Positions 1 to 64,000 of a stretch of DNA of 64,000 nucleotides are shown here, in pieces. Every line of letters starts with the position of its first letter. Position 1 is the first letter of the stretch. Under the pieces are notes generated by a model. It worked only from the letters and a program-made list of their open reading frames with translations. It ran no database searches and had not been told where the DNA came from. The translations under genes and the position numbers were made by a program. The DNA lies in sequence record MT446423.1. One strand, written 5' to 3'. This DNA comes from Escherichia virus TH58.

Positions 1-348
1 GTTCTCGTTAATATGGTAAAGAATTTGGTCTCCACCAGCATTTGCATATTTCTGAATAGACGCTTGATACGCTGCTTCCTGAGATGTAATCCAACCATAA
101 TACGGGTCATAGTTATCGTTACACATCAAAAGGACCCAGTATAATTGAGGGTTGCCATAAATTATGTTTGATAGTTCTTCAGGACGTGGAGAGCCTTTAA
201 TGTAATAAGAACGTAATCTATAATTGGCAGCCACACGCTTAAAGTACTCTTTATAGTTACGAAATATGTCTGTCATAGGAATAGTAGGTGCATTCTTATC
301 AACTGTTTTAGCACTATATCCTATTGGGTCGAAGAATGTAAATAACAA
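1..348 (-). CDS. 53: Baseplate wedge protein gp53, N-terminal 116 codons; gene continues beyond window start
   Basis: Minus-strand frame open from TTG at 348 (AAGGAG RBS upstream) to position 1; reads MLFTFFDPIGYSAKTVDKNAPTIPMTDIF...; matches T4 gp53 N-terminus from memory; divergent to gene 4 as in T4. Absent from ORF track because partial. Confidence 0.75.
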   Translation of the reverse strand, partial: MLFTFFDPIGYSAKTVDKNAPTIPMTDIFRNYKEYFKRVAANYRLRSYYIKGSPRPEELSNIIYGNPQLYWVLLMCNDNYDPYYGWITSQEAAYQASIQKYANAGGDQILYHINEN

Positions 349-375
349 AATAGTCTCCTTCCAATATTAAATTGG

Positions 376-383
376 TATAAATA
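376..383 (+). promoter_or_regulatory. T4-type late promoter TATAAATA upstream of gene 4
   Basis: Exact TATAAATA about 27 nt upstream of the gene 4 start codon. Confidence 0.5.
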
Positions 384-409
384 ATAATACTATTTATAAG
401 GAGGACAAC

Positions 410-859
410 ATGGCCTACTCTGGTAAATGGGTCCCGAAAAATTTAAAAAAATACCGTGGAGACCATACCAAAATAACGTATCGTTCAAACTGGGAAAAAT
501 TCTTTTTCGAATGGTTGGATAAAAATCCGGAAATTATTGCATGGGGTAGTGAAACAGCAGTAATTCCATATTTTTGTAATGCTGAAGGTAAGAAACGTCG
601 ATACTATATGGACGTATGGATGAAAGATGCATCAGGTCAAGAGTTCTTTGTAGAAATAAAACCAAAGAAAGAAACTCAACCGCCTATTAAGCCTGCAAAT
701 CTTACTACCGCAGCAAAGAAACGTTATATGAATGAAATATACACCTGGTCTGTGAACTGCGACAAATGGAAAGCTGCTTCTGCTGTCGCAGAAAAGAGAA
801 ATATAAAATTTCGAGTTCTAACCGAAGACGGACTTAGGAAACTCGGATACAAGGGGTAA
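410..859 (+). CDS. 4: Head completion protein gp4
   Basis: 149 aa, AGGAGG RBS; size and position (53 | 4-2-3-1) as in T4. Confidence 0.75.
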
Positions 860-861
860 TT

Positions 862-1683
862 ATGAGCATATTCCAAATTATATCTGAAGGCGTACAAGCC
901 ACTAAGATTGCTCAGTCTATGAATGAAAGAAAATGGATTGAGATAGGATTAGAGTACAAGAAAGCTAAAGAGAAAGGAATCACTGCAAAAGCATTTGCAG
1001 AATCAAAAGGAATAAAATACTCGTCGTTTACATCTGCAATGTCTAGATATGCATCATCTATTAAGATTGCACAGAAAATTGAAACGCTTGAATCTAAACC
1101 TAAAAATAAACTCAATAAGCAAGAACGTCAACTTCTGATGATAAACTCGTTTCGCAGTTCAATACGAGAAAAGATTAGAAATGAAGGCGCAGCAGTAAAC
1201 AACAAATCATCTAAGTGGTTTGTTGAAACAATTAAGAAAAGTGTAAAAGGTCATAAAGTAGTCAAGCCTATGCCAGGCAAAATTTATACTTACGTGTATG
1301 ATGCTAAACATAAAGATACTCTACCATACTGGGACCGATATCCTTTGATTATTTATTTAGGATTAGGTAAACATAATTTGATGTATGGGTTAAACTTGCA
1401 CTATATCCCACCTAAAGCACGACAACAGTTTCTTGAAGAATTGCTGAAGCAATATGCTAGCACAACTACTATTACTAATAACACAAAGTTGAAGATAGAC
1501 TGGAGCAAGGTGAAAGGATTTCAAGGTGCTGACAAAATGATTAAAGCATACCTGCCAGGCCACATTAGAGGAACAATAACAGAAATCGCTCCTAAAGACT
1601 GGGCTAACATAATCATGTTACCTACTCAGCAATTTATGTCAAAAGGAAAACGTTTCTCTGCGAATACTGTTTGGAAATCTTAA
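862..1683 (+). CDS. 2: DNA end protector protein gp2
   Basis: 273 aa (T4 gp2 274 aa), synteny between gene 4 and gene 3. Confidence 0.75.
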
Positions 1684-1785
1684 TTCTATTCTCTTCCGTT
1701 CTTCTGATATTCTGTTAAACCGGATTAATGGAAGAGACCTAAAACCATTATACTGCATTTTTATTAAAGCGTTTTTGAGGTGCTT

Positions 1786-2370
1786 ATGACTCGTCCAGCG
1801 AGACAGATTTTTAACCAAACAAATATAACAAACTTTGTTGTGGATATCCCGGATAGTACACGAACTTCAGGTTTTGTGCTCAATGCCCAAACGGCTCCAT
1901 TACCTGGTGTGAGAATTCCTGTTGTTGAAACTGTGACGGGCACAATGGGGTTAGGACGTGCAATGCGCGCAGGCACTACATTTGAATATGACCCTTTTAT
2001 TGTACGATTTATAGTTGATGAAGACATGACGTCCTGGATGAACATGTATAAATGGATGCTCAGCACTAATAACTATATAACCGGTCATAATACAGCCCAT
2101 GCTGATGGTCCTGAGTTTGTTACTTTGCACATTTTAAACAACAATAAGACTGAAGTAGTTTTGACGGCGAATTTCTATAAACCATGGATTTCTGATTTGA
2201 GTGAAATTGAATTTAGTTACACCGAAGACTCTGACCCTGCCGTTACGTGCGTAGCAACTATTCACTATGCGTATATGACGATAGAAAAGGATGGTGAAGT
2301 CATTGTATCTCAACAACCACGTCAAGCAGTCGAATCTAAATCCATTTCTAGACACCCTTCCTTGCGTTAA
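1786..2370 (+). CDS. 3: Tail completion / sheath stabilizer gp3 (by synteny)
   Basis: ATG at 1786 preceded by GAGG; track ORF begins at in-frame GTG 1780; position between genes 2 and 1. Confidence 0.55.
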   Translation: MTRPARQIFNQTNITNFVVDIPDSTRTSGFVLNAQTAPLPGVRIPVVETVTGTMGLGRAMRAGTTFEYDPFIVRFIVDEDMTSWMNMYKWMLSTNNYITGHNTAHADGPEFVTLHILNNNKTEVVLTANFYKPWISDLSEIEFSYTEDSDPAVTCVATIHYAYMTIEKDGEVIVSQQPRQAVESKSISRHPSLR

Positions 2371-2423
2371 TCGCTTCTAGCTCCGTATGTTATAATCACT
2401 CATAAATTATATGAGGAAAACCT

Positions 2424-3158
2424 ATGGAGCTAATCTTTTTAAGTGGCATCAAACGTAGCGGTAAAGACACTACTGCTGATTACATCAATTCAAACTTTAA
2501 GTCCGTAAAATACCAATTGGCATATCCGATTAAAGACGCTCTAGCAATAGCCTGGGGACGTAAACATGCTGAAAACCCTGATGTATTCACAGAGTTGAAA
2601 TACGAATACTTTGAAGGTGTTGGATACGACCGTGAAACACCATTAAATCTCAATAAGTTGGATGTTATTGAATTATTGGAAGAAGCGCTAATTTATTTAC
2701 AAAGTCAATATTTACCAATTAATAATGTTAAAGTATTATCATCATTAGAAGGTGGGTATTCATATCTAGATATTAAACCATATGAAGCCCTGCGTGAAGC
2801 TATAAATAATATCAACGACACATGGTCAATCCGCCGTCTTATGCAAGCCCTCGGTACGGATGTTGTCGTTAATTTATTTGACCGTATGTATTGGGTTAAA
2901 CTTTTTGCATTAAACTATATGGATTATATTGGAAGTGATTTCGATTACTATGTTGTAACCGATACACGCCAAGTCCATGAAATGGAAACCGCTAGAGCGA
3001 TGGGTGCTACAGTTATTCATGTGGTTCGCTCTGGTACGGAATCCACCGATAAACATATTACAGAAGCTGGGTTGCCTATTGAAGAAGGCGATTTAGTTAT
3101 TACAAACGACGGCTCTTTAGAAGAGCTTTATTCTAAAATTGAAACAATCTTAAGGTAA
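2424..3158 (+). CDS. 1: Deoxynucleoside monophosphate kinase gp1
   Basis: N-terminal P-loop LIFLSGIKRSGKDTTADYI; 244 aa; T4 gp1-like. Confidence 0.85.
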   Translation: MELIFLSGIKRSGKDTTADYINSNFKSVKYQLAYPIKDALAIAWGRKHAENPDVFTELKYEYFEGVGYDRETPLNLNKLDVIELLEEALIYLQSQYLPINNVKVLSSLEGGYSYLDIKPYEALREAINNINDTWSIRRLMQALGTDVVVNLFDRMYWVKLFALNYMDYIGSDFDYYVVTDTRQVHEMETARAMGATVIHVVRSGTESTDKHITEAGLPIEEGDLVITNDGSLEELYSKIETILR

Positions 3159-3162
3159 TAAA

Positions 3163-3848
<686 letters not shown>

Positions 3849-3862
3849 TTTTCACAAAACAG

Positions 3863-3891
3863 TTTACATAAGGATGATGGTGTGTTACTAT
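3863..3891 (+). promoter_or_regulatory. Early promoter (GTTTAC -35, TACTAT -10) inside inverted repeat AGGATGA/TCATCCT
   Basis: GTTTAC at 3863-3868, 17-nt spacer, TACTAT at 3886-3891; inverted repeat flanks the -10 element. Confidence 0.5.
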
Positions 3892-3926
3892 CATCCTATC
3901 AAATAAACAACCAAATGGAACCTAAA

Positions 3927-4190
3927 ATGAAAACTTTCAACGAATTCATCTCAGAATCGTCTGGTGTGAAAATTAACAAAGCGGTTAATCAGGTTATTGC
4001 TGATATTCTTAATTTGTATAACATTGACTTAACTCCGCATATCACGCTTGGTAACAAACGAAACTTTTTTATATTTGACACATCCGAACTTGATGAAAAC
4101 CAGTTCAATAACATTCAACGTTTTGCGAATGATAAAGGTCTTCGACACGAGCCTGGCGGCTATAAAAAATACGCAATATATTTGAAATAA
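3927..4190 (+). CDS. Internal-protein-like ORF with capsid targeting sequence (IPI position)
   Basis: Starts MKTFNEFISE, matching the T4 IP capsid targeting signature MKTYQEFIAE; sits at the ipI position between 57B and the tRNAs. Confidence 0.55.
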   Translation: MKTFNEFISESSGVKINKAVNQVIADILNLYNIDLTPHITLGNKRNFFIFDTSELDENQFNNIQRFANDKGLRHEPGGYKKYAIYLK

Positions 4191-4192
4191 AG

Positions 4193-4222
4193 GTATACAA
4201 ACCTATAGGGATATGTTATAGT
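4193..4222 (+). promoter_or_regulatory. Early promoter variant (GTATAC -35, TATAGT -10) with flanking inverted repeat
   Basis: Motif ...GGGATATGTTATAGTAGTCCTATC, shared with several other intergenic sites. Confidence 0.45.
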
Positions 4223-4259
4223 AGTCCTATCAAAACAAATGAGTAAATGGAGAAATAAA

Positions 4260-4445
4260 ATGAAACGCGCTGAACTGATTCGTAATGTTGCTGTAGTAAT
4301 TGCTTCAGTAGCTTTTAGTTTTTCGATGTTTGTAGGATTCATTTGTGGACTACTGACAACAACAGAAAATTCTATCTCATTGGTAGTAGCATTTCTAATC
4401 GGCTTAATCGCTATCGTTATGGATAAAATTGCAAAAGGTGAGTAA
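4260..4445 (+). CDS. Small membrane protein
   Basis: ATG 4260 with GGAG RBS; hydrophobic stretch VAVVIASVAFSFSMFVGFICGLL. Confidence 0.45.
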   Translation: MKRAELIRNVAVVIASVAFSFSMFVGFICGLLTTTENSISLVVAFLIGLIAIVMDKIAKGE

Positions 4446-4446
4446 A

Positions 4447-4809
4447 ATGAAATATCATGTATATGCGGATTTTGAAGCAAATCCTTCTAAAGACCCTGAT
4501 TGTCGTTTGATACGCGAACCATTTGATTCAGCAGCTCAAGCATGGGCTTGGATTAAATCTAAATCGCCTGGTTATATGTTCTTTGAAGTAGTCGATGACA
4601 ATGGTACACTGCATCCAGAACCTACAGAAACTATTAATTTCCTTCTGTTTGCTGGTTACGACTGTTATCCTCTTGGTGGTATTGACGACCTTGTTGCTAC
4701 AGGAAAAACCGTTGAGGCTCTTCGCGAAATTTATAAAAACGCAGAAGAAAATTTTGACTGGTATCATATTGTTGATGCTCACACCTTTGAAGTGGTGGAA
4801 CACTCATGA
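4447..4809 (+). CDS. Hypothetical protein
   Basis: ATG 4447 after AAGGTGAG; 120 aa. Confidence 0.55.
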   Translation: MKYHVYADFEANPSKDPDCRLIREPFDSAAQAWAWIKSKSPGYMFFEVVDDNGTLHPEPTETINFLLFAGYDCYPLGGIDDLVATGKTVEALREIYKNAEENFDWYHIVDAHTFEVVEHS

Positions 4810-5096
4810 TTCTTTATGCTAAAGTAAAATCTGTTGAGAATGGATATGAAAGCGATCGACGTGCAGCTAAAGCACTAGTCGATGACTATGGTATTTTGAC
4901 CCACTTTGAGGTTGAAAAGGTTTACGTCGACCGTTCATCTTCACAGGTTAAATTACTTTGGGAAGACCGCAAATTTAATAGTGTGAACTTTGATTTCTTT
5001 ATTGAAACAGAAAAAGGCCCTCTTGAATATGATATTTTCAAGAATCCTTTGAAATTACGTTGCATTGAATATAATTACATTAATATGGTACGGTGA
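4806..5096 (+). CDS. Hypothetical protein
   Basis: Start overlaps upstream stop (ATGA coupling); 96 aa. Confidence 0.5.
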   Translation: MILYAKVKSVENGYESDRRAAKALVDDYGILTHFEVEKVYVDRSSSQVKLLWEDRKFNSVNFDFFIETEKGPLEYDIFKNPLKLRCIEYNYINMVR

Positions 5097-5100
5097 GTAA

Positions 5101-5616
5101 ATGAATATTTGTTTAGGCAGTACAATTCCTAAAGGTTACGTAATTGATGTCACTACTTGGGAAAATGATGGCGACAATTATAAAACCAAAACATTATTTG
5201 GTGTAGAAGAGCATGAGCTCCAACAGTTTAAATATCTCTTGAAGAAATTTAAGAGTCGCCATTCTAGCACTAAAGCTGAACGTTACTGTGGTAATACACC
5301 ATTCAGTGATTGCTCGCTTTTAATCTATGAATACTTGGTTGAAGGACTGTTCTCAGACCAGCTTTATCCAGAATTCATTAAAAAGGTCTTTGATATTGAA
5401 GTCGACCTCGGTAATAAATCTGAAGAAGACGAATCACGTGTATTTGACCTGTTCCGTGAGAATGGATATTTGGTATCAGAAGGTCTCACTGATATTCTTG
5501 GCCATGCTTCTGAATATTATGATTATGATTTCTTGCGTGTAGTTGAACGTGTTGAATTCGCTTATATTGAAGAAGAAATTGTTTTGCCGACTGTTAAAAT
5601 GATTGATTTGCTTTAA
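5101..5616 (+). CDS. Hypothetical acidic protein
   Basis: 171 aa ORF in the operon frame series. Confidence 0.55.
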   Translation: MNICLGSTIPKGYVIDVTTWENDGDNYKTKTLFGVEEHELQQFKYLLKKFKSRHSSTKAERYCGNTPFSDCSLLIYEYLVEGLFSDQLYPEFIKKVFDIEVDLGNKSEEDESRVFDLFRENGYLVSEGLTDILGHASEYYDYDFLRVVERVEFAYIEEEIVLPTVKMIDLL

Positions 5617-5695
5617 GAATTATGTGTTATTATTAATTCATACCCTCTATTACCAAAGGTGCTCTAAAGTGCCTTTCATAATAGAAAGTTATTTA

Positions 5696-5769
5696 GGCCC
5701 TGTAGCTCAATGGTTAGCAGCAGTCCCCTCATAAGGGAAAGGTTACCAGTTCGAATCTGGTCTGGGCCA
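5696..5769 (+). tRNA. tRNA with CAU anticodon (Met or Ile-type)
   Basis: Hand-folded cloverleaf: acceptor GGCCCTG/CTGGGCC (one T-T mismatch), T-arm ACCAG-TTCGAATC-TGGT, anticodon loop CTCATAA; no encoded CCA. Confidence 0.65.
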
Positions 5770-5775
5770 TATATT

Positions 5776-5852
<77 letters not shown>

Positions 5853-5870
5853 ACTTCAAATGAGGAAAAT

Positions 5871-6215
5871 ATGAAAGGCAATATTTATTTGGTAGTTCAT
5901 GATTTAACGTTTTATTTTAACGAACAGGATACAGTTATTTCCGACCGGTTGATTAATTCGTTATATCAACACGCTGATTACGTTTATTTTAAAAATGAAT
6001 TCGGACATTGGAAGTTTCTTAAAAACCGTTCCGGGTTAACTAGTTTTGAATACTTTGACCGTAAAGACCTTTTAAACGAAATCCCATTGCAACATCGGTT
6101 CCAGAAACGCGAATCATTATATTATTGCCGTCATATACCAAACGCAGAATGTGCTTATGAAGCGATTAATCTATGGCGTCGGCGTCGAGAACAAATTGAT
6201 GATATGCCAAAATAA
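5871..6215 (+). CDS. Hypothetical protein
   Basis: ATG 5871 with GAGGA RBS; the upstream part of track ORF 5823..6215 overlaps tRNA-Arg and is discounted. Confidence 0.5.
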   Translation: MKGNIYLVVHDLTFYFNEQDTVISDRLINSLYQHADYVYFKNEFGHWKFLKNRSGLTSFEYFDRKDLLNEIPLQHRFQKRESLYYCRHIPNAECAYEAINLWRRRREQIDDMPK

Positions 6216-6522
6216 GAAACCGGGTCGCTACCGGTAAGTCGTCGGACTGATGTTCCCTGGAGTATAGTTCCTCCCACAGTTTTACTGTGTTCTGGTTCTT
6301 TACTATCACAGCTGAAACGGCGCACAGAATTATCGATTCGAGGAAATATCTTTGCCGTAAGCCGAGTAGCGTTTTTGACGGAACGTTCGGATATGGTCGA
6401 GATATGGCCTTTTAAAAATATTGAGTAGCGTCAACTGCTTAATAACCGGGTTCGAATCCCGGCGTTTCGTACAAACACTTGCCTTAGCAGGTGGAACCCC
6501 GACAAGGTTGCCGCAAGGCATA
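6216..6522 (+). ncRNA. Candidate structured small RNA region (positional analog of T4 tRNA-associated stable RNAs)
   Basis: About 300 nt with no credible + strand ORF, GC-richer than surroundings, tRNA-like T-arm CCGGG-TTCGAAT-CCCGG at 6446-6462, ends at a strong terminator. Confidence 0.3.
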
Positions 6523-6554
6523 GCCCCTTCCGAAAGGTTGGGGCTTTTTTTTTT
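6523..6554 (+). terminator. Rho-independent terminator
   Basis: GCCCCTTCCGAAAGGTTGGGGC hairpin followed by T10. Confidence 0.8.
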
Positions 6555-6596
6555 GGCATAATAAATAGATAAGTTAATTAACTTAGGAAAAGCAAC

Positions 6597-7061
6597 ATGA
6601 AATCATACGCTGAATTTTTGACTGAACAATCTAGTTCAGATGTAAAAGCCGCTGCGATTGCAGCAATTCGAGCAGGTAAATATTCTTACAAAGACGCCTC
6701 TGATGAAGAACGTTTCCGTTTTATTAGAGATTTTAAAGCCGAAGGTTTTACTAATGCTAATACTGTTAGCCGAGTTTTTAAAAGCCTAGCTGCATCAGGT
6801 GAATTGTTCCAGAAAGCTACAGGTAAAGCACCTGCGCCAAAAGCGGACCCTAAAGCCGCTCAAGAAAAAAATATCGCCAAAGGAATTATTTCTAAGTATG
6901 AAGCAATTCTTAAAGAGCTTTTAGTAATCAAATCAGAAGGCCAGAAACTGGCACGAGCACATAGCTTCAAAGATAATCCTCACGCTCATAGCCTTGAGTA
7001 TGTTGAAGATATCCAAAAACTTATTAAAGACCGTATCTGGTCTGCTAAACAAATTAAATAA
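6597..7061 (+). CDS. Internal-protein-like ORF with capsid targeting sequence
   Basis: Starts MKSYAEFLTE (CTS-like); 154 aa; terminator directly downstream. Confidence 0.5.
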   Translation: MKSYAEFLTEQSSSDVKAAAIAAIRAGKYSYKDASDEERFRFIRDFKAEGFTNANTVSRVFKSLAASGELFQKATGKAPAPKADPKAAQEKNIAKGIISKYEAILKELLVIKSEGQKLARAHSFKDNPHAHSLEYVEDIQKLIKDRIWSAKQIK

Positions 7062-7067
7062 TAGAAT

Positions 7068-7095
7068 GCCCCTTCCTTACGGTTGGGGCTTTTTG
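7068..7095 (+). terminator. Rho-independent terminator
   Basis: GCCCCTTCCTTACGGTTGGGGC hairpin plus T5. Confidence 0.7.
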
Positions 7096-7184
7096 GTATC
7101 TAGGGCATAAAAATATTTCATAAAGATGTTTACTTCTTCTAAGGACATGATACTATAGACTTATCAACCACATAGGAAAATGTT

Positions 7185-7688
7185 ATGAGTCTTTATACTG
7201 AACTGAATAAAAAATCTGAAGAATCTGCTGAAACTATTTTTAAAAACGTGCAAAAACGTATTTTAGAAAAGATGTATAACGCTGCATCTAAAGGTGAAAA
7301 ATCTTGCCGGTTCCCGATGAGGTGTTCCTCCGATTTATGCGCAAATACTATTGAATGGCTGGAAAGTGAAGGTCTTACGGTAGAGAAAAACCCGGCGACT
7401 TCTATTGACAGCGAATCATATATTAGTATTTCTTGGGATAAATCAAGGGTAGAAGAGAAAGATGGTGATTGGGTTGTAGATGTTAAAACTTCTGATGGTG
7501 GACGTTCTGTTGAAGTTTCAGCTGTAGTTAAAGGTACCCACGAACAAAGGACTTGGGGTTGGGGTGGTGAAGAAAAAGAAATTGTTCTTAGTGTGATTGC
7601 CAGGTCAACTAGTAATAAAATTGCACAAAGCATCATTGACGCTGCAATTGCTGAAGCAGAAAAAATTTGCAAAATTAAAAATAAATGA
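7185..7688 (+). CDS. Hypothetical protein
   Basis: 167 aa, RBS AGGAAAA; bracketed by a terminator upstream and a promoter downstream. Confidence 0.55.
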   Translation: MSLYTELNKKSEESAETIFKNVQKRILEKMYNAASKGEKSCRFPMRCSSDLCANTIEWLESEGLTVEKNPATSIDSESYISISWDKSRVEEKDGDWVVDVKTSDGGRSVEVSAVVKGTHEQRTWGWGGEEKEIVLSVIARSTSNKIAQSIIDAAIAEAEKICKIKNK

Positions 7689-7745
7689 TGTACAAACGCC
7701 AAGGATGGTGATATGATTACTCCACCAACAAATGAGGAAAACAAA

Positions 7746-7994
7746 ATGTTTAAGTCTGATATCGAACAAGCTAAAGAAATCGCCTCAGAATACTTTGGTT
7801 CATTCTTACGTCTTTTTGGAGAAATTCCTGAATTTAATTCTGCATCAGAATCTGCGGAAGCTTTAAAGGCCATTGAAAATATTATTTTGGAAGACCTTAA
7901 ATCTTTCGACGGTTCTAATCTTTCGGCACTTCCTCGTATAATCGATATCCATGTTCTGGATAAAATGGAAGAGATTATTAATTCGTACAAATAA
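7746..7994 (+). CDS. Hypothetical acidic protein
   Basis: ATG 7746 with GAGGAAA RBS; the track start at 7713 lies inside the promoter-like cassette. Confidence 0.45.
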   Translation: MFKSDIEQAKEIASEYFGSFLRLFGEIPEFNSASESAEALKAIENIILEDLKSFDGSNLSALPRIIDIHVLDKMEEIINSYK

Positions 7995-8024
7995 GTGTAC
8001 AAACTCTTGAGAGCAGAGTATAAT
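7995..8024 (+). promoter_or_regulatory. Early promoter inside hairpin GAGAGC...GCTCTC (cassette repeated at 40344)
   Basis: ACAAACTCTTGAGAGCAGAGTATAATGCTCTC; near-identical copy at 40344-40380. Confidence 0.5.
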
Positions 8025-8066
8025 GCTCTCGTTGGATAATAAAACCACCAATTGAAAGGTAATAAT

Positions 8067-8660
8067 ATGAACACACTAAAGAAACTTGTTGAATTCATCC
8101 GCACTAAACTGGGTACTGCTATGGCTAAAAATCTGACTGTCGAAGAACAGTATAACGCAGCCGCAGATAAGTTGATTACCCAAATCAAAGAACTAAAAAC
8201 GGCTTCTGTTAAATCTATTAATGAAGAAAAACGTATTCGCGAACTTGCTAATGAAAAGAACAAGCAAGCTGCTTCTAAGGAACGTGAAATTCGTAAGCTC
8301 CTGGCTGAAGGACAAGATGTTACCATGCATGCTAAGCTTGGTCTTCTGTATCGTCGAACTGCCGAACAACTTAATACAAAAGCTGCCGGGTATGCCGCTA
8401 TGCGAATTGAAATTGCTCGTAAGGTGGTTGAACTTGATGATGCTCGTCAGAATCTGGCAATCAAACTCGAATACATTCGTGAAACTCGAGCAGCTAATGC
8501 CCTTGGTATCTCTACGGCTGATGATGTAATTGAAATCGCTGCACTGACTAAGGTTGATATCGAAGACACTCTGACTCGTGTTGAAACGTTCAATGGCACT
8601 CCAACCGGTGTCGAAACCACTTCTGCTGATGTACAAGAATATATTAACTCTTTGAAATAA
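8067..8660 (+). CDS. Coiled-coil protein, function unknown
   Basis: ATG 8067 after AAAGG; heptad-rich, K/E-rich sequence; 197 aa. Confidence 0.5.
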
Positions 8661-8709
8661 AATAATACGGAGGACTCCGGTCCTCCTTTTGGATAATAAA
8701 GGAGTTAAC

Positions 8710-9306
8710 ATGCGAAACCAAAATAATGATATTGACTCGATGTTCGAAGAGTTCCGAAATAAGGTAAATCCACCTACGTCTTTAGTTGATTCATTACGAT
8801 ATATTGCAACTGGACGTAAATGGTACTGGTCGTCTTCTTATGAGACAACTGAATATGCAAATAACCGAAAATCTTTATTAGCCCCAGGTATTATGATTCA
8901 TGATATCGGAGCTATTGCTAAACTAGTTGCAGACCATGATATTAGATTCACTGATTTCGTTGCTCCTACGTGGTCTGTTTGTTGTTTAAACACTGAATGG
9001 GACTATATCAGTGAACGCTCTGAAGATTATTATGGTTTTAGAGATAAGCTCTTAAGGTCTAACATGTTTTATATCGATACTGAAGTCCTAGTCGATAATA
9101 AAAAATATTACTTTACGTTAATCGTCGATTCTGAAACTATGTATGAAGGCAAGCCTTTGCTTAAAAGAGTTGATGCTTTAAGTGCTATTGATGCGCTTTA
9201 TGAAACTATGGTTGTTAGTCCTAATTTCACTAACAATTTAATCCTTGAGCAATTTATTATGGAATGTAGAGAATATGTCAAAGCCAACCCTATACATGCC
9301 AAGTAA
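8710..9306 (+). CDS. Hypothetical protein with C-terminal QFIMECR motif
   Basis: ATG 8710 after AAGGAG; C-terminal region shares the motif of the junction-cassette family. Confidence 0.55.
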   Translation: MRNQNNDIDSMFEEFRNKVNPPTSLVDSLRYIATGRKWYWSSSYETTEYANNRKSLLAPGIMIHDIGAIAKLVADHDIRFTDFVAPTWSVCCLNTEWDYISERSEDYYGFRDKLLRSNMFYIDTEVLVDNKKYYFTLIVDSETMYEGKPLLKRVDALSAIDALYETMVVSPNFTNNLILEQFIMECREYVKANPIHAK

Positions 9307-9670
9307 GCCCTGGGCATACGAATACAAACGTAAATTAATTCCTAATGAAGTGTTGTTTGGTCCTATTTTAGCTTTAGCATTTTTAATCTTTATGATTATA
9401 GGAGCTATTTTAGATTCCAATAAAGTTATATCGTCTGATGCAGTGTTTTTACTTATTATAGTCGGGTCGTTTATTGTACCATTTTTATTAATGCCTATTA
9501 ACTGGGTGGGATATTGGTACCAAGGACGTCATCATAGAGCCCGATTAAGAGAATGGAAAGTTCAGTGCGCAAAAGCCCAAGCTCAGTATGACGAAGCTGT
9601 TAAAAAGTATGAATATGAAGAAGCTATGGAATTCGTTAAGGAAATAAGATGCAAAAGCCTCAACTCTTAA
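9275..9670 (+). CDS. Small membrane protein with C-terminal EFVKEIRCK motif
   Basis: Two predicted TM helices; start assignment uncertain (ATG 9275 chosen). Confidence 0.45.
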   Translation: MSKPTLYMPSKPWAYEYKRKLIPNEVLFGPILALAFLIFMIIGAILDSNKVISSDAVFLLIIVGSFIVPFLLMPINWVGYWYQGRHHRARLREWKVQCAKAQAQYDEAVKKYEYEEAMEFVKEIRCKSLNS

Positions 9671-10008
9671 CCGTATGGCCTTCTCTTGGTGAGAACATTC
9701 TAATTTTTATTATGAGTATTGGCATGGGATTTGCCTTTGGACTAGTTGGATTTCTTATTGACGGTGTTGTGTTAGGATTTATAGGGAACACCGGTGGATT
9801 CACAGACCAATGGCAGGACTTACGGTATACCCAAGCCTTTGCATCCATCGCATCCTTTTGTACTGTAGTCTATTTTTACTATGATTTTATAAGCCATAAC
9901 AAGAAAAATAAAAAGGTTTACGCTTCTCAAATGATTAGTTATAATGAACTCCTAGCTAGACGTGAAAATGAAACAATAGAAAACTTTATTAAGGAATGTA
10001 GAAAATGA
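9649..10008 (+). CDS. Small membrane protein ending ENFIKECRK
   Basis: AAGGA RBS; two hydrophobic helices; conserved C-terminal tail. Confidence 0.55.
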   Translation: MQKPQLLTVWPSLGENILIFIMSIGMGFAFGLVGFLIDGVVLGFIGNTGGFTDQWQDLRYTQAFASIASFCTVVYFYYDFISHNKKNKKVYASQMISYNELLARRENETIENFIKECRK

Positions 10009-10310
10009 GTAAGATTATTGAAATTAAAGTACCAGAGTTTAATGATGCCAAATCCGCTTCAGATGCAATTTATAAACTTCTGAATCAAGCTGAACGTATC
10101 GAAGAAGAGGCAACAAAGATCGCAGACCAATACGCCGTATCATTTTCTGTAGGTGATTATGGTAGCGGTCGTACTTATTATCCTAAGGGTGAAATCGTAT
10201 CCCAGTGGATGAAAGATGAAATTGAAAATAATGGTGGCGATGTTAAGCGTGAAGGTAATGGTTACGTTATTACTGAAGGTGCTTGGGTTTCGTCTTCTGC
10301 GTTGTGCTAA
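10005..10310 (+). CDS. Small acidic protein, paralog 1 of 3 (C-terminal GAWVSSSALC)
   Basis: Start overlaps upstream stop; shared C-terminal motif with the next two ORFs. Confidence 0.55.
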   Translation: MSKIIEIKVPEFNDAKSASDAIYKLLNQAERIEEEATKIADQYAVSFSVGDYGSGRTYYPKGEIVSQWMKDEIENNGGDVKREGNGYVITEGAWVSSSALC

Positions 10311-10321
10311 GGGGAATCATT

Positions 10322-10594
10322 ATGTCTAAAGAACAAACCGAACTGGCTGAAGCTGTAGCAAAAATCTATGCAGCTATTGAGGCTGCCAAAGAAATTGCTG
10401 ATAAACAAAACACAACATTCGACTTGTGTCCAGCTTATGGTATGGGCGGAACCTATCATTCACCCGGACAACTTAAAGCCGATCTTGAACGTTGTACAAA
10501 AAACGGCTATGCTGAATGGGCTGACGTTTACCAATACGACTACAATCTGAGCCTCGAAACTGGTGGTTGGATTGCATCTTCTCACACTTGTTAA
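10322..10594 (+). CDS. Small acidic protein, paralog 2 of 3 (C-terminal GGWIASSHTC)
   Basis: ATG 10322 after AAGGGG RBS. Confidence 0.55.
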   Translation: MSKEQTELAEAVAKIYAAIEAAKEIADKQNTTFDLCPAYGMGGTYHSPGQLKADLERCTKNGYAEWADVYQYDYNLSLETGGWIASSHTC

Positions 10595-10603
10595 GGAAAC
10601 CAT

Positions 10604-10801
10604 ATGTCTCGTGAATTAGATTGTGCTGTACGTACGGCAGTAGCTGCTCTGGAAAACCTGTTCCAAATTGCAACAGAAGAACGCGAAGAAGTTACATTAT
10701 GGATTGAAGATAACGCAGGTCTGAATCTCCAGAACGCAATCTCGGTATCAAATAATAGTATTACTGTTCAAGGCTGGGTATCATCTAGTTATTCTTGCTA
10801 A
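10604..10801 (+). CDS. Small acidic protein, paralog 3 of 3 (C-terminal QGWVSSSYSC)
   Basis: AAGGAAA RBS; same C-terminal signature. Confidence 0.55.
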   Translation: MSRELDCAVRTAVAALENLFQIATEEREEVTLWIEDNAGLNLQNAISVSNNSITVQGWVSSSYSC

Positions 10802-10805
10802 AACA

Positions 10806-10835
10806 GTTTACAACAAGATAGGGCTATGTTATAGT
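10806..10835 (+). promoter_or_regulatory. Early promoter GTTTAC / TATAGT with inverted repeat GGACTAT...TAGTCC
   Basis: GTTTAC 10806-10811, 18-nt spacer, TATAGT. Confidence 0.5.
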
Positions 10836-10863
10836 AGTCCTATCAAATTAAATGGAGTCCACA

Positions 10864-11103
10864 ATGATTTATTACGAAAGTGTTGGAACCAAAGTGGTTG
10901 GTAAAACCATTACTCGTGAAAAGTTTGCTAAGATATTCGATATGCGTTATAAAAAATCTGAACACAAAGGCATTCGATTCGAAGATGCGCACTGTACAAT
11001 TTGCCCTTATAATGAAGACATAAATGGTACAATCGTTCCATTGGTAGAGGCTTCACACGATGACCTCTGGGATGAATATGATATCGCATGTCGTGAAATT
11101 TAA
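10864..11103 (+). CDS. Hypothetical protein
   Basis: ATG 10864 after GGAG; 79 aa. Confidence 0.45.
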   Translation: MIYYESVGTKVVGKTITREKFAKIFDMRYKKSEHKGIRFEDAHCTICPYNEDINGTIVPLVEASHDDLWDEYDIACREI

Positions 11104-11131
11104 GTTAATGAATTAATCCGAGGAAAATATT

Positions 11132-12088
11132 ATGATGTTAGTTATTGGTTCTCGTGCACTTCACTATCACGGTCTTATTGATTCTAATGCTATCAAAAAT
11201 AGTGACTGGGACTTTATTGCAGACCAAGGTTCTTGGAATGCATTTAAAAATCAAATGATGGGTGTATATGTTCATCAAGATAACCCTGATGTCCAAGTTT
11301 TCAAATGCTTCCATAACGGACGCGAAACTCATTTTGAAGCATATATTGTTCCGGCAATCACTAATGTCCGTGAATTAGTAGGTGAACTCACTCCTGAAGA
11401 TTTCACGTCTTCTTATGACCTTTTAAAATACGCCAAGAAAAATTTGTCTAAAGATCATTTGAACGGGTTTTACTGGGCAACTCCTGAGATGTGTCTTGCA
11501 ATTAAGATGTCTCATCGTTTCAAGAAAAATAATCCATTCTTTTTAAAGACTATGAACCATATTCAGTATCTTCGTGGTAAAGGTGTTACACTGAACGATG
11601 AACTTACTGAAATTATGCTGAAACGCCAGAAAGAAACCTTGAACTATGCTCACCCAGTTCTTGACACTTCTAAAAGTGCGTTCTTTAAAGATGACATCTA
11701 TACTTATGACCATGATACTATTCATGAAGCCATTGCACTAACAGACCGTCCAGCGTATACATTTTATATGAAAGACGGTTCTGAAGTCATGACCTCACGT
11801 GAGAAGTTCGAATCATTACCAGAAATGGTCAAATTGGCCGGTGTATATGAAGAATCATGTGTACTAGCATTAGAACGTTCTCAGATTCCTAATGACTTTA
11901 AAATTAACCCTGAAGCCAGTTTTATGATGGCATTGGAAAAAGTCTGTACAAGCATCACCTCCGGTTGGTTCCGTGAGTACGCATACGAGAACTATTATGA
12001 AGTAGTGGCTATGTATCATAAGCTCGGCAAAAATGATTACGTCAAACGTTTCAAACAAAATTTCCATATGGTAAAACCTTTCAAATAG
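11132..12088 (+). CDS. Putative nucleotidyltransferase-fold protein
   Basis: N-terminal VIGSRALHYHGL...SDWDF resembles the GS-x(n)-DhDh signature of pol-beta-superfamily nucleotidyltransferases; GAGGA RBS; 318 aa. Confidence 0.45.
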   Translation: MMLVIGSRALHYHGLIDSNAIKNSDWDFIADQGSWNAFKNQMMGVYVHQDNPDVQVFKCFHNGRETHFEAYIVPAITNVRELVGELTPEDFTSSYDLLKYAKKNLSKDHLNGFYWATPEMCLAIKMSHRFKKNNPFFLKTMNHIQYLRGKGVTLNDELTEIMLKRQKETLNYAHPVLDTSKSAFFKDDIYTYDHDTIHEAIALTDRPAYTFYMKDGSEVMTSREKFESLPEMVKLAGVYEESCVLALERSQIPNDFKINPEASFMMALEKVCTSITSGWFREYAYENYYEVVAMYHKLGKNDYVKRFKQNFHMVKPFK

Positions 12089-12100
12089 TTTCGCAAAGCT

Positions 12101-12130
12101 GTTTACAACATGATAGGACTATGTTATAGT
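12101..12130 (+). promoter_or_regulatory. Early promoter GTTTAC / TATAGT with inverted repeat
   Basis: GTTTACAACATGATAGGACTATGTTATAGTAGTCCTAT. Confidence 0.5.
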
Positions 12131-12158
12131 AGTCCTATTAAAACATGAGGAGAATATT

Positions 12159-12464
12159 ATGAAATTAGGCGAAACCAACCGAATTGGTCTTTTAACAATA
12201 TTTGCATCACCTTTTTACGCAGCTCTTTCTGTTGCAGTATTACAAAAGGCTTACGATATGGATGGTGTTCCTGGTTTTGTATTCTTATCGCCGTTTTTGC
12301 TATTCGTTGGAGCATTGTTATTATATGCCACGACTAGTTTCGACCATAATGTCTGGGTCAATTATAAATGTAAATTGTCTGAAGAAGAACACGCGGAAGC
12401 TCGTAAAAAAGCTATTGAATCTACCAATCTAGAAAATTTCATTAAAGAATGTCGAGGAAAATAA
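12159..12464 (+). CDS. Small membrane protein ending ENFIKECRGK
   Basis: Two TM helices; conserved C-terminal tail. Confidence 0.55.
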   Translation: MKLGETNRIGLLTIFASPFYAALSVAVLQKAYDMDGVPGFVFLSPFLLFVGALLLYATTSFDHNVWVNYKCKLSEEEHAEARKKAIESTNLENFIKECRGK

Positions 12465-12465
12465 T

Positions 12466-13152
12466 ATGAATAGTTCTAAAGTGTTTAATAGTCAAGCTCG
12501 TGCAGTAGGTGGTTTTGCTCATGCGATTAAAAACGACCAGATTAAAAACGAGCCTATGTTCTTTAACTGTGATTTGAATTTTGCTTTTGATAATGGCGGC
12601 CCAATTACTCGTAGCTTTATCCAAAATCTTCCCGACGATTGGAAAGACTCGGATGTAGTATTTGATTCACGAGTTCACATGCTGATGCCTGGTTGGTATC
12701 CTGCTATTCCTGGATATCACCATGATGATGTTCCTCGCCCTGATATTCCAGTTGGTCAACACTTTATTACTGCAGGACAACCTGATTATGACAACCCTCG
12801 TTACCATTCTGAACATATTCTTGGTCTTGTTAACGCTGATGTGTGTCCTACTCATTTTGCAACAGGAACTGCAGAGTTCAGTCAGATTCCTGATGGCGAA
12901 CTTATCTATCGCCAGTGGCACAAAGAAGTCCTCGAAAAAATCGAAAAAGGCGAACTAGAGAAATGGGAAGCTCCAGATCATACTCTTCTTCAGTTTGATT
13001 GGCAAACATGGCACACTGGTTCTCGTGCAATTAGTAATGGATGGCGTTGGTTCGGCCGTGTATCTCGTAATACAGACCGAGTTAAAAAGATTACCAATGA
13101 AATTCGTGTCAACGCTCAAGTTTATCTGGAATTCCCTATGGAAGGCTGGTAA
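12466..13152 (+). CDS. Hypothetical protein
   Basis: 228 aa, start 2 nt after upstream stop. Confidence 0.55.
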   Translation: MNSSKVFNSQARAVGGFAHAIKNDQIKNEPMFFNCDLNFAFDNGGPITRSFIQNLPDDWKDSDVVFDSRVHMLMPGWYPAIPGYHHDDVPRPDIPVGQHFITAGQPDYDNPRYHSEHILGLVNADVCPTHFATGTAEFSQIPDGELIYRQWHKEVLEKIEKGELEKWEAPDHTLLQFDWQTWHTGSRAISNGWRWFGRVSRNTDRVKKITNEIRVNAQVYLEFPMEGW

Positions 13153-13631
13153 TGATTAACAATAATATAGACGATGGCAATGAAGGTATTTCATACTATT
13201 CAGTAGATTGGACAGGATGTCCATCCTACTTAGTGAAACATATTTGCCAAGAATTTAAAATCGACCAGCCAGCAGGTATTATCGTGAACAGATACATTAA
13301 TGGATATCAACCTATCGATGAAGTAATACGAACAACTCAAGCTGAGCTTGAAAGGTTTTTCAATAAGTGCCAATGGATAACAGGATGGATTATATTTGTA
13401 CCATCTATATGGTTTTTCAGTACTAAGGTGAGTTCTTTCGGTTTTGTTGATATTATTGCTATCTTATTAGCATCTAGTATCATAAGTGTTGTTGGTGGCA
13501 TCATCGGCGGCGGTACCGCCGCCATCATTATTAATCTTATTAAAAGTAGTTTACAAGAACATAAAGACAAGATAAAGGCCAAGAATAATGAAGTTGAACG
13601 TTTTATTACCGAATGCAGGAATTTGAGATGA
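13152..13631 (+). CDS. Membrane protein ending ERFITECRNLR
   Basis: Hydrophobic and Gly-rich TM region; conserved C-terminal tail. Confidence 0.55.
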   Translation: MINNNIDDGNEGISYYSVDWTGCPSYLVKHICQEFKIDQPAGIIVNRYINGYQPIDEVIRTTQAELERFFNKCQWITGWIIFVPSIWFFSTKVSSFGFVDIIAILLASSIISVVGGIIGGGTAAIIINLIKSSLQEHKDKIKAKNNEVERFITECRNLR

Positions 13632-13864
13632 GTATAGCAATTTACATTAAATCAGAATCATGTGATTCTTATCTGTATTCCTATGATACCGGAACGTCAG
13701 AAGAGAAAATCAAAGAAGATTTAGAAAGCGACTTGGATATGTTCCGACCTATTTCTGATTATATGGTCCAAATATCTGATAGTGAAAGTCCGTCAACAGA
13801 AACATGTGTTGAAATTATTATACGAGATATCTTTAAACGATCATGGGACCGAGATGATGAGTAA
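13628..13864 (+). CDS. Small acidic hypothetical protein
   Basis: ATG overlapping upstream stop; 78 aa. Confidence 0.4.
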   Translation: MSIAIYIKSESCDSYLYSYDTGTSEEKIKEDLESDLDMFRPISDYMVQISDSESPSTETCVEIIIRDIFKRSWDRDDE

Positions 13865-14312
13865 GAAAAATAAAGTGAAAGAACTATCAGCCGGTATTAT
13901 TTTCCTTACCGAAGATAAAGAATTATTCATGGGGCGTGTAACTGGTTCTCGTCCTAAAGGTTCTTTAGCTCATCGGTGGGATATTCCTAAAGGTCATGTC
14001 GAGCCCGGCGAATCTCCTATTGAAGCCGCTATTCGTGAATGCGAAGAAGAAACTGGGTTTACACAATATGACCCTGCCTTCCTGAAAGACCTAGGTGAAC
14101 ATCGTTACTCAGACAATAAGAATATTCATCTGTTCCTATATACCATCCCTGTAGAGCACGAGCAATTCAGAAACAGTGTTTGTAATTCCTATCATACGTT
14201 CCCAGATGGTCGACAGATTCCTGAATTTGATGCATTCGCTTTAATTAAACCTTCTCAATGGGAATATGTAATGGGCAAATCATTATATAAGGTGCTCACT
14301 ACCATCCTATAA
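13857..14312 (+). CDS. nudE: Nudix hydrolase NudE
   Basis: Nudix box GHVEPGESPIEAAIRECEEETGF; 151 aa; adjacent to e as in T4. Confidence 0.8.
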   Translation: MSKKNKVKELSAGIIFLTEDKELFMGRVTGSRPKGSLAHRWDIPKGHVEPGESPIEAAIRECEEETGFTQYDPAFLKDLGEHRYSDNKNIHLFLYTIPVEHEQFRNSVCNSYHTFPDGRQIPEFDAFALIKPSQWEYVMGKSLYKVLTTIL

Positions 14313-14346
14313 GTAATAAATACCTCCTATAAACGTGGGAGGTATT

Positions 14347-14835
14347 ATGAATATATTTGAAATGCTTCGTAATGACGAAGGTCTTAGACTGTCTTTATAC
14401 AAAGACACTGAAGGCTTTTGGACGATTGGCATAGGTCATTTAGTAACAAAGAACCCGTCTTTAGCCGTAGCTAAAGCTGAACTTGACAGAATGATCGGAC
14501 GTAAATGCAATGGTACAATTACCCTTGATGAGGCTGAAAAGCTATTTAATGAAGACGTTGATAAAGCCGTTCGCGGAATCTTGGGTAATGCTAAACTTAA
14601 ACCGGTATATGATTCTTTAGATGCAGTTCGTCGATGTGCATTGGTCAATATGGTCTTCCAAATGGGTGTAGCAGGCGTCGCTGGTTTTACTAATTCTCTT
14701 CGTATGCTTCAACAGAAACGTTGGGACGAAGCGGCAGTAAATCTAGCCCAATCTAAATGGTATCGTCAGACACCTAATCGCGCGAAACGCGTAATCTCAA
14801 CATTTAAAACAGGAACTTGGAAAGCGTATATATGA
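14347..14835 (+). CDS. e: Endolysin (T4 lysozyme)
   Basis: [32 protein letters not shown]... is the T4 lysozyme N-terminus; 162 aa; GGGAGG RBS. Confidence 0.9.
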
Positions 14836-15113
14836 AAACATATAGTGAATTTTTATCAGAATCTATTCTTAACGAAGCTACTGACACATTTGCAACTAAG
14901 CTAGGTGCAGCTTTGGTTGAAGCTGAAAGTCTATTAGCACGTATTTCTGAACTTGCTAGTAAGATAGATACTCGCAAATTTGAGCGCACCAGTGATATCG
15001 TTAAGCTTGAAGCCTTGTTGCGTATGTGCGATAAACCGGAAGAAATCGCTAAGAACGGCTCGCTGATGAAACAACGTCTTGAAAAATATATTTCAGGCGC
15101 TTCAGAAAAATAG
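14832..15113 (+). CDS. Internal-protein-like ORF with capsid targeting sequence
   Basis: Starts [11 protein letters not shown]; 93 aa; ATGA overlap with e stop. Confidence 0.5.
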
Positions 15114-15114
15114 T

Positions 15115-15144
15115 GTTTACTTCCTCCAAGGACTTTGATACTAT
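15115..15144 (+). promoter_or_regulatory. Early promoter upstream of denV
   Basis: GTTTAC 15115-15120, TACTAT about 18 nt downstream. Confidence 0.45.
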
Positions 15145-15171
15145 ACATTCATCAACTACTTGGAGGAAATT

Positions 15172-15585
15172 ATGACTCGTATCAATTTAACACTTGTTTC
15201 TGAACTGTCCGACCAACATCTTATGGCTGAGTATCGTGAATTACCACGCGTATTTGGTGCAGTCCGTAAACATGTTCAAAACGGTAAATGTGTAAAGGAT
15301 TTTAAAATCTCCCCGACATTTATCTTAGGCACAGGTCATGTAACATTCTTTTACGACAAACTCGAATTTTTACGTTTACGTCAAATCGAGCTAATCGCTG
15401 AATGCTTGAAACGTGGTTTCAAAATCAAGGACACGACTGTCCAAGATATTTCCGACATCCCTGCCGAATTTCGTAATAATTATGTCCCGACCGAAGCGTC
15501 CATTGCGATAAGTCAAGCTCGTTTAGATGAAAAAATTGCTCAACGTCCTACTTGGTACAAATACTATGGTAAATCAATTTACTAA
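15172..15585 (+). CDS. denV: Endonuclease V (pyrimidine dimer DNA glycosylase)
   Basis: [34 protein letters not shown]... matches T4 endonuclease V; 137 aa. Confidence 0.9.
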
Positions 15586-15616
15586 GGAAAAAGGTTGCGA
15601 TGGTAAAGCTTAAACA

Positions 15617-15646
15617 GTTTACGCTTAAGTATTAATATGGTATAAT
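15617..15646 (+). promoter_or_regulatory. Early promoter (GTTTAC, TATAAT)
   Basis: GTTTAC 15617-15622, 18-nt spacer, TATAAT 15641-15646. Confidence 0.55.
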
Positions 15647-15676
15647 TACTCTATCAAAACAAACAAGGAAACAAAA

Positions 15677-15979
15677 ATGAAAACATATCAAGAATTTATT
15701 ACTGAAGCGCGAGTGAGTGCAGGTAAATTAGAAGCCGCTATAAATAAAAAGGCCTATTCATTTCACGATTTGTCCGATAAAGACCGTAAGAAACTTGTAA
15801 GCCTTTATATTGACAAAGAGCGTATTCTCGCTCTTCCTGGCGCTAATGAAGGTAAACAGGCCAAGCCTTTGAATGCTGTCGAAAAGAAAATTGATAACTT
15901 TGCTTCTAAATTCGGTATGTCTATGGATGACCTTCAGCAAGCGGCTATCGAAGCAGCTAAAGTAATTAAAGGTAAATAA
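15677..15979 (+). CDS. ipII: Internal protein II-like
   Basis: Starts MKTYQEFITEA (capsid targeting sequence); 100 aa as T4 IPII; follows denV. Confidence 0.65.
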   Translation: MKTYQEFITEARVSAGKLEAAINKKAYSFHDLSDKDRKKLVSLYIDKERILALPGANEGKQAKPLNAVEKKIDNFASKFGMSMDDLQQAAIEAAKVIKGK

Positions 15980-16061
15980 CAGTTTACTTTCTCCTAGAAT
16001 TGTGATAGTATATTCATAATTACTTGGATGGGTAAAATGACTCAATGAAAAAATTTTAATG

Positions 16062-16100
16062 AAGCCACACTGGTATAAGTATTACGGCAAAAATATTTAC
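16062..16100 (+). pseudogene. Remnant of a denV-like 3' end
   Basis: Encodes KPHWYKYYGKNIY, similar to the denV C-terminus [12 protein letters not shown]; no upstream coding body. Confidence 0.3.
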
Positions 16101-16153
16101 ATTCAAATAACATGGGAACAACCTGGACCTCATGATTCTATGAGGGATTCCCG

Positions 16154-16250
16154 CCAACCTGTAATAAGGTCGAGCCCAAGTGCGGTAATGGGTAAATACA
16201 GAAATGGACAATTCATGTGCCATGGAATGGCCCAAACCTAGAGAGAACAA
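16154..16250 (+). repeat. Copy A of a roughly 100 bp intergenic direct repeat
   Basis: Blocks CCAACCTGTAATAAGGTCGAGC..TGCGGTAATGGGT and ATGTGCCAYGGAATGGCCCAAACCT shared with 16651-16750. Confidence 0.6.
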
Positions 16251-16251
16251 A

Positions 16252-16581
16252 ATGAAAACATATCAAGAGTTTATCACTGAAGTTACATTATCTGCGGAAC
16301 AGAAAGCTGCTATCGAAGAAGCTAAAAATCCCAAAGTAACATATAAAGTAAATAGTAAAGGCGTTTTTGATGACTTGGTTCAAGACCCTGAATTGAAAAA
16401 AGCTCTTTCTAAAACTAATGCGTACTTTGCTCCTAAATTTAACACAGCCGGCGTACTTATTGGATTGGATGTATTCAACTCTAAAGGTGTTCTATCTAGT
16501 GCCTTTGGTTATGCCGCTAACAAAATTACCAAAGCCGCATGGGAATCCAATACCAAACAAGCTCAAAAGCCTAGAGTATAA
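16252..16581 (+). CDS. Internal-protein-like ORF with capsid targeting sequence (ipIII position)
   Basis: Starts MKTYQEFITEV; 109 aa. Confidence 0.55.
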   Translation: MKTYQEFITEVTLSAEQKAAIEEAKNPKVTYKVNSKGVFDDLVQDPELKKALSKTNAYFAPKFNTAGVLIGLDVFNSKGVLSSAFGYAANKITKAAWESNTKQAQKPRV

Positions 16582-16650
16582 TTCTTGCCTAATAAAGGGA
16601 AACGCAACCTCTCCTTATGAACGTCGAGTCCTCTAAGTGATGTACCTTTT

Positions 16651-16750
16651 CCAACCTGTAATAAGGTCGAGCGCAATGCGGTAATGGGTTTACATAGCGA
16701 GTCGAAGGACCTAACATGTGCCACGGAATGGCCCAAACCTTAAGAGAAAT
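16651..16750 (+). repeat. Copy B of the roughly 100 bp intergenic direct repeat
   Basis: See copy A; ends immediately upstream of the ATG at 16754. Confidence 0.6.
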
Positions 16751-16753
16751 AAT

Positions 16754-17293
16754 ATGAGAACATTTTTAACTGGACCTTATCTATCCCTGATGAATGCTTT
16801 TACACACCATTCTGATGCTAGAGTAGAAGAAATTTGTAAGAACGGTTATGTCCCGCCGTTTGAAGACGTACTCAAGCAGTACTGTACACTTCGTTTAGAC
16901 GGCGGCCGACAATCAGGTAAATCAATTGCTGTGACTAACTTTGCTGCTAATTGGCTGTATGACGGTGGAACAGTTATTGTTCTTTCTAATACTTCAGCTT
17001 ATTCTAAAATTTCTGCCTGCAACATTAAAAAAGAATTTTCTCGTTATTCTAGCGATGATATTCGATTCCGTTTATTTACTGATTCTGTCCGTAGTTTTAT
17101 TGGCAATGAAGGTTCTAAATTCCGTGGATTAACGCTTTCTCGTATTCTGTATATAATTGACGAGCCTATTAAAGCTCCTGATATGGATAAGATTTACAAT
17201 GTCCATATTAAATCAGTACAGCACTGCTGCAAAAGCAAATATTGCATCGGCGGTAATGCTCGTCCTCAATTTTTTGTGATTGGAATGCAATGA
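16754..17293 (+). CDS. Small P-loop NTPase
   Basis: Walker A LDGGRQSGKS and Walker B-like ILYIIDE; 179 aa. Confidence 0.5.
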   Translation: MRTFLTGPYLSLMNAFTHHSDARVEEICKNGYVPPFEDVLKQYCTLRLDGGRQSGKSIAVTNFAANWLYDGGTVIVLSNTSAYSKISACNIKKEFSRYSSDDIRFRLFTDSVRSFIGNEGSKFRGLTLSRILYIIDEPIKAPDMDKIYNVHIKSVQHCCKSKYCIGGNARPQFFVIGMQ

Positions 17294-17598
17294 TGACAAC
17301 TATTGAAGTTTTTGAATATTGTTATAATAGCCCAGTATGCAATAAAAGGGCCCTTGTAGAAAATTACGAGATTTACCATTTTAAACCTAAACGATATCGT
17401 TTGACTAAAGGCCCGTTCGCAGGGCAGCAGGTTCTTTGTACTGCTCCTAATGAGCGGTTGATGACTAGTATTCCGCATTTCAAAATGGAATTTATTGATG
17501 GGCCATTTAAGGGATTAATCACTCAAAGTTTAATGGCGTTTAATTCCGACCCATTTTTGATTAAAGAAAAAACTTGGATAAATTTATTTTCTAATTGA
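17290..17598 (+). CDS. Hypothetical protein
   Basis: 102 aa; ATGA overlap. Confidence 0.45.
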   Translation: MMTTIEVFEYCYNSPVCNKRALVENYEIYHFKPKRYRLTKGPFAGQQVLCTAPNERLMTSIPHFKMEFIDGPFKGLITQSLMAFNSDPFLIKEKTWINLFSN

Positions 17599-17604
17599 GG
17601 TTAT

Positions 17605-17967
17605 ATGAAAGCATATCAAATTCTTGAAGGTGCACATAAAGGCACTATTTATTTTGAAGACGGTACTCAAGCCCGGATTATCGTCTCTAAGACTTTTAAA
17701 GAAGACGCTATTGTAGACCCGGAAATTTTCTACGGTTTGAATGCCCGTGAAATTGAAATTGAACATCAACCTAAAGTTAAAATTGAAGGTGGTCAACACC
17801 TGAACGTTAACGTTCTGCGTCGTGAAACTCTGGAAGATGCAGTTAAGCATCCAGAAAAATATCCGCAGCTGACCATCCGTGTATCCGGTTATGCGGTTCG
17901 CTTTAACTCTCTGACTCCAGAACAGCAGCGCGACGTTATCGCTCGTACCTTTACTGAGAGTCTATAG
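17605..17967 (+). CDS. Autonomous glycyl radical cofactor (GrcA/YfiD-like; T4 Y06I-type)
   Basis: C-terminal glycyl-radical motif [29 protein letters not shown]; 120 aa. Confidence 0.85.
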
Positions 17968-18191
17968 TGGCTAAATTGATTATAGAAGGGTCTGAAGATG
18001 TTTTAAAATGTTTTGCCGCCTGGTTTAGTTGCTCAGGCGAGCAATCATTCACTGAAGCATTTAGAATGGGTGATATTACTGGAAACTATCCGACAACTGA
18101 TATCACTGTACGTGGATATGGTATTAATGAGCCTATCCAATTGGTCGAATATGACCTTGCCACCGATGAGGAAATTCCTTATGTCGATTGA
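17967..18191 (+). CDS. Hypothetical protein
   Basis: 74 aa; overlapping start. Confidence 0.45.
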   Translation: MAKLIIEGSEDVLKCFAAWFSCSGEQSFTEAFRMGDITGNYPTTDITVRGYGINEPIQLVEYDLATDEEIPYVD

Positions 18192-18447
18192 AGATATTAA
18201 AGGTTACAAACCGCTCACCGATGACAAAATCGGCAAAGTGAACGCTATTAAAGATGCAGAAGTCCGTCTTGGATTGATGTTTGATGCTCTGATTGAAGAA
18301 GCATATATCTTGAAAGAAAATGAATCAGAGCAACAAACCAAAGAAGATATGGATGCAGTGCAGGCTCTTAAGTATGCTAAGCAACATCTAAAAGAAGCCA
18401 GTATGTGGGCATGTCGTGCAGTATTTCGACCTGAGGAAAAATACTAA
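18181..18447 (+). CDS. Hypothetical protein
   Basis: ATG 18181 after GAGGAA; in frame with track ORF 18013..18447. Confidence 0.4.
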   Translation: MSIEDIKGYKPLTDDKIGKVNAIKDAEVRLGLMFDALIEEAYILKENESEQQTKEDMDAVQALKYAKQHLKEASMWACRAVFRPEEKY

Positions 18448-18662
18448 TGGCTTCTACTATTACTGGGTTATTGGACTTTCAAGAAAAGGTCAACAAAATT
18501 TGTAGTGAATACTTAAAGTATCTTGAAGAAGACCTTGAAGATTGTAAGGAAGAAGGCGAAGAAGACTATGCTGACCAGCGTCGTCGCCAAATCGAAGAGA
18601 TGAGGCATTTCACCGATATAGTATCTAAAGAATCTTGGGCTTTAACTCCATTTTATCAATAA
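18447..18662 (+). CDS. Hypothetical acidic protein
   Basis: 71 aa; ATGA-type overlap. Confidence 0.45.
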   Translation: MASTITGLLDFQEKVNKICSEYLKYLEEDLEDCKEEGEEDYADQRRRQIEEMRHFTDIVSKESWALTPFYQ

Positions 18663-18666
18663 AGTA

Positions 18667-18695
18667 GTTTACTTCTCCTCTAGTTGTGTTACTAT
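18667..18695 (+). promoter_or_regulatory. Early promoter inside 10-bp inverted repeat CCTCTAGTTG/CAACTAGAGG
   Basis: GTTTAC 18667-18672, TACTAT 18690-18695; palindrome flanks the -10. Confidence 0.5.
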
Positions 18696-18723
18696 AGAAC
18701 TGTCAACTAGAGGAGAAATCAAA

Positions 18724-19182
18724 ATGACTATCAATTCAGACGTTTTTATCCGCCGTAATAAACTCCGTCGAATCTTTGAAACGGAGTTCCGCAAAATAAA
18801 TGCCGGTATAAAAGATGCTGCAAAGTCTCTTGGACTACCAGGCTTTCATATCAAGTATTCTCAACATCTCTTAGATCGTGCCATCCAGAGAGAAATAGAT
18901 GAGAACTACGTTTTTGAATTATTTCATAAAGTAAAAAATCATGTTAAAGAAGTTGCAGAATTTTTATCAATGCCGGCACGTCCGGATGTTGATGAAGATT
19001 TTGACGAAGGTGTCGAATATCGCCCAGGCCGTTTAGAAATAACTGATGGAAATCTTTGGTTAGGACTTACAGTTTGTCGCGAAAATCCGGCATTCAAAAT
19101 GAAGACTCTTCAATGCAGAATGGCTATTATTAACAGTAAACGATTACCAGGAAAAGCTTCTAAAGCAGTGATTAAAATCTAG
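18724..19182 (+). CDS. regB: RegB endoribonuclease
   Basis: MTINSDVFIRRNKLRR...SQHLLDRAIQREIDE...LPGKASKAVIK matches T4 RegB; 152 aa. Confidence 0.9.
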   Translation: MTINSDVFIRRNKLRRIFETEFRKINAGIKDAAKSLGLPGFHIKYSQHLLDRAIQREIDENYVFELFHKVKNHVKEVAEFLSMPARPDVDEDFDEGVEYRPGRLEITDGNLWLGLTVCRENPAFKMKTLQCRMAIINSKRLPGKASKAVIKI

Positions 19183-19190
19183 AGGTAAAC

Positions 19191-19733
19191 ATGAGAAAAG
19201 CACTACTCGCTGGTCTATTTGCTCTTTCATTATCAGCACATAGCTCCGAGCATACTTTTAGTAATGTCCAACTCGATAACTTGAATTATGCTTATCAGTT
19301 TGGGGAACAGTTTTCTAAGGACGGAAAATTTAAAACGCATGAAAATATGCATAAGAAAGGACTTGGATACATAATGGCCGCAATACTATGGCAGGAATCA
19401 TCTGCCGGTATTAATCTTAAAGATAAGAAAGGTCACCATGCGTATGGAATGTTCCAAAATTATCTACCAACAATGAGGGCAAGAATTAACCAGCTTGGTT
19501 ATAATATGTCTGATGCCCAAATTAAGAAAATGCTATCTAAGCGGTCTAATTCAGCCAGATGGGCTTATATCGAATTTTCTTATTGGTTAAATATACATAA
19601 CGGGGATATAAGAAAAGCTATATCCTCATATAATGCGGGATGGAAGACAAGTGCTGGAAGTAAATATGCTTCTGAAGTCCTAGAAAAGGCTAATTACCTT
19701 AAATCAAATAAACTACTGGAAATAAAAGAATGA
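19191..19733 (+). CDS. Secreted lytic transglycosylase-like protein (SLT domain)
   Basis: N-terminal signal peptide; SLT-like motifs WQESS, AYGMFQ, SYNAGW. Confidence 0.55.
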   Translation: MRKALLAGLFALSLSAHSSEHTFSNVQLDNLNYAYQFGEQFSKDGKFKTHENMHKKGLGYIMAAILWQESSAGINLKDKKGHHAYGMFQNYLPTMRARINQLGYNMSDAQIKKMLSKRSNSARWAYIEFSYWLNIHNGDIRKAISSYNAGWKTSAGSKYASEVLEKANYLKSNKLLEIKE

Positions 19734-20077
19734 CCAAAATGTTGGCTTTAATAGTTGGCTTGGTTTCATTTAACGCTCTTGCTAATACTACATATACTGA
19801 TGTAACGGAGTATACAAACAGAACGGCGTCTGATTATTGTGGTCAAAGTCAAGAGTGTAAAGTAGATTTTTCACAAAAATTGTTATATGCGTATAAAGAC
19901 GGAGAAAAAGATGGGGCGTCTAGTAGGTTCAAGGCGTCTACCTTAATTAAAAGATACTATAAAAAATGGCAAATATTAGAATGCTCGGTGGCGGAACCTA
20001 AAGATAAGGCAGCATGCAATTCTATGGTGGACCGTCTAGTTGACTCTTATACTAGAGGACTTGCAGCAAGTGATTAA
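19730..20077 (+). CDS. Secreted protein, function unknown
   Basis: Signal peptide MTKMLALIVGLVSFNALA; 115 aa. Confidence 0.5.
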   Translation: MTKMLALIVGLVSFNALANTTYTDVTEYTNRTASDYCGQSQECKVDFSQKLLYAYKDGEKDGASSRFKASTLIKRYYKKWQILECSVAEPKDKAACNSMVDRLVDSYTRGLAASD

Positions 20078-20537
20078 AAACTATATCAAGGGCGATATTG
20101 TCGCCCTGTTTTCTAAAGGTAATAATATTGCTCATGGGTGTAATTGTTTTCATACAATGGGCGCCGGCGTGGCAGGACAATTAGCAAAGGCTTATCCAAA
20201 AATTTTAGAAGCCGATAAACTTCAAACCGAATTCGGAGACGAGTCTAAACTCGGGACTTATTCGGTTTATGAAAAATATTTTAAGACACATAAAGCTTAT
20301 TGCTTTAATCTTTATACACAGTTTGAGCCGGGACCTAATTTTGAGTACTCTGCTTTAATGAATTGTATAATAGAATTAAATGAATTCGGAAAGAATAAGA
20401 TAACAAAGCCTGTAATTTATATGCCAAGAATTGGTGCAGGTATCGGTGGTGGAAACTGGGATGTCATCGAAGAGATTTTAGATACGTATTCCACTAAACT
20501 AGAAATTGTGATTGTTGATTGGGAACCATTATTATGA
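20070..20537 (+). CDS. Macro-domain protein (ADP-ribose binding or processing)
   Basis: Motifs NIAHGCNCFHTMGAGVAGQLAKAYP and MPRIGAGIGGGNW resemble macrodomain glycine-rich loops; start uncertain (GTG 20070 or TTG 20040). Confidence 0.5.
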   Translation: MIKNYIKGDIVALFSKGNNIAHGCNCFHTMGAGVAGQLAKAYPKILEADKLQTEFGDESKLGTYSVYEKYFKTHKAYCFNLYTQFEPGPNFEYSALMNCIIELNEFGKNKITKPVIYMPRIGAGIGGGNWDVIEEILDTYSTKLEIVIVDWEPLL

Positions 20538-20746
20538 ATATACATTATCCGCATCCATATGACCCAAAGAATAAGGCAGTAATTATTCGACAATGGGAAC
20601 GCATTTGTCGTACCAAATGTCCAATTAATAGTCCACATGATGTAGATAAAGACTACATCGGAACATTCGTTGAATATACCTTTATTGATAAGAAAGGTCG
20701 TAAACAGCATGTAGAAGAATACTGCTTAAAGGTGACATGGTTATGA
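20534..20746 (+). CDS. Hypothetical protein
   Basis: ATG 20534; 70 aa. Confidence 0.4.
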   Translation: MNIHYPHPYDPKNKAVIIRQWERICRTKCPINSPHDVDKDYIGTFVEYTFIDKKGRKQHVEEYCLKVTWL

Positions 20747-20928
20747 GTTTAAGCAAAGAACAAAAAGACAAACTCTTTTCTCTTATCCACGAAGTTATGG
20801 ATAAAAACAGTGAATTGGAAAAAGTTTGTGATGAATGCGGTCCTTTTAATGCAAACGAGTACGAAGAACTTTCTAAAGAATTCGATAATAAAGAACAAGA
20901 ACTTATTAATTATATAAATTCCTTATGA
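20737..20928 (+). CDS. Small acidic protein (tandem paralog A)
   Basis: 63 aa; similar in size and charge to the next ORF. Confidence 0.45.
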   Translation: MVMSLSKEQKDKLFSLIHEVMDKNSELEKVCDECGPFNANEYEELSKEFDNKEQELINYINSL

Positions 20929-21122
20929 TTACTCGCGAACAAAAGAACGAAATATTATTTTTAGTTGGTGAAATTATTAGTTTAGAAAAGGATTTGTCTT
21001 TTGAATTATCTTCTGATTATGGAGATGCCGAAACATATTACGAATTAGTAAAATCTATCGATAAAGCTGAAAATGATTTAGAAACATATTTAGAAAATTT
21101 AACTAAGGACTCTTATGGCTAG
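20925..21122 (+). CDS. Small acidic protein (tandem paralog B)
   Basis: 65 aa; REQK..L...E motif shared with 20737..20928. Confidence 0.45.
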   Translation: MITREQKNEILFLVGEIISLEKDLSFELSSDYGDAETYYELVKSIDKAENDLETYLENLTKDSYG

Positions 21123-21696
21123 TTTAATTTTTACATATGCCGCTATGAATGCTGGTAAGTCTGCTTCATTACTTACTGCCGCACATAACTATAAAGAACG
21201 TGGCATGGGTGTATTAGTTCTTAAACCGGCTATTGATACTCGCGATTCAAAAGGTGAAATAGTCTCTCGTATTGGTATTCGTCAAGACGCCAATATAATT
21301 ACAAAAGACATGGATATCTTTGAATTCTATAAATGGGCTGCAGCACAAAAGGATATTCATTGTGTATTTGTTGACGAAGCTCAATTCTTAACTACTGAAA
21401 AGGTGTATCAACTTAGTCGTATTGTTGACGTATACAATGTGCCGGTAATGGCATATGGACTACGAACAGATTTTAAAGGTAATCTATTTGAAGGTTCTCA
21501 AGCATTAATGGCTATTGCCGATAAGCTTGTTGAACTTAAAGGTGTCTGTCATTGTGGTAAAAAGGCCACAATGGTAGCTAGAGTCACGGAAGACGGACTT
21601 CCAATTACAGATGGCAGTCAAATTGAAATTGGTGATACTGATAGATATGTGTCATTATGCCGGAAGCATTGGAATGATTTGACAGGGTTGTTATAA
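21115..21696 (+). CDS. tk: Thymidine kinase
   Basis: P-loop AMNAGKS, zinc-ribbon CHCGKKA...CRKH; 193 aa. Confidence 0.9.
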   Translation: MASLIFTYAAMNAGKSASLLTAAHNYKERGMGVLVLKPAIDTRDSKGEIVSRIGIRQDANIITKDMDIFEFYKWAAAQKDIHCVFVDEAQFLTTEKVYQLSRIVDVYNVPVMAYGLRTDFKGNLFEGSQALMAIADKLVELKGVCHCGKKATMVARVTEDGLPITDGSQIEIGDTDRYVSLCRKHWNDLTGLL

Positions 21697-21723
21697 ATAC
21701 TAATATCTAACCAAGAGGTATAT

Positions 21724-21936
21724 ATGCAGCAATTAAACGAAAGACAACTTCGTAATCTTACTGTAACCCAATTGGATGAAATCCGAAGAGAATTAGGACA
21801 TTCTATTTCTCATTTAAACGAGGATATCCGTCAAACTGGTTCTAAAGCTGATTATACACGCAAGCGCAAGCTGGAAAAATACCTCACAGATGTTAAGGCC
21901 GTCCAAAGGCGAAAAATAAATACTGGCCAAAATTAA
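21724..21936 (+). CDS. Hypothetical basic protein (rI.-1 position)
   Basis: 70 aa; AAGAGG RBS. Confidence 0.5.
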
Positions 21937-21948
21937 CAGGAGGCCTAT

Positions 21949-22252
21949 ATGGCCTTAAGAGCGATAGCTGTCATGGCGATGCTGGGGTTTTTTTGCAGCA
22001 ACAACTCCTATCGTTGGTACTGCACATATTGACCCATATTTTGATAACTTTATGGAATCAGGGATTAAAAACGTATATACTTTGTTTGAAATTCAAAATG
22101 TCGAGAATTCTGAAAAATTCTATAAGTATATGGCAAAGCATTACAAAAATAGCCCCTGTGATGATGCATTTGAATGTCATGAACAAGGCATAAAAACTGC
22201 CAGACAATTTGCCGAGTTCATGAAAATAAAATTAGAGCCTACATCTATCTAA
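21949..22252 (+). pseudogene. rI: rI lysis-inhibition regulator (antiholin), reading frame broken at a T7 tract
   Basis: AGGAGG-ATG at 21949 encodes signal-anchor MALRAIAVMAMLGFF, then stops at 22030; frame +1 from 21995 continues AATTPIVGTAHIDPYFDNFMESGIK...KIKLEPTSI, which matches T4 RI; frames join if the T run 21988-21994 had 6 rather than 7 T. Confidence 0.6.
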
Positions 22253-22259
22253 TTTACCT

Positions 22260-22287
22260 GCCCCTTCCGAAAGGTTGGGGCTTTTTG
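22260..22287 (+). terminator. Rho-independent terminator
   Basis: GCCCCTTCCGAAAGGTTGGGGC plus T5. Confidence 0.75.
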
Positions 22288-22295
22288 TATAAATA
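22288..22295 (+). promoter_or_regulatory. Late promoter TATAAATA
   Basis: Exact TATAAATA 25 nt upstream of the ATG at 22320. Confidence 0.5.
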
Positions 22296-22319
22296 TCCTT
22301 GTAAACTAAGAGAGGATAT

Positions 22320-22877
22320 ATGAAATTTTTAAAATATGTAAGTTGGGTTGTTCTTGTTCCTATAGATTGGATCGCAGCGATTTTAGCAATTATTCTAGCG
22401 CCATTTGTAGTTCCATTCCATAGTGAAAAAACCGGTAAACTACCTTATGGCTTTAACTGGATGATGACTTACGATAATCCTATCGATGGTGACCGCGGCC
22501 ATGTTGAACGTTGGTCTAAAATACGTAAAATTCCTGTTATAGGTAAATATGCTCAACGCGTAGCTTGGCTATGGCGCAACAAAGCATATAATTTTTCGTA
22601 TCATGTTTTAGGTCGCGAAGCTTCATCAGAATGGCATTATAAAGGCAACGCCGAAACTAAATCTGGATCTCCTGATCCAGCACATCATGGATATCTTTTA
22701 GTTTGGAACGAGTCGGCATGGGGATTATTCGCTGCTATACCTTATCTTAAGGTTGGTGGTATTACATTTTATCTGCGTGTTTACTGTGGTTGGAAACTTA
22801 AGAGTCTTTTGAGTCGTCCTATTCCACGCGCAATGCTTTCATTCCATATCAACCCTTTACGATATTACAAAAACTAA
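22320..22877 (+). CDS. Membrane protein, likely late-expressed (rI.1 position)
   Basis: N-terminal TM helices; 185 aa; flanked by two terminators and preceded by a late promoter. Confidence 0.55.
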   Translation: MKFLKYVSWVVLVPIDWIAAILAIILAPFVVPFHSEKTGKLPYGFNWMMTYDNPIDGDRGHVERWSKIRKIPVIGKYAQRVAWLWRNKAYNFSYHVLGREASSEWHYKGNAETKSGSPDPAHHGYLLVWNESAWGLFAAIPYLKVGGITFYLRVYCGWKLKSLLSRPIPRAMLSFHINPLRYYKN

Positions 22878-22882
22878 TCAAA

Positions 22883-22910
22883 GCCCCTTCCGAAAGGTTG
22901 GGGCTTTTTG
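22883..22910 (+). terminator. Rho-independent terminator
   Basis: Same hairpin GCCCCTTCCGAAAGGTTGGGGC plus T5. Confidence 0.75.
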
Positions 22911-22920
22911 GCATCTATCA

Positions 22921-22950
22921 GTTTACTTCTCCTCAGGTTGTGTTATAGTA
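22921..22950 (+). promoter_or_regulatory. Early promoter GTTTAC / TATAGT
   Basis: GTTTAC 22921-22926, 18-nt spacer, TATAGT 22945-22950. Confidence 0.5.
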
Positions 22951-22976
22951 GTCCTTACTTAATAGAGGAGAATGTT

Positions 22977-23156
22977 ATGACACGTAAAGAAAAAATTTCT
23001 AAGTTAATGTTTTTGATTGAAGAGTATGCTAATGCGGTGTCTGATTGGGAAAATGCTCATGGTTGTGAAGATGGAGACATCGACATTAACAGAGCTATGA
23101 AAAAGATGGCTGAAGCCCACACCGAATTGCAAATGTATGTTAACGAGATTATGTGA
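22977..23156 (+). CDS. Small hypothetical protein
   Basis: ATG 22977 after AGAGGAG; 59 aa. Confidence 0.45.
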   Translation: MTRKEKISKLMFLIEEYANAVSDWENAHGCEDGDIDINRAMKKMAEAHTELQMYVNEIM

Positions 23157-23163
23157 GGATATT

Positions 23164-23328
23164 ATGCTTTACGATTATACTGGAAAATCTGAAGACGGTG
23201 TACTTGAACTTTTACCTGAAAGCGCTGAAGATGATATGGTGGTGATATATTGTGTTGGTTGTCAATCAATGCATGATGAAATTTTTAAACGTGAACCAAG
23301 AAACTGTTGGCACAGGAGCATGAGATGA
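23164..23328 (+). CDS. Small Cys-containing protein (paralog A; MLYDYTGKSEDGVLEL)
   Basis: GAGGA RBS; CVGC motif. Confidence 0.45.
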   Translation: MLYDYTGKSEDGVLELLPESAEDDMVVIYCVGCQSMHDEIFKREPRNCWHRSMR

Positions 23329-23419
23329 TTTATTATCTTGAACCTTGGGCTTGGTTAACAATGGCTGTAGGACCTGTTTTAATTGGTTTATTCTTTTCAT
23401 GGTTAGCGAGGAAACTGTA

Positions 23420-23635
23420 ATGTTATATGACCCAAGCGGTTGTTCTGAAGATGGTGTGATTGTTCTGGAGCCTGAGCATCCAGTTGGTGATGTATATCGC
23501 ACCGTTGAAGTATGCGAATGTAATTTCGTTGAAGGTAATACTGGCGGAATTTCCATTGAGCAAGATGATGATGTTATTTACCTGGATGCAAGCCAAGTTG
23601 AAGAGCTTTATCAACATTTAAAACACAATCGGTAG
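23420..23635 (+). CDS. Small protein (paralog B; MLYDPSGCSEDGVIVL)
   Basis: GAGGAAA RBS; N-terminus homologous to 23164 ORF. Confidence 0.5.
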   Translation: MLYDPSGCSEDGVIVLEPEHPVGDVYRTVEVCECNFVEGNTGGISIEQDDDVIYLDASQVEELYQHLKHNR

Positions 23636-23664
23636 TTTACGTTTTGGTAGGACTATGATATAGT
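23635..23664 (+). promoter_or_regulatory. Early promoter GTTTAC / TATAGT with inverted repeat TAGGACTAT...TAATCCTA
   Basis: GTTTAC 23635-23640; TATAGT 23659-23664. Confidence 0.5.
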
Positions 23665-23692
23665 AATCCTACCAAAACAAATGGAGAACAAA

Positions 23693-23803
23693 ATGAAACT
23701 TTTGCTTATCGCTTATGTTGTAGTACAATACAATTATCCGATGTTTACTTATAACATGGTAAACGGCATAGTGAATCTTATTGAAACGAGTATGGTAAAA
23801 TGA
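23693..23803 (+). CDS. Small hydrophobic peptide (36 aa)
   Basis: GGAG RBS then ATG; MKLLLIAYVVVQYNYPMF...; below the track length cut-off. Confidence 0.3.
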   Translation: MKLLLIAYVVVQYNYPMFTYNMVNGIVNLIETSMVK

Positions 23804-23979
23804 CCCGTGAACAAGCTAATAAATTGATGGACCTTATCCATGACTTACGTGAAGCTGATTCAGATTTGAATGATGTAGCTTATCATGCGGTAAATGATAA
23901 CGGAGATTTTTATGAAAATCAGGTTGATGCTTGCCAGAATGCTTTGGTGAATTTTGTTGAAACTTTAATTGGTGAATAA
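23800..23979 (+). CDS. Small acidic protein (59 aa)
   Basis: ATGA overlap with preceding peptide; below the track length cut-off. Confidence 0.3.
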   Translation: MTREQANKLMDLIHDLREADSDLNDVAYHAVNDNGDFYENQVDACQNALVNFVETLIGE

Positions 23980-23980
23980 T

Positions 23981-24511
23981 ATGAAAACTGTAATTGAAAC
24001 AACCGAGTTGTTTGGTGATTTATGTATCGAAAAACGTGGTTATGTGTATGTTCTAACACAAGAAGATGATGCTGCTACTATTCTTCCTATGGAACTGGAC
24101 AAGATTTTGAAACTCAATCCACCAGGTCATGCATCTGTAATTAACATCGGTGAAGACCTCCAAGTTCGTTTTTATCATGGACTTTATAGTGGGGTTAATA
24201 TCGAAACTGAAGACGAATGTTTTTCTATTAATAATTGGAAAACATTCGTCACTAAGGTGAAAGAATTAATGGAATCTGAAACAGCCAAAAAGGCCAAACT
24301 TCAATGGGCTAAATGCCGTAATGCTTTTATTACAAATCAGGACCGCCCTGACTATACAACAGTCCTAGGCGTTAATCCTTCTTATGAAGATGGTGATGTC
24401 GTAGTTATTCGTCAAATTGATGACCTTCGTCAACATATCATTACATTAGACAAAGATGAAGCAGTTGCTCTTAAAGCTTATCTTGATTCTATTATCCCGA
24501 CTTTGAAATAA
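23981..24511 (+). CDS. Hypothetical protein
   Basis: ATG 23981; 176 aa. Confidence 0.5.
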   Translation: MKTVIETTELFGDLCIEKRGYVYVLTQEDDAATILPMELDKILKLNPPGHASVINIGEDLQVRFYHGLYSGVNIETEDECFSINNWKTFVTKVKELMESETAKKAKLQWAKCRNAFITNQDRPDYTTVLGVNPSYEDGDVVVIRQIDDLRQHIITLDKDEAVALKAYLDSIIPTLK

Positions 24512-24520
24512 GGAATTATT

Positions 24521-24994
24521 ATGATTATCAATGAAAACTCTTGGCACTTTAAAATTTATGCCGCGTTCAATAGTACATGGAATCGCCCTAAAACATTATG
24601 TGCTTATTTTTGGAAAACGTTAATCCCGGTATTGTCTGTTTCAATTATCGGATTTGCGATTTTAGCAGCAGTAACAATCATTGGCCAGGAAATTTTAACT
24701 AAATTCTTTGTTTTTAGCAGTCTATGGACATTAGTTCCAGCCTCAATTGGCGTAGGCATTTTAATGACATCGGTCATGGCTTTTATTTCTGCCGGGTTGA
24801 TAATTGGTCCGTCTTGGTTGTTAGACAAATATAACGACAGAAAATATTATAAAGAAATTGAGTTCATTGCGAAAAACCAAGAACGAATTAAAAATGGACT
24901 TGAGCCTATTGAACGTAAGAAATCATTAATAGGTGAATACCTTAAAGCTCGTAAAGAAAAAGTCTGTCCTACTCTTGAATATAAGGCTAAATGA
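24521..24994 (+). CDS. Membrane protein
   Basis: Three predicted TM helices; 157 aa. Confidence 0.55.
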   Translation: MIINENSWHFKIYAAFNSTWNRPKTLCAYFWKTLIPVLSVSIIGFAILAAVTIIGQEILTKFFVFSSLWTLVPASIGVGILMTSVMAFISAGLIIGPSWLLDKYNDRKYYKEIEFIAKNQERIKNGLEPIERKKSLIGEYLKARKEKVCPTLEYKAK

Positions 24995-26004
24995 TGAAAA
25001 CAATTGTGAAAACTTATTTTGGTAGCCACCTTTATGGAACGTCTACCCCAGAATCTGACGTCGATTTTAAAGAAATTTATGTCCCTCATGCTCGTGATAT
25101 CTTGACCGGTAACGTTAAAGAACACATGAGCAAGAACACGAATAACACATCTTCTAAGAACACAAAAGACGACGTGGACCATGAGTTGTATAGTCTCAAA
25201 TATTTCTTTAAACTAGCTGCTGAAGGCGAAACCGTTGCTCTGGACATGATTCACACACCGGCTGAAATGGTGGTTAAATCTGATTTACCTGATGTATGGA
25301 AATTTATCCAAGACAATCGTTCACGCTTCTATACAACTAACATGAAAGCCTATTTAGGGTACGTCCGTAAGCAAGCTTCTAAATATGGTGTTAAGGGTTC
25401 TCGTCTGGCTGCTCTGCGTGGTGTACTGGCTATCGTTAACCAGATTCCTGAACAATGGGTTGATTATCAAGAAGGAATCCCTGATAGACTTCGTCGTACT
25501 AAAGTAGAAGATATCAAACACAGACTCCCTGAAAACGAGTTCTGTGAATGGGTATTCCATAACCATGAGAAAACAGGCCCACAAACGTTCTATACTGTTC
25601 TCGGACGTAAGTACCAAACAACGTTATCAATTACAGAGCTCAAGCAATCTCTGAATAAGCTTGATGCTGAATATGGTGAACGTGCTCGTAAGGCAGAAGC
25701 TAACGAAGGTATTGACTGGAAAGCATTGAGTCATGCATGTCGTGGTGGACTTCAACTATTAGAAATTTACAAAACCGGCGACCTGGTTTACCCACTTCAG
25801 GATGCTCCATTTATTCTCGATGTTAAGCTTGGTAAACATACGTTTAAAACTGTACAAGAATTCCTAGAAGATATCGTTGACCAAGTTGAACATGCGTCAG
25901 AACAAGCTGCCAAGAATGGTATGCAGCAAAAAGTAGATATGAGTTTCTGGGATGACTTCCTTGAACAAGTTTACTTAGAAAACCACAATTCGTACTATAA
26001 ATGA
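24991..26004 (+). CDS. Putative nucleotidyltransferase-fold protein
   Basis: N-terminal YFGSHLYGTSTPESDVDF (GS...DhD signature); 337 aa; hairpin GGGCCTTCGGGCCC downstream. Confidence 0.5.
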   Translation: MMKTIVKTYFGSHLYGTSTPESDVDFKEIYVPHARDILTGNVKEHMSKNTNNTSSKNTKDDVDHELYSLKYFFKLAAEGETVALDMIHTPAEMVVKSDLPDVWKFIQDNRSRFYTTNMKAYLGYVRKQASKYGVKGSRLAALRGVLAIVNQIPEQWVDYQEGIPDRLRRTKVEDIKHRLPENEFCEWVFHNHEKTGPQTFYTVLGRKYQTTLSITELKQSLNKLDAEYGERARKAEANEGIDWKALSHACRGGLQLLEIYKTGDLVYPLQDAPFILDVKLGKHTFKTVQEFLEDIVDQVEHASEQAAKNGMQQKVDMSFWDDFLEQVYLENHNSYYK

Positions 26005-26051
26005 TAAGGGCCTTCGGGCCCTTTAGGGGGTCAAAATATTTTTAAAAAGTA

Positions 26052-26080
26052 GTGTACATGCTTTTAGGATATGTTATTAT
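26052..26080 (+). promoter_or_regulatory. Early promoter variant (GTGTAC, TATTAT) with AGGTCTAT-type hairpin
   Basis: GTGTAC 26052-26057, TATTAT 26075-26080. Confidence 0.4.
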
Positions 26081-26118
26081 AGACCTATCGAAACGAAATG
26101 AGTAAATTGGAGAATAAA

Positions 26119-27099
26119 ATGTTCAACGTTCAAATCAAAAAAGGTATCTATCGTAATAACGAAATCTCTGGTTCTTATGTTGCCACAAAGACATGGTTCC
26201 CGGCAAAGCTTAATCCTGAATGTTCCCACTTAGGTGACGGTAAAATTTTCGTTATGATCGATGGTTCTGAACGTGGAGTATGGGTCTTCAAATCAGACAT
26301 CGTAATGGAAGGAGTTGAGACGTCACCAGTTGCAGTTGTTGAAAGCACTGAAGATATGAAAACTCGTATCAACAAACGCTTTAAAGTAATGAACATGATG
26401 ACGAACGGCATTATCGATGGCAAAATTCGTTCACTCATTATTTCAGGTGCAGCTGGTATTGGTAAGACGTATTCTCTGGATAAAGCACTTAATAATGCTA
26501 ATGATAATGGTTTCATCAAATACAAAAGCATTAATGGTAAAATCTCCGGTATTGGCCTTTACGAACAACTTTGGCTCAACCGTGATGCAGACAGCGTTCT
26601 CTTAATCGACGACGTTGACGTATTCTCGGATATGGACATCTTGAACCTTCTTAAAGCAGCATTAGATACCGGTGATAAACGCAAAGTTTGTTGGAGCACT
26701 GCGTCATCTTATCTCGATGATAAGGGTATTGATAAAGAATTTGAGTTTGAAGGTACTATCGTTTTCATTACAAACGTTGATATCGATAAAGAGTTAGAAC
26801 GTGGTTCGAAACTTGCTCCACACCTTCAAGCTTTAGTATCTCGTTCAGTGTATCTCGACCTTGGAGTACACTCTAATGAAGAGATTATGGTTCGAGTTGA
26901 AGATGTAATATTATCTACTGACATGATGCAGAAACGTGGTCTGACGGATGCAGAAACGTATAAAGCATTGTCCTGGATGAAGGCTAACGTATCTCGTCTT
27001 CGCAATGTATCATTACGTACGGCTCTTTATGTAGCAGATTTTATTTCAACTGATAAAGATGGTTGGGAAGAAATCTCGGAAGTTACTTTACTGAAATAA
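26119..27099 (+). CDS. AAA-type ATPase
   Basis: Walker A GAAGIGKT, Walker B VLLIDDVD; ATG 26119 after GGAG. Confidence 0.6.
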   Translation: MFNVQIKKGIYRNNEISGSYVATKTWFPAKLNPECSHLGDGKIFVMIDGSERGVWVFKSDIVMEGVETSPVAVVESTEDMKTRINKRFKVMNMMTNGIIDGKIRSLIISGAAGIGKTYSLDKALNNANDNGFIKYKSINGKISGIGLYEQLWLNRDADSVLLIDDVDVFSDMDILNLLKAALDTGDKRKVCWSTASSYLDDKGIDKEFEFEGTIVFITNVDIDKELERGSKLAPHLQALVSRSVYLDLGVHSNEEIMVRVEDVILSTDMMQKRGLTDAETYKALSWMKANVSRLRNVSLRTALYVADFISTDKDGWEEISEVTLLK

Positions 27100-27237
27100 G
27101 CTTATAGGAAGTTCTGAGGTAACAAAAGCCATAAAGATGAATAATCATATGGCTTACCTCAAAGAAGGACACCAGGAACCTACTGAGGGCATAGAAATAT
27201 TTAAAAATAATGATGTACAAATCAAAGAGGATATGTT

Positions 27238-27525
27238 ATGGATTTTATGCAAAAAATTAAAGCCGCAGTCGAACTGTATGCTCATCGTATGGTTAGTTCT
27301 ACGATGCAATATAGCGAGGATGTTCGCCAGGACTCTTCCTTGAAAGGAAAAACTAAAGCCTTAATTACCTTAGATCGTTTGCAAAAGAATGCCATAGAGA
27401 TGCTCCAGTACGACAAGGATGCATATAAGAAAGAACAGGAAGAGAAACTTAAATCTGAAAAATTACAGAAAATTCCGAAATCGGTTTGGTTCAGTGGAAA
27501 AAATACCGAAAAAAGTTTCTTTTAG
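27238..27525 (+). CDS. Hypothetical basic protein
   Basis: AGAGGA RBS; 95 aa. Confidence 0.5.
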   Translation: MDFMQKIKAAVELYAHRMVSSTMQYSEDVRQDSSLKGKTKALITLDRLQKNAIEMLQYDKDAYKKEQEEKLKSEKLQKIPKSVWFSGKNTEKSFF

Positions 27526-27527
27526 TT

Positions 27528-27556
27528 GTTTACAAGGTCTATGGTTATGTTATTAT
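27528..27556 (+). promoter_or_regulatory. Early promoter GTTTAC / TATTAT with hairpin AGGTCTAT...ATAGACCT
   Basis: GTTTAC 27528-27533, 17-nt spacer, TATTAT 27551-27556. Confidence 0.5.
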
Positions 27557-27583
27557 AGACCTATCAACTACTGGAGGTAAAAC

Positions 27584-28112
27584 ATGAACGCTAAAGATAT
27601 TTTCAACCTGGTAAATTATAACGACGGTAAATTTAAATCTGAAGCACAAAGCAAGTTCTTTAACGACGTTGCTTATGGTAACGAGATTACCGTGGACGGA
27701 GGTCAGATTTTCAAATCTCGCTGGAATTGGATTGCTATCATCGATTCAGTTGGAATTGTGGAAGTCTACAAAAACACTAGCAAAAAAACGTACATTATTC
27801 TGGTCTCGTGAAACTAACGAGCAGTACAAAAAGGATAAAGCATCTCGTTTATCCAAAGTAACCCAGGAAGATATCGAGTTTATCAAGAAAGATATCGAGA
27901 TGTACGAAAATTTAATCGCTGAAGACCAGGCAGTACTCGATAAGTTTGATGAAATTAAAGCTTCTCGTGAAATCCCTGACTTCATGAAAGAAACAGTAAA
28001 CGAACGATACGCTCTCACTTCAGAACGTATTGCAAACTATACAAAACAGAAAGCAGAACGTATTAGTACTCTTCGGAAATTTGAAGAACGTTTAAAGACG
28101 GTTCACGCATAA
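27584..28112 (+). CDS. Hypothetical protein, apparently split by a +1 frame change at an A7 tract
   Basis: ORF 27584..27811 (GGAGG RBS) and ORF continuing to 28112 overlap across the A run 27782-27788; the downstream segment has no credible own start. Confidence 0.4.
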
Positions 28113-28174
28113 ACGCTTTACCCAAGGACGGGTTATAATGGTTTTGAGTTCCAATTCAATCTGAGGAAATAGTT

Positions 28175-29170
28175 ATGAGCATTACATCTGATGCGGTAAA
28201 ACATGAAATTAACGGTTTATGTGCTTCACAGATTAAAGTGTGGTTTAAAGACCATAATGATCGCAGAGCACTTAATTATGAGCAAATTGCTATCCAAGTT
28301 CATCAATTACTGACTAGTAAATTTGATTTTCATATGCCATCTGAAATCTATACTAATCTACCGCGAGCGCTTATTAAAGCGTGTAAAGGTTACGGAAAAT
28401 CAATGGCCGATGGAATCTTCAGCGCGCTGAATAAACTTAACGTTCTATCGATGATTAACTCTAACAACATCCTGCGTAATCTAGGACGTACTGATTTGTT
28501 CGGTCGTGAACAGTGTAAAATGCCTTTGAAATGGATTGTTGCTCATCTTAACGAGAACCAAACACGTTTTCTGGCCGTATCAGCACGCTTACAAATGGGC
28601 CTAGATCGTCAGATGAACTTTAAAACTCATCCACGTTATTCAGGTTCAACAGACTTTTATAAATGTGAGCTTCAAAAGGTTGCAGGTAAAACTGTCTTAG
28701 TAGTTCGTGTAACGTTTGAAGGACGACGTCAAGGATATTTTGACCTAATCGGCTCCGGTCTTAAACATTGTGGATTTATTGTCGAAGTTGATATCAAGCG
28801 AGACGGCATTGGATACCGTATTGGATATGTTTGTACTCTTAAAGAAGAGATTTCAGGACCAGCACCAGGACTAAAAGACGTTAGATATAAAGACGAGCTC
28901 GTTGAAGAAATAAAAGAAGTTGAATATGATATCAACCAAGAAGATGCTCTTAAAGACCTTATTGATGAACTAAACCAAGACGTTATTCCGGTTCAGAAAT
29001 TTGAATCAAAACATGCTGAGCAAATCAAATACTTTGAAGCTTTGATTAACGAACTTAATGTAACTATTCAACAGACTGACGACGAAATCTCACGATTAGC
29101 AGGCTTAAACGGTAAAAATAAAACAGAACGAGCTAATCTTATTCAAGTAGTAAAACTTCTTAAGGAATGA
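28175..29170 (+). CDS. Hypothetical protein
   Basis: 331 aa; GAGGAAA RBS. Confidence 0.55.
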   Translation: MSITSDAVKHEINGLCASQIKVWFKDHNDRRALNYEQIAIQVHQLLTSKFDFHMPSEIYTNLPRALIKACKGYGKSMADGIFSALNKLNVLSMINSNNILRNLGRTDLFGREQCKMPLKWIVAHLNENQTRFLAVSARLQMGLDRQMNFKTHPRYSGSTDFYKCELQKVAGKTVLVVRVTFEGRRQGYFDLIGSGLKHCGFIVEVDIKRDGIGYRIGYVCTLKEEISGPAPGLKDVRYKDELVEEIKEVEYDINQEDALKDLIDELNQDVIPVQKFESKHAEQIKYFEALINELNVTIQQTDDEISRLAGLNGKNKTERANLIQVVKLLKE

Positions 29171-29199
29171 TGTACAACCAAGGATGGTTGGAGTATAAT
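29171..29199 (+). promoter_or_regulatory. Early promoter cassette ACAACCAAGGATGGTTGGAGTATAAT (hairpin CCAACC/GGTTGG)
   Basis: Near-identical cassette repeated at 30163 and in variant form at 7690. Confidence 0.5.
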
Positions 29200-29225
29200 A
29201 AATTTTTCAACATGAGGAATATAAA

Positions 29226-30158
29226 ATGGCTTCTATTACACGTAGAGAACTTATCAAAGAATTTACCTCGAACGCATATACCCCAGGTCCTAATCCTATC
29301 CGTATGCCTGTAAAGACTCCTGAAGAGATTGAGGAAGTCTGTTCATATTATGGGATTACTTCTCGTAAGTTTACTCAATTTGAATGCGTTACTAACACAC
29401 CCGTTAAAGAGTTCATTAAAAATGGTGAGTTCAGCCGTTTATTAGCCAAACAGAAACTTCGTAATTTTTGTATCGGCGGCTACGGACAATATTTTGCTAA
29501 ACAGTTCAGAAATAACCTTAACAATCTGATGGCCATTGCTTCTCGTATTCGTCCTCAAGCAATTAACATGAAACATTTGAAATATACTTACGATAAGTTA
29601 GAAATCATGGTTATCAGTGAGAATGAGTTCACTCTTACGTATAAACCTAAGAATGATAACGTTGCTCGTGTATTCCACCAAGCGTTGGAAGTTTTAGGTG
29701 ATAATATCCACCAGATTAAAGCAATTTATTCTCGTGAGCTTAATATTATCGACCCTATCAAGAATAAGGGCCATATCGCTATCCAGGCTCGTGTATCTGT
29801 TGGTAAAAAGGTTCCTGCTCCATGGTGGCACAAAGACTCTGAATACTATCAAAATCTTAAAAAGGAAAATGCAACGTTCGAAGCGTCAATTATTGTTGCC
29901 CCAACTATCGGTAAGATTAATGCAGCTTCAGCACAACCTGTTATGTTTAATGGCACGCCGTCGACTAAACTGGAAATCTCTAATGGTCTTCTTCCTGCCG
30001 AAGATTACTATTATAATCAAATCAAAGCCACTGTGGACCAACTGTCTGTTGAACTTGACAAAGCACAAGCTAAACTTCGTGATGCTCAACAAGTAGTTAC
30101 CAAGCTCCAGTTGCAGTACTCTAAACTTTTTACCGCAATGAATGCGTTAAAATCATAA
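29226..30158 (+). CDS. Hypothetical protein with C-terminal coiled coil
   Basis: 310 aa; GAGGAA RBS. Confidence 0.55.
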   Translation: MASITRRELIKEFTSNAYTPGPNPIRMPVKTPEEIEEVCSYYGITSRKFTQFECVTNTPVKEFIKNGEFSRLLAKQKLRNFCIGGYGQYFAKQFRNNLNNLMAIASRIRPQAINMKHLKYTYDKLEIMVISENEFTLTYKPKNDNVARVFHQALEVLGDNIHQIKAIYSRELNIIDPIKNKGHIAIQARVSVGKKVPAPWWHKDSEYYQNLKKENATFEASIIVAPTIGKINAASAQPVMFNGTPSTKLEISNGLLPAEDYYYNQIKATVDQLSVELDKAQAKLRDAQQVVTKLQLQYSKLFTAMNALKS

Positions 30159-30162
30159 ATCA

Positions 30163-30192
30163 GTTTACAACCAAGGATGGTTGGAGTATAAT
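30163..30192 (+). promoter_or_regulatory. Early promoter cassette (GTTTAC...TATAAT), repeat of 29171 cassette
   Basis: GTTTACAACCAAGGATGGTTGGAGTATAAT. Confidence 0.55.
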
Positions 30193-30220
30193 CTTTCTAT
30201 CTTAACGAGAGGAAAATATT

Positions 30221-31171
30221 ATGACACGTTCACATTACATTGATTATTTTGCAGGTCTTATCGCTAACGTTCATGCCCAACGTGCTTCTGGTTCATTAGG
30301 ATTTGATGTTCCACACCGAGTTGTAGTAAGTGGTATTCTTCGCGATTTTTGTACATACACAGGCCAAGAAAATCATATCTGTAAAGATACTCAGAATGCG
30401 TATTCTCATTCATTAGGGACACTGCTTCAATGGTTCAAACGTTCTCGTTTATTATCTTCTACTGTAGCTCGCGATAACATTAAAAACTTTATGAAGCCTA
30501 GCTTTATTAAATCTGTGACATCTAAAACCGATTTGGTTGAATTCACTATTGTTAATGATGTTAAAAAGACTCATTTGGCTGATTGGTTATCTACCATTCC
30601 TGAAACTAAATTCGCTGATAAATTTGCTTGTGAATTCAATAACCAAGTGAATATGCTTTTTAAACATTCTCGTAAATTATTCACTGGCGGTGATGGCCGT
30701 ACAAATAAAGTTCATGTTAAAGATTGGGTTACTGCAGTATTCAAACCAACTGGTAATGGTAACGCATCATTGTCAATTGATATCCAGGTTCCTTATTACT
30801 ACTCACGTAATCTCGGTACCATGAAAGCCGAAGAAATTAATAAGCACAACAAAACCGTTCGTTCGCTGTCTTATAAACTTCGTATGATGTTACAGACTAT
30901 GGATGTTGTTGAAATGTTCAGCGAAACCGAAGATAACGGTTCAATGTTATTCAGTTCTCGTATTCAAATTAAGCTGAAGAACCCTAACGAGTATAAGCCT
31001 AAGCCTATTAAAGAGCCTAAAGCAGAAAAAGTTGATAACTTAAGAGAAGAACGCGAATATCTCAAATCTCGTCTGAAAGAAGTCGAAGCCCAGATTGCAG
31101 AACAAACTAAATCATTAAAAGCTCTGAATGCAAAAGCTGATGGTTTACGAAATGCCATTGAGGTGTTATAA
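30221..31171 (+). CDS. Hypothetical protein with C-terminal coiled coil
   Basis: 316 aa; GAGAGGAAA RBS. Confidence 0.55.
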   Translation: MTRSHYIDYFAGLIANVHAQRASGSLGFDVPHRVVVSGILRDFCTYTGQENHICKDTQNAYSHSLGTLLQWFKRSRLLSSTVARDNIKNFMKPSFIKSVTSKTDLVEFTIVNDVKKTHLADWLSTIPETKFADKFACEFNNQVNMLFKHSRKLFTGGDGRTNKVHVKDWVTAVFKPTGNGNASLSIDIQVPYYYSRNLGTMKAEEINKHNKTVRSLSYKLRMMLQTMDVVEMFSETEDNGSMLFSSRIQIKLKNPNEYKPKPIKEPKAEKVDNLREEREYLKSRLKEVEAQIAEQTKSLKALNAKADGLRNAIEVL

Positions 31172-31476
31172 TGAAACTACGTCTTTTAGAGGATATTGAC
31201 ATGAGCACTAATCACAGCTTGGTTAAGTTTATTGACTATAGTTCAAAGATTGAATTTGTTCAGCGAGATAAAATCCACGGTGAAGAAGAGTTCGTTCCTC
31301 CGGCATGGAACGAAATAATGAAAATGGTTGAACGACGTGAAAATGCTGCCAAATCGGCAGCAAAACATCCATGTCCGGAATGTGGAACTATCCAAGTCCA
31401 ACTGGTTAACTGGACCACTGATAACTTGAAATTGAAATGCCGTAAATGCTTCCACAAATTTGAGAGAACATTATAA
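31171..31476 (+). CDS. Zinc-ribbon protein
   Basis: CPEC...CRKC four-cysteine motif; 101 aa. Confidence 0.5.
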   Translation: MKLRLLEDIDMSTNHSLVKFIDYSSKIEFVQRDKIHGEEEFVPPAWNEIMKMVERRENAAKSAAKHPCPECGTIQVQLVNWTTDNLKLKCRKCFHKFERTL

Positions 31477-31889
31477 TGAGATATAGCCTTCGTTGTTTTA
31501 TTGCAGCTTTAGTTTTTGCCATAATTCCATTCATTTGGAATAGCCAGAATACTTACATGGAAACTAAAGTAATTCCTGTGGAGGTAGTGGAATTAATCTC
31601 AGGCCAATCTACAGGAAAATATTCTAAATTAGAATTTATTGCCGTCTATAAAGATGAGCAAGGACGAGTTTTTGACAGGCATGTATCACCGTCGTTTTAT
31701 ACGCTTCTGAATAAAGGTGATACGATAGCTATAGAAATTCGTGAGATGGATATCAAACAAACTACTAAAGATAACTTGATTTGGTTCTTTGGTACAGTGT
31801 TGTTGGTTTCTATCTGTATCACAGGTTTTATTACATGTATTGTATTTGGCGTTGCATATTTAATCGATGAAAGGAAAAATAATGTTTAA
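31476..31889 (+). CDS. Membrane protein
   Basis: N- and C-terminal TM helices; 137 aa. Confidence 0.5.
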   Translation: MRYSLRCFIAALVFAIIPFIWNSQNTYMETKVIPVEVVELISGQSTGKYSKLEFIAVYKDEQGRVFDRHVSPSFYTLLNKGDTIAIEIREMDIKQTTKDNLIWFFGTVLLVSICITGFITCIVFGVAYLIDERKNNV

Positions 31890-32145
31890 AGTGTACGGGT
31901 ATGACTCTACTATTCATAAATGCATTTATTGCGATAATGCGAAACGATTGCTGACTGTTAAGAAACAGCCATTTGAATTCATTAATGTTATGCCAGAAAA
32001 AGGTGTGTTCGACGATGAGAAAATTACTGAGCTTCTGGTTAAGCTTGGTCGTGAATCACAAGTCGGATTGACTATGCCTCAAGTGTTTGCTCCTGATGGA
32101 ACTTCGATCGGTGGCTTTGACCAACTACGAGAATATTTTAAATGA
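31882..32145 (+). CDS. nrdC: Glutaredoxin NrdC
   Basis: MFKVYGYDSTIHKCIYCDNAKRLL... with CxxC active site; 87 aa as T4 NrdC. Confidence 0.85.
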   Translation: MFKVYGYDSTIHKCIYCDNAKRLLTVKKQPFEFINVMPEKGVFDDEKITELLVKLGRESQVGLTMPQVFAPDGTSIGGFDQLREYFK

Positions 32146-32489
32146 CATATTCATTAAATCTTAAAGATTTCCAAGATGTATACGAAGTTTGTGCCAATGA
32201 ACTTGGTCCTGATGCTCCAACTATTATTGAAGTTTTAAATGTGCTCCCTTCATCATTAGCTTACGAAGCCAAATCATGGGGTTGGAACGACACTGTCGTT
32301 CGTGATGACCTTTACGTCCTGATGAACGATATGATGGTTAAAAAGCCTGAAACAATGGTTACTATTACTGTTGAAGAATATAATCGCCTGCAAGCCATTG
32401 AAGAGCTTCTGTGGAACATTGAATGTGACCTGCCGTCAGGGCTAGAATCCTGGATTGATTATGAAGAGCTCAATAAACTCCGGGGCTAA
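32142..32489 (+). CDS. Hypothetical acidic protein
   Basis: 115 aa; ATGA overlap. Confidence 0.5.
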   Translation: MTYSLNLKDFQDVYEVCANELGPDAPTIIEVLNVLPSSLAYEAKSWGWNDTVVRDDLYVLMNDMMVKKPETMVTITVEEYNRLQAIEELLWNIECDLPSGLESWIDYEELNKLRG

Positions 32490-32617
32490 ACCGTGGTATT
32501 CGGCTCGATGGGAGACAGTCGAGCCAGACGTCGAAACAGTTTACAATGACGAAGAAACGTGTTATGATGAACCTTCAATAAATGAATTAATTGATATGGA
32601 AATGGGAAGAGATTATT

Positions 32618-32788
32618 ATGCAAGTTAAATTATTGTACCGTTTATTAAAAAATGGCAAGCATGATTGGTATTTGCTTATTAAAACCGATCCGAATTTTTT
32701 CTCTGGACAACCATTTACAGTTCGTCCTACTAAACGTCAGCTTCGCAAAGCTAAACGTTCTCATCGTAACTTTTATAGAGAATATTGA
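32618..32788 (+). CDS. Small basic protein
   Basis: ATG 32618 after GGGAAGAG; 56 aa. Confidence 0.4.
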   Translation: MQVKLLYRLLKNGKHDWYLLIKTDPNFFSGQPFTVRPTKRQLRKAKRSHRNFYREY

Positions 32789-32789
32789 T

Positions 32790-33215
32790 ATGAATATTTC
32801 TGAAACTCGCGGTAAATGGTTCAAGATTGTTAAAGAAGACGAAGAACTCCAATATAAGTTTCCTGAATTAAAGAAAGATACGATCATCAAGGTAATTGGT
32901 ACTACTGCCGAAGATGGTTATGGCGACCATGGAATTATCGAAGTGATGTTGAACACAGGTGAGAAACTTTGCATCTATGACCGTGATACTTCTCTTTGGT
33001 GCTTCTGGGAATCCCATTCAATAGATGAACTCGAAGAAATTGATTCGGCTGATATTGCTGGTGTGCTAGGTAGTAAACTTGGCGAATTCGAAGGTGAACG
33101 TATTTCTTATGCATTAGCTAAATTAGCCGGACAAGAAAATAACGACGGCTATGAAGGTAATCTGATGCAAGCCGCAGCGGAATACATTGAATATTTAGAA
33201 AGACGTTTAAGTTAA
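32790..33215 (+). CDS. Hypothetical acidic protein (at the T4 pin position)
   Basis: 141 aa immediately upstream of gene 49; identification by position only. Confidence 0.45.
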   Translation: MNISETRGKWFKIVKEDEELQYKFPELKKDTIIKVIGTTAEDGYGDHGIIEVMLNTGEKLCIYDRDTSLWCFWESHSIDELEEIDSADIAGVLGSKLGEFEGERISYALAKLAGQENNDGYEGNLMQAAAEYIEYLERRLS

Positions 33216-33250
33216 TAAATACCCTTATCTATTTAAGGTAAGGGTTTATC

Positions 33251-33724
33251 ATGTTATTATCAGGCGCAAAATATAAAGAAGAAAAACAAAAATTTTATGA
33301 TGCACAGAATGGTAAGTGTCCTATTTGCCACCGTGAATTAGACCCTGATGTTCAAGGTAACCATCTTGACCACGACCACGAATTAAACGGGCCAAAAGCA
33401 GGTAGAGTTCGTGGGTTACTCTGTAATCTGTGCAACGCAGCAGAAGGTCAAATGAAGCATAAGTTCAACCGTTCCGGTCTTAAAGGACGTGATGTTGACT
33501 ACCTCGAATGGCTTGAAGCTCTTCTTGCTTATTTGAAACAAGATTATTCTGATAATAATATCCATCCTAATTTTGTTCCAGACAAAACTAAAGAGTTCTC
33601 AAGACTAGGTAAAGAGGAAATGATGGCTGAGATGCTTCAAAGAGGATTTGAATATAATGAATCTGATACCAAAACACAATTAATAGCTTCATTCAAAAAG
33701 CAGCTTAGAAAGAGTTTAAAATGA
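33251..33724 (+). CDS. 49: Endonuclease VII (Holliday junction resolvase gp49)
   Basis: CPICHREL...HLDHDHELNGPKAGRVRGLLCNLCN zinc and HNH-like motif of T4 endo VII; 157 aa. Confidence 0.9.
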   Translation: MLLSGAKYKEEKQKFYDAQNGKCPICHRELDPDVQGNHLDHDHELNGPKAGRVRGLLCNLCNAAEGQMKHKFNRSGLKGRDVDYLEWLEALLAYLKQDYSDNNIHPNFVPDKTKEFSRLGKEEMMAEMLQRGFEYNESDTKTQLIASFKKQLRKSLK

Positions 33725-34258
33725 AAATTGAAAAAGAAATTGAAGGATTAATTCATAAAACTAATAAAGATCTTTTGAACGAGAATGCTAATAAAGATTC
33801 TCGTGTTTTTCCAACTCAACGGGACCTTATGGCTGGTATTGTGTCTAAGCACATTGCTAGAAATATGGTCCCGTCTTTTATTATGAAAGCACATGAAAGC
33901 GGAATTATCCATTTCCATGATATTGATTATTCCCCTGCTCTTCCGTTTACTAATTGCTGTTTAGTAGATTTAAAAGGAATGCTTGAGAATGGATTTAAAT
34001 TAGGCAATGCTCAAATTGAAACGCCTAAATCTATTGGCGTTGCTACTGCAATTATGGCACAAATTACTGCACAAGTTGCTTCACATCAGTACGGCGGAAC
34101 GACTTTTGCTAATGTAGATAAAGTACTTTCTCCTTATGTTAAACGCACCTATGCAAAACATATTGAGGATGCAGAAAAATGGCAAATCGCTGATGCGTTG
34201 AATTATGCCCAATCTAAAACAGAAAAAGACGTATACGATGCATTCCAAGCTTATGAGT
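33721..34258 (+). CDS. nrdD: Anaerobic ribonucleotide reductase NrdD, exon 1
   Basis: Frame continues to predicted 5' splice site after T34258 (P1: exon ATGAGT pairs with intron GCTCAT 34272-34277, U-G at splice site); in-frame TAA follows in intron. Confidence 0.75.
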
Positions 34259-34469
34259 TAATTTAATTCAGGCTCATGTAAAACCGGTCTAAACGGGGAA
34301 CCTCTCTAGTAGACAATCCCGTGCTAAATGTTCTTTTGAACTAAATGCCTAACGACTAACCGTGATGAATGTAGCGGTGTAGAATAGAAGCTAATGCTAT
34401 TCGAAACGGCCGGCATCGAAAGATGAAGATATAGTCTAATCTGCATGGCGACATGCAGCAGTCATCTTG

Positions 34470-34477
34470 TATAAATA
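34470..34477 (+). promoter_or_regulatory. Late promoter TATAAATA inside the intron, upstream of the homing endonuclease ORF
   Basis: Exact TATAAATA about 30 nt before the ATG at 34507. Confidence 0.45.
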
Positions 34478-34506
34478 AGATTATCTTATGAATACGAGGT
34501 GAAACA

Positions 34507-35277
34507 ATGAAATGGATAAAAAGACGTTGTACTAAAATAAAAGATAAAGACGCATTTACATACTTAGTTAAGTTTTCTAATGGCGACATTTATATCGGTT
34601 ATAAAAAATTTAGAACAATTAAAAACAAGCCCACAAACTGGAAAACTTACACAACGTCATCTAAGTATATAAATGAACGCTTAAAAACTGATACACCTAC
34701 TAAATGGATAATTTTAAAAACATTTGATAGTTATAAAGACGCATTAAAACATGAAGAAGAGGTCATACGTAAATATTTTTATAACAAAAAATGTTTAAAT
34801 AAATCCATAGGCGGTAAAAAGTTTTATAAGCATCCGGATACTGAAGAACATATTCAAAAATTAAGAGATGCTCATAAGGGTAAAGTGTTATCCGAATCTC
34901 ATAAAAACAATATAAAATCTTCTGTAGCTGAATATTATGCTAAAAACGGAAGATCTAAGGAACATGTGCAAAATAATATCAATAGTCGAAAAAGTAAAAA
35001 ACAAGTATCGATAAAGCTTAAAAATAAAACTTTTAGAAGTTTTAAAAAAGCGGCGGAATATTTAAATTGCACTGAAAGTGAAGTCGAAACTCATCCTCTT
35101 GTTTTGAGTATTAAGACTACTATTCATAAAGTTCCTGAATATGTGGTTGTTGACGGTATTAAGTATACGTCTTATATAGAAGCAGCTAAAGCGCTAAATT
35201 TTCATCCTAGCACTATAAAAGAACGTTGCATATCTATGGACTATCCAAATTTTGTTGTTTCATATAAACGGGCATGA
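34507..35277 (+). CDS. Intron-encoded GIY-YIG homing endonuclease (I-TevII-like)
   Basis: N-terminal FTYLVKFSNGDIYIGYKK (GIY-YIG), NUMOD-like repeats, C-terminal HTH-like tail; 256 aa; GAGGTGA RBS. Confidence 0.75.
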   Translation: MKWIKRRCTKIKDKDAFTYLVKFSNGDIYIGYKKFRTIKNKPTNWKTYTTSSKYINERLKTDTPTKWIILKTFDSYKDALKHEEEVIRKYFYNKKCLNKSIGGKKFYKHPDTEEHIQKLRDAHKGKVLSESHKNNIKSSVAEYYAKNGRSKEHVQNNINSRKSKKQVSIKLKNKTFRSFKKAAEYLNCTESEVETHPLVLSIKTTIHKVPEYVVVDGIKYTSYIEAAKALNFHPSTIKERCISMDYPNFVVSYKRA

Positions 35278-35291
35278 ATTTGCGACTCATG

Positions 35292-36583
35292 CTGAATATA
35301 ATGATGAAGTAAATACACTTTTCAGCTCTAATGGACAAACGCCTTTTGTAACAATTACATTTGGAACAGGAACTGACTGGACTGAACGAATGATTCAAAA
35401 AGCAATTCTGAAAAATCGTATTAAAGGTCTTGGACGTGACGGGATAACTCCTATTTTCCCTAAACTTGTTATGTTCGTTGAAGAAGGTGTTAATCTTTAT
35501 AAAGACGACCCGAACTACGATATTAAGCAGCTTGCTCTAGAGTGTGCAAGCAAAAGAATGTATCCTGATATTATTTCGGTTAAGAATAATAAAACTATCA
35601 CCGGTTCTTCAGTTCCTGTTTCTCCAATGGGCTGCCGTAGTTTCTTGAGCGTATGGAAAGATTCGACTGGTAATGAAATTCTTGATGGACGTAATAATCT
35701 TGGCGTTGTAACACTGAATCTTCCTCGTATTGCATTAGATTCTTATATTGGAACACAATTCAATGAACAGAAATTTGTTGAGTTATTTAATGAACGAATG
35801 GATCTGTGTTTTGAAGCCTTGATGTGTAGAATTAGTTCCTTAAAAGGAGTTAAAGCGACTGTTGCTCCTATTCTTTATCAAGAAGGTGCATTTGGGGTTC
35901 GTCTTAAACCTGATGATGACATAATTGAGTTATTTAAAAACGGTAGAAGTTCGGTGTCTTTAGGATACATTGGTATTCATGAATTGAATATTCTTGTCGG
36001 ACGTGATATTGGGCAAGAAATTTTAACTAAAATGAATGCTCGTCTTAAGCAGTGGACTGAAAGAACTGGTTTTGCTTTTAGCTTGTATTCTACTCCCGCT
36101 GAAAACCTTTGTTATCGCTTCTGTAAACTTGATACCGAGAAATATGGAAGTGTAAAAGATGTTACTGATAAAGGCTGGTACACTAATAGTTTCCATGTTT
36201 CAGTAGAAGAAAATATCACTCCGTTTGAAAAGATTTCTCGCGAAGCACCATATCATTTCATTGCGACCGGCGGACACATTTCTTATGTTGAACTTCCTGA
36301 TATGAAAAATAACTTAAAAGGACTTGAGGCTGTATGGGATTATGCCGCACAACATTTAGATTATTTTGGTGTTAATATGCCAGTAGATAAATGTTTTACA
36401 TGTGGAAGTACCCATGAAATGACTCCTACCGAAAACGGATTTGTTTGTTCTATTTGTGGAGAAACTGATCCTAAAAAGATGAACACAATAAGAAGAACAT
36501 GCGGTTATCTCGGAACTCCTAGCGTTGTTCCGTGGAATTTAGGTAAAATGAAAGAAATGGTAAAACGAGTAAAACATGCATAG
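35292..36583 (+). CDS. nrdD: Anaerobic ribonucleotide reductase NrdD, exon 2
   Basis: Contains C-terminal glycyl-radical motif RRTCGYLG and Cys-rich zinc site CFTCGSTHEMTPTENGFVCSICG; spliced product about 609 aa. Confidence 0.8.
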
Positions 36584-37406
36584 GTATTATATAATTTATA
36601 AAATAACAAATATAATTAATTCAAAGGAATATATCGGTGCGCATAGCACCGATAACATAAATGACGGTTATATGGGGTCAGGAACATTGATTCGTGCCGC
36701 TTTATTAAAATATGGTAGAAAAAATTTTAATAAAGAAATTTTACATGTTTTTGATAATGAAAAACAAATGTATGATAAAGAAGCTGAACTTGTAACCGAA
36801 GAGTATTGTCTAAAAGAAAATACATATAATATTAAACCTGGTGGAAAAGGTGGAACTGCCTATGAACAGACACTTGAACATCGCCGCAAAAATAGTTTAG
36901 CAAATAAAGGTAAAAAGAGAACAGAAGAAACTAAAATAGCTATTTCACGTGCTTTAAAGAAATATAAACGTACGCCAGAGCATCAAGCAAATTTAAATAA
37001 AGCCGTAAGCATAGCTATGAAGCGAAAAGATGTTAGAAGTAAATTAGCTGGAGAGCGGTCTGAGAAAGATAAATTATCTATATCAAACGGTGTTAAAAAA
37101 TATTACAATTCTTTGAGTGAAGAAGAACGCGAACTTCATCGCAAGCGAATTATTGAAGGTAAAAAGAATTCTCCCATGTCATTGGAATCTAGACAAAAGC
37201 TTTCAAAAGCTTTAAAAGGACTTCAAGTTGGTTCAAAAAATCCAATGTATGGAAAAATTTCTCCGACTAGCAAAACCGTTTCAGTTGACGGTATTAAATA
37301 TGATTCAATTAAAAAGTGCTCAAATGCCATAAAAGTTTCTAGACATCTTATACTAAAACGCTGTAATTCTACTGATGAAGCTTGGAAAAATTGGGTATTA
37401 TTATGA
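36576..37406 (+). CDS. Free-standing GIY-YIG homing endonuclease (seg-like)
   Basis: YYIIYKITNIINSKEYIGAHS...YMGSGTLIRAALLKYGRKNF; NUMOD3-like repeats; overlaps nrdD stop and nrdG start (ATGA at both ends). Confidence 0.75.
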   Translation: MHRYYIIYKITNIINSKEYIGAHSTDNINDGYMGSGTLIRAALLKYGRKNFNKEILHVFDNEKQMYDKEAELVTEEYCLKENTYNIKPGGKGGTAYEQTLEHRRKNSLANKGKKRTEETKIAISRALKKYKRTPEHQANLNKAVSIAMKRKDVRSKLAGERSEKDKLSISNGVKKYYNSLSEEERELHRKRIIEGKKNSPMSLESRQKLSKALKGLQVGSKNPMYGKISPTSKTVSVDGIKYDSIKKCSNAIKVSRHLILKRCNSTDEAWKNWVLL

Positions 37407-37873
37407 ATTATGATAGATTTTATCCTTGCGATTTTGTGAATGGTCCTGGTTGCAGGGTTGTTCTTTTCGTTACAGGGTGTTTGCATAAATGCGAAGGGTG
37501 TTATAATAAATCAACATGGAATGCTAGAAATGGTATTCCATTCACTGGTGAAACACTAGAGCAATTAATTGAATGTTTGAATAATGATTATATAGAAGGA
37601 TTAACTATAACTGGAGGAGACCCTCTCTATCCTGATAACCGAGATGTTGTTCATTGCATCGTTCAAACAGTAAAAAATCTTTGTCCCAATAAAAGCATTT
37701 GGTTATGGACAGGATATAAGTTTGAAGATATTAAACAACTAGAAATGCTTAAATATGTTGATGTTATTATTGATGGGAAGTATGAGAAAAATCTTCCGAC
37801 CAAAAAACTGTGGCGAGGATCAGATAATCAGCGACTTTGGTCAAATACCGATGGGGTGTGGAAACATGATTAA
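37403..37873 (+). CDS. nrdG: Anaerobic ribonucleotide reductase activating protein NrdG
   Basis: Radical-SAM-like CxxxCxxC (CLHKCEGC) near the N-terminus; 156 aa. Confidence 0.85.
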   Translation: MNYDRFYPCDFVNGPGCRVVLFVTGCLHKCEGCYNKSTWNARNGIPFTGETLEQLIECLNNDYIEGLTITGGDPLYPDNRDVVHCIVQTVKNLCPNKSIWLWTGYKFEDIKQLEMLKYVDVIIDGKYEKNLPTKKLWRGSDNQRLWSNTDGVWKHD

Positions 37874-37987
37874 ATTGAATTATATTATGGATACTATAAA
37901 TGATATGATTTTTCATTTTGGTCCAGAATTTTATTCGCAGTATAGTTTGGTGTTTATCAATGTTTGGTTAATCAATTAAGGGTAAAT

Positions 37988-38203
37988 ATGTATAAATTTC
38001 GTAAAGGTTTAGCTGATTTTCTTACAACTGTAACGTTCTTTTTGTTTATGGCAGTTGGAGCTATTTTTCTTATTCCTTTTACTGTTGTATTTTTCGTGAT
38101 TAGTTTAATTTCTCCTGAAAAGGGTTTATCCTCCAGCGAATTCAATGAACGTTTGGACAAAATTACTAATAAACTGAATTCTGTTCTTGATAAAAAGGCT
38201 TAA
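37988..38203 (+). CDS. Small membrane protein
   Basis: ATG 37988 after AAGGG; single long TM segment. Confidence 0.5.
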   Translation: MYKFRKGLADFLTTVTFFLFMAVGAIFLIPFTVVFFVISLISPEKGLSSSEFNERLDKITNKLNSVLDKKA

Positions 38204-38205
38204 TT

Positions 38206-38517
38206 ATGATTAGATTTGAAGAATATGTTGTAACAAAATGGAATGAATGGGACAAGTTCGGTGATGAATGGTATTTCCATGATTGTGACCTGAACCCAGA
38301 GTTCTTTGTCGGTAAAGAAGACGACCTTAAAGACATCTATGCGTTGTCTGAGATTCATGGTATTAAGCCTACGGTTTATTTCAGCTTCGACGATACCGGA
38401 TTCCTTATCCAGGTTTATGTTCCTTATGAAACCGTTGATGAAGAAGCTGTTTGCGAAGAAGTTCTAAAAACCTGGAACTATCAAGGGGTAATTTCCTGTG
38501 GGTCAAAACTTAATTGA
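38206..38517 (+). CDS. Hypothetical acidic protein
   Basis: 103 aa. Confidence 0.5.
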   Translation: MIRFEEYVVTKWNEWDKFGDEWYFHDCDLNPEFFVGKEDDLKDIYALSEIHGIKPTVYFSFDDTGFLIQVYVPYETVDEEAVCEEVLKTWNYQGVISCGSKLN

Positions 38518-38806
38518 AATTTATGGCATCCCTGAAGAAGTAGGACGTTGTCCAGGATGTTATACTGTTACAAAACTTTTAAAGGAGCTCAATGCTCCTT
38601 ATACATTTTATAAAGTCCTCACTAATAATGGTAAGATTGAATATGACCGTCCTTTAATCGTATCTCTTGCTAAACGTGCAGGATTCACTTCACTTAATAT
38701 TCGTTATCCTGTCATATTTTTAAATGGTAAGAAACAAAAGAATATTGCAGAGTTTAAAAAGTCCTTGATTTCATTAGGATACGACTCTGATATCATAGAA
38801 GATTGA
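38498..38806 (+). CDS. Glutaredoxin-like protein (NrdH-like)
   Basis: GTG start after AAGGGG; CPGC redox motif near the N-terminus; 102 aa. Confidence 0.5.
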   Translation: MGQNLIEIYGIPEEVGRCPGCYTVTKLLKELNAPYTFYKVLTNNGKIEYDRPLIVSLAKRAGFTSLNIRYPVIFLNGKKQKNIAEFKKSLISLGYDSDIIED

Positions 38807-38830
38807 CCAGGTGCCGCCTGGTCTTCTTTA
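38807..38830 (+). terminator. Putative terminator hairpin
   Basis: CCAGGTGCCGCCTGG followed by T-rich TCTTCTTT. Confidence 0.4.
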
Positions 38831-38971
38831 TCCCATTTCTAATATAATCCATTGGAATCTTCATTTCACTATCTCCTTGTGCCCCTCTCAAATCAAAAAT
38901 ATTTTCATAAAACAGTTTACATCCTCAATAGATGTGTTAAGATTAAACCATCTACTATAGAGGAAAACAAA

Positions 38972-39154
38972 ATGACAATTGAAGATAAAGAAATTAAGGT
39001 CGACCAGTACTATTCTGTCAACGGTAATGCAGTACAGATAACCAGAGTTTCAAGCCTGGATGTTTGGTACCGTTCGATCAAACATCCAGAAATTGGTGAA
39101 ATGCTTTGTGACCGTAGTATCTTCTGTTCAATTGCGAAGGAAATTAAGCCATGA
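38972..39154 (+). CDS. Small hypothetical protein
   Basis: ATG 38972 after AGAGGAAA; upstream GTTTAC promoter at 38915. Confidence 0.45.
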   Translation: MTIEDKEIKVDQYYSVNGNAVQITRVSSLDVWYRSIKHPEIGEMLCDRSIFCSIAKEIKP

Positions 39155-39399
39155 CTAGTTTAGATTCAAAGAAAGTTGTTCTAACTCTTAATGTAAACAA
39201 CGAACGTCTGATATTCATTACCATTTCCGATTTGAACGTTGAAATTGCTAATGGCGTCCGTACTTATCAAACGTCTAAAACACAATGGGACTATATCCCA
39301 ATGTTGACGCTTACTCAGCGTTTAGAATCAATCGGTCTTAAAGACCTTTCAGTAAGTGAAGTGAATTTTATCAAACGCATTGTATCAATCAACCTCTGA
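39151..39399 (+). CDS. Hypothetical protein
   Basis: 82 aa; ATGA overlap. Confidence 0.5.
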   Translation: MTSLDSKKVVLTLNVNNERLIFITISDLNVEIANGVRTYQTSKTQWDYIPMLTLTQRLESIGLKDLSVSEVNFIKRIVSINL

Positions 39400-39406
39400 G
39401 GTACTT

Positions 39407-39700
39407 ATGGGTAAAACGTATCGTCGTAAAGATTTGAAAGTTCGTGATTACGACTATTTTGGTAAACGTAAAGCTCCTGACGGTGTTAGCCACAAAGACA
39501 TGGTTGAAAATATTTTCCGCTCAGATAAATGGAAACGTATGAAAGGTGTTGATTCTGAAGTCAAGAACGAAATGAATCGACAACTTCGCAAAGAAGTTCG
39601 TAAGTTGAAAAAAGATGTTTACAGTAAAGAAGAGTATGATTATAATACTTCTCATACTGAAGCCAAACGTAAAGCTAACGAATGTTATCGTTACAGTTGA
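39407..39700 (+). CDS. Small highly basic protein
   Basis: ATG 39407 after GAGG; K/R-rich. Confidence 0.5.
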   Translation: MGKTYRRKDLKVRDYDYFGKRKAPDGVSHKDMVENIFRSDKWKRMKGVDSEVKNEMNRQLRKEVRKLKKDVYSKEEYDYNTSHTEAKRKANECYRYS

Positions 39701-39707
39701 GGAAATT

Positions 39708-39842
39708 ATGAATATCAAACGAATGCTTTTTAAGCAGGGATTATATACTTTAAATGTTAATCCAAAGGGTGATACAACTAAATGGTCTGTAAATGACTGG
39801 ATTAAGTTCATCGATGAAAATGGGGCGTGGAACACAAAATGA
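39708..39842 (+). CDS. Small protein (44 aa)
   Basis: ATG 39708 after GAGGAAA. Confidence 0.35.
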   Translation: MNIKRMLFKQGLYTLNVNPKGDTTKWSVNDWIKFIDENGAWNTK

Positions 39843-40039
39843 ATCCTGAAAATATTGTGTCATGGCAACTTCGTGAAGAACGTGCCGAATTCTTTGCCAA
39901 TATGAAACTCAACGGCGTTGAGGACGAAGACTTCTTACGCTGGTTCTGGATTTACAAATACAAAGAATGCCAGCACGCTGTACTACTGACTTGTGCAGTT
40001 ATGTATGAAGGCTGGAAAGGCGCTAAAAAGTTCGGTTAA
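39839..40039 (+). CDS. Small hypothetical protein
   Basis: ATG 39839 overlapping upstream stop. Confidence 0.4.
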   Translation: MNPENIVSWQLREERAEFFANMKLNGVEDEDFLRWFWIYKYKECQHAVLLTCAVMYEGWKGAKKFG

Positions 40040-40102
40040 TAATGTACAACGATAGGAAGATAATAACATGTCTTCCTATCGTCTTAAAATGAGGAAAATA
40101 TC

Positions 40103-40342
40103 ATGACCCAAGAATTAGATTTTATCAAATTCAAAAAACACCTCGACGTTAAAATTGGGGATTCAAATGTTAGGATTGAGTATGACATTTTAACAGATGC
40201 TATTACTGTTAGTTGTGATGGAAATAGTTTCAGCTTCGATACAACCGAAAACAAATACCCAATCTATAAAGGCATCTTTGATATGGGTGTTGATATTACT
40301 CCACGTGATACAAATTACTTACTTTTCATGCTTAAAAAATAG
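40103..40342 (+). CDS. Hypothetical protein
   Basis: GAGGAAA RBS; upstream hairpin ATAGGAAGA...TCTTCCTAT. Confidence 0.5.
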   Translation: MTQELDFIKFKKHLDVKIGDSNVRIEYDILTDAITVSCDGNSFSFDTTENKYPIYKGIFDMGVDITPRDTNYLLFMLKK

Positions 40343-40343
40343 T

Positions 40344-40372
40344 ATAACAAACTCTTGAGAGCAGAGTATAAT
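40344..40372 (+). promoter_or_regulatory. Early promoter cassette, repeat of the 7995 cassette
   Basis: ACAAACTCTTGAGAGCAGAGTATAAT identical to 7998-8024. Confidence 0.5.
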
Positions 40373-40411
40373 TCTCTCTCATTGGATAATAAAATAACCG
40401 AGGAAAATAAT

Positions 40412-40744
40412 ATGTCTACTAAAATCAAAAACGTAGTTAATTCTTTCGCTTTCGATAAAGTTGTTGCTCTTCTGGAATCCGGCAATATTGTTACTCCTCA
40501 AGTTCTTGACGCGTGGGAATTCCGTCTTTATGAAAACATGCAAAAACACGATCAGAAAATTGGACGTAATTCTATTCGTGAAATTCTAGTACAATATATT
40601 CTTTCTGAATTTGACGTTGCTGCATTTGGTGTTGAATCTAAAGCTTATCAGAAACATGAAATCTCTGAAAAGACTATCCGTCGTATGAAAAATCAACGTA
40701 AGAAAAAATTCGTTGACCTGAAAATTGTTAAGGCGGTAAAATGA
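40412..40744 (+). CDS. Hypothetical protein
   Basis: ATG 40412 after GAGGAAAA; 110 aa. Confidence 0.5.
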   Translation: MSTKIKNVVNSFAFDKVVALLESGNIVTPQVLDAWEFRLYENMQKHDQKIGRNSIREILVQYILSEFDVAAFGVESKAYQKHEISEKTIRRMKNQRKKKFVDLKIVKAVK

Positions 40745-40968
40745 GCGTATTAACAGAAGCTTTGATTAATGACCTGCGTCTAGCTGGTTACGAAGTTGGT
40801 ACAAATAGCCTAGGTCTTCCTCAGATTGAAGGTCCTGGATTTATCCTAGAATATGAATTCAAACAATGGTGGTTATATGCTACGGTTGACGATGCGTTGA
40901 ATATTGATTTCGTTGACCAATTTGATTCGCTGGATGCTGCTCTTGAAGCAGCAAAGGAACTAGAATGA
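40741..40968 (+). CDS. Small acidic protein
   Basis: 75 aa; ATGA overlap. Confidence 0.5.
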   Translation: MSVLTEALINDLRLAGYEVGTNSLGLPQIEGPGFILEYEFKQWWLYATVDDALNIDFVDQFDSLDAALEAAKELE

Positions 40969-41059
40969 AACCATCTCGAATCACTATAACCGAATAAAAG
41001 TTTAGGTGAATTTTAAGTCGTCAACTTTATGAAAGTTACGTATCTTTGATAGTATCTCG

Positions 41060-41096
41060 TGCTTTAAGATAGGTCTCTAAATATTATGATATAATA
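41060..41096 (+). promoter_or_regulatory. Candidate MotA-dependent middle promoter upstream of gene 55
   Basis: MotA-box-like TGCTTTA at 41060-41066 followed by an AT-rich -10 region. Confidence 0.3.
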
Positions 41097-41124
41097 GACC
41101 TATGAATTGAGCTAAGAGGTACTT

Positions 41125-41682
41125 ATGACTGAACAAAAACCTAAAAATAATTATGTGAATAATAAAGAGCTTCTCGCCGCTATAATCGAGTGGAAAAAGG
41201 AGCTCTTAAATAATAAAGACCCAAACAAAATTATTCGTCAGAATGATACCATCGGTTTAGCAATTATGCTTATCGCCGAAGGCCTGTCCAAACGTTTCAA
41301 CTTTTCAGGATATACCCAGTCTTGGAAGCAGGAGATGATTGCAGATGGGATTGAAGCCTCTATTAAGGGACTTCATAATTTCGACGAAACTAAGTACAAT
41401 AACCCACATGCATACATAACTCGAGCTTGTTTTAATGCTTTTGTCCAACGTATCAAAAAAGAACGTAAGGAAGTTGCAAAGAAATATAGTTACTTCGTTC
41501 ATAATGTCTACGACAGTCATGACGATGATATGGTAGCGTTGGTAGATGAAACGTTTATTCAAGACATCTACGATAAAATGACGCATTATGAAGAATCCGC
41601 TTATAAAGCTCCTGGGGCTGAAAAGAAGGAAGTTGTTAGCGATTCGCCTAGTTTGGATTTTTTATATGAGGATGACAATTGA
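41125..41682 (+). CDS. 55: Late transcription sigma factor gp55
   Basis: 185 aa; [26 protein letters not shown]... matches T4 gp55 from memory. Confidence 0.85.
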
Positions 41683-41881
41683 CATCTCTAACTACTTAGA
41701 AGAACCTTTTGACGAAGCAATCCCTTATTTGGTAAAACTGTTGGGTCGTGAATTTAAAATTAATTTTGACATCGACCCTTTGAACCCACATGACGTGTCA
41801 TTTTCGATAAATGGGACTCCAGTTGAGTATGAGTTCCGTATTGAAGAGGATGGACGTTTTTATTTTAATTTAATGAGATAA
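41666..41881 (+). CDS. Small hypothetical protein
   Basis: Overlaps the end of gene 55; start uncertain. Confidence 0.35.
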
Positions 41882-41882
41882 T

Positions 41883-42206
41883 ATGACTACCGAGATTATT
41901 GAAAATAAAGAAGCAGAAGATGCAGTAGCTAAAATGCTACAAGAAATCCAAAAGAAAAATGAAGCTGAAGCACGTAAAAAATCTGAAAAGATTCTTAAAA
42001 AGAATCGTTTTGAACTAAACCGTCTTTATGCTCATGCTCAAGAAGCAGCAATTCAAAACAACTTCGAAGCTTACGAATATGCTATTAAGAAATCTCGGGA
42101 TATTCTACGACAACCATATAATGACAAGTTAATTAAAATCCAGTGGATTACTACTCGTCAGGCTATTGAGGACATCATTAATGGCGCTAGTTCAAACAAA
42201 GTTTAA
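41883..42206 (+). CDS. Hypothetical coiled-coil protein
   Basis: 107 aa. Confidence 0.5.
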   Translation: MTTEIIENKEAEDAVAKMLQEIQKKNEAEARKKSEKILKKNRFELNRLYAHAQEAAIQNNFEAYEYAIKKSRDILRQPYNDKLIKIQWITTRQAIEDIINGASSNKV

Positions 42207-42387
42207 ACGTCTTAATCTGAACGCAGGATTCTCCCTTAAATTGGGAGGTCCTCTTTGTGTTAAAATCTCTGAAAAGGAATATCACGACGGTTCTATTACA
42301 GAAATTTGTCCGCCTATTGTAAAGGCAGACCCAAAACAACTCGTGTGGGTTGATTCATTTCAAGTTAAGAAATGGTGGAAACGATGA
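42181..42387 (+). CDS. Small hypothetical protein
   Basis: ATG 42181; 68 aa. Confidence 0.4.
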   Translation: MALVQTKFKRLNLNAGFSLKLGGPLCVKISEKEYHDGSITEICPPIVKADPKQLVWVDSFQVKKWWKR

Positions 42388-42426
42388 GAGAAATCGATTT
42401 AGGTATTTTCTGAGAGGTGATTATGC

Positions 42427-42600
42427 ATGACGAACGACCTGACCTCTGAAAATTTCGATAAAATCCGTAAAGGCAAAGCAGAAAGAATGAGACGTTTTAA
42501 AGAGTCTTATGATAAAGCTAAAGCCGAAGGAACTATTACATACAAGCCTATTCGATTTAAAAGTTCAAATGAGCCTCTGTATGGTGTACTATGTGGATAG
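42427..42600 (+). CDS. Small basic protein (57 aa)
   Basis: GAGAGGTGA RBS; followed directly by a strong terminator. Confidence 0.4.
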   Translation: MTNDLTSENFDKIRKGKAERMRRFKESYDKAKAEGTITYKPIRFKSSNEPLYGVLCG

Positions 42601-42627
42601 GAACTCTTCGGAGTTCCTTTTTTTTTG
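42600..42627 (+). terminator. Rho-independent terminator
   Basis: GGAACTCTTCGGAGTTCC hairpin plus T9. Confidence 0.75.
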
Positions 42628-42673
42628 CTTTATATTTGGGATGATAAAATGAACCAACTAATGAGGAAAACAT

Positions 42674-42817
42674 ATGATTATATTTTTAGGTGTGACTATA
42701 TTGATATTAGCCTTCTATCTATTCACTAGGGCGTGTTGGATAGGTTTCTTTAGTACCCCAGATGGATTAATTTCTATGGTTTTATTTTGCATTGCGATAA
42801 TGGCGTTAGACTTATGA
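42674..42817 (+). CDS. Small membrane peptide (47 aa) coupled to gene 47
   Basis: GAGGAAAA RBS; two hydrophobic segments; ATGA overlap with gene 47 start. Confidence 0.4.
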   Translation: MIIFLGVTILILAFYLFTRACWIGFFSTPDGLISMVLFCIAIMALDL

Positions 42818-43833
42818 AAATTTTGCACTTAGGCGACTTCCATATCGGAGTCAAACAAGACGACCCATGGGTTCAAGATATTCAACGTGATGGTATTCGT
42901 CAAGCAATTGAATACTCTAAGAAACATGGGATTAAAACTTGGATTCAGTACGGTGATTGGTTTGACGTCCGTAAAGCAATAACACATCGTACAATGGAAT
43001 TCAATCGTGAAATCGTTGATATGATTTCTAAAGCAGGCATTCACGTTCATGTCACGATAGGAAACCATGACATGGCGTTTAAGAATACAATAACACCTAA
43101 CACTGTTTCTGAATTGTTAACTCAATTTGAAAACTTTACTATTTACGAGCATCCAACTACTGTAGATTTTGACGGATGTCTGATTGATATCGTTCCATGG
43201 ATGTGTGAAGAAAATACAGGTGAAATCTTAGAGCACATCAAGACTTCTTCCGCAGCGTATTGTGTTGGGCACTGGGAACTGAATGGCTTTTATTTCTATA
43301 AAGGAATGAAGTCTCATGGGCTTGAACCTGATTTCTTAAAGACCTATAAACAAGTCTGGTCCGGCCACTTCCACACAATCTCTGAAGCTGCTAACGTCAA
43401 ATATATTGGGACACCATGGACCCTTACTGCAGGCGATGAGAACGACCCTCGAGGATTCTGGGTATTTGACACTGATGTTGAACGTATGGAATTTATTCCT
43501 AATGAAACAACATGGCATCGACGAATCACTTATCCGTTTAAAGGCAAAATCAATTATTCTGATTATACTAATCTAGCCATACGTGTTATAGTATCAGAAA
43601 TTGATTCAGAGTTGACTAAGTTTGAATCTGAACTTGAAAAAGTAGTTCACTCTCTTCGTATGGTTTCTAAAGTTGATAACAGTGTTGAATCTGATGATGA
43701 CCAGGAAATCGAGATTAAATCACTTCAAGATATCATTAAAGAATATATTGACGCGATTCCAGATATCTCAGATGAAGATAGAGAAGCGCTGGTCAAATAT
43801 TCCAACGAACTTTATATTGAGGCAACACAATGA
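42814..43833 (+). CDS. 47: Recombination endonuclease subunit gp47 (Mre11/SbcD-like)
   Basis: MKILHLGDFHIGV... phosphoesterase motifs; 339 aa as T4 gp47. Confidence 0.9.
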   Translation: MKILHLGDFHIGVKQDDPWVQDIQRDGIRQAIEYSKKHGIKTWIQYGDWFDVRKAITHRTMEFNREIVDMISKAGIHVHVTIGNHDMAFKNTITPNTVSELLTQFENFTIYEHPTTVDFDGCLIDIVPWMCEENTGEILEHIKTSSAAYCVGHWELNGFYFYKGMKSHGLEPDFLKTYKQVWSGHFHTISEAANVKYIGTPWTLTAGDENDPRGFWVFDTDVERMEFIPNETTWHRRITYPFKGKINYSDYTNLAIRVIVSEIDSELTKFESELEKVVHSLRMVSKVDNSVESDDDQEIEIKSLQDIIKEYIDAIPDISDEDREALVKYSNELYIEATQ

Positions 43834-44087
43834 CTTTAGATGAATTTAACAATGCTGGTCTCAGGCTTGAAGTCGAAATGGACGTTAAAGATGATGATGG
43901 ATTCGAGAACACTATCAAGTATTGGATTGAGCCGTTACGCGTTGAAGGCAATGAAGTTAAAGCAGTTCATGTCTGCACCGACTGGGCTATTGAATTTAGC
44001 TTTAATATAATGGACAACGATACTCCTGGCTCTATTCTTAAAATGGCTGAAGCATGTATTGAGGACGCGTATAATGACGAAGACTGA
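43830..44087 (+). CDS. Small acidic protein
   Basis: 85 aa; between genes 47 and 46. Confidence 0.5.
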   Translation: MTLDEFNNAGLRLEVEMDVKDDDGFENTIKYWIEPLRVEGNEVKAVHVCTDWAIEFSFNIMDNDTPGSILKMAEACIEDAYNDED

Positions 44088-44313
44088 TTATGAAATCCAT
44101 CGTCATGAATTTAGTATTGGTGACGGTTATATTGGTGTCGTTGAATGGACTGAGAATTACGAGGAATCAACTCCTCGTTTCTTTGGAACAATGTATGTTA
44201 CCTGTGAGTACGCACCGGGTGTTGTTATGTATGCAGAACTAGATGAATATTTTGCTGATAGAGATGTCATGTTAAAATATGTAGAGGACTTCATTCGAAG
44301 AGAATACATATGA
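44074..44313 (+). CDS. Small hypothetical protein
   Basis: ATG 44074; 79 aa. Confidence 0.45.
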   Translation: MTKTDYEIHRHEFSIGDGYIGVVEWTENYEESTPRFFGTMYVTCEYAPGVVMYAELDEYFADRDVMLKYVEDFIRREYI

Positions 44314-45998
44314 AATCATTTAAATTAAATCGTGTTCGTTATCAAAACATCATGTCGGTAGGTGGGAATCCTATTGATATCCAATTAGATAAAGTCCAAA
44401 AGACATTAATCACTGGTAAAAATGGCGGTGGTAAATCTACGATGTTAGAAGCCATTACTTTCGGACTTTTCGGTAAACCATTTCGTGATGTTAAGAAAGG
44501 GCAAATCATTAATAGCACGAACAAGAAAGAGCTCTTAGTTGAGCTTTGGATGGAATTCGATGGTAAAAAATACTTCATTAAACGTGGCCAAAAGCCCAAT
44601 ATTTTCGAAATCTCCGTTGACGGTGTTCGTCTTGATGAATCTGCCAGCAGTCGTGACTTCCAAGAAGAATTTGAACGTAGCATCGGAATGTCATACGCGT
44701 CTTTTAAACAAATCGTTGTGCTTGGGACGGCAGGGTATACCCCTTTCATGGCTCTTAGCACCCCTGCTCGCAGAAAACTGGTCGAAGACCTTTTAGAAGT
44801 CGGCACACTCGCTGAAATGGATAAAATCAATAAGTCTCTAGTTCGAGAACTTAATTCCCAGGGACAAGTTCTCGATGCCAAGAAAGATGGTGTTATCCAA
44901 CAAATTAAGATTTATAACGAGAATATCGAACGTCAAAAGAAATTATCTGGTGATAATGTAGCGCGTCTACAGAATATGTATGACGACCTAGCCAAAGAAG
45001 CTCGTTCATTAAAAGCAGAAATCGAAGAAGCTAATGAGCGACTACTTAATATCGTTCTTGATGAAGACCCTACTGAGGCATTCAACAAGATCGGACAAGA
45101 AGCATTCTTGATTAAATCTAAAATCGACTCATATAACAAAGTTATTAAGATGTATCATGATGGTGGCACATGTCCTACTTGTGCATCACAGTTGCACCAG
45201 GGTGATCCTATTGTCTCTAAGATTACCGATAAGCTTCACGAATGTAATCACTCATTCGAGCAACTTACATGTCACAGAGATAATCTGAGTGTCCTAGTGG
45301 ACGAATATAGAGCTAATGTTAAGACTAAACATGACCTTGCATCCGATATTCGTACCAAGAAACAAGCAATGATTGCCACTATTGATAAAGCTAAGAAAGT
45401 TAAAGCTGCAATAGAACAAGCCTCAGCTGAATTTATCGACCATGCCGATGAGATAGCTTTGCTTCAAAAAGAACTTGATAAAATCATTAAAACAAAATCT
45501 GATATCGTTCTTGAAAAATACCATCGTGGTATTATCACAGATATGTTAAAAGATTCTGGTATTAAAGGTGCTATCATTAAAAAATATGTGCCTCTGTTCA
45601 ACAAGCAGATTAACCATTATCTTAAAATCATGGAAGCTGATTATGTGTTTTCTATTGACGAAGAATTCAATGAATCTATAAAATCACGTGGTCGTGAAGA
45701 TTTTAGTTATGCTTCATTTAGTCAAGGTGAAAAGGCACGTATCGATATCGCATTGTTGTTTACATGGCGAGATATTGCTGAAAAGGTCTCTGGTGTTAGA
45801 ATCAATACATTAATTATGGACGAAGTCATGGATTCCGCTACTGATTCTGAAGGTATTAAAGCTATTTCAACAATTCTTAACTCTCTAACCGATGCAAACG
45901 TGTTTATAATTAGTCATAGAGACCATGACCCACAAGCTTATGGACAACATCTTCAAATGAGCAAAGTTGGACGATTTACAGTAATGACTGTTTCATAA
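44310..45998 (+). CDS. 46: Recombination endonuclease subunit gp46 (Rad50/SbcC-like ATPase)
   Basis: Walker A GKNGGGKST, zinc-hook CPTC, signature and Walker B (LIMDEV); 562 aa. Confidence 0.9.
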   Translation: MKSFKLNRVRYQNIMSVGGNPIDIQLDKVQKTLITGKNGGGKSTMLEAITFGLFGKPFRDVKKGQIINSTNKKELLVELWMEFDGKKYFIKRGQKPNIFEISVDGVRLDESASSRDFQEEFERSIGMSYASFKQIVVLGTAGYTPFMALSTPARRKLVEDLLEVGTLAEMDKINKSLVRELNSQGQVLDAKKDGVIQQIKIYNENIERQKKLSGDNVARLQNMYDDLAKEARSLKAEIEEANERLLNIVLDEDPTEAFNKIGQEAFLIKSKIDSYNKVIKMYHDGGTCPTCASQLHQGDPIVSKITDKLHECNHSFEQLTCHRDNLSVLVDEYRANVKTKHDLASDIRTKKQAMIATIDKAKKVKAAIEQASAEFIDHADEIALLQKELDKIIKTKSDIVLEKYHRGIITDMLKDSGIKGAIIKKYVPLFNKQINHYLKIMEADYVFSIDEEFNESIKSRGREDFSYASFSQGEKARIDIALLFTWRDIAEKVSGVRINTLIMDEVMDSATDSEGIKAISTILNSLTDANVFIISHRDHDPQAYGQHLQMSKVGRFTVMTVS

Positions 45999-46000
45999 AC

Positions 46001-46024
46001 GCTTTAACACGATGTGGTTATAAT
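46001..46024 (+). promoter_or_regulatory. Promoter with hairpin GTGGTTATAATGACCAC
   Basis: GCTTTA...TATAAT with inverted repeat flanking the -10. Confidence 0.45.
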
Positions 46025-46052
46025 GACCACATCAAATTAAATGGAGAACAAC

Positions 46053-46241
46053 ATGGAGTATTCAACCGGCCAACATCTTCTCGTTGTCCCTGAAATTAAA
46101 AAATATGTTTTGACCAATACTTTTTCAGGTGAAGAACATATTGTTACTGAACAAATGCTCAAATCTGCTTTTAAAGATGAGTATAATAAAATAATGTCTA
46201 ATCGCAATTCCGCATGGACAGTTACCGACTTCTACGAATAA
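46053..46241 (+). CDS. Small hypothetical protein
   Basis: ATG 46053 after GGAG; 62 aa. Confidence 0.45.
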   Translation: MEYSTGQHLLVVPEIKKYVLTNTFSGEEHIVTEQMLKSAFKDEYNKIMSNRNSAWTVTDFYE

Positions 46242-46253
46242 GAGAGAAATAAT

Positions 46254-46670
46254 ATGTTTACTACTGCTAAAGGTTTCACTGCTGCTGATCTGAAAGTTAC
46301 TTCTATCCGTACTGACGCTAACCCACATAACCATAATCGTGTTCGTAAAGCATGGGTCCTGCATTGTGATGACGCAAGTGCTAAAAAACTCCAATCTTTG
46401 CCACAAGAAACTCGTTTTATGATTTATGGTTTTATTGATAACGATGTATCTGATATGTGGATTCATCTGATGCGTAAGCACTATAAAGATTCTATTGAAG
46501 CCGGCGGAAAAATCGTTCTTGATAAAGATGGTTCTGAGCGTCTGGAAGATTTCTACTGTGTTGATGCAGACGAACAACTAATTGCAGCCGGCGAAATTGT
46601 TGCTTCTAAAATTCCAGAATATATTGAATCACTGCCTGAAGCTATTAAAAAGCAGATGGTTTCTGCTTAA
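46254..46670 (+). CDS. Hypothetical protein at the T4 rpbA position
   Basis: 138 aa immediately upstream of gene 45; assignment by position only. Confidence 0.45.
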   Translation: MFTTAKGFTAADLKVTSIRTDANPHNHNRVRKAWVLHCDDASAKKLQSLPQETRFMIYGFIDNDVSDMWIHLMRKHYKDSIEAGGKIVLDKDGSERLEDFYCVDADEQLIAAGEIVASKIPEYIESLPEAIKKQMVSA

Positions 46671-46712
46671 TAAATTTGTTATAAACTTTGAATTGTCTTG
46701 AAAGGAAATAAA

Positions 46713-47399
46713 ATGAAACTGTCTAAAGATACTATCGCTATTCTGAAAAACTTTGCCTCTATTAACTCCGGCATTCTGCTGAGTCAAGGTAAATTTATTA
46801 TGACTCGTGCAGTTAATGGCACCACTTATGCGGAAGCAAATATCTCTGATGAAATTGATTTTGACGTAGCACTTTATGATTTGAATAGCTTCTTAAGCAT
46901 TTTGAGTCTAGTGTCTGATGATGCTGAAATTTCAATGCACACCGATGGCAATATTAAAATTGCAGATACACGTTCCACGGTTTATTGGCCTGCCGCTGAC
47001 AAGAGCACCATTGTTTTTCCTAATAAGCCAATTCAATTCCCAGTGGCTTCTGTGATTACTGAAATTAAAGCTGAAGACCTTCAACAATTGCTTCGAGTTT
47101 CACGTGGACTTCAGATTGATACAATTGCTATTACAAATAAAGATGGCAAAATTGTTATCAATGGTTATAATAAAGTTGAAGATTCTGGACTAACTCGTCC
47201 TAAGTATTCTTTGACTCTTACCGATTATGATGGTTCTAACAATTTTAACTTCGTAATCAATATGGCTAATATGAAAATCCAGCCAGGTAACTATAAAGTA
47301 ATGTTGTGGGGAGCTGGTGATAAAGTTGCAGCCAAGTTTGAAAGCTCTCAAGTAAGTTATGTTATTGCGATGGAAGCTGATTCTACTCACGACTTCTAA
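46713..47399 (+). CDS. 45: Sliding clamp gp45
   Basis: ATG 46713 after AAAGGAAA; MKLSKDTIAILKNFASINSGILL...; 228 aa as T4 gp45. Confidence 0.9.
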   Translation: MKLSKDTIAILKNFASINSGILLSQGKFIMTRAVNGTTYAEANISDEIDFDVALYDLNSFLSILSLVSDDAEISMHTDGNIKIADTRSTVYWPAADKSTIVFPNKPIQFPVASVITEIKAEDLQQLLRVSRGLQIDTIAITNKDGKIVINGYNKVEDSGLTRPKYSLTLTDYDGSNNFNFVINMANMKIQPGNYKVMLWGAGDKVAAKFESSQVSYVIAMEADSTHDF

Positions 47400-47474
47400 G
47401 TCAAAGCTTTACGTTTAATGTAGTACTATTATGGAGGAGAAATCCTCCAGTTTAATGATAATGAGGAAAATTAC

Positions 47475-48437
47475 ATGATTACTATCAATTCCAAAGAACA
47501 CATTCTAGAACAGAAATATCGTCCTTCTTCCATTGACGAATGTATTCTGCCTGCGTATGACCATGAAACATTCAAGTCTTTAGTATCTAAAGGAAAACTT
47601 CCTCATATTATTTTACACTCTCCATCTCCTGGTACAGGTAAAACAACCGTAGCAAAAGCATTATGTAACGATATCAACGCCGAAATGATGTTCGTCAACG
47701 GTTCTGATTGTAAAATTGATTTTGTACGCGGCCCGTTAACCGCATTCGCTCGTTCAGTCTCAATGGAAGGCAAGCCGAAAGTTATCGTTATCGATGAATT
47801 TGACCGTAGTGGCCTTGCTGAATCACAACGGCACCTTCGTACATTCATGGAAGAATTCTCTAGTAACTGTTCTATTATTATTACTGCTAACAACATCGAT
47901 GGAATTATTGAACCATTACGTAGTCGTTGTCGAGTTATCGAATTCGGACGTCCAACCGAAGAAGATAAAATCTCGATGATGAAGAAGATGATTCATCGTA
48001 TGGTTGAAATCTGTAAGAACGAAAATATCGAAATCGCTGATATGAAAGTTGTTGCAGCTCTGGTTAAAAAGAACTTCCCGGACTTTCGTCGTACAATTGG
48101 TCAATTAGACCGGTACTCGTCTAAAGGTGTTCTTGATGCAGGTATTTTGTCGATTGTAACCAATGATCGTGGCACGGTAGATGATGTCATAGAAGCAATG
48201 AAAAATAAAGATATCAAACAGCTTCGTGCATTAGCTCCAAAATACGCCGCAGATTATTCATGGTTCATCGATAAATTAGTTTCAGAATGTTATGACAAAG
48301 TTGCACCTGGTAAAAGTATTATTTCACTTTACGAAATTGCAGGCGAAAACAATAAGTTTCATGGATTAGCAAGTAATATTGAATTACATGTTATGTATAT
48401 GCTTCTTCAACTAACCTGCGAACTGACTTGGAAATAA
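47475..48437 (+). CDS. 44: Clamp loader large subunit gp44
   Basis: Walker [14 protein letters not shown] box, SRC motif; 320 aa. Confidence 0.9.
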
Positions 48438-48438
48438 T

Positions 48439-49002
48439 ATGAACTTATTCGATGATGACGTCCGGCTTAACGAGCACCAAATTGCATGGAAGTCTAATGA
48501 CGCTGATGCGATTCAAAAATGTGCTGATATGTTTAAAGAAAAACCTGAGAATGAATTCTTTAAAATCATTAATGCTATTAATGAAAAGAAATCTATGTCA
48601 ATTGCTCAGGTCGACTACTCAAAATTTATGGTTGAGAACTCATTATCCCAGTTCCCAGAATGTATGCCAGCTGTTTACATGATGAACTTAGTCGGTTCTG
48701 AATTAAGTGATGAAGCGCACTTCAACTATATGATGGCGGCAATTCCGCGTGGTCGTCGATTCTCTAAATGGGCTAAACTAGTCGAAGACACTTCAGAGTT
48801 ACTAGTTATCAAACTGTTGATGAAACATTACACAATCAACATGAATGATGCTACCGAGTATAAGCGGCTCCTTGAAAAAAATAACAAGTTGCCAATAGTC
48901 CTTAAAGAACTGAAGGCCATGGTCACTGATGAGTTTCTCAAAGAAGTTACAAAAAATGTGAAAGAACAAAAACAATTTAAAAAAATAGCATTGGAATGGT
49001 AA
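48439..49002 (+). CDS. 62: Clamp loader small subunit gp62
   Basis: 187 aa directly after gene 44. Confidence 0.85.
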
Positions 49003-49004
49003 AA

Positions 49005-49373
49005 ATGATTGAAATTAAATTGAAGAACCCTGAAGATTTTCTGAAAGTCAAAGAGACTTTGACCCGTATGGGCATCGCTAATAACAAGGATAAAGTCCTT
49101 TACCAGTCTTGTCATATCCTCCAAAAGCAAGGTAAGTACTATATCGTCCACTTTAAAGAAATGTTGCGTATGGATGGACGTCAGGTTGATATTGACGGTG
49201 AAGATTATCAGAGACGTGATTCGATTGCCCAGTTGCTTGAAGACTGGGGATTGATTGTTATTGAAGACTCTGCTCGTGAAGATCTATTTAGCCTGACTAA
49301 TAACTTCCGAGTTATCTCTTTTAAACAGAAAGATGTCTGGACTTTGAAAGCAAAATATACAATTGGTAATTAA
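49005..49373 (+). CDS. regA: Translational repressor RegA
   Basis: MIEIKLKNPEDFLKVKETLTRMGIANNKDKVLYQSCHILQK... matches T4 RegA; 122 aa. Confidence 0.9.
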   Translation: MIEIKLKNPEDFLKVKETLTRMGIANNKDKVLYQSCHILQKQGKYYIVHFKEMLRMDGRQVDIDGEDYQRRDSIAQLLEDWGLIVIEDSAREDLFSLTNNFRVISFKQKDVWTLKAKYTIGN

Positions 49374-49455
49374 AGCAATGGGACTTCGGTCCCATTTGGA
49401 GTATAATAAGTTCCATCAACAAACAAAAGACAATAACTCGTCTAAAGGAAATTAA

Positions 49456-52167
49456 ATGAAAGAATTTTACCTAACGGTTGAACAGATTGGTGATTCAATT
49501 TTTGAACGTTACATCGATTCTAATGGCTGTGAACGTACTCGTGAAGTAGAGTATAAGCCATCATTGTTTGCACATTGTCCTGAAAGTCAGGCCACGAAAT
49601 ATTTTGATATCTACGGTAAACCTTGTACTCGTAAACTGTTCGCTAACATGCGTGATGCCTCCCAATGGATTAAACGCATGGAAGATATCGGACTTGAAGC
49701 ACTTGGTATGGACGATTTCAAATTGGCGTATTTGTCTGACACTTATAACTATGAAATCAAATACGACCATACAAAAATTCGTGTGGCTAACTTCGACATC
49801 GAAGTAACATCTCCGGATGGGTTCCCTGAGCCGTCGCAAGCAAAACATCCGATTGATGCTATCACCCATTATGACTCAATTGACGACAGGTTCTACGTAT
49901 TTGATCTATTGAATTCTCCATATGGTAATGTGGAAGAATGGTCTATCGAAATTGCAGCTAAGCTTCAAGAACAAGGTGGTGATGAAGTTCCATCCGAAAT
50001 TATCGACAAAATCGTTTATATGCCGTTCGATAACGAAAAAGAATTGTTGATGGAATATCTCAACTTCTGGCAACAGAAAACTCCTGTCATTTTGACTGGA
50101 TGGAACGTTGAGTCATTTGATATTCCATATGTGTATAACCGAATCAAGAATATTTTTGGCGAATCTACTGCGAAACGTTTATCACCACATCGTAAAACTC
50201 GTGTTAAAGTTATCGAAAACATGTATGGTTCTCGTGAAATCATTACATTGTTCGGTATCTCTGTTCTTGATTACATTGACCTTTACAAAAAATTCTCTTT
50301 TACCAATCAACCGTCGTATTCTCTGGATTACATTTCAGAATTTGAATTGAACGTTGGTAAACTGAAATATGACGGCCCTATTTCTAAGCTTCGTGAAAGC
50401 AATCACCAACGATATATTTCTTATAACATTATCGACGTGTATCGTGTATTGCAAATTGATGCTAAGCGTCAGTTCATCAACTTGAGTTTGGACATGGGTT
50501 ATTATGCTAAGATACAGATTCAATCTGTGTTTAGTCCAATTAAAACATGGGATGCTATTATTTTTAATAGCCTTAAAGAGCAGAACAAGGTGATTCCACA
50601 AGGTCGTTCTCATCCGGTTCAACCTTATCCTGGCGCTTTTGTTAAGGAACCTATTCCAAATCGATACAAATATGTAATGAGTTTCGACCTTACATCTCTG
50701 TATCCAAGTATTATTCGCCAAGTGAATATTAGCCCAGAAACAATAGCAGGAACGTTTAAAGTAGCTCCATTGCATGATTATATTAACGCTGTTGCTGAAC
50801 GTCCTTCTGATGTGTACAGTTGTTCTCCTAACGGCATGATGTATTATAAAGACCGTGATGGTGTAGTTCCAACTGAAATCACTAAAGTCTTTAATCAACG
50901 TAAAGAACATAAAGGTTACATGCTTGCAGCTCAACGTAATGGTGAAATAATTAAAGAGGCATTGCATAATCCTAATCTTTCTGTCGACGAACCATTAGAT
51001 GTTGATTATCGTTTCGACTTCAGTGATGAGATTAAAGAAAAGATTAAAAAGTTGTCTGCTAAATCTCTTAATGAAATGTTGTTTAGAGCTCAACGTACTG
51101 AAGTTGCAGGTATGACTGCCCAAATTAACCGTAAATTGCTTATCAACTCACTTTATGGTGCACTTGGCAACGTTTGGTTCCGTTATTATGATTTGCGTAA
51201 TGCTACCGCAATCACAACATTTGGTCAAATGGCTTTACAGTGGATTGAACGTAAAGTTAATGAATATCTGAATGAAGTTTGTGGTACAGAAGGTGAAGCT
51301 TTCGTTCTATATGGTGATACAGACTCTATTTACGTATCTGCTGATAAAATTATCGATAAGGTTGGTGAATCTAAATTCCGTGATACCAACCATTGGGTAG
51401 ACTTCTTAGATAAGTTTGCACGTGAACGTATGGAACCAGCTATTGATAGAGGTTTCCGTGAAATGTGTGAATACATGAACAATAAACAACACTTAATGTT
51501 CATGGACCGAGAAGCTATCGCTGGTCCTCCGCTCGGTTCTAAAGGTATTGGTGGATTCTGGACTGGTAAGAAACGTTATGCATTAAACGTGTGGGACATG
51601 GAAGGTACTCGTTACGCTGAGCCTAAACTCAAAATAATGGGTCTAGAGACTCAGAAATCTTCGACTCCTAAAGCAGTACAGAAAGCTCTTAAAGAATGTA
51701 TTCGTCGTATGCTTCAAGAAGGTGAAGAATCATTACAAGAATATTTTAAAGAGTTTGAAAAAGAATTCCGTCAATTGAATTATATTAGCATCGCGTCGGT
51801 ATCTTCTGCGAATAACATTGCTAAATATGAAGTAGGTGGATTCCCGGGTCCTAAATGCCCGTTCCATATTCGTGGAATTCTGACGTATAACCGGGCTATC
51901 AAAGGTAATATCGATGCACCGCAAGTTGTAGAAGGTGAAAAAGTATATGTTCTGCCTTTACGTGAAGGAAACCCATTCGGTGATAAATGTATCGCATGGC
52001 CTTCTGGTACTGAAATCACAGATTTAATTAAAGACGACGTACTTCATTGGATGGACTACACTGTTCTCCTTGAGAAGACATTTATTAAACCACTTGAAGG
52101 ATTCACATCAGCAGCGAAACTCGATTACGAGAAGAAAGCATCTCTGTTCGATATGTTCGATTTTTGA
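49456..52167 (+). CDS. 43: DNA polymerase gp43 (family B)
   Basis: 903 aa; exonuclease motifs FDIEV and YNIIDV, polymerase motifs DLTSLYPSII, KILINSLYGALG, YGDTDS; N-terminus RB69-like from memory. Confidence 0.95.
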   Translation: MKEFYLTVEQIGDSIFERYIDSNGCERTREVEYKPSLFAHCPESQATKYFDIYGKPCTRKLFANMRDASQWIKRMEDIGLEALGMDDFKLAYLSDTYNYEIKYDHTKIRVANFDIEVTSPDGFPEPSQAKHPIDAITHYDSIDDRFYVFDLLNSPYGNVEEWSIEIAAKLQEQGGDEVPSEIIDKIVYMPFDNEKELLMEYLNFWQQKTPVILTGWNVESFDIPYVYNRIKNIFGESTAKRLSPHRKTRVKVIENMYGSREIITLFGISVLDYIDLYKKFSFTNQPSYSLDYISEFELNVGKLKYDGPISKLRESNHQRYISYNIIDVYRVLQIDAKRQFINLSLDMGYYAKIQIQSVFSPIKTWDAIIFNSLKEQNKVIPQGRSHPVQPYPGAFVKEPIPNRYKYVMSFDLTSLYPSIIRQVNISPETIAGTFKVAPLHDYINAVAERPSDVYSCSPNGMMYYKDRDGVVPTEITKVFNQRKEHKGYMLAAQRNGEIIKEALHNPNLSVDEPLDVDYRFDFSDEIKEKIKKLSAKSLNEMLFRAQRTEVAGMTAQINRKLLINSLYGALGNVWFRYYDLRNATAITTFGQMALQWIERKVNEYLNEVCGTEGEAFVLYGDTDSIYVSADKIIDKVGESKFRDTNHWVDFLDKFARERMEPAIDRGFREMCEYMNNKQHLMFMDREAIAGPPLGSKGIGGFWTGKKRYALNVWDMEGTRYAEPKLKIMGLETQKSSTPKAVQKALKECIRRMLQEGEESLQEYFKEFEKEFRQLNYISIASVSSANNIAKYEVGGFPGPKCPFHIRGILTYNRAIKGNIDAPQVVEGEKVYVLPLREGNPFGDKCIAWPSGTEITDLIKDDVLHWMDYTVLLEKTFIKPLEGFTSAAKLDYEKKASLFDMFDF

Positions 52168-52207
52168 TATAATGACATGGACGGTAAACTAATTAAATGA
52201 GAGAAAT

Positions 52208-52843
52208 ATGAAAACTACTCCTATTACTATCGCTATTGACGCAATCATAAAACAAGCTTCTTCTTTGGCCGCTATGGCCAAAGTAATTAGTCAAAACCCT
52301 GCTCGTTATAATGCTATTCTAGAAACTCTTCGACGCCCAGGACTTAGTAATTATGAAAGTCGTGTAATTATTACAGGTGTTGGTAAGAACGCTAATATCG
52401 CAACTAAAGCTTCTGAGACTTTTGCTTCATTAGGTATTCCTAGCATGTATTTGAACACCGGGCATTATTCTCACGGCGATGCAGGATTCATTGCGCCTAA
52501 TGATGTGTTGATTCATATTAGTCGTTCTGGTAAAACTGAAGAAATGATAGGCGTGGCTAAGCATCTTAAAATGATTCGTCCGAACGTCAAACAGATTCTG
52601 TTGCATTGTAACCCAGACATTCCACAAGAAAATGAAGCCCTTTTTGATTACTCTTTCTGTACAGGCATCGCAGTAGAGGTTGATGAGAATTCTCTGGCTC
52701 CGACTATGTCCACTACATTGTTGTTAGCGCTTATCGATACGTTTGCTATCAACCTTTCGTCTGAACGTGGATTTACCTCTAATGACTTCCTTAAGTTCCA
52801 CCCTGGTGGTGCACTAGGTGCCATGTTACGAGGCGAACAATGA
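52208..52843 (+). CDS. SIS-domain sugar-phosphate isomerase (KdsD/GutQ-like, probable arabinose-5-phosphate isomerase)
   Basis: ITGVGKNANIATKASETFASLGIPSMYLNTGHYSHGDAGF...HISRSGKTEE...HPGGALG follows the KdsD SIS pattern; 211 aa, no CBS domains. Confidence 0.65.
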   Translation: MKTTPITIAIDAIIKQASSLAAMAKVISQNPARYNAILETLRRPGLSNYESRVIITGVGKNANIATKASETFASLGIPSMYLNTGHYSHGDAGFIAPNDVLIHISRSGKTEEMIGVAKHLKMIRPNVKQILLHCNPDIPQENEALFDYSFCTGIAVEVDENSLAPTMSTTLLLALIDTFAINLSSERGFTSNDFLKFHPGGALGAMLRGEQ

Positions 52844-52983
52844 AAGCAATAACAATAGGACTTTTACTATTGATGCTTGTCATGACTATCTACTGGAGCT
52901 TAACGGCTCCAGTAATGATTCCAACACTTGTAATCGGATGGATTATGATTGGACTACAAGCAAAGTATGAATGCTTTAACTAG
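52840..52983 (+). CDS. Small membrane peptide (47 aa)
   Basis: ATGA overlap with SIS gene stop; GAGG RBS; two hydrophobic segments. Confidence 0.35.
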   Translation: MKAITIGLLLLMLVMTIYWSLTAPVMIPTLVIGWIMIGLQAKYECFN

Positions 52984-52996
52984 AATAGTGTACAAT
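52972..52996 (+). promoter_or_regulatory. Candidate MotA-dependent middle promoter
   Basis: TGCTTTA at 52972-52978, 12-nt spacer, TACAAT 52991-52996; upstream of ATG 53025. Confidence 0.45.
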
Positions 52997-53024
52997 ACTC
53001 CTACTTACCAATGAGGACCACAAC

Positions 53025-54710
53025 ATGAAAAAAGCTGTTATTCTTGGTGCTGGACTGGCAACTCGTTTGTATCCAATAACGCATCATATTCCTAAGGTGC
53101 TTGTTAACTATAAACAAGACACTATTCTGAGCAATTTGTATACAATTTATTCTGACCTTGGCGCAGATGAAATTATTGTAGTAGTTCATTCAAAATTTGC
53201 TGAAACCGTTCGAGCTTATTGTGAGCAAGAAGGGTTCAATGTGACTATTCGTACAGTTGATGAAGCATATGGTTCTGCTTATGCTCTTGCTAAATTGCAC
53301 AAAGATTTAGACGGTCATAATGTAATTGTTAACTGGTGTGATATTATTCCCGATTTTGGTTCATGGTCTTGGAATGTTAACGCAATCTATGTTAAGGGTG
53401 ACGAATGTCGATATAATTTCGACGGTGAAAATATCACTAACGTAGGTTCAACAGGTGGTAATGTTGTAGGAATTTATCAGTTCAAAGACTGGGAATTCTA
53501 TATGGGTTCTACTGATGAGGAAATTCATGAATACTGCAAAGGACGTGATTTCGTAGAATTCCTTTACGGCAGCGCATTCAATAAATCAGAGCTTATGAAT
53601 CTAATTGATTTAGGTGATATGCCTAAACTTGAAAAGGCTCATGAAGTTCGTGAACTTAATCGTAGTTTTAATGCGGTTGAAATTGGTGAAGAAACTGTAA
53701 CTAAATTCGCATTAACCGAACAGGGCCGATCTCTTCAGAAAGATGAGATTTCATGGTATCTTAAAGTGAAATCAGATTCAGTTCCTCAGTTAGTTTCTGT
53801 TAATGAAAATAACTTTGAAATGGAACGCATTAAAGGTAAGCCGGCATTTGAATATATTAAATCCAAATCGAGTCTTGCTCGTCCACAAATTGTTGATGCA
53901 ATTTTAGATGCACTGAAATTCAGCACAGACACTTATTTTGTAAGTCCTGAAACTGTTCGTCGTGATTTCACTAAAGAATTCTATACTAAAGTCATCGATC
54001 GTTGTGAAAGTATTCAACCATTGATTGATTCATTTGGTAAAATCACACATGTGAACTACACTAAGATTGGACGTCTGAAGCCAATGTTGAAACAAGCTTT
54101 AGAACACCTTATTCGTTATCATAACCGTTCTCAGGGACAGTACTCTGTTATTCATGGTGACCCGAACTTCAGTAATACTATGATTACTGATAATGGTGAA
54201 GTAAAGTTTATCGACCCTCGTGGATATTTTGGTGAAACCAAGATTTACGGGCCAAAATTGTATGACGAAGCTAAAGTGCTTTACGCTGTTTCAGGTTATG
54301 ATGAATTCAACGCCAATCCGACCTGGGGACAGTTTACTATTGATGAAATAACCTGTAATGTGACTATTAACATCAATCCATTAGTTTACAAATATGGAAA
54401 GATGAGTTCGTTTAACGTGTATCATCATTTGGCAGTGGCAATTATCTGGATTGCATTAGGTGGTTATTTCAAGAATAATCCACTTAAAGCGGTAGCCGCA
54501 TATTATAAAGGTATGGAACTTCTGACTAAGCAATTACGTAACATGGGCCGTGTACTTCAGGACGGCACTATTAGTTATGATGTAGCAGAACCTGTAACGG
54601 CTACTCTGATTACAAAAAATCCTGGTAAATGGGTACTAACTGATAAAGAAACTGGTGTTTCTTATCGTCCAATCGGTGGCGATAACACTCATCAATGGGA
54701 ACGAATCTAA
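53025..54710 (+). CDS. Bifunctional sugar-1-phosphate nucleotidyltransferase / sugar kinase
   Basis: N-terminal MKKAVILGAGLATRLYPIT (NDP-sugar pyrophosphorylase G-loop); C-terminal HGDPNFSN and FIDPRG (APH/choline-kinase-like motifs); 561 aa. Confidence 0.65.
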   Translation: MKKAVILGAGLATRLYPITHHIPKVLVNYKQDTILSNLYTIYSDLGADEIIVVVHSKFAETVRAYCEQEGFNVTIRTVDEAYGSAYALAKLHKDLDGHNVIVNWCDIIPDFGSWSWNVNAIYVKGDECRYNFDGENITNVGSTGGNVVGIYQFKDWEFYMGSTDEEIHEYCKGRDFVEFLYGSAFNKSELMNLIDLGDMPKLEKAHEVRELNRSFNAVEIGEETVTKFALTEQGRSLQKDEISWYLKVKSDSVPQLVSVNENNFEMERIKGKPAFEYIKSKSSLARPQIVDAILDALKFSTDTYFVSPETVRRDFTKEFYTKVIDRCESIQPLIDSFGKITHVNYTKIGRLKPMLKQALEHLIRYHNRSQGQYSVIHGDPNFSNTMITDNGEVKFIDPRGYFGETKIYGPKLYDEAKVLYAVSGYDEFNANPTWGQFTIDEITCNVTININPLVYKYGKMSSFNVYHHLAVAIIWIALGGYFKNNPLKAVAAYYKGMELLTKQLRNMGRVLQDGTISYDVAEPVTATLITKNPGKWVLTDKETGVSYRPIGGDNTHQWERI

Positions 54711-55096
54711 TGCACCGTGTAAAAAACATGCTTAATCTTTGTTTTGACGTCGATGATTGTATAACAGAGTGGAATAACAATCGTGATTACGTGAACTTCA
54801 AACCGGACGTCGAAATGGTGTCTGCCATTAATGCCCTGTATGATGCAGGGCATACCATAACGCTTTACACTGCTCGCGGTATGAAGTCAGTCGGTCCTGG
54901 TCGTATAGCAATTGACATTCTCCCAAGTCTGATTCAGAACTTGGCAAACATTGGATTGAAGTACCATAATTTGCTAACACATAAACCAGTATATGATTGG
55001 ATTATCGACGACAAAGCTATGCGTCCTGACGAATTCAAAGCTCTTATGAATAAAGGCGAATTCGAAACATTTAAATCATATAAACCGAATCTATAA
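54710..55096 (+). CDS. Small HAD-superfamily phosphatase
   Basis: Motif I LCFDVDDCIT, motif II TLYTARG, motif IV WIIDDK; 128 aa. Confidence 0.55.
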   Translation: MHRVKNMLNLCFDVDDCITEWNNNRDYVNFKPDVEMVSAINALYDAGHTITLYTARGMKSVGPGRIAIDILPSLIQNLANIGLKYHNLLTHKPVYDWIIDDKAMRPDEFKALMNKGEFETFKSYKPNL

Positions 55097-55150
55097 TAAT
55101 TTAAGTAAGACCTGCAAAAACCATCGCAACAATTAACGCGAGATGCAAAA

Positions 55151-56311
55151 ATGAATACCTTTAAAATCGGAACGAATTTTGATTTAGCTCTTCTTGATAA
55201 AATCGTAGAGCTCAATAAAACTTATCCTAATAGCTTGATAAACGAAGTATACGGCTCTACAAGAGAAATGGCTTTTGTAGCAGCCAGACCTGATTTTAGG
55301 CTTCCTGACGTTGACAAAAAGATGTTAGAAGATTACGTTAAACGTTGTAACGAATTAGGTATTTGCTTTAACTATACACTCAACACGATAAATCCTGGTT
55401 CAAAAAGAGAACTAGTTGAGTGGAAGAAGAAAGCTATTCAGGATTATGTTCAGTATCTTTGGTCAATAGGTGTATGGCGTATTACTATCGCTAACCCTGT
55501 TGTTATGGAAATTGTTCGTGAAGTCAATAAAGACATTGAGATTGAAGTTTCAACAATTCTACATGTCGATGCTGTAACTCAAATCAAATACTTGCATGAC
55601 CAATATAATATCAAAAAGGTCTGCTGTGGAATTCACAAGAACCGTTCAGTTTCTTTCCTGAAGCGTGCAGCAGAGTTTTGCAATAAGAACAATATAATAT
55701 TTGAAGTTCTTGTAAATGAGTTCTGTTCTAATGCTGGTAAAGGGTATACAACACATTGTAGTTATCGTGACTCTTGCTATATTTTCCATAGCACCGATGT
55801 TACAGTAGATGATGCCAAATCCTTAAATGGATATCCAATGCAACACTGTATTAAAGCTCGTGATACAGATCCATTTAACTGGTTGAGAACTCGTTTTGTT
55901 CGTCCTCAAGATTTGAAACTTTATAATGATATTGGTATCACTCAATTCAAAGTTTCAGGACGTACAGGTAGCACAGACTACATTTTGAAAGTTCTTGAAG
56001 CATACGCTTCTGAAAAGTTTGAAGGTAATTTGTTAGAACTGTGGAAGCCTTTAGAGACTATTTTCACTCTTGAAAACGAAACTGAGTTTTCACATACAGT
56101 AAATATTGAAACCTCTTTGTTAGATGGCTTTTTAGAAAAAAGGTGGTTCAAACATCCAGATTTCGATTGTGCTAATGAAATCTGCGGGACGACGTGTACA
56201 TATTGTGAAAGATATTATAAACGTCAGTTATCTAAAAATGGGTTATCAGAAAACTCTATATCTATTATTGATATAACTAACTCTGACGACGCTTTGAGGT
56301 ACCCAGAATGA
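55151..56311 (+). CDS. Uncharacterised protein with C-terminal 4-Cys cluster (possible metal or Fe-S site); weak U32-family resemblance
   Basis: C-terminal CANEICGTTCTYC (C-x4-C-x3-C-x2-C); GITQFKVSGR resembles a U32-family K-I-E-G-R segment; the U32 signature itself is not matched; 386 aa. Confidence 0.35.
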   Translation: MNTFKIGTNFDLALLDKIVELNKTYPNSLINEVYGSTREMAFVAARPDFRLPDVDKKMLEDYVKRCNELGICFNYTLNTINPGSKRELVEWKKKAIQDYVQYLWSIGVWRITIANPVVMEIVREVNKDIEIEVSTILHVDAVTQIKYLHDQYNIKKVCCGIHKNRSVSFLKRAAEFCNKNNIIFEVLVNEFCSNAGKGYTTHCSYRDSCYIFHSTDVTVDDAKSLNGYPMQHCIKARDTDPFNWLRTRFVRPQDLKLYNDIGITQFKVSGRTGSTDYILKVLEAYASEKFEGNLLELWKPLETIFTLENETEFSHTVNIETSLLDGFLEKRWFKHPDFDCANEICGTTCTYCERYYKRQLSKNGLSENSISIIDITNSDDALRYPE

Positions 56312-56457
56312 TTTCTAGAAAAACTTTTAACCACCAACTTAATGAAGAGATTTTGACTACGAAAATTAACAGCAACGAACAAATTCTTAAAAAGGCCCTT
56401 ATTGGCCTGTTTGAAACTAAAGCGGCTAAAGTGATTAAAGAACCTGTTCAATTGTAA
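56308..56457 (+). CDS. Small ORF (49 aa) ending at an in-frame TAA followed by 30 more open codons
   Basis: ATGA overlap with upstream gene; frame stays open after the TAA at 56455-56457 until 56546. Confidence 0.3.
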   Translation: MISRKTFNHQLNEEILTTKINSNEQILKKALIGLFETKAAKVIKEPVQL

Positions 56458-56589
56458 TACTACGCTGATGCATTTCTTCATAGTGTTCTTGGAAATATCG
56501 ATGCTGAAGCTTTACGTTATATCAACACCGCTAAGAAATTCAAATAAGCTTTATGAATTGAGTATATAATAAATTGTATTGAGGTAAAC

Positions 56590-57306
56590 ATGGGAAAACA
56601 TAACACAATGAAATATATTAAAGCCGCAGATTTTCAATCCGCATTTAAAGCTGTCAATCGTGAAATTTTAGAAAACCCGGAATTCGTTACTGATTCTCGT
56701 ATTGGACGTTGTAATGAAATTGGGTCTATGACAGTAGTTGTTGACACTCCATCATCATTCAAAATGACCGACCCACGTATTAACCGCATCTCTTATGAAT
56801 ATGCTGAAGATTTCTGGAAGTTTATGATTTCTGGCGGTACCGACGCAGAAGAAGCATTTAAGGCATATCCTAATGTCGCTAAATTTATTTCTAAACCAAA
56901 ATCAGATGCTTTGCCTGCGAACTTCAACACTTTCTATGGTCCACGAATTGCGGCCCAGTTACCAGCTCTTCTCAAAGAACTTAAAGAGAAACCTAATTCA
57001 CGAAGAGTTGTGTTCCAAATTCTAGAAAGTTCAGATCAGGCTTTGCTTGATTCGGACGAAACACTTGAATATCCATGTACTGACTCAGTGACTTATTATA
57101 TTCGTGATGGTAAGCTTTATACCCACTGTCATATGCGTTCTCAGAACTGTGCTGTTGTTATGCAGTTGGATTTTTATCTCCAAGGAAAATTACTTCATTA
57201 TATCGCTAACGAATGTGGTGTAGAAGTTGGTGATTATACTCATACCATGGTAAGTGCCCATGTGTTTGAACGTGATTTTGATTATGTTAAAGGATTCCTT
57301 GACTAA
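56590..57306 (+). CDS. Thymidylate-synthase-fold pyrimidine hydroxymethylase (divergent gp42 analog)
   Basis: Catalytic-Cys region EYPCTDSVTYYIRDGKLYTHCHMRSQN parallels TS and dCMP hydroxymethylase; downstream Asp (MQLDF) at the specificity position; 238 aa. Confidence 0.6.
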   Translation: MGKHNTMKYIKAADFQSAFKAVNREILENPEFVTDSRIGRCNEIGSMTVVVDTPSSFKMTDPRINRISYEYAEDFWKFMISGGTDAEEAFKAYPNVAKFISKPKSDALPANFNTFYGPRIAAQLPALLKELKEKPNSRRVVFQILESSDQALLDSDETLEYPCTDSVTYYIRDGKLYTHCHMRSQNCAVVMQLDFYLQGKLLHYIANECGVEVGDYTHTMVSAHVFERDFDYVKGFLD

Positions 57307-58205
57307 TGGCTATTTTCCGCGTACCTATCTTGAGTATGCGGTCTTATGAAACTGGTCAGTATGCTATCCTTAAGGATGGTAACTTCCAACTTCATTTGCA
57401 CCGTGCTAATCCAGGTGATGTGATTACATATCCACGTAATGCATCTGATATTAAAGAATGTGAACGTCTTTTCCCAGAATTTAAGTTTGTTCCATTATGG
57501 TATAAAGATAACGCGTATAACACTCGTAAATATTTCTGGTCTGAAAATGAATTTGTGGTTGATTCATTAATTGCTTATTATGATTGTGATTTTCTAATCA
57601 CAGATATCACTGGATATGACGGCGCTTTTGATGTGGAATTCAATTTCAATATCACTGCAGACCCTAATAAACCGCGTTTTTATATTGACGAATTCTTAAA
57701 AACCGACATGTTGTCGGTTAATCGTTCACTTCAAACTACTGTGTTGAATGAACGTCAAAAGGAAGTGCTGGTTAACGCTGGTGCGGATGGTAATAAGATT
57801 ATCGTAACGCAGAAAGTTATACGTCCTTCCATCATGCAGCGTCTTGTAGGTGATTTGGCTCCTATTCATCTAGATGGTATTTTTCATCCATTTCGAATTA
57901 GTGACCCGTGCTATCGTTTTGAACAAGTGGTTGAATGTGCAATTCAATTAGGTCAACCGCTTTATATAACCGATCCAAATAATAGCTTCGACAGAAATAA
58001 GTATCCTGAAGAAGCGCTGATTCGAATTTTTAAACCAACTAAAACTGAGTACTATCAAATTCTTAAAGGTCGGCCGAAGATTCAATATTTCGAAAATCCT
58101 GAAGAAGTATTCCATCCAGGTCTTGGCGAGTTCATCTACTTTAACGCTTTAATTTCTTCGCCGTATAATATACCTAAATATGAAGATGTCGTAATCGAGG
58201 AATAA
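57306..58205 (+). CDS. Uncharacterised protein (candidate DNA sugar transferase by context)
   Basis: 299 aa; no motif recognised; sits between the hydroxymethylase and a kinase where T4 has beta-gt. Confidence 0.4.
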   Translation: MAIFRVPILSMRSYETGQYAILKDGNFQLHLHRANPGDVITYPRNASDIKECERLFPEFKFVPLWYKDNAYNTRKYFWSENEFVVDSLIAYYDCDFLITDITGYDGAFDVEFNFNITADPNKPRFYIDEFLKTDMLSVNRSLQTTVLNERQKEVLVNAGADGNKIIVTQKVIRPSIMQRLVGDLAPIHLDGIFHPFRISDPCYRFEQVVECAIQLGQPLYITDPNNSFDRNKYPEEALIRIFKPTKTEYYQILKGRPKIQYFENPEEVFHPGLGEFIYFNALISSPYNIPKYEDVVIEE

Positions 58206-58206
58206 A

Positions 58207-58755
58207 ATGGCTAAAATTATTTTAGTAGATGGCCCGGATAATGCTGGTAAAACAACTTTCATTAATGACATAATGGAAATTAGTGAAAGATATGTAAAGA
58301 TTGATTTCCCTAAACGAACAGTTGACGGACGTTTCGATGTTAAGTCTCGAAATGAAGTTGGTTGTTTCGAAACGATGTTGAATTATTTAGATCCTACTAA
58401 GATTTATCTGTTAGACCGTGGATATATTAGTAACTGGGTTTATGGACGTATTCGTCAAGATGCTGACTCGGTTCTTGACGTTTATGAACAGGATTATGTT
58501 CGTCTTTGCCAAAACCACGATGTGTTCACAATTATTTTAACACGTAACGAAATGACTGAAAGTTTTGAAGACGACCTTATTACTTTGTCTTCATTCGGTT
58601 TTAATACAGTAATTTCATATTTTGAAGAGTTTGCAATCCATAACGAAATCCAAACGTATCAATTACTTAATCATGATGGTGCTAACAAAGTTATAGGATT
58701 TAATGCAAGCGAACGTAATAATTTGATTACAGAAATTATCAAATGGGCTCGTTAA
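58207..58755 (+). CDS. P-loop nucleoside/nucleotide kinase-like protein
   Basis: Walker A ILVDGPDNAGKTT and LLDRGYIS (dNK/TMPK-like DR(Y/S) motif); 182 aa. Confidence 0.5.
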   Translation: MAKIILVDGPDNAGKTTFINDIMEISERYVKIDFPKRTVDGRFDVKSRNEVGCFETMLNYLDPTKIYLLDRGYISNWVYGRIRQDADSVLDVYEQDYVRLCQNHDVFTIILTRNEMTESFEDDLITLSSFGFNTVISYFEEFAIHNEIQTYQLLNHDGANKVIGFNASERNNLITEIIKWAR

Positions 58756-58777
58756 GAGCCTGTTTAAAGTTTTAAAT

Positions 58778-58802
58778 GCTGTATAACCCTTAGTATATAA
58801 TC
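58778..58802 (+). promoter_or_regulatory. Candidate MotA-dependent middle promoter for uvsX
   Basis: TGCTGTA (MotA-box-like) 58778-58784, 12-nt spacer, TATAAT 58797-58802. Confidence 0.45.
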
Positions 58803-58854
58803 GTCTTATCTTTTAAACATGAGTAAAATATAATGATGCCTATGGAAAAATACA

Positions 58855-60027
58855 ATGTCTGATTTAAAATCTCGTCTGATTAAAGCTTCTACTTCTAAAA
58901 TGACTGCAGACTTGACTAAGTCTAAGTTGTTTAATAATCGTGATGAAGTCCCTACTCGTATTCCGATGTTGAATATTGCATTAGGTGGTGCACTGAATGC
59001 TGGGTTGCAATCAGGCTTAACTATTTTTGCTGCTCCTTCTAAACACTTTAAAACGTTGTTTGGACTGACCATGGTTGCAGCATATATGAAGAAATATAAA
59101 GATGCAATTTGTTTGTTCTATGATTCAGAATTTGGTGCTTCAGAATCTTATTTTCGTTCAATGGGTGTTGATTTAGACCGTGTAGTTCATACTCCTATTC
59201 AATCTGTCGAACAACTTAAAGTTGATATGACTAATCAGCTTGACGCGATTGAACGCGGTGATAAAGTTATTATCTTTATCGATTCAATCGGTAATACTGC
59301 ATCTAAGAAAGAAACTGAAGATGCATTGAACGAGAAAGTCGTAGGTGATATGTCTCGTGCTAAGGCACTTAAATCTCTTTTCCGCATTGTGACTCCTTAT
59401 CTGACTATTAAAGATATTCCGTGTGTTGCAATTAACCATACCGCAATGGAAATCGGTGGATTGTATCCTAAAGAGATTATGGGTGGTGGTACAGGTATTC
59501 TTTACTCTGCTAACACTGTATTCTTTATCTCTAAACGTCAGGTTAAAGAAGGTACAGAATTGACGGGTTATGACTTCACGTTGAAAGCAGAAAAATCTCG
59601 CACCGTTAAAGAAAAATCTACTTTCCCAATCACGGTTAATTTTGATGGCGGTATTGACCCATTCAGTGGCTTGTTAGAAATGGCAACTGAAATTGGTTTT
59701 GTAGTTAAGCCTAAAGCTGGTTGGTATGCTCGTGAATTCCTTGACGAAGAAACAGGCGAAATGATTCGTGAAGAGAAATCGTGGCGTGCTAAAGCTACTG
59801 ATTGTGTAGAATTCTGGGGACCATTGTTTAAACACAAACCTTTCCGAGATGCAATTGAAACTAAATATAAACTAGGTGCTATCTCTTCTATTAAAGAAGT
59901 TGATGATGCTGTTAACGACCTTATTAATTGCAAAGCAACAACTAAAGTTCCGGTTAAAACTTCTGATGCTCCGTCTGCAGCAGATATTGAAAACGACCTT
60001 GACGAAATGGAAGATTTCGATGAATAA
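58855..60027 (+). CDS. uvsX: RecA-like recombinase UvsX
   Basis: Walker A region and RecA core; 390 aa. Confidence 0.9.
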   Translation: MSDLKSRLIKASTSKMTADLTKSKLFNNRDEVPTRIPMLNIALGGALNAGLQSGLTIFAAPSKHFKTLFGLTMVAAYMKKYKDAICLFYDSEFGASESYFRSMGVDLDRVVHTPIQSVEQLKVDMTNQLDAIERGDKVIIFIDSIGNTASKKETEDALNEKVVGDMSRAKALKSLFRIVTPYLTIKDIPCVAINHTAMEIGGLYPKEIMGGGTGILYSANTVFFISKRQVKEGTELTGYDFTLKAEKSRTVKEKSTFPITVNFDGGIDPFSGLLEMATEIGFVVKPKAGWYAREFLDEETGEMIREEKSWRAKATDCVEFWGPLFKHKPFRDAIETKYKLGAISSIKEVDDAVNDLINCKATTKVPVKTSDAPSAADIENDLDEMEDFDE

Positions 60028-60361
60028 TCTCGATGATTTGAATCTAGAAATCGTTGATGAATCCCCTTCTTCGGAAGGGGAAGACATTCGCAAAGAACGA
60101 GTGTTTAATGAATCTCTTAAAATTATCCGTTCAGCAATGGAAAATGTCATTCAAGAGATTCTGATTACACTTGAAGACGGTTCCCATCATATAGTCTATA
60201 TTACAAAACTAGACTGGGTTGATGGTAAAATCGTAATGGACTTTGCAGTTCTTGACCAGGACAGAAAAGCAGAACTTGCACCACATGTTGAAAAATGTGT
60301 TACAATGCAAGTACAACAAGCTTTTAATGAACGGACCAAGAAAAAATTTAAATTCTTTTAA
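60020..60361 (+). CDS. Hypothetical protein at the T4 gene 40 position
   Basis: ATG 60020 overlapping uvsX stop; 113 aa; assignment by synteny only. Confidence 0.45.
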   Translation: MNNLDDLNLEIVDESPSSEGEDIRKERVFNESLKIIRSAMENVIQEILITLEDGSHHIVYITKLDWVDGKIVMDFAVLDQDRKAELAPHVEKCVTMQVQQAFNERTKKKFKFF

Positions 60362-60370
60362 GGAGTTATC

Positions 60371-61813
60371 GTGGTAGAAATTATTTTGTCTCATCTAGTA
60401 TATGACCAGGCTTATTTTTCTAAGGTCTGGCCTTATATGGATTCTGAGTATTTTGAGCGTGGACCGGCAAAAAATGTCTTTAAAATTATAAAGAGCCACG
60501 TTAACGAATATAATGCAATGCCATCTATTAATGCGTTAAAGGTGGCTTTAGATAACAGTTCTTTAACTGAAGCCGAATACAAAGGAACTTCAGACCTAAT
60601 TGAAAAATTGGCTGATACTCCTGAAGACCACGAATGGTTGGTTAAAGAAACTGAGAAATATGTCCAGCAAAAAGCGATGTATAATGCTACATCCAAAATC
60701 ATTGAGATTCAGTCTAATGCTGAACTACCTCCAGAACAACGTAACAAGAAAATGCCTGACGTAGGAGCTATTCCTGATATTATGCGTCAAGCACTTTCAA
60801 TTTCGTTTGATAGTTATGTTGGGCATGACTGGATGGAAGACTACGAAGCACGCTGGCTTTCTTATCTAAATAAAGCACGTAAGGTCCCGTTCAAATTAAA
60901 CATTCTGAATAAAATCACTAAAGGTGGTGCTGAAACCGGTACGCTGAATGTTTTAATGGCCGGTGTTAACGTTGGTAAATCTTTAGGCCTTTGTTCACTT
61001 GCTGCAGATTATCTTCAAACAGGTCATAATGTTCTTTATATTTCCATGGAAATGGCCGAAGAAGTTTGTGCTAAGCGTATAGATGCAAACATGCTTGACG
61101 TATCACTCGATGATATCGATGATGGTAACGTATCTTATGCTGAATATAAAGCTAAGATGGAAAAATGGCGTTCAAAATCCACATTAGGACGTTTAGTAGT
61201 TAAACAGTATCCTACTGGCGGAGCTAATGCTAATACATTCCGTGCGTTGCTTAATGAATTGAAACTCAAGAAGAACTTTGTGCCATCTGTAATCATGGTT
61301 GATTACTTAGGTATTTGTGGGTCTTGTCGTATCAGAGTTTACACTGAAAATAGCTACACATTAGTTAAAGCTATCGCAGAAGAACTTCGTGCATTAGCAG
61401 TAGAATCTGAAACAGTTCTATGGACTGCAGCTCAAGTAGGACGTGCAGCATGGGATGCTTCAGACATGAACATGAGCGATATTGCAGAATCAGCAGGTTT
61501 ACCAGCAACTGCAGATTTCATGTTGGCCGTAATTGAAACCGAAGAACTTGCACAAGCTGAACAACAACTTATCAAACAAATCAAATCACGATACGGTGAT
61601 AAGAATAAGTGGAATAAATTCCTGATGGGTGTACGCAAAGGCAACCAGAAATGGGTTGAGATTGAGCAAGAAGGCATGAACACACCTAACACAGTAAATG
61701 AAAACGCAGGTGCTCAGATGCGTCAGGCAGAGGTGAATCGTACGGAACGCGTAGGTAAAGCCAAAGCAACACGTGCTGACCTAGATAGCTTAGCCAATGA
61801 GTTAAAATTTTAA
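60371..61813 (+). CDS. 41: Replicative DNA helicase gp41 (DnaB family)
   Basis: GTG start after AAGGAG; Walker A GVNVGKS; 480 aa. Confidence 0.9.
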   Translation: MVEIILSHLVYDQAYFSKVWPYMDSEYFERGPAKNVFKIIKSHVNEYNAMPSINALKVALDNSSLTEAEYKGTSDLIEKLADTPEDHEWLVKETEKYVQQKAMYNATSKIIEIQSNAELPPEQRNKKMPDVGAIPDIMRQALSISFDSYVGHDWMEDYEARWLSYLNKARKVPFKLNILNKITKGGAETGTLNVLMAGVNVGKSLGLCSLAADYLQTGHNVLYISMEMAEEVCAKRIDANMLDVSLDDIDDGNVSYAEYKAKMEKWRSKSTLGRLVVKQYPTGGANANTFRALLNELKLKKNFVPSVIMVDYLGICGSCRIRVYTENSYTLVKAIAEELRALAVESETVLWTAAQVGRAAWDASDMNMSDIAESAGLPATADFMLAVIETEELAQAEQQLIKQIKSRYGDKNKWNKFLMGVRKGNQKWVEIEQEGMNTPNTVNENAGAQMRQAEVNRTERVGKAKATRADLDSLANELKF

Positions 61814-61819
61814 TAAAAA

Positions 61820-61838
61820 GGAGACTTCGGTCTCCTTT
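61820..61838 (+). terminator. Putative terminator hairpin
   Basis: GGAGACTTCGGTCTCC followed by TTT. Confidence 0.4.
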
Positions 61839-61842
61839 CGGG

Positions 61843-61872
61843 GTTTACATCTTCCTCTAGGCATGGTATGAT
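61843..61872 (+). promoter_or_regulatory. Early promoter GTTTAC / TATGAT
   Basis: GTTTAC 61843-61848, 18-nt spacer, TATGAT 61867-61872. Confidence 0.5.
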
Positions 61873-61901
61873 AGACTTACACCAACCAAGAGGAGAACAA
61901 A

Positions 61902-62219
61902 ATGAAAACCATCGATTGTAAAGCAGAATTTAAGATTTTTTATCACGGTTCAAGTAGTTCAGCTAACATCGAAAACATGCTTTGCCCTCCTGAAGAAACA
62001 GGAGTTCTGTCTGAAACTGGACGTAAGAAAAACTTGGATCGTGTATTCTTTACTGAAGATATCGGTTTAGCAAAGATTTATGCAGGACGAGCAGCACGCT
62101 CTTATGGAGGTGAACCACGTCTCTATCGAGTAATTTCTCCGGTGGACGTAGTTCAAATGAATAATACTAAAGGTGCTACAGTTTATCACGCTGAATGGGC
62201 ATTTTGCGAGGAAATATGA
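61902..62219 (+). CDS. Hypothetical protein with F-Y-H-G-S motif
   Basis: 105 aa; AAGAGGAG RBS; FYHGSSSS is reminiscent of H-Y-E class ADP-ribosyltransferases but the protein is short. Confidence 0.45.
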   Translation: MKTIDCKAEFKIFYHGSSSSANIENMLCPPEETGVLSETGRKKNLDRVFFTEDIGLAKIYAGRAARSYGGEPRLYRVISPVDVVQMNNTKGATVYHAEWAFCEEI

Positions 62220-62407
62220 GCAAATTAACTAAAGTTACTTTTATCGGTTGGTTTAAAAGCGGCGAGATGTTCACTAAAGATATCATGTTATCAGGTGATC
62301 GCGAAGAAATCGAGTGGGTTGCGGTACAACTTGCTGAAGTGAACAACGCATTAGTTAAAGCATTTGTTAATGACGAGAAAGTTTTTGAAGCTGATTTCAG
62401 AGGATAA
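62216..62407 (+). CDS. dmd: Dmd (discriminator of mRNA degradation; antitoxin against RnlA/LsoA)
   Basis: MSKLTKVTFIGWFKSGEMFTKDIM...EVNNALVKAFVNDEKVFEADFRG resembles T4 Dmd from memory; 63 aa. Confidence 0.65.
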   Translation: MSKLTKVTFIGWFKSGEMFTKDIMLSGDREEIEWVAVQLAEVNNALVKAFVNDEKVFEADFRG

Positions 62408-62408
62408 T

Positions 62409-62621
62409 ATGTATTCAACTGTGTTTAAACCATCAACATACGAATTTGCATCAACTACACAATGGAAAGCTCTTATTCTGGAAGGATGGGAACTAATGAT
62501 GGACTGTGAAGCATCTGAAAAGTTTCCACACGGCAAAGTGGACTTCGTTAAATTTGCTGTACGTCCGACTAAACGACAGATTCGTCAAGAAAAACGCAAA
62601 TTTCGCAAAAGTTTAAAATAA
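62409..62621 (+). CDS. Small hypothetical protein with basic tail
   Basis: ATG 62409 after AGAGGA; 70 aa. Confidence 0.45.
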   Translation: MYSTVFKPSTYEFASTTQWKALILEGWELMMDCEASEKFPHGKVDFVKFAVRPTKRQIRQEKRKFRKSLK

Positions 62622-62623
62622 CT

Positions 62624-62653
62624 GTTTACAAGCATCGCATACTGTGTTACTAT
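62624..62653 (+). promoter_or_regulatory. Early promoter GTTTAC / TACTAT
   Basis: GTTTAC 62624-62629, TACTAT about 18 nt downstream. Confidence 0.45.
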
Positions 62654-62681
62654 CTTTCTATCAACTACAGAGGAAATTGAA

Positions 62682-63050
62682 ATGAAAAAATTAATCGCTT
62701 TAGCAATGGTATTTGGATTAACCGGATGTGGTGCCCATGGCTTTATCCCTAATAACGTTGGCCAACTGATTTACAATCCGAATGTTAAACAGTATGACCA
62801 ACCTAAAGTTGAAGTGGAAGACCCGGTTACTGTAGGTAATCGAATGATTCAAGCTGATGCTCATGCTCAACGTTATCGTGACTCTGATACTGTAGCATTG
62901 TCAAAAGAACAACGCGTTAAAGAACATTGTCTACAGGCTACTGAAATCGCATTCATTCGCTATGTTGAAACAACTGGTAAAGAGCCTACCCAGAAACAAA
63001 TCGCGAATAACTACGTCCAGTGTATTGAACGTTTAAACAAATTTAATTAA
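62682..63050 (+). CDS. Lipoprotein
   Basis: Signal peptide with lipobox LTGC; 122 aa. Confidence 0.55.
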   Translation: MKKLIALAMVFGLTGCGAHGFIPNNVGQLIYNPNVKQYDQPKVEVEDPVTVGNRMIQADAHAQRYRDSDTVALSKEQRVKEHCLQATEIAFIRYVETTGKEPTQKQIANNYVQCIERLNKFN

Positions 63051-63111
63051 TTGGTTTACACCAAAGTTAAAATAAGATATTATAAACATAACAAATCAAG
63101 AGGAAATTAAC

Positions 63112-63360
63112 ATGGAATTATTCGTAGCTAGTTCAGTAGCAGTTTTAATCGCAGGTATTGGTTCAATCATCATTTACATGTTGCCTTGGGTAATCGCACT
63201 TATTCGTGGCACAAAAAGCACAACAGCAATCTTCTTTGTATCTTTACTCTTTAACTGGACGATGATTGGTTGGATTGGAACTTTAATTTGGTCTATCGTT
63301 GCCGAAAAGAAATCTGCTCAGCAGCCTCAACAAGTAATTATTATTCGCGAAAAAGAATAA
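63112..63360 (+). CDS. Small two-TM membrane protein (possible superinfection-immunity-like)
   Basis: 82 aa; two long hydrophobic helices; AAGAGGAAA RBS. Confidence 0.5.
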   Translation: MELFVASSVAVLIAGIGSIIIYMLPWVIALIRGTKSTTAIFFVSLLFNWTMIGWIGTLIWSIVAEKKSAQQPQQVIIIREKE

Positions 63361-63364
63361 ACTT

Positions 63365-63394
63365 GTTTACATTATAGATGGACTATGGTATAGT
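63365..63394 (+). promoter_or_regulatory. Early promoter GTTTAC / TATAGT with GGACTAT...TAGTCC hairpin
   Basis: GTTTACATTATAGATGGACTATGGTATAGTAGTCCTATC. Confidence 0.5.
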
Positions 63395-63423
63395 AGTCCT
63401 ATCAAATCAACTAAGGAGTTAAA

Positions 63424-63717
63424 ATGAAAAAGTTATCATTGGCAGCAATCTTACTTGCAGTATCATGTGCACCAGCTCCAGTTACGGCAGGTTATGATAA
63501 AGACCTCTGTGAGTGGTCAATGACTGCAAATCAAGAAGATGTTGAACAACAAATCTTCTCTGATATCATGAACATCACTAAACGAGACCGTCCTAATATG
63601 GTTAATAAAGTTGTTGGACAACTTAAGTCTGGCGGTATCATGCAGTACAACTATGTTTTGTATTGTGACCCTAATTTCGATAACAAAGATATCGTAACCG
63701 AAATCACAGGTGAATAA
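63424..63717 (+). CDS. sp: Spackle-like periplasmic protein (superinfection exclusion; T4 gene 61.3)
   Basis: Signal peptide; 97 aa, same length as T4 Sp; ...GYDKDLCEWSM...YNYVLYCD... resembles T4 Sp from memory. Confidence 0.5.
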   Translation: MKKLSLAAILLAVSCAPAPVTAGYDKDLCEWSMTANQEDVEQQIFSDIMNITKRDRPNMVNKVVGQLKSGGIMQYNYVLYCDPNFDNKDIVTEITGE

Positions 63718-63718
63718 T

Positions 63719-64000
63719 ATGATTTATTATATGCACAAAAATGCACCGTTTAAATATGGTAAATTTCCTAATGCACAATGTTATAATATAACGCCGAATG
63801 AAAATAATAACGGATATCATATTGGTGTAATTTTTGTAATTGTTAAAGATAACGAAATCGTTGCCTGGGCAGATTTTAAAGGTACAACATATGATGTTAA
63901 TCCTGTGCCTTTCACATATTACAATATAATGGATTTGGCATATGATTATAATTGGTTTACTCATGACACGTTGGATCATATTGAAGGTGTAGGATTTGAC
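63719..64000 (+). CDS. Hypothetical protein, 5' part (continues beyond window end)
   Basis: ATG 63719; frame open to the last base of the window. Confidence 0.45.
   Translation, partial: MIYYMHKNAPFKYGKFPNAQCYNITPNENNNGYHIGVIFVIVKDNEIVAWADFKGTTYDVNPVPFTYYNIMDLAYDYNWFTHDTLDHIEGVGFD

What the first reader, a model, noticed from the sequence alone, without database searches (positions are those of the whole stretch)
52208..58755. Sugar-nucleotide (probably NDP-D-arabinose) synthesis and DNA hypermodification module in place of T4 imm/42/beta-gt
Seen in sequence: between gene 43 and uvsX lie, in one orientation behind a MotA-type promoter, a KdsD-like SIS isomerase (52208-52843), a fused NDP-sugar pyrophosphorylase + APH-like kinase (53025-54710), a small HAD phosphatase (54710-55096), a 4-Cys protein (55151-56311), a TS-fold hydroxymethylase (56590-57306), an unassigned 299-aa protein (57306-58205) and a P-loop kinase (58207-58755). 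Established: T4 glucosylates hmC with host UDP-glucose via alpha-gt and beta-gt; KdsD-type SIS enzymes interconvert ribulose-5-P and D-arabinose-5-P; arabinosyl-hmC has been reported in RB69-type phages. Inference: the phage builds its own pentose donor (Ru5P -> Ara5P -> Ara -> Ara-1-P -> NDP-Ara) and attaches it to hydroxymethyl-pyrimidine in DNA, with the 299-aa or 386-aa protein as candidate transferase. The enzyme assignments are motif-level only.
Basis: partly seen in the sequence, partly recalled or inferred. Interest (0 to 1): 0.85.

Follow-up and report, generated by a model that had tools for sequence, protein, structure and literature searches.

The report
Known phage arabinosyl-hydroxycytosine DNA modification cluster
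This is the already described gene cluster with which RB69-type T4-like phages replace cytosine in their DNA by arabinose-decorated 5-hydroxycytosine. One member, a U32-family iron-sulfur protein, still has no tested role and looks like an oxygen-independent base hydroxylase.

Summary
All seven ORFs exist at the stated coordinates, co-directional between gene 43 and uvsX. The stretch is 97.4% identical to RB69 ORF055c-ORF045c, and its proteins are 96-100% identical to those of phage HY126.

The cluster is published: Thomas 2018; Lee et al. NAR 2026; He et al. 2026 and Mahler et al. 2025, both cited there but unreadable here.

- the D-arabinose nucleotide-sugar pathway;

- The acceptor base is 5-hydroxycytosine, not hydroxymethylcytosine.
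- The TS-fold enzyme is an O2/flavin-dependent dCMP hydroxylase. It carries the diagnostic D169N change and is 236/238 identical to PDB 9iqc.
- The sugar route runs Ara5P to Ara-1,5-P2 to Ara-1-P to UDP-Araf.
- The 386-aa protein is a Peptidase_U32 member, not a transferase.

New lead: this U32 protein keeps the Glu/Cys/Cys triad that is essential in RlhA and TrhP. In 51 related phage records a chorismate mutase gene sits beside it. In 37 uncultivated phage loci it accompanies the same glycosyltransferase and sugar genes, sometimes with DAHP synthase-chorismate mutase fusions, and never with a hydroxylase-type TS. It is probably a prephenate-dependent, O2-independent hydroxylase.

The parts
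52208..52843 (+). D-arabinose-5-phosphate isomerase (single SIS domain, no CBS pair); RB69 ORF055c homologue. Converts Ru5P to Ara5P.
   Evidence: Pfam SIS 1e-10. NCBIfam KpsF/GutQ 2e-32 and KdsD 7e-31. PHROG 'arabinose 5-phosphate isomerase' 4e-116. PDB 3etn 2.6e-25 and E. coli KdsD 2xhz 3.5e-19. 99.1% identical to the HY126 protein.
52840..52983 (+). 47-aa hydrophobic small ORF (RB69 ORF054c homologue); function unknown.
   Evidence: ORF. phrog_3610 6.8e-27. Annotated in RB69, JS98, LC53 and HY126 at the same position.
52972..52996 (+). MotA-box-like middle-promoter consensus match (TGCTTTA-N12-TACAAT), about 30 nt upstream of the 561-aa gene.
   Evidence: Pattern search: 14 matches in the window against 3.2 expected. 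This is a consensus match only; function was not tested.
53025..54710 (+). Bifunctional enzyme. The N-terminal domain is a sugar-1-P nucleotidylyltransferase (UDP-Araf pyrophosphorylase). The C-terminal domain is an APH/choline-kinase-like kinase (Ara5P 1-kinase). Homologue of RB69 ORF053_052c and HY126 AfhE.
   Evidence: Pfam NTP_transferase 8.5e-10 at residues 3-99, and weak APH/fructosamine-kinase hits at residues 344-409. NCBIfam sugar-1-P nucleotidylyltransferases. PDB 1jyk 2e-5. HGDPNFSN catalytic loop at residue 377, and 96.1% identity to the HY126 protein. Activities as reported for AfhE, relayed in PMC13326640. A single intact ORF here, as Thomas 2018 showed by resequencing RB69.
54710..55096 (+). 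HAD-type phosphatase (HY126 AfhF / RB69 gp51 homologue). Converts Ara-1,5-P2 to Ara-1-P. An alternative start lies at 54695.
   Evidence: PDB 9iqw 6.3e-87 and 1xpj 4.8e-10. NCBIfam EcbF-BcbF capsule biosynthesis phosphatase 4e-13. DVD motif at residue 13, and 99.2% identity to HY126. Activity relayed in PMC13326640.
55151..56311 (+). Peptidase_U32-family Fe-S protein (RB69 gp50 homologue); role not established. Proposed here: a prephenate-dependent, O2-independent pyrimidine C5 hydroxylase.
   Evidence: Pfam PF01136 6.3e-11. Weak UbiU hit. Invariant C158, C192, C203, C209, C233, C340, C345, C349 and C352, with C177 98% conserved, in 121 family members. Best E. coli paralogue by hhalign is RlhA (probability 88.7%, E 2.6e-6), aligning E190/C203/C209 with E161/C169/C176. 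Chorismate mutase or DAHP synthase neighbours in relatives.
56308..56457 (+). Truncated homologue of RB69 ORF049c: 49 aa here against 79 aa in RB69, cut by TAA at codon 50 (56455-56457). It sits where other genera carry a chorismate mutase gene.
   Evidence: Alignment with RB69 shows a single G-to-T change that creates the stop. No phage record is identical over an 81-nt query spanning this stop codon. HY126 carries a different disruption. No Pfam CM_2 hit and no BLASTP similarity to the phage chorismate mutases.
56590..57306 (+). TS-fold 5-hydroxy-dCMP synthase (RB69 gp48 homologue). Flavin- and O2-dependent hydroxylation of dCMP at C5.
   Evidence: Pfam Thymidylat_synt 2.4e-15. PDB 9iqc/9ir2/9iqu 1.8e-162, 236/238 identical. 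The alignment shows C146 kept, L143E, N177D and D169N, while T4 gp42 has D169. Activity, 18O2 labelling and FMN binding are reported in PMC13326640.
57306..58205 (+). GT-B fold glycosyltransferase; base-proximal (first) arabinosyltransferase; homologue of RB69 ORF047_046c.
58207..58755 (+). Thymidylate-kinase-like P-loop nucleotide kinase (RB69 gp45 homologue); substrate unknown.
   Evidence: PHROG 'thymidylate kinase' 5e-45. P-loop GPDNAGKT at residue 9. A DRG motif is visible in the translation. 100% identical to the HY126 protein. PMC13326640 reports thymidylate-kinase structural matches.

Best explanation
The region is the Mosigvirus (RB69/HY126-type) gene cluster that makes arabinosylated 5-hydroxycytosine DNA.

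Base branch:
- The TS-fold enzyme (56590-57306) hydroxylates dCMP at C5 using O2 and a flavin. This is shown for the RB69 and HY126 orthologues, which are 99% identical.
- The product is phosphorylated and incorporated in place of dCTP. The dNMP kinase step is shown for RB69 gp159, which lies outside the window. The role of the Tmk-like kinase at 58207-58755 is inferred and unresolved.

Sugar branch:
- The SIS isomerase turns ribulose-5-P into D-arabinose-5-P (inferred from family).
- The kinase domain of the 561-aa protein makes arabinose-1,5-bisphosphate.
- The HAD phosphatase removes the 5-phosphate.
- The nucleotidyltransferase domain makes UDP-arabinofuranose.
- The last three steps were reported for HY126 AfhE and AfhF by He et al., as relayed in PMC13326640.

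Transfer: the 299-aa GT-B enzyme puts the first, alpha-linked arabinose on the 5-hydroxyl. This is inferred from fold and synteny; no activity has been shown. A second transferase, the RB69 ORF003c homologue, lies outside the window.

The U32 protein is not required for any of these aerobic steps. My reading is that it provides a second, O2-independent hydroxylation route (see the section on the most novel reading).
For: - The 6.5-kb stretch is 97.4-97.9% identical to RB69 and about 150 Mosigvirus genomes, with the same gene order as RB69 ORF055c-ORF045c.
- Its proteins are 96-100% identical to those of HY126.
- Crystal structures of near-identical TS-like and HAD proteins exist: 9iqc and 9iqw. 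An HY126 glycosyltransferase structure, 9iqz, also exists.
- The hydroxylase signature D169N, N177D, L143E and C146 is present. PMC13326640 uses D169N as the diagnostic residue.
- Family-level assignments hold for the isomerase, nucleotidyltransferase/kinase and phosphatase.
- The 299-aa protein has a GT-B fold.
- Chemistry from the literature: RB69 DNA contains beta-D-Araf-(1-3)-alpha-D-Araf-5-hydroxy-dC; 18O2 is incorporated by gp48; FMN is bound (PMC13326640). A related Mosigvirus, NP, carries mono- and di-arabinosylated dC (PMC13390438).
Against: - Nothing was measured on this particular phage.
- The first arabinosyl transfer has not been reconstituted. PMC13326640 reports no activity of single transferases on 5hoC-DNA, and leaves open whether it acts on the nucleotide or on DNA.
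- The roles of the Tmk-like kinase, the U32 protein and the two small ORFs are unassigned.
- He et al. 2026 and Mahler et al. 2025 could not be read here. The AfhE and AfhF activities are therefore cited second-hand.
Confidence: 0.95

Rival explanations
1. A T4-like hydroxymethylase makes hmC. The sugar donor is made via free arabinose (Ara5P to Ara to Ara-1-P to NDP-Ara). Arabinose is attached to the hydroxymethyl group, giving ara-hmC as proposed in 2018.
For: Thomas et al. 2018 (PMC6024577) named the modification ara-hmC. The TS-fold protein has the dCMP-specifying N177D and L143E residues that T4 gp42 also has in kind. Table 1 of PMC13326640 still lists the free-arabinose route as the putative function.
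Against: Position 169 is Asn, against Asp in T4 gp42 and ThyA. NMR and MS show an ether link directly to C5, and 18O2 labels the base (PMC13326640). PMC13390438 calls the hmC assignment erroneous. The text of PMC13326640 adopts the bisphosphate route shown for HY126 AfhE and AfhF.
Confidence: 0.03
2. The U32 protein has nothing to do with base hydroxylation. It would be a sugar or heterocycle reductase (the label in PMC13326640 Table 1), a flavin-recycling partner of the TS-like hydroxylase, a UDP-arabinose pathway enzyme (BASEL annotation), or a true peptidase.
For: PMC13326640 Table 1 labels RB69 gp50 'sugar or heterocycle reductase'. GenBank annotations read 'peptidase', 'collagenase-like protease' or 'putative enzyme involved in UDP-arabinose biosynthesis'. 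E. coli Dhakaviruses such as JS98 run the system without it. Direct hydroxylase activity has not been demonstrated in vitro for any U32 protein (PMC10990095).
Against: The residues essential in RlhA and TrhP are invariant here. A chorismate mutase, whose only product is prephenate, sits beside it in 51 phage records, and DAHP synthase-chorismate mutase fusions sit beside it in uncultivated phages. In 37 non-T4-like loci it accompanies the glycosyltransferase and sugar genes with no hydroxylase-type TS to partner with.
Confidence: 0.4
3. The sugar genes are a host-takeover 'moron' that alters host capsule, LPS or Kdo metabolism rather than DNA.
For: The isomerase and phosphatase are most similar to bacterial capsule-locus proteins: KpsF/GutQ and the EcbF-BcbF capsule biosynthesis phosphatase. 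PDB 9iqw is deposited as 'capsule biosynthesis protein'. PHROGs files them under 'moron, auxiliary metabolic gene'.
Against: Arabinose is found on the phage DNA itself (PMC6024577, PMC13326640). The genes are embedded between the replication genes 43 and uvsX, next to the base hydroxylase and a DNA-type GT-B transferase. The same set travels with 5hoC synthases in Acinetobacter and Serratia phages.
Confidence: 0.02

Closest known systems
RB69 gp45-gp55 / HY126 Afh cluster: arabinosyl-5-hydroxycytosine biosynthesis (Thomas 2018 PMC6024577; Lee et al. 2026 PMC13326640; He et al. 2026; Mahler et al. 2025)
   Same: Same genes in the same order between gene 43 and uvsX. Nucleotide identity is 97.4% to RB69 and protein identity is 96-100% to HY126. 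Same D169N hydroxylase signature.
   Different: The window has intact 561-aa and 299-aa ORFs where the RB69 reference record has sequencing-error splits. The ORF049c homologue carries a private nonsense codon.
T4 hmC glucosylation (gp42 dCMP hydroxymethylase, alpha-gt, beta-gt, host UDP-glucose)
   Different: Hydroxylation (O2/flavin) replaces hydroxymethylation (folate), with Asn169 instead of Asp. The sugar is arabinofuranose, made by phage enzymes rather than taken as host UDP-glucose. The link is an ether to C5. There is no sequence similarity to alpha-gt or beta-gt.
Acinetobacter phage DLP3/Maestro and Rhizobium phage RL38J1 glycosyl-5hoC systems (PMC13326640)
   Same: TS-like 5hodCMP synthase, Tmk-like kinase and GT-B transferase, with or without the isomerase, bifunctional enzyme and HAD.
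   Different: Maestro's cluster and the published DLP3 and RL38J1 gene lists show no U32 gene and no chorismate mutase gene. No Acinetobacter or Rhizobium record is among the ten commonest organism names of the 221 U32 hits. They carry extra transferases (tri-arabinose) or use hexoses.
U32-family prephenate-dependent hydroxylation factors RlhA (ho5C2501), TrhP (ho5U34) and UbiU/UbiV (PMC5727448, PMC6599085, 10.1101/587956, PMC10990095)
   Same: PF01136 domain. The essential Glu and two Cys are conserved. There are further invariant Cys and a C-terminal Cys cluster, as in RlhA. There is a genetic link to prephenate supply. RlhA performs the same chemistry: C5 hydroxylation of cytosine.
   Different: BLASTP shows no significant pairwise similarity to the four E. 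coli paralogues. Cys spacing is C-X10-C-X5-C-X23-C rather than CX6CX15CX3/4C. There are no RNA-binding or DUF3656 domains. The presumed substrate is a deoxynucleotide or DNA. No activity data exist.
TrhO/TrhP and UbiIHF/UbiUV dual aerobic/anaerobic hydroxylation pathways
   Same: An O2-dependent hydroxylase and a U32 protein would be encoded for the same product. The phyletic split matches: both, one, or the other (PMC6599085; here).
   Different: Here both are encoded side by side in a virus. Redundancy is inferred, not shown.

Membership tests
Phage arabinosyl-5-hydroxycytosine cluster (RB69 gp45-55 / HY126 Afh) | TS-fold 5-hydroxy-dCMP synthase with catalytic Cys146, N177D and the diagnostic D169N | tested here: met
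   Alignment with E. coli ThyA and T4 gp42. 236/238 identity to PDB 9iqc.
Phage arabinosyl-5-hydroxycytosine cluster (RB69 gp45-55 / HY126 Afh) | Arabinose-5-P isomerase, bifunctional kinase/nucleotidyltransferase (AfhE type) and HAD phosphatase (AfhF type) | tested here: met
   Identity to the HY126 proteins is 96.1-99.2%.
Phage arabinosyl-5-hydroxycytosine cluster (RB69 gp45-55 / HY126 Afh) | GT-B fold DNA arabinosyltransferase next to the hydroxylase | tested here: met
Phage arabinosyl-5-hydroxycytosine cluster (RB69 gp45-55 / HY126 Afh) | Position between gene 43 and uvsX, collinear with RB69 | tested here: met
Phage arabinosyl-5-hydroxycytosine cluster (RB69 gp45-55 / HY126 Afh) | Virion DNA actually contains arabinosyl-5-hydroxy-dC | not testable with these tools
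   Known for RB69, NP and HY126 from the literature (PMC13326640, PMC13390438). Not measured for this phage.
Phage arabinosyl-5-hydroxycytosine cluster (RB69 gp45-55 / HY126 Afh) | Second arabinosyltransferase (ORF003c type), dCTPase and gp1-type dNMP kinase | not tested
   By collinearity with RB69 these genes should map outside the 64-kb window. This is inferred from the coordinates.
T4-type hmC glucosylation system | Folate-dependent dCMP hydroxymethylase (Asp at ThyA position 169) | tested here: not met
   Asn at position 169; T4 gp42 has Asp.
T4-type hmC glucosylation system | Homologue of alpha-gt or beta-gt | tested here: not met
U32 prephenate-dependent hydroxylases (RlhA/TrhP/UbiU-UbiV) | Peptidase_U32 (PF01136) domain | tested here: met
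   42.4 bits against a gathering score of 22.4.
U32 prephenate-dependent hydroxylases (RlhA/TrhP/UbiU-UbiV) | Glu and two Cys of the U32 motif shown to be essential (RlhA E161/C169/C176; TrhP E162/C170/C177) | tested here: met
   hhalign aligns E190, C203 and C209 with them. All three are invariant in 121 homologues. Essentiality is from PMC6599085.
U32 prephenate-dependent hydroxylases (RlhA/TrhP/UbiU-UbiV) | Four-Cys ligand set for a [4Fe-4S] cluster (CX6CX15CX3/4C or a variant) | tested here: inconclusive
   Four invariant Cys lie in the region (192, 203, 209, 233), but with different spacing. A second invariant cluster is C340-X4-C345-X3-C349-X2-C352. Motif from 10.1101/587956.
U32 prephenate-dependent hydroxylases (RlhA/TrhP/UbiU-UbiV) | Dependence on prephenate | tested here: inconclusive
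   Only gene-neighbourhood evidence in relatives: chorismate mutase (CM_2, 40.9 and 44.6 bits) beside it in 51 phage records, and DAHP synthase-CM fusions in uncultivated phages. In this window the neighbouring ORF has no CM similarity and is truncated.
U32 prephenate-dependent hydroxylases (RlhA/TrhP/UbiU-UbiV) | O2-independent hydroxylation activity | not testable with these tools
   Needs anaerobic genetics or biochemistry.

The most novel reading that the evidence does not exclude
The 386-aa U32 Fe-S protein is a prephenate-dependent, O2-independent pyrimidine C5 hydroxylase acting on dCMP, dCTP or DNA. It would give these phages a second route to 5-hydroxycytosine when the O2/flavin-dependent TS-like hydroxylase cannot work, for example in the anoxic gut.

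Supporting pattern:
- In other T4-like genera it is paired with a phage chorismate mutase that supplies prephenate.
- In many uncultivated phages it appears to be the only hydroxylase feeding a homologous glycosyltransferase and arabinose-nucleotide module.

This would be a viral parallel to the TrhO/TrhP and UbiIHF/UbiUV aerobic/anaerobic pairs, and the first U32 hydroxylase implicated in DNA modification. No paper I could read makes this link. PMC13326640 labels the protein 'sugar or heterocycle reductase' and never mentions U32. He et al. 2026 and Mahler et al. 2025 could not be checked.
Probability: 0.5. Interest if true: 0.7.

Novelty: already known. Interest (0 to 1): 0.3.

Why it matters
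The finding as handed over does not add to knowledge. The cluster, the true base (5-hydroxycytosine), the hydroxylase mechanism and the UDP-arabinofuranose route were published in 2018-2026. Near-identical proteins have crystal structures.

What matters is the residue that the published accounts I could read leave unexplained. These phages destroy dCTP and must replace every cytosine, yet their known hydroxylase needs O2 while their hosts live largely without it.

A U32/prephenate route would explain how the modification is made anaerobically. It would extend the still poorly understood U32 hydroxylase family from RNA and quinones to DNA precursors. It would also predict a large set of uncultivated phages with hydroxylated and glycosylated DNA made without any thymidylate-synthase homologue. 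That bears on restriction and CRISPR evasion, on nanopore and enzymatic handling of phage DNA, and on phage therapy candidates such as Mosigvirus and the Klebsiella, Serratia and Yersinia T4-like phages.

Tried and rejected
- A single-sequence AlphaFold2 run on the 299-aa protein gave an unusable model (pLDDT 36.8). It was repeated with an alignment.
- Sequence and profile searches of the 299-aa family against PDB found nothing. The U32 protein also has no PDB sequence match.
- I tested whether RB69 ORF049c, and its truncated copy here, is a degenerate chorismate mutase. A MAFFT alignment looked suggestive. Pfam finds no CM_2 domain, and BLASTP gives E of 6.9 and 0.16. Homology is rejected; only the position is shared.
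- I tested a strict rule that facultatively anaerobic hosts imply U32 present. It fails, because E. coli Dhakavirus JS98 has the system without U32 and without the isomerase. U32 is therefore accessory, not obligatory.
- BLASTP of the U32 protein against E. coli RlhA, TrhP, UbiU and UbiV was not significant. Only profile-to-sequence comparison recovered the relationship.
- The sigma-70 promoter and terminator scans were at or below shuffle expectation and are not used.
- He et al. 2026 and Mahler et al. 2025 are not held in the library. One literature search on the term 'Aat' was wasted on unrelated hits.
- I considered the C345-X3-C349-X2-C352 spacing as a radical-SAM motif. A fourth invariant Cys (C340) and the C-terminal position argue against it, so no claim is made.

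Full report
**Observation.** They lie between gene 43 (49456-52167) and uvsX (58855-60027), followed by genes 40 and 41. Two small ORFs were not mentioned: 52840-52983 (47 aa, hydrophobic) and 56308-56457 (49 aa). Base composition is uniform with the flanks, so nothing suggests recent import. A MotA-box-like site (TGCTTTA-N12-TACAAT) lies at 52972-52996. That is upstream of the 561-aa gene and downstream of the isomerase gene. The pattern is enriched in the window, with 14 matches against 3.2 expected. Generic sigma-70 and terminator scans are uninformative.

**Identity of the locus.** The 6.5-kb stretch is 97.4% identical to RB69 positions 24047-30598 and 97-98% identical to about 150 Mosigvirus genomes. 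It is collinear with RB69 ORF055c to ORF045c. RB69's reference record splits the 561-aa gene (ORF053c/052c) and the 299-aa gene (ORF047c/046c). Both splits are documented sequencing errors (PMC6024577; PMC13326640), and the window carries the intact forms. Each protein is 96-100% identical to its counterpart in phage HY126.

**The proteins.**
- *Isomerase, 211 aa.* A single SIS domain of the KpsF/GutQ/KdsD type. Its best solved relatives are arabinose-5-P isomerases 3etn and 2xhz.
- *Bifunctional enzyme, 561 aa.* An N-terminal sugar-1-P nucleotidylyltransferase domain and a C-terminal APH-like kinase with the HGDPNFSN catalytic loop.
- *Phosphatase, 128 aa.* A HAD phosphatase with a DVD motif. 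It matches PDB 9iqw at E 6e-87 and is related to capsule-locus phosphatases.
- *TS-fold protein, 238 aa.* It is 236/238 identical to PDB 9iqc/9ir2.
- *Kinase, 182 aa.* A thymidylate-kinase-like P-loop kinase.
- *386-aa protein.* A Peptidase_U32 family member.

**What is already known.**
- Thomas et al. 2018 found arabinose on RB69 DNA and pointed to this module.
- Lee et al. 2026 (PMC13326640) showed by NMR and MS that the base is 5-hydroxycytosine carrying one or two D-arabinofuranoses through an ether bond. They showed that gp48, the TS homologue, makes 5-hydroxy-dCMP from dCMP with oxygen from 18O2 and binds FMN. They also showed that Asn at ThyA position 169 marks such enzymes.
- Citing He et al. 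2026 on HY126, they report the sugar route. AfhE phosphorylates Ara5P to Ara-1,5-P2 and later forms UDP-arabinose, and AfhF removes the 5-phosphate.
- PMC13390438 confirms the chemistry in another Mosigvirus and calls the older hmC assignment erroneous.

I tested the signature directly. In an alignment with E. coli ThyA and T4 gp42, the window protein keeps Cys146 and has L143E, N177D and D169N, whereas T4 gp42 has Asp169.

**Verdict on the interpretation.**
- The positional comparison with T4 holds (T4 order 43-imm.1-imm-42-beta-gt-segA-uvsX), although gene 42 is retained as a homologue with changed chemistry rather than replaced.
- The finding is an already known system.

**The unexplained member: the U32 protein.** PMC13326640 lists RB69 gp50 only as 'sugar or heterocycle reductase' and never mentions U32. 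Its discussion nevertheless cites the RlhA and ho5U papers as unrelated pyrimidine hydroxylation pathways. U32 proteins RlhA, TrhP and UbiU/UbiV are the known factors for O2-independent, prephenate-dependent hydroxylation. RlhA is required for C5 hydroxylation of a cytosine (PMC5727448, PMC6599085, 10.1101/587956, PMC10990095).

Four lines of evidence connect the phage protein to that chemistry.

1. *Conserved residues.* In 121 homologues, C158, C192, C203, C209 and C233 and a C-terminal C340-X4-C345-X3-C349-X2-C352 cluster are invariant, as are E190, R206, H213 and others; C177 is 98% conserved. The family profile aligns best with RlhA among the four E. coli paralogues (probability 88.7%, E 2.6e-6). 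That alignment places E190, C203 and C209 on RlhA E161, C169 and C176. This is the triad shown to be essential in RlhA and TrhP.

2. *Chorismate mutase as neighbour.* In Kanagawavirus Entb_45 and Winklervirus LC53, the small gene between the U32 and TS genes is a true chorismate mutase (CM_2, 40.9 and 44.6 bits against a cut-off of 27). tblastn finds this gene in 51 phage records. In every record where features under the match are informatively annotated, it lies beside the TS-like gene and/or the U32 gene. The records cover phages of Klebsiella, Serratia, Yersinia, Enterobacter, Edwardsiella, Erwinia, Pectobacterium, Providencia, Morganella, Kosakonia, Escherichia (EcS1) and Shewanella. The only product of chorismate mutase is prephenate.

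3. *Distribution among cultured phages.* The U32 gene occurs in 221 phage records, all at least 80% identical. Their hosts are Enterobacterales and Shewanella. The TS-like hydroxylase occurs in 373 records, including 57 Acinetobacter and 20 Rhizobium phages. Acinetobacter phage Maestro's cluster contains no U32 gene, and the published DLP3 and RL38J1 gene lists show none either. E. coli Dhakavirus JS98 also lacks it, so it is accessory rather than obligatory.

4. *Uncultivated phages.* I searched 47 IMG/VR loci and 5 metagenome loci, each with up to 10 kb of flank, for relatives of each cluster protein.
   - The 15 T4-like loci all have TS, U32, transferase, kinase, bifunctional enzyme and HAD. 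Eleven also have chorismate mutase.
   - Of the 37 non-T4-like loci (U32 at 40-58% identity, some redundant), 25 carry a homologue of the 299-aa transferase on the same strand.
   - Seventeen carry the bifunctional enzyme and 10 carry the isomerase.
   - Seven carry a DAHP synthase or a DAHP synthase-chorismate mutase fusion in the flanks, next to U32 in every case checked by coordinates. Three fusions were confirmed by Pfam; the DAHP synthase assignment comes.
   - Only one (L035) has any TS homologue. That one has the canonical ThyA residues L143, D169 and N177, so it is an ordinary thymidylate synthase.
   - Example gene orders: L007 is transferase, isomerase, bifunctional enzyme, U32, DAHP synthase, epimerase. 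L018 is Tmk-like kinase, transferase, U32, TAGT-like transferase, dUTPase/DCD and, further on, UDP-galactopyranose mutase. Other members sit beside dCMP deaminase, Tmk, UDG, NT5C and dNK genes.

**Reading of the U32 evidence.** The simplest reading is that U32 supplies the hydroxyl acceptor for the transferase by a prephenate-dependent, O2-independent reaction. It would act alone in those uncultivated phages and as a second route beside the O2-dependent enzyme in enterobacterial T4-like phages.

This is inference from sequence, neighbourhood and phyletic pattern. No activity is shown. Direct catalysis has not been demonstrated for any U32 protein. TS genes further than 10 kb away would have been missed. 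Two key papers could not be read. I put it at about 0.5.

**State of the neighbouring ORF in this phage.** In Mosigviruses the chorismate mutase position is occupied by ORF049c, which has no detectable similarity to chorismate mutase. It is 79 aa in RB69. In this window a G-to-T change creates TAA at codon 50, and no database phage is identical over an 81-nt query spanning that site. In HY126 it is frameshifted after residue 40. The ORF is evidently dispensable. E. coli makes prephenate itself through PheA and TyrA.

**Open points inside the known system.**
- The substrate of the Tmk-like kinase is unknown, although gp1-type dNMP kinase already phosphorylates 5hodCMP.
- It is unknown whether the first arabinose is added to a nucleotide or to DNA; PMC13326640 leaves this open.
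- The 47-aa membrane ORF has no assigned function.

**Scores.** As a finding, this is already known, so interest is low. I set it at 0.3 rather than lower only because of the U32 lead.

Noticed in passing
window 56455-56457 (ORF 56308-56457): A G-to-T change relative to RB69 creates a TAA stop at codon 50 of the ORF049c homologue (79 aa in RB69). No phage record is identical over an 81-nt query spanning this site (132 records match it, 130 over at least 80% of it). HY126 has an independent frameshift after residue 40. The ORF seems to be decaying in Mosigviruses.
   Followed up: yes
L002 6158-6397, L003 5660-6004 and 49 further phage records: A bona fide monofunctional chorismate mutase (Pfam CM_2 above cut-off) is encoded between the U32 and TS-like genes in T4-like phages of at least ten host genera, including Shewanella phage Thanatos. 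I found no paper discussing it.
   Followed up: yes
L007, L018, L033, L035-L065 (IMG/VR and metagenome contigs): Uncultivated phages, with contigs up to 466 kb, carry a U32 homologue beside homologues of the 299-aa transferase, the bifunctional enzyme, the isomerase, a Tmk-like kinase, TAGT-like transferases, UDP-galactopyranose mutase and DAHP synthase-chorismate mutase fusions. No hydroxylase-type TS lies within 10 kb. This predicts glycosylated hydroxypyrimidine DNA made without a TS homologue.
   Followed up: partly
window 56168-56209 (residues 340-352 of the U32 protein): An invariant C-terminal cluster C-X4-C-X3-C-X-Y-C. The last three Cys have radical-SAM-like spacing with an aromatic residue before the last Cys. 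RlhA also has an essential C-terminal Cys cluster. Significance unknown.
   Followed up: partly
window, whole: MotA-box-like sites (TGCTTYA, 10-14 nt, TANNNT) occur 14 times against 3.2 expected, 9 of them on the + strand. Examples are 42626, 45460 and 52972. This fits T4-type middle promoters in this phage.
   Followed up: no
window 54695-54710: The HAD gene has an in-frame ATG 15 nt upstream of the annotated start, overlapping the end of the 561-aa gene. The crystallised homologue (9iqw, 134 residues) extends 6 residues beyond the 128-aa form, but that could be tag sequence.
   Followed up: no
L008 (phage JS98) 3476-8589: E. coli Dhakavirus JS98 keeps imm and has the bifunctional enzyme, HAD, kinase, TS-like hydroxylase and transferase. 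It lacks both the SIS isomerase and the U32 gene, and an unrelated 166-aa ORF sits where the isomerase would be. Presumably host KdsD/GutQ supply Ara5P.
   Followed up: partly
L005 13227-14360: One metagenomic contig carries a second, very divergent U32-like gene next to a radical SAM/SPASM gene, a nucleoside 2-deoxyribosyltransferase-like gene, NT5C and dNK. On the same contig is a dockerin-bearing glycoside hydrolase, which hints at an anaerobic Firmicutes setting.
   Followed up: no

What the first reader, a model, noticed from the sequence alone, without database searches (positions are those of the whole stretch)
53025..54710. Fused nucleotidyltransferase + APH-type kinase: a one-protein salvage route to an NDP-sugar
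The N-terminal ILGAGLATRLYPIT G-loop is typical of sugar-1-P nucleotidyltransferases, while the C-terminus carries HGDPNFSN and FIDPRG motifs typical of APH/choline-kinase-fold kinases (the fold used by anomeric sugar kinases). A kinase-pyrophosphorylase fusion of this fold combination is unusual in a phage and implies free sugar -> sugar-1-P -> NDP-sugar inside one polypeptide.
Basis: partly seen in the sequence, partly recalled or inferred. Interest (0 to 1): 0.7.

Follow-up and report, generated by a model that had tools for sequence, protein, structure and literature searches.

The report
Phage UDP-arabinose enzyme, already characterised
This gene of an RB69-like phage encodes a two-part enzyme (sugar kinase plus nucleotide-sugar synthase) that helps make the activated arabinose the phage attaches to its DNA to evade host defences; the protein is real and intact, but it was identified in 2018 and a near-identical pathway was worked out biochemically in 2025-2026, so it is not new.

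Summary
Window 53025..54710 (+) is one intact 561-aa ORF. Its N-terminal half is a sugar-1-phosphate nucleotidyltransferase and its C-terminal half is an APH/choline-kinase-fold kinase, and all three quoted motifs are present. Sequence profiles and two high-confidence AlphaFold models (pLDDT 94) confirm both folds.

The window comes from a Mosigvirus. The protein differs at 7 of 561 residues from RB69 ORF53_52c (gp52:53), described by Thomas et al. 2018. Lee et al. 2026 equate gp52:53 with AfhE of coliphage HY126. As they cite He et al. [quoted passage not shown]

The substrate is arabinose-5-phosphate, made from ribulose-5-P by the adjacent SIS isomerase, not free sugar. The two activities are also not consecutive: the adjacent small HAD phosphatase removes the 5-phosphate between them. 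The logic copies the ADP-heptose pathway (GmhA/HldE/GmhB) using different folds. The fusion is common in phages (373 records).

Verdict: already known, low interest.

Seen in passing: the same cassette is widespread in bacteria and archaea, and giant-virus-like contigs carry all four activities in one chain.

The parts
53025..54710 (+). Whole gene: 561-aa bifunctional protein, ortholog of RB69 ORF53_52c / gp52:53 and homolog of HY126 AfhE
   Evidence: ORF listed. It is 96.9% identical in nucleotides and 554/561 identical in protein to RB69 28094..29780c once the known extra C in that record is removed. Literature identification.
53025..53645 (+). N-terminal domain (aa 1-207): sugar-1-phosphate nucleotidyltransferase. 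By homology it is a UDP-D-arabinofuranose pyrophosphorylase.
   Evidence: Pfam NTP_transferase, E 8.5e-10, above the gathering score. PDB sequence hits: LicC 1jyk at E 2e-5; with the family profile, HddC at 4e-13 and LicC at 2e-11. Foldseek hits to RmlA, MurU, LicC and HddC at E about 1e-8 with target TM-scores 0.6-0.7. Invariant residues G10, R14, K24, D106, D195, D198 and K201.
53040..53081 (+). Nucleotide-binding G-loop, ILGAGLATRLYPIT (aa 6-19)
   Evidence: Located. It aligns to the LicC G-loop KAIILAAGLGTRLRPLT.
53646..54545 (+). C-terminal domain (aa 208-507): APH/choline-kinase-fold kinase. By homology it is a D-arabinose-5-phosphate 1-kinase.
54153..54176 (+). Catalytic loop HGDPNFSN (aa 377-384), the HxDxxxxN motif of APH/choline kinases
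   Evidence: Located. H377, G378, D379, S383 and N384 are invariant in 43 homologs.
54207..54224 (+). FIDPRG (aa 395-400): metal-binding Asp motif, equivalent to the DFG motif
   Evidence: Located. I396, D397, P398, R399 and G400 are invariant.
54546..54707 (+). C-terminal tail of about 54 aa (aa 508-561), found only in Straboviridae-type members; function unknown
   Evidence: Present in homologs of at least about 36% identity and absent from more distant phage, cellular and giant-virus homologs. Modelled with pLDDT 78-90.
52208..52843 (+). SIS-domain arabinose-5-phosphate isomerase (RB69 gp55). It supplies Ara5P from ribulose-5-P.
   Evidence: Pfam SIS. NCBIfam KpsF/GutQ at 2e-32 and KdsD at 7e-31. 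PHROG 'arabinose 5-phosphate isomerase'. A SIS domain is adjacent to or fused with the fusion gene in 47 of the 85 fetched loci.
54695..55096 (+). Small capless HAD phosphatase (RB69 gp51; AfhF homolog). It removes the 5-phosphate between the two steps of the fusion protein. The start is either ATG 54695 or ATG 54710 (the RB69 annotation and the PDB construct); either start overlaps the stop codon of the fusion gene.
   Evidence: 128 of 129 residues identical to PDB 9iqw; also matches 1xpj at E 5e-10. NCBIfam TIGR01689 'capsule biosynthesis phosphatase', below threshold. Function taken. A homologous ORF of about 125 aa follows the fusion gene in 40 cellular loci (hhalign probability 96%, E 5e-9).
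56590..57306 (+). Thymidylate-synthase homolog, the 5-hydroxy-dCMP synthase (RB69 gp48). It makes the acceptor base.
   Evidence: 236 of 238 residues identical to PDB 9iqc/9ir2. Function shown experimentally for RB69 gp48.
57306..58205 (+). Putative DNA arabinosyltransferase 1 (RB69 gp46:47), the consumer of UDP-Araf
   Evidence: Positional ortholog of RB69p046/047. Assignment from Lee et al. Table 1. No Pfam hit; phrog_3891, unknown function.

Best explanation
The gene encodes the Mosigvirus ortholog of AfhE. AfhE is a bifunctional enzyme in the phage pathway that makes UDP-D-arabinofuranose, the sugar donor used to arabinosylate 5-hydroxycytosine in phage DNA.

Proposed sequence of steps:
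1. Host ribulose-5-P is isomerised to D-arabinose-5-P by the adjacent SIS isomerase (52208..52843).
2. The C-terminal APH-fold kinase domain of this protein uses ATP to phosphorylate the anomeric C1, giving arabinofuranose-1,5-bisphosphate.
3. The separate small HAD phosphatase (54695..55096), whose gene overlaps this gene's stop codon, removes the 5-phosphate to give Araf-1-P.
4. The N-terminal nucleotidyltransferase domain condenses Araf-1-P with UTP to give UDP-Araf and pyrophosphate.
5. Glycosyltransferases (57306..58205, plus one outside the window) transfer the arabinose to 5-hydroxycytosine in DNA.

Basis of each part:
- Shown here: the ORF, both folds, the catalytic residues, the gene neighbourhood and its conservation.
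- Taken from the literature for near-identical proteins: the substrates, the order of steps and the use of UTP.
- My inference from carbohydrate chemistry: keeping the 5-phosphate until C1 is phosphorylated locks the pentose in the furanose ring. This explains why the kinase acts on Ara5P rather than on free arabinose, and why no mutase is needed.
For: Identity:
- 554/561 residues match RB69 gp52:53.
- The window's HAD and ThyA-like neighbours are about 99% identical to PDB entries 9iqw and 9iqc/9ir2/9iqu.
- Lee et al. 2026 equate RB69 gp52:53 with HY126 AfhE. [quoted passage not shown]

Folds:
- N-terminal domain.
- Catalytic residues are invariant in both domains.

Functional coupling to the SIS and HAD genes:
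- SIS is adjacent or fused in 47 of 85 loci.
- A homologous small HAD lies directly downstream in 40 cellular loci.
- Single-chain HAD-SIS-NT-kinase proteins exist.
- A 35%-identical homolog in a jumbo-phage contig sits in the same SIS...GT...fusion-HAD-ThyA-like module.

Other:
- The best N-terminal profile hit is HddC of the analogous heptose pathway.
- The 53%-identical Thanatos homolog TH1_060 is essential for phage propagation.
- RB69 and other Mosigvirus DNA carries arabinosyl-5-hydroxycytosine.
Against: - The primary biochemical paper (He et al. 2026, Nat Chem Biol) could not be read. The substrate and the order of steps therefore rest on a secondary account in one paper.
- The HY126 AfhE sequence itself was not compared. 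Its near-identity to the window protein is inferred from the neighbouring proteins and from the RB69 equivalence.
- Table 1 of Lee et al. still lists the alternative order.
- Nothing computed here distinguishes Ara5P from free arabinose as the kinase substrate. Gene co-occurrence fits both orders.
- The window protein itself does not reach Pfam's gathering score for any kinase family.
- Purified Thanatos TH1_060 showed no pyrophosphorylase activity with xylose-1-P and any of five NTPs. This fits strict Araf-1-P specificity but is a negative result.
Confidence: 0.85

Rival explanations
1. The reader's model (also listed in Table 1 of Lee et al.). The HAD first dephosphorylates Ara5P to free D-arabinose, or free arabinose is scavenged. 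The kinase domain then makes Ara-1-P from the free sugar, and the N-terminal domain converts it directly to NDP-arabinose, so two consecutive steps occur in one polypeptide.
For: - APH-fold anomeric kinases such as NahK, glucosamine kinase and maltokinase act on unphosphorylated sugars and are structural neighbours.
- Table 1 of Lee et al. lists this order.
- Co-occurrence with a HAD phosphatase fits this order equally well.
Against: - The text of Lee et al. reports that He et al. demonstrated Ara5P kinase activity for AfhE and bisphosphate phosphatase activity for AfhF.
- Free D-arabinose equilibrates mainly to the pyranose form, whereas the product is a furanoside (inference from carbohydrate chemistry).
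- The analogous heptose pathways use the order kinase, then phosphatase, then transferase (established knowledge of GmhA/HldE/GmhB).
- The cluster makes its own Ara5P, so it is a de novo route and not salvage.
Confidence: 0.1
2. A LicC/LicA-type enzyme: a choline or ethanolamine (or other small alcohol) kinase fused to a cytidylyltransferase, making a CDP-alcohol rather than a nucleotide sugar.
For: LicC is the best single-sequence PDB hit. Choline and ethanolamine kinases and LicA are the top kinase-fold neighbours.
Against: - Identities are only 10-20%.
- The gene sits between an arabinose-5-P isomerase and a sugar-phosphate-type HAD, next to glycosyltransferase and 5hodCMP synthase genes.
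- Mosigvirus DNA carries arabinose, not phosphocholine.
- HddC outranks LicC once the family profile is used.
Confidence: 0.02
3. GlmU-like bifunctional enzyme, or a plain nucleotidyltransferase with a non-catalytic C-terminal domain, as annotated in several GenBank records ('bifunctional protein GlmU', 'mannose-1-phosphate guanyltransferase').
For: GenBank annotations. Sub-threshold NCBIfam GlmU-type hits that cover only aa 3-109.
Against: - All NCBIfam hits lie far below their cut-offs (for example 51 bits against 292) and cover only the G-loop region.
- The C-terminal half has a protein-kinase-like fold, not a left-handed beta-helix acetyltransferase fold.
- Its kinase catalytic residues are invariant.
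Confidence: 0.02

Closest known systems
AfhE of Escherichia phage HY126 (He et al. 2026, Nat Chem Biol, as cited in PMC13326640); the same protein as RB69 ORF53_52c / gp52:53 (Thomas et al. 2018, PMC6024577) and DLP3 gp82
   Same: Same two-domain architecture, same length (561 aa in RB69) and same gene neighbourhood (arabinose-5-P isomerase, HAD, U32-like protein, 5hodCMP synthase, glycosyltransferase, nucleotide kinase). 98.8% identical to RB69 gp52:53 and about 56% identical to the Acinetobacter phage DLP-type proteins.
   Different: No functional difference is apparent: 7 substitutions against RB69, none at an invariant position. The HY126 protein sequence itself was not available for direct comparison.
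ADP-heptose pathway GmhA / HldE / GmhB, and the GDP-heptose pathway GmhA / HddA / GmhB / HddC (established knowledge)
   Same: Identical pathway logic. A SIS isomerase makes an aldose omega-phosphate, a kinase phosphorylates C1 to give a 1,omega-bisphosphate, a HAD phosphatase removes the distal phosphate, and a nucleotidyltransferase activates the sugar-1-P. In HldE the kinase and transferase are also fused even though their steps are not consecutive. HddC is the best profile hit of the N-terminal domain.
   Different: The HldE kinase has a ribokinase/PfkB fold and its transferase a cytidylyltransferase (HIGH-motif) fold, with the kinase at the N-terminus. Here the kinase has an APH/protein-kinase-like fold at the C-terminus and the transferase is RmlA/LicC-like. 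The sugar is a pentofuranose and not a heptose. This is an analogous system, not a homologous fusion.
LicC / LicA (phosphocholine cytidylyltransferase and choline kinase) and MurU / AmgK (MurNAc-1-P uridylyltransferase and anomeric MurNAc/GlcNAc kinase) (established knowledge)
   Same: Same pair of folds. LicC and MurU are top structural hits of the N-terminal domain. LicA and choline kinases are top hits of the C-terminal domain. In both systems a kinase and a nucleotidyltransferase activate one small molecule.
   Different: Those kinases act on unphosphorylated substrates and their two steps are consecutive, which makes them true salvage routes. Here the substrate is a sugar 5-phosphate and a phosphatase step intervenes. 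Sequence identity is only 10-20%.
5-Methylthioribose kinase (MtnK; PDB 2olc, 2pyw)
   Different: The 5-substituent is a methylthio group and not a phosphate. The enzyme is stand-alone and belongs to the methionine salvage pathway.

Membership tests
AfhE-type bifunctional Ara5P kinase / UDP-Ara pyrophosphorylase (phage arabinosyl-5-hydroxycytosine pathway) | N-terminal RmlA/LicC-like nucleotidyltransferase fused to a C-terminal APH-fold kinase in one chain of about 550-565 aa | tested here: met
AfhE-type bifunctional Ara5P kinase / UDP-Ara pyrophosphorylase (phage arabinosyl-5-hydroxycytosine pathway) | Orthology to the described proteins (RB69 gp52:53, HY126 AfhE) | tested here: met
   554/561 identical to RB69 gp52:53. 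For HY126 the evidence is indirect: the neighbouring HAD and ThyA-like proteins are about 99% identical to PDB 9iqw and 9iqc, and Lee et al. make the equivalence.
AfhE-type bifunctional Ara5P kinase / UDP-Ara pyrophosphorylase (phage arabinosyl-5-hydroxycytosine pathway) | Gene cluster with an arabinose-5-P isomerase, an AfhF-type HAD phosphatase, a 5hodCMP synthase and a DNA glycosyltransferase | tested here: met
AfhE-type bifunctional Ara5P kinase / UDP-Ara pyrophosphorylase (phage arabinosyl-5-hydroxycytosine pathway) | Ara5P 1-kinase activity and UTP:Araf-1-P uridylyltransferase activity | not testable with these tools
   Known only from a secondary literature account; the primary paper is not held.
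Sugar-1-phosphate nucleotidyltransferase (Pfam PF00483 NTP_transferase) | Score above Pfam's gathering threshold, and a G-x-G-x-x-R ... K signature loop with conserved acidic metal/sugar ligands | tested here: met
   39.1 bits against a cut-off of 21.2. G10, R14, K24, D106, D195 and D198 are invariant. Fold confirmed.
APH / choline-kinase phosphotransferases (Pfam PF01636 and relatives) | Bilobal protein-kinase-like fold with a beta3 Lys, an alphaC Glu, an HxDxxxxN catalytic loop and a downstream metal-binding Asp | tested here: met
APH / choline-kinase phosphotransferases (Pfam PF01636 and relatives) | Pfam gathering score reached by the protein itself | tested here: not met
   The window protein gives only sub-threshold hits (Fructosamin_kin 17.2 against 22.4; EcKL; RIO1) and no PF01636 hit. 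18 of 43 homologs match PF01636 at E up to 0.01. It is a divergent branch of the superfamily.
GlmU (the annotation in several GenBank records) | C-terminal left-handed beta-helix acetyltransferase domain, and score above the NCBIfam cut-off | tested here: not met
   The C-terminal half has a kinase fold. GlmU models score about 22 bits against cut-offs of 367-505.
HldE-type heptose kinase/adenylyltransferase | Ribokinase-fold kinase domain plus cytidylyltransferase-fold transferase domain | tested here: not met
   No ribokinase/PfkB or CTP_transf_like hits. It works like HldE but is not a member.
Free-sugar salvage kinase/pyrophosphorylase (FKP, AmgK-MurU type) | The kinase acts on an unphosphorylated sugar and its product is the direct substrate of the transferase | not testable with these tools
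   The literature account says the substrate is Ara5P, with an intervening phosphatase.

The most novel reading that the evidence does not exclude
The AfhE-type cassette (an isomerase, the nucleotidyltransferase-kinase fusion and a small HAD phosphatase) may not be a phage speciality. It may be a general 'furanose-locking' route to nucleotide-activated furanoses in bacteria, archaea and viruses, used mainly for glycans rather than DNA.

Observations that allow this reading:
- At least 1,751 cellular protein clusters, all with generic names.
- The small HAD conserved directly downstream of the fusion.
- Two mutually exclusive isomerase partners, SIS in 41 loci and a ribulose-phosphate-epimerase plus PMI-like cupin pair in 8 loci, which suggests different sugars.
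- Single-chain HAD-SIS-NT-kinase enzymes in giant-virus-like contigs next to glycosyltransferases.

If this is true, and not already covered in He et al. 2026 (which I could not read), it would identify an uncharacterised and widespread source of NDP-D-arabinofuranose and related donors.
Probability: 0.35. Interest if true: 0.55.

Novelty: already known. Interest (0 to 1): 0.2.

Why it matters
The enzyme supplies the activated sugar for arabinosyl-5-hydroxycytosine. This DNA hypermodification lets RB69-like phages resist restriction enzymes and CRISPR nucleases, and it also makes them targets of type IV systems. That matters for phage therapy and phage engineering.

For this finding, the value lies in correct annotation. 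Public records still call the protein 'hypothetical', 'GlmU' or 'mannose-1-P guanyltransferase', and its HAD partner 'phosphoheptose isomerase'. PHROGs lists the fusion as function unknown.

The mechanistic point is that this is a de novo route through a bisphosphate intermediate, analogous to the heptose pathway, and not a salvage route. That changes which substrates should be tested. The wider cellular and giant-virus distribution is the only part that might still hold something new.

Tried and rejected
1. The primary papers (He et al. 2026, Mahler et al. 2025) are not held. A full-text search for a bisphosphate/arabinofuranose/nucleotidyltransferase paper found nothing.
2. The promoter and terminator scan of 52100..58900 gave 20 promoter-like sites against 27.6 expected and 5 terminator-like sites against 3.6 expected. 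No usable expression signal.
3. phmmer and jackhmmer with the phage HAD found only the two phage-like loci. Homology to the cellular small ORFs appeared only with profile-profile comparison.
4. Foldseek with the full-length model returned only N-terminal-domain hits, so the kinase half had to be modelled separately.
5. I recalled that the Pasteurella multocida type B capsule contains arabinose, which would have linked the BcbF-type phosphatase to arabinose. The current structure has a fructose side chain instead. That lead is rejected as stated. Whether BcbE belongs to the fusion family could not be checked.
6. The GlmU, LicCA and HldE memberships were considered and rejected (see the membership tests).
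7. I could not decide between Ara5P and free arabinose as the kinase substrate from sequence.
Full report
**1. What is in the sequence**

Window 53025..54710 (+) is a single ATG-initiated ORF of 561 aa. A GAGGA ribosome-binding site lies 9 nt upstream of the start.
- ILGAGLATRLYPIT at aa 6-19
- HGDPNFSN at aa 377-384
- FIDPRG at aa 395-400

The flanking genes are clamp loader gp44/62, RegA, DNA polymerase gp43, a thymidylate-synthase homolog and UvsX, which mark a T4-like phage. Megablast finds the gene at 95-99% identity in about 150 Mosigvirus (RB69-like) genomes.

**2. Identity with a published gene**

Against RB69 (NC_004928, 28094..29780 complement) the gene is 96.9% identical in nucleotides. 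The only gap is one extra C in the RB69 record. Thomas et al. 2018 showed that this base is a sequencing error which had split one gene into ORF053c and ORF052c. With that base removed, the proteins differ at 7 of 561 residues.

There are 51 nucleotide substitutions but only 7 amino-acid changes, so the gene is under strong purifying selection. Thomas et al. cloned and expressed the merged 561-residue ORF53_52c. They noted its NTP-transferase/phosphotransferase composition and its link to the SIS protein ORF055c, and proposed a role in UDP-arabinose synthesis.

**3. Both folds tested independently**

N-terminal half (nucleotidyltransferase):
- Pfam NTP_transferase above its gathering score.
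- LicC is the best single-sequence PDB hit.
- With a 43-sequence family profile, HddC (heptose-1-P guanylyltransferase) scores E 4e-13 and LicC 2e-11.
- The full-length AlphaFold model (pLDDT 94.1, pTM 0.91) gives Foldseek hits to RmlA, MurU, LicC, GDP-mannose pyrophosphorylases and HddC at E about 1e-8.

C-terminal half (kinase):
- The window protein gives only sub-threshold Pfam kinase hits, but 18 of 43 homologs match Pfam APH.
- The family profile matches APH(2'') structures at E about 1e-6.
- A separate model of aa 208-561 (pLDDT 94.2) gives Foldseek hits to APH(2'')-IIa (E 1e-7), choline and ethanolamine kinases, LicA and macrolide phosphotransferases.

In the alignment, which reaches down to 28% identity, the catalytic-type residues of both domains are invariant: G10, R14, K24, D106, D195 and D198 in the first domain; K227, E241, H377, D379, N384 and D397 in the second. 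They reproduce Table 1 of Lee et al. 2026, whose top hits were 4y7t and 1jyk for the N-terminal domain and 3ham and 6hwl for the C-terminal domain.

**4. What it does, according to the literature**

Lee et al. 2026 (NAR) showed that RB69 DNA carries mono- and poly-arabinosylated 5-hydroxycytosine, not arabosyl-hmC. They also showed that the thymidylate-synthase homolog gp48 makes 5-hydroxy-dCMP.

For the sugar branch they cite He et al. 2026 (Nat Chem Biol) and Mahler et al. 2025:
- AfhF is an Mg-dependent HAD phosphatase that converts the 1,5-bisphosphate to Araf-1-P.
- RB69 gp52:53 and gp51 are the counterparts of AfhE and AfhF.

I could not read the primary papers.

The PDB holds entries that are almost identical to the window's neighbouring proteins:
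- 9iqw, 'Capsule biosynthesis protein': 128/129 residues identical to the HAD.
- 9iqc, 9ir2 and 9iqu, 'Thymidylate synthase': 236/238 identical to the ThyA-like protein.

Lee et al. mention a He et al. crystal structure of the HY126 homolog of this synthase. I therefore infer that the characterised phage is about 99% identical to this one across the cluster. No near-identical entry exists for the fusion protein itself.

Independent genetic support comes from Shewanella phage Thanatos. Its 53%-identical homolog TH1_060 is essential for propagation, and the purified protein showed no pyrophosphorylase activity on xylose-1-P.

**5.

The pathway is not salvage of a free sugar, and the two activities are not consecutive. 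The route is:
1. Ribulose-5-P to Ara5P, by the SIS isomerase (52208..52843).
2. Ara5P to Araf-1,5-P2, by the kinase domain.
3. Araf-1,5-P2 to Araf-1-P, by the HAD (54695..55096), whose gene overlaps the stop codon of the fusion gene.
4. Araf-1-P to UDP-Araf, by the N-terminal domain.

This is the logic of the ADP-heptose pathway: GmhA is a SIS isomerase, HldE is a fused kinase/transferase with non-consecutive steps, and GmhB is a HAD phosphatase (established knowledge). Here the same logic is built from different folds and in the opposite domain order. It works like HldE but is not a member of that family.

My own inference is that phosphorylating C1 while O5 is still esterified locks the furanose ring. 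This explains the choice of substrate and the absence of a mutase.

It is now the minority reading, and I give it about 0.1.

**6. Context evidence gathered here**

The functional link between the fusion, the SIS isomerase and the HAD phosphatase is strongly conserved.
- A 35%-identical homolog on a 350-kb jumbo-phage-like contig sits in the arrangement SIS ... GT2 ... fusion - HAD - ThyA-like.
- In 80 bacterial and archaeal loci found with the family alignment (24-30% identity), a SIS gene lies within 3 kb in 41. The organisms include Sutterella, Helicobacter, Campylobacter, Trichodesmium, Polynucleobacter, Clostridia, candidate phyla radiation (CPR) bacteria, Micrarchaeota, Thermoplasmata and Methanobrevibacter.
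- In 40 of these loci an ORF of about 125 aa lies directly downstream of the fusion gene. It is homologous to the phage HAD by profile-profile comparison (probability 96%, E 5e-9).
- Proteins of 890-955 aa carry HAD, SIS, nucleotidyltransferase and kinase domains in one chain.

These results support the pathway but do not by themselves fix the order of the kinase and phosphatase steps.

**7. Rarity**

The fusion is not unusual in phages.
- tblastn finds it in 373 phage records from Escherichia, Acinetobacter, Klebsiella, Vibrio, Shigella, Serratia, Enterobacter, Proteus, Yersinia and other hosts.
- An exhaustive search with the kinase domain finds 448 representatives (50%-identity clusters) at E up to 1e-10. 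Most are NT-kinase fusions, and a few are stand-alone kinases.
- Curated libraries lag behind the literature. PHROGs lists phrog_4098 as 'unknown function'. NCBIfam gives only far-sub-threshold nucleotidyltransferase hits. GenBank names range from 'hypothetical' to 'GlmU'.

**8. Verdict**

- Observation: confirmed.
- Interpretation: partly supported. The folds, the NDP-sugar product and arabinose are right. Free-sugar salvage, consecutive steps in one polypeptide and rarity in phages are not.
- Novelty: already known (2018 identification; 2025-2026 biochemistry).
- Interest: low, 0.2.

The only potentially new material lies outside the finding. It is the large cellular family with generic names, which has two mutually exclusive isomerase partners, and the four-domain single-chain versions in giant-virus-like contigs.

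Noticed in passing
L003:8001-10781 (protein P0084) and L087:7001-9679 (protein P0119); also P0088, P0089, P0091, P0092, P0098, P0106: Proteins of 890-955 aa carry HAD, SIS, nucleotidyltransferase and APH-like kinase domains in one chain, which is the whole ribulose-5-P to NDP-sugar route. P0084 lies on a contig with MutS7-HNH, RNA polymerase Rpb2 and an Atg-like gene, so the contig looks like a giant virus. P0119 lies next to a GT2, epimerases and a second paralogous NT-HAD-kinase fusion. P0091 comes from a eukaryotic transcriptome.
   Followed up: partly
L006-L085 (80 bacterial and archaeal loci): The NT-kinase fusion is widespread in cellular genomes, with at least 1,751 protein clusters that all carry generic names. 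Its partner genes fall into mutually exclusive sets: a SIS isomerase in 41 loci, and a ribulose-phosphate-3-epimerase plus PMI-type-I-like cupin pair in 8 loci (Sutterellaceae and others), with neither detected in 31. This suggests more than one sugar specificity. Other homologs of about 788 aa (P0108 and similar) carry a C-terminal extension; Pfam gives only a sub-threshold mannose-6-P-isomerase C-terminal match in P0108 (E 5.8e-4) and nothing in P0109, and the cupin label is a JGI source annotation.
   Followed up: partly
e.g. L027:9876-10838, L017:9888-10826, L012:9888-11081: In at least 14 cellular loci a conserved protein of 312-435 aa with no Pfam match directly follows the small HAD. 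It could be an uncharacterised transferase that uses the pathway's product.
   Followed up: partly
window 54546..54707 (aa 508-561 of the fusion protein): A C-terminal tail of about 54 residues (...TKNPGKWVLTDKETGVSYRPIGG..QWERI) is present only in Straboviridae-type members. It is absent from jumbo-phage, cellular and giant-virus homologs. It is modelled with fair confidence, and its function is unknown.
   Followed up: no
window 52840..52983 (+): A 47-aa strongly hydrophobic ORF (MKAITIGLLLLMLVMTIYWSL...) begins with an ATGA overlap on the stop codon of the SIS gene and fills most of the 182-nt gap upstream of the fusion gene. It lies in the region annotated RB69ORF054c in RB69 and may be a small membrane protein.
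   Followed up: no
window 55151..56311 (+): A peptidase-U32-family protein (RB69 gp50) sits inside the modification cluster. Its only NCBIfam hit is a weak match to UbiU, an O2-independent hydroxylase component. Lee et al. list it as 'sugar or heterocycle reductase'. Its role in the pathway is unsettled.
   Followed up: no
RB69 record NC_004928 (L086) and many Mosigvirus records: Annotation errors persist. RB69 still splits gp52/53 and gp46/47 because of single-base errors. The HAD phosphatase is widely labelled 'phosphoheptose isomerase' or 'haloacid dehydrogenase', and the fusion protein 'GlmU' or 'mannose-1-P guanyltransferase'.
   Followed up: yes
window 54695..55096 (HAD): The only curated family that matches the small HAD is TIGR01689, 'EcbF-BcbF capsule biosynthesis phosphatase'. 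In Pasteurella multocida type B, BcbE/F/G are assigned to adding a fructose side chain to the capsule (PMC13552107). The same kinase-phosphatase-transferase logic might therefore also make an activated fructofuranose. Whether BcbE is a member of the fusion family was not checked.
   Followed up: partly

What the first reader, a model, noticed from the sequence alone, without database searches (positions are those of the whole stretch)
55151..56311. 386-aa protein with a C-terminal C-x4-C-x3-C-x2-C cluster inside the modification module
Four clustered cysteines (CANEICGTTCTYC) suggest a metal or Fe-S site; a KVSGR segment loosely recalls U32-family enzymes, which perform O2-independent hydroxylations of RNA pyrimidines and quinones. 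The U32 signature is not properly matched, so this is speculative. Its location between the sugar-donor genes and the hydroxymethylase suggests a role in base or sugar modification, or it may be the transferase.
Basis: inference. Interest (0 to 1): 0.55.

Follow-up and report, generated by a model that had tools for sequence, protein, structure and literature searches.

The report
Phage U32 enzyme: likely oxygen-free cytosine hydroxylase
This RB69-type phage gene encodes a U32-family iron-sulfur-type enzyme that most likely makes the 5-hydroxycytosine needed for the phage's sugar-coated DNA without molecular oxygen, using the metabolite prephenate as oxygen donor; this role has not been assigned to it in any paper I could read.

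The parts
55151..56311 (+). U32-family protein (RB69 ORF050c homolog), proposed prephenate-dependent O2-independent cytosine-nucleotide C5-hydroxylase
55430..56008 (+). Peptidase_U32 (PF01136) domain match, residues 94-286
55718..55849 (+). Core motif E190-x-C192-x10-C203-x5-C209-x23-C233: candidate [4Fe-4S] ligands plus the essential Glu
   Evidence: All invariant in the 121 close homologs; in the 38 distant ones C209 is 37 plus one gap and E190 was not tabulated. hhalign puts E190/C203/C209 on RlhA E161/C169/C176, residues essential in RlhA and TrhP (PMC6599085)
55949..55963 (+). KVSGR motif (K-[VIL]-[ST]-G-R), counterpart of K-I-E-G-R in RlhA, TrhP and UbiU
56168..56206 (+). C-terminal C340-x4-C345-G-x2-C349-x-Y-C352 cluster: second metal or Fe-S site
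   Evidence: Invariant in more than 150 homologs. RlhA also needs C-terminal Cys residues (PMC5727448)
56308..56457 (+). Truncated ORF049c homolog (49 aa, in-frame TAA; 79 aa in Bas46), start overlapping the U32 stop. This slot holds a chorismate mutase in other genera
56590..57306 (+). ThyA-family O2/flavin-dependent 5-hydroxy-dCMP synthase (RB69 gp48 homolog, 99.6% aa identity)
   Evidence: PMC13326640 sections 24 and 29
57306..58205 (+). DNA arabinosyltransferase 1 (RB69 gp46:47 homolog). Homologs flank the U32 in 26 distant loci
58207..58755 (+). Thymidylate-kinase-like nucleotide kinase (RB69 gp45 homolog); fused to the glycosyltransferase in some distant phages
52208..52843 (+). SIS-domain arabinose-5-phosphate isomerase (RB69 gp55 homolog)
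53025..54710 (+). Bifunctional sugar kinase / nucleotidyltransferase (AfhE-like; RB69 gp52:53), intact here
54695..55096 (+). HAD-type phosphatase (AfhF-like; RB69 gp51)

Best explanation
The 386-aa protein is a compact, single-chain member of the U32 'peptidase' family acting as an Fe-S hydroxylase. It probably converts a deoxycytidine nucleotide, most likely dCMP, to the 5-hydroxy form without O2, taking the oxygen from prephenate as proposed for RlhA, TrhP and UbiU/V. The product would be phosphorylated by the phage kinases, incorporated into DNA and arabinosylated. In RB69-type phages it would be the anaerobic counterpart of the adjacent O2/flavin-dependent ThyA-like 5-hydroxy-dCMP synthase, letting the phage keep modifying its DNA in the anoxic gut. 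In many uncultivated phages of anaerobes it appears to be the only hydroxylase. The mid-domain Cys set would hold the catalytic-type [4Fe-4S] cluster. The invariant C-terminal CX4CGX2CXYC site would hold a second cluster or metal, possibly an electron relay like the second cluster of the UbiU-UbiV heterodimer. Shown here: family membership, fold, residue conservation, gene linkage and distribution. Inferred: Fe-S binding, prephenate use, substrate and physiological role.
Against: There is no biochemical or genetic test of this protein. No U32 enzyme has yet been reconstituted in vitro (PMC10990095). The Cys spacing (C192-x10-C203-x5-C209-x23-C233) departs from the canonical CX6CX15CX3/4C, and the KIEGR Glu is Ser/Thr. 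Mosigviruses, including this window, have no chorismate mutase, and JS98-like coliphages have the O2-dependent synthase but no U32, so the host-lifestyle correlation is imperfect and rests on few independent lineages. Only +-7 kb of the distant contigs was inspected directly, and the contig-wide scan used subfamily-specific peptide patterns. Lee et al. label the protein 'sugar or heterocycle reductase'. He et al. 2026 and Mahler et al. 2025 could not be read and may contain contrary or pre-empting data.
Confidence: 0.6

Rival explanations
1. It is a sugar-pathway enzyme: a 'sugar or heterocycle reductase' (Lee et al. 2026, Table 1) or an 'enzyme involved in UDP-arabinose biosynthesis' (BASEL annotation of Bas46). 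It would act on the arabinose donor rather than on the base.
For: It sits between the sugar-activation genes and co-occurs with SIS, AfhE-like and HAD genes in many loci. TIM-barrel folds are common among sugar-phosphate enzymes.
Against: As cited in PMC13326640, UDP-Araf synthesis from Ara5P was reconstituted with AfhE and AfhF alone. Maestro, DLP3 and JS98 clusters lack the U32, and Maestro and DLP3 are reported to make ara-5hoC. No known U32 enzyme acts on sugars. The chorismate mutase and DAHPS linkage is unexplained by a sugar role. The U32 also occurs without sugar genes, next to dCMP deaminase/Tmk or NMP-kinase-methyltransferase genes.
Confidence: 0.1
2. It is a prephenate-dependent hydroxylase with a different target: RNA (phage or host tRNA U34, rRNA C2501-like), cytosine already in DNA, or dUMP/dCTP rather than dCMP.
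For: The two nucleic-acid U32 precedents act on RNA polymers (PMC5727448, PMC6599085). dCMP deaminase is adjacent in 7 distant loci, which could feed a dUMP route.
Against: It lacks the extra C-terminal domains of RlhA (653 aa, DUF3656) and TrhP (453 aa); only PF01136 is found. It is embedded in DNA-modification clusters with dNMP kinases, dCTPase/dUTPase-like genes and DNA glycosyltransferases. RB69 DNA contains arabinosyl-5hoC and no other reported hydroxylated base (PMC13326640).
Confidence: 0.15
3. It is a true peptidase (collagenase-like PrtC), as RefSeq annotates it.
For: The family name and annotations say so. Two U32 members have reported collagenolytic activity (PMC5727448 discussion).
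Against: No catalytic mechanism is known for U32 'peptidases'. Nine invariant Cys, the RlhA-type essential residues, the prephenate-supply linkage and the nucleotide-metabolism context have no rationale for a protease.
Confidence: 0.02

Closest known systems
RlhA (YdcP), E. coli 23S rRNA C2501 5-hydroxycytidine synthase (U32 family)
   Same: Same chemistry on the same base: C5 hydroxylation of cytosine. It has the PF01136 domain and is the best E. coli profile match. Counterparts of essential E161/C169/C176 are invariant. It also depends on conserved C-terminal Cys residues, and it needs prephenate and Fe-S biogenesis (PMC5727448).
   Different: RlhA is 653 aa with DUF3656 and binds 50S precursors. 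The phage protein is 386 aa with a different C-terminal Cys motif, a 5-residue insertion before C203, non-canonical positions for the third and fourth Cys, and K-V-S-G-R instead of K-I-E-G-R. Its presumed substrate is a deoxynucleotide.
TrhP/TrhO dual tRNA ho5U34 pathways
   Same: They provide the logic of a redundant pair: a prephenate-dependent U32 enzyme (TrhP, O2-independent) and an unrelated O2-dependent enzyme (TrhO), proposed to serve life in both anoxic and oxic conditions (PMC6599085). Here the pair would be U32 plus the ThyA-like flavoenzyme.
   Different: The substrate is tRNA uridine. TrhP has an extra C-terminal domain. The O2-dependent partner is a rhodanese-family protein, not a ThyA homolog.
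UbiU-UbiV anaerobic ubiquinone hydroxylases
   Same: They are U32 proteins of about 300-330 aa acting on a small molecule. Each binds a [4Fe-4S] via four Cys whose positions vary between paralogs. Prephenate was shown by 18O labelling to be the O donor, and they are the anaerobic counterpart of flavin/O2 hydroxylases (PMC6747719, PMC10990095). The two clusters per heterodimer parallel the two Cys sites in one phage chain.
   Different: They form a heterodimer and need UbiT. The substrate is a lipid quinone. The phage protein scores 19.4 bits against the UbiU equivalog cutoff of 440.
RB69 gp48 / HY126-type ThyA-family 5-hydroxy-dCMP synthase
   Same: Same proposed product (5hodCMP), same gene cluster, same downstream pathway (PMC13326640).
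   Different: It has an unrelated fold and mechanism: a flavin cofactor, with O2 as the oxygen source. It is present in phages of aerobes, where the U32 is absent.
Mk0906 (PDB 5d88), the only solved U32 structure
   Different: 14% identity, 247 aa, function unknown, and no C-terminal Cys module.

Membership tests
Peptidase U32 family (Pfam PF01136) | Match to the PF01136 profile above the gathering score | tested here: met
   42.4 bits vs GA 22.4, E 6.3e-11, residues 94-286. Precomputed PF01136 on nearly all homologs.
Peptidase U32 family (Pfam PF01136) | U32 TIM-barrel fold | tested here: met
U32 O2-independent hydroxylases (RlhA/TrhP/UbiU/UbiV) | Essential Glu and first two Cys of the U32 motif (RlhA E161, C169, C176; TrhP E162, C170, C177) | tested here: met
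   hhalign aligns invariant E190, C203 and C209 with them, with a 5-residue insertion. Essentiality is from PMC6599085.
U32 O2-independent hydroxylases (RlhA/TrhP/UbiU/UbiV) | Four conserved Cys in a CX6CX15CX3/4C-type motif binding a [4Fe-4S] cluster | tested here: inconclusive
   Five conserved core Cys exist (invariant in the close set, near-invariant in the distant set), but the spacing is C192-x10-C203-x5-C209-x23-C233, and the third and fourth canonical positions do not align. UbiU and UbiV also deviate (PMC6747719). 3D clustering could not be measured because no coordinates are exposed.
U32 O2-independent hydroxylases (RlhA/TrhP/UbiU/UbiV) | K-I-E-G-R motif | tested here: inconclusive
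   K, G and R are invariant, but Glu is replaced by Ser/Thr (K-[VIL]-[ST]-G-R).
U32 O2-independent hydroxylases (RlhA/TrhP/UbiU/UbiV) | Dependence on prephenate | not testable with these tools
   Indirect support only: chorismate mutase or DAHPS-CM genes lie adjacent to or overlapping the U32 gene in 17 T4-like and 13 distant loci.
U32 O2-independent hydroxylases (RlhA/TrhP/UbiU/UbiV) | Fe-S cluster binding and O2-independent hydroxylase activity | not testable with these tools
   Needs anaerobic purification, UV-vis/EPR and activity assays.
RlhA subfamily | DUF3656 and a long C-terminal region (about 650 aa), with ribosome binding | tested here: not met
   386 aa, and only PF01136 detected.
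UbiU equivalog (NCBIfam NF047963) | Score above the curated cutoff | tested here: not met
   19.4 bits vs cutoff 440.
Radical SAM enzymes | CX3CX2C cluster with an open Fe site in a radical-SAM fold (PF04055) | tested here: not met
   CGTTCTYC fits CX3CXYC, but there is no PF04055 hit. A fourth invariant Cys precedes it, and it lies in a short C-terminal tail of a U32 barrel.
   The fold is a TIM barrel. The GT homolog is the separate ORF 57306-58205.

The most novel reading that the evidence does not exclude
This is the first viral prephenate-dependent, O2-independent nucleobase hydroxylase: a second, evolutionarily unrelated route to 5-hydroxycytosine (or another 5-hydroxypyrimidine) in DNA. 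In uncultivated phages of gut and other anaerobes it would be the sole route. These phages would carry their own chorismate mutase or DAHP-synthase-chorismate-mutase genes as auxiliary metabolic genes to supply the organic oxygen donor. Related cellular modules (NMP kinase-methyltransferase-U32) would make O-methylated hydroxy-nucleotides.
Probability: 0.45. Interest if true: 0.85.

Novelty: new variant of a known kind. Interest (0 to 1): 0.72.

Why it matters
Arabinosyl-5-hydroxycytosine DNA was worked out only in 2025-2026, and the only known hydroxylase needs O2. Yet these phages, many of them therapy candidates, infect facultative anaerobes of the gut. An O2-independent hydroxylase would explain how the modification is maintained in anoxia. 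It would extend prephenate-as-oxygen-donor chemistry from RNA and quinones to DNA precursors. It could also give the U32 field a small, soluble, single-chain enzyme with a simple nucleotide substrate for the in vitro reconstitution that is still missing. And it would reveal shikimate-pathway genes as phage auxiliary genes dedicated to DNA hypermodification. It also predicts a large set of uncultivated phages of anaerobes with glycosylated 5-hydroxypyrimidine DNA.

Tried and rejected
Sequence search of PDB chains with the protein or the family profile gave only chance hits. hhalign against single E. coli UbiU, UbiV and TrhP sequences was weak (prob 6, 0.3 and 23); only RlhA was informative. Mosigvirus ORF049c was tested as a diverged chorismate mutase and rejected (no Pfam hit, hhalign prob 0.16). 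The DAHP_synth_1 neighbour was considered as a KDO8P synthase, since it would fit the SIS and KdsC-like genes. This was rejected: 163.7 bits to DAHP synthase vs 55.7 to KDO8PS, plus the fused CM domain. The single ThyA-family ORF near a distant U32 (L032) was tested as a cytosine hydroxylase and rejected: L143/D169/N177 mark an ordinary thymidylate synthase. The radical-SAM reading of CGTTCTYC was rejected (see membership test). The AFDB fold library was unavailable. Model coordinates are not exposed, so Cys-Cys distances could not be measured. He et al. 2026 and Mahler et al. 2025 are not held. Full-text searches for U32 + chorismate mutase + phage and for prephenate + 5-hydroxycytosine found no paper making this link. 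One paper search (AfhA/AfhB terms) was wasted on unrelated hits.

Full report
OBSERVATION. The window is an RB69-like T4-type phage (Mosigvirus). The region 55151-56311 is 98.5% identical in DNA to RB69 ORF050c, and the protein is 100% identical to those of several coliphages. The ORF is 386 aa with an ATG start. The C-terminal CANEICGTTCTYC (C340, C345, C349, C352) and KVSGR (267-271) are present as described. In 121 homologs down to 48% identity all four C-terminal cysteines are invariant, as are C158, C192, C203, C209 and C233. The same holds in 38 further viral and metagenomic homologs down to about 40% identity (there C158 is 36 of 38 and C209 is 37 plus one gap), giving the consensus C-x4-C-G-x2-C-x-[Y/W]-C, and K267, G270 and R271 are invariant.

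WHAT THE NEIGHBOURS ARE. The cluster is SIS isomerase (52208-52843), AfhE-like kinase/nucleotidyltransferase (53025-54710), HAD phosphatase (54695-55096), U32, a small ORF, a ThyA homolog (56590-57306), a glycosyltransferase (57306-58205) and a Tmk-like kinase (58207-58755). Lee et al. (NAR 2026, PMC13326640) showed that RB69 DNA carries arabinosylated 5-hydroxycytosine, not hydroxymethylcytosine. They also showed that the ThyA homolog gp48 makes 5-hydroxy-dCMP using a flavin, with the oxygen coming from O2 (18O2 labelling). Their Table 1 lists RB69p050 only as 'sugar or heterocycle reductase' from fold hits, without experiment or discussion. Their discussion mentions the RNA hydroxylation pathways but does not connect them to gp50. 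As cited there, UDP-arabinofuranose synthesis needs only AfhE and AfhF.

LINK TO PREPHENATE. In Enterobacter phage Entb_45 the 79-aa ORF overlapping the U32 stop codon is a type II chorismate mutase (PF01817 40.9 bits, GA 27). tblastn finds this mutase in 51 phage records from about 12 host genera, always beside the U32 and/or ThyA genes. A broader profile finds it just downstream of the U32 in all 17 non-Mosigvirus T4-like loci held, with catalytic R11, R28, K39, S84 and Q88 conserved. In Shewanella phage Thanatos the U32-CM pair has moved relative to the ThyA gene but remains a unit with overlapping stop and start codons. Among distant homologs (40-55% identity) in uncultivated, often jumbo, phages, five loci have a DAHP-synthase-chorismate-mutase fusion adjacent to the U32 or one gene away (DAHP synthase 163.7 bits vs KDO8P synthase 55.7). 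Six have a stand-alone mutase overlapping the U32 3' end, and two have a DAHP synthase alone immediately downstream. Chorismate mutase makes prephenate, which is genetically required for RlhA and TrhP and is the 18O-proven oxygen donor for UbiU/V (PMC5727448, PMC6599085, PMC10990095). No other prephenate-using enzyme family is present in these clusters. Mosigviruses carry an unrelated 79-aa ORF (phrog_8601) in this slot, so this window's enzyme would depend on host PheA/TyrA.

IT FILLS THE HYDROXYLASE SLOT. I clustered the ORFs around 38 distant U32 genes. Homologs of the window's glycosyltransferase occur in 26 loci (sometimes fused to a Tmk-like kinase), AfhE-like enzymes in 18, SIS in 11, a KdsC-type HAD phosphatase in 16, Tmk-like kinases in 8, dCMP deaminase in 7 and dUTPase/dCTPase-like genes in 11. 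Typical orders are GT(-Tmk)-SIS-AfhE-HAD-U32 and dUTPase_2-Tmk-GT-U32. These are the window's cluster minus the ThyA-like hydroxylase. The only ThyA-family ORF nearby (L032) is an ordinary thymidylate synthase. A collection-wide scan for the 5hodCMP-synthase subfamily found 43 viral contigs. These share only the 14 T4-like contigs with the U32 list and none of the 33 distant ones. Conversely, Acinetobacter phage Maestro and coliphage JS98 have a HAD-to-ThyA-like segment with no U32 or CM in it, and DLP3 also lacks it. The U32 is therefore dispensable for arabinosyl-5hoC synthesis in air.

OXYGEN. The synthase is found in 373 phage records, including 57 Acinetobacter and about 20 Rhizobium phages plus some Agrobacterium ones. 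The U32 is found in 221 records, all from phages of Enterobacterales or Shewanella. A scan of one genome per prokaryotic species found 23 loci, all in obligate anaerobes or MAGs from anoxic or gut habitats, several of them the same phage-type clusters. RB69-type phages also carry anaerobic ribonucleotide reductase (PMC13390438). The TrhP/TrhO and UbiUV/UbiIHF precedents show the same pairing of a prephenate/U32 enzyme with an O2-dependent enzyme (PMC6599085, PMC10990095). Counter-examples are the JS98-like coliphages, which lack the U32, and the correlation among cultured phages rests on few independent lineages.

CONCLUSION. The protein is a U32-family, probably two-cluster Fe-S enzyme. I judge it to be a prephenate-dependent, O2-independent C5-hydroxylase of a cytosine deoxynucleotide that backs up the O2-dependent synthase (confidence about 0.6). 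Its compact size, lack of RNA-binding extensions and constant company of dNMP-metabolising enzymes favour a mononucleotide substrate, but that step is the least secure. The rivals are a sugar-pathway role, an RNA or polymer-DNA substrate, and a protease. All are weaker because none explains the chorismate mutase and DAHPS linkage together with the nucleotide context.

NOVELTY AND LIMITS. GenBank calls the gene 'peptidase' or 'hypothetical'. Full-text searches found no paper linking U32, chorismate mutase or prephenate to phage 5hoC. However, He et al. 2026 and Mahler et al. 2025 could not be read. The mechanism class is known, while the substrate class (DNA precursor), the viral setting and the phage-encoded prephenate supply would be new, hence 'new variant of a known kind'.

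Noticed in passing
window 56308-56569: The small ORF whose start overlaps the U32 stop (RB69 ORF049c / Bas46 bas46_0143, 79 aa, phrog_8601, unknown function) carries an in-frame TAA at codon 50 here, where Bas46 has GAA. This leaves a 49-aa ORF followed by the rest of the reading frame. It could be a pseudogene, a strain variant or a sequencing error.
   Followed up: partly
L012:6158-6397, L013:5884-6228, L014:6983-7240, L015:5986-6231: Phage-encoded AroQ chorismate mutases (75-114 aa) occur in T4-like phages of Enterobacter, Serratia, Shewanella, Klebsiella and others, mostly annotated 'hypothetical protein'. In the phage collection this mutase lineage occurs only next to the U32/ThyA-like genes.
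   Followed up: yes
L056:8079-9194 (also L042, L044, L045, L046; DAHPS alone in L005:9145-9891 and L030): Jumbo and uncultivated phages encode a DAHP synthase with a C-terminal chorismate mutase domain next to the U32 gene: shikimate-pathway auxiliary genes in viruses.
   Followed up: partly
L080:3044-7134, L077:4186-8077, L003:5135-9098 (also L069, L075, L076, L078, L079): A second conserved module occurs in genomes and MAGs of anaerobes (Phocaeicola faecalis, Tannerella, Lachnospiraceae and others): GP88 (PF17338), a guanylate-kinase-like domain fused to a SAM methyltransferase, an unknown ~267-aa protein, then the U32. It sometimes sits beside STAND NTPase, Eco57I-type or PD-(D/E)XK genes. 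It may hydroxylate and then O-methylate a nucleotide.
   Followed up: partly
L081-L087 (e.g. L082:6980-9340): More distant (27-31% identity) U32 paralogs occur as tandem pairs in Clostridia genomes, with a C-terminal CX3CX2CX2C tail. They are reminiscent of UbiU-UbiV or YrrN-YrrO heterodimers. L003 also has a second U32-like gene next to a radical SAM/SPASM protein and a nucleoside deoxyribosyltransferase.
   Followed up: no
window 53025-54710 and 57306-58205: The AfhE-like gene (561 aa) and the arabinosyltransferase gene (299 aa) are each one intact ORF here. In the RB69 reference each is split in two (ORF052/053 and ORF046/047), which Lee et al. attribute to sequencing errors in the reference.
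   Followed up: partly
L065 (JS98) and L066 (Maestro): JS98-like Dhakavirus coliphages and Acinetobacter phages have the O2-dependent 5hodCMP synthase cluster with no U32 or CM between the HAD phosphatase and the ThyA-like gene. JS98 also lacks the SIS isomerase in this segment. The working hypothesis predicts that these phages cannot hydroxylate cytosine anaerobically.
   Followed up: partly
L049:2237-4054, L039, L055, L061: In some distant phages the gp46:47-like DNA glycosyltransferase is fused to a thymidylate-kinase-like domain (about 605 aa). This mirrors the adjacent but separate GT and kinase genes of the window.
   Followed up: partly
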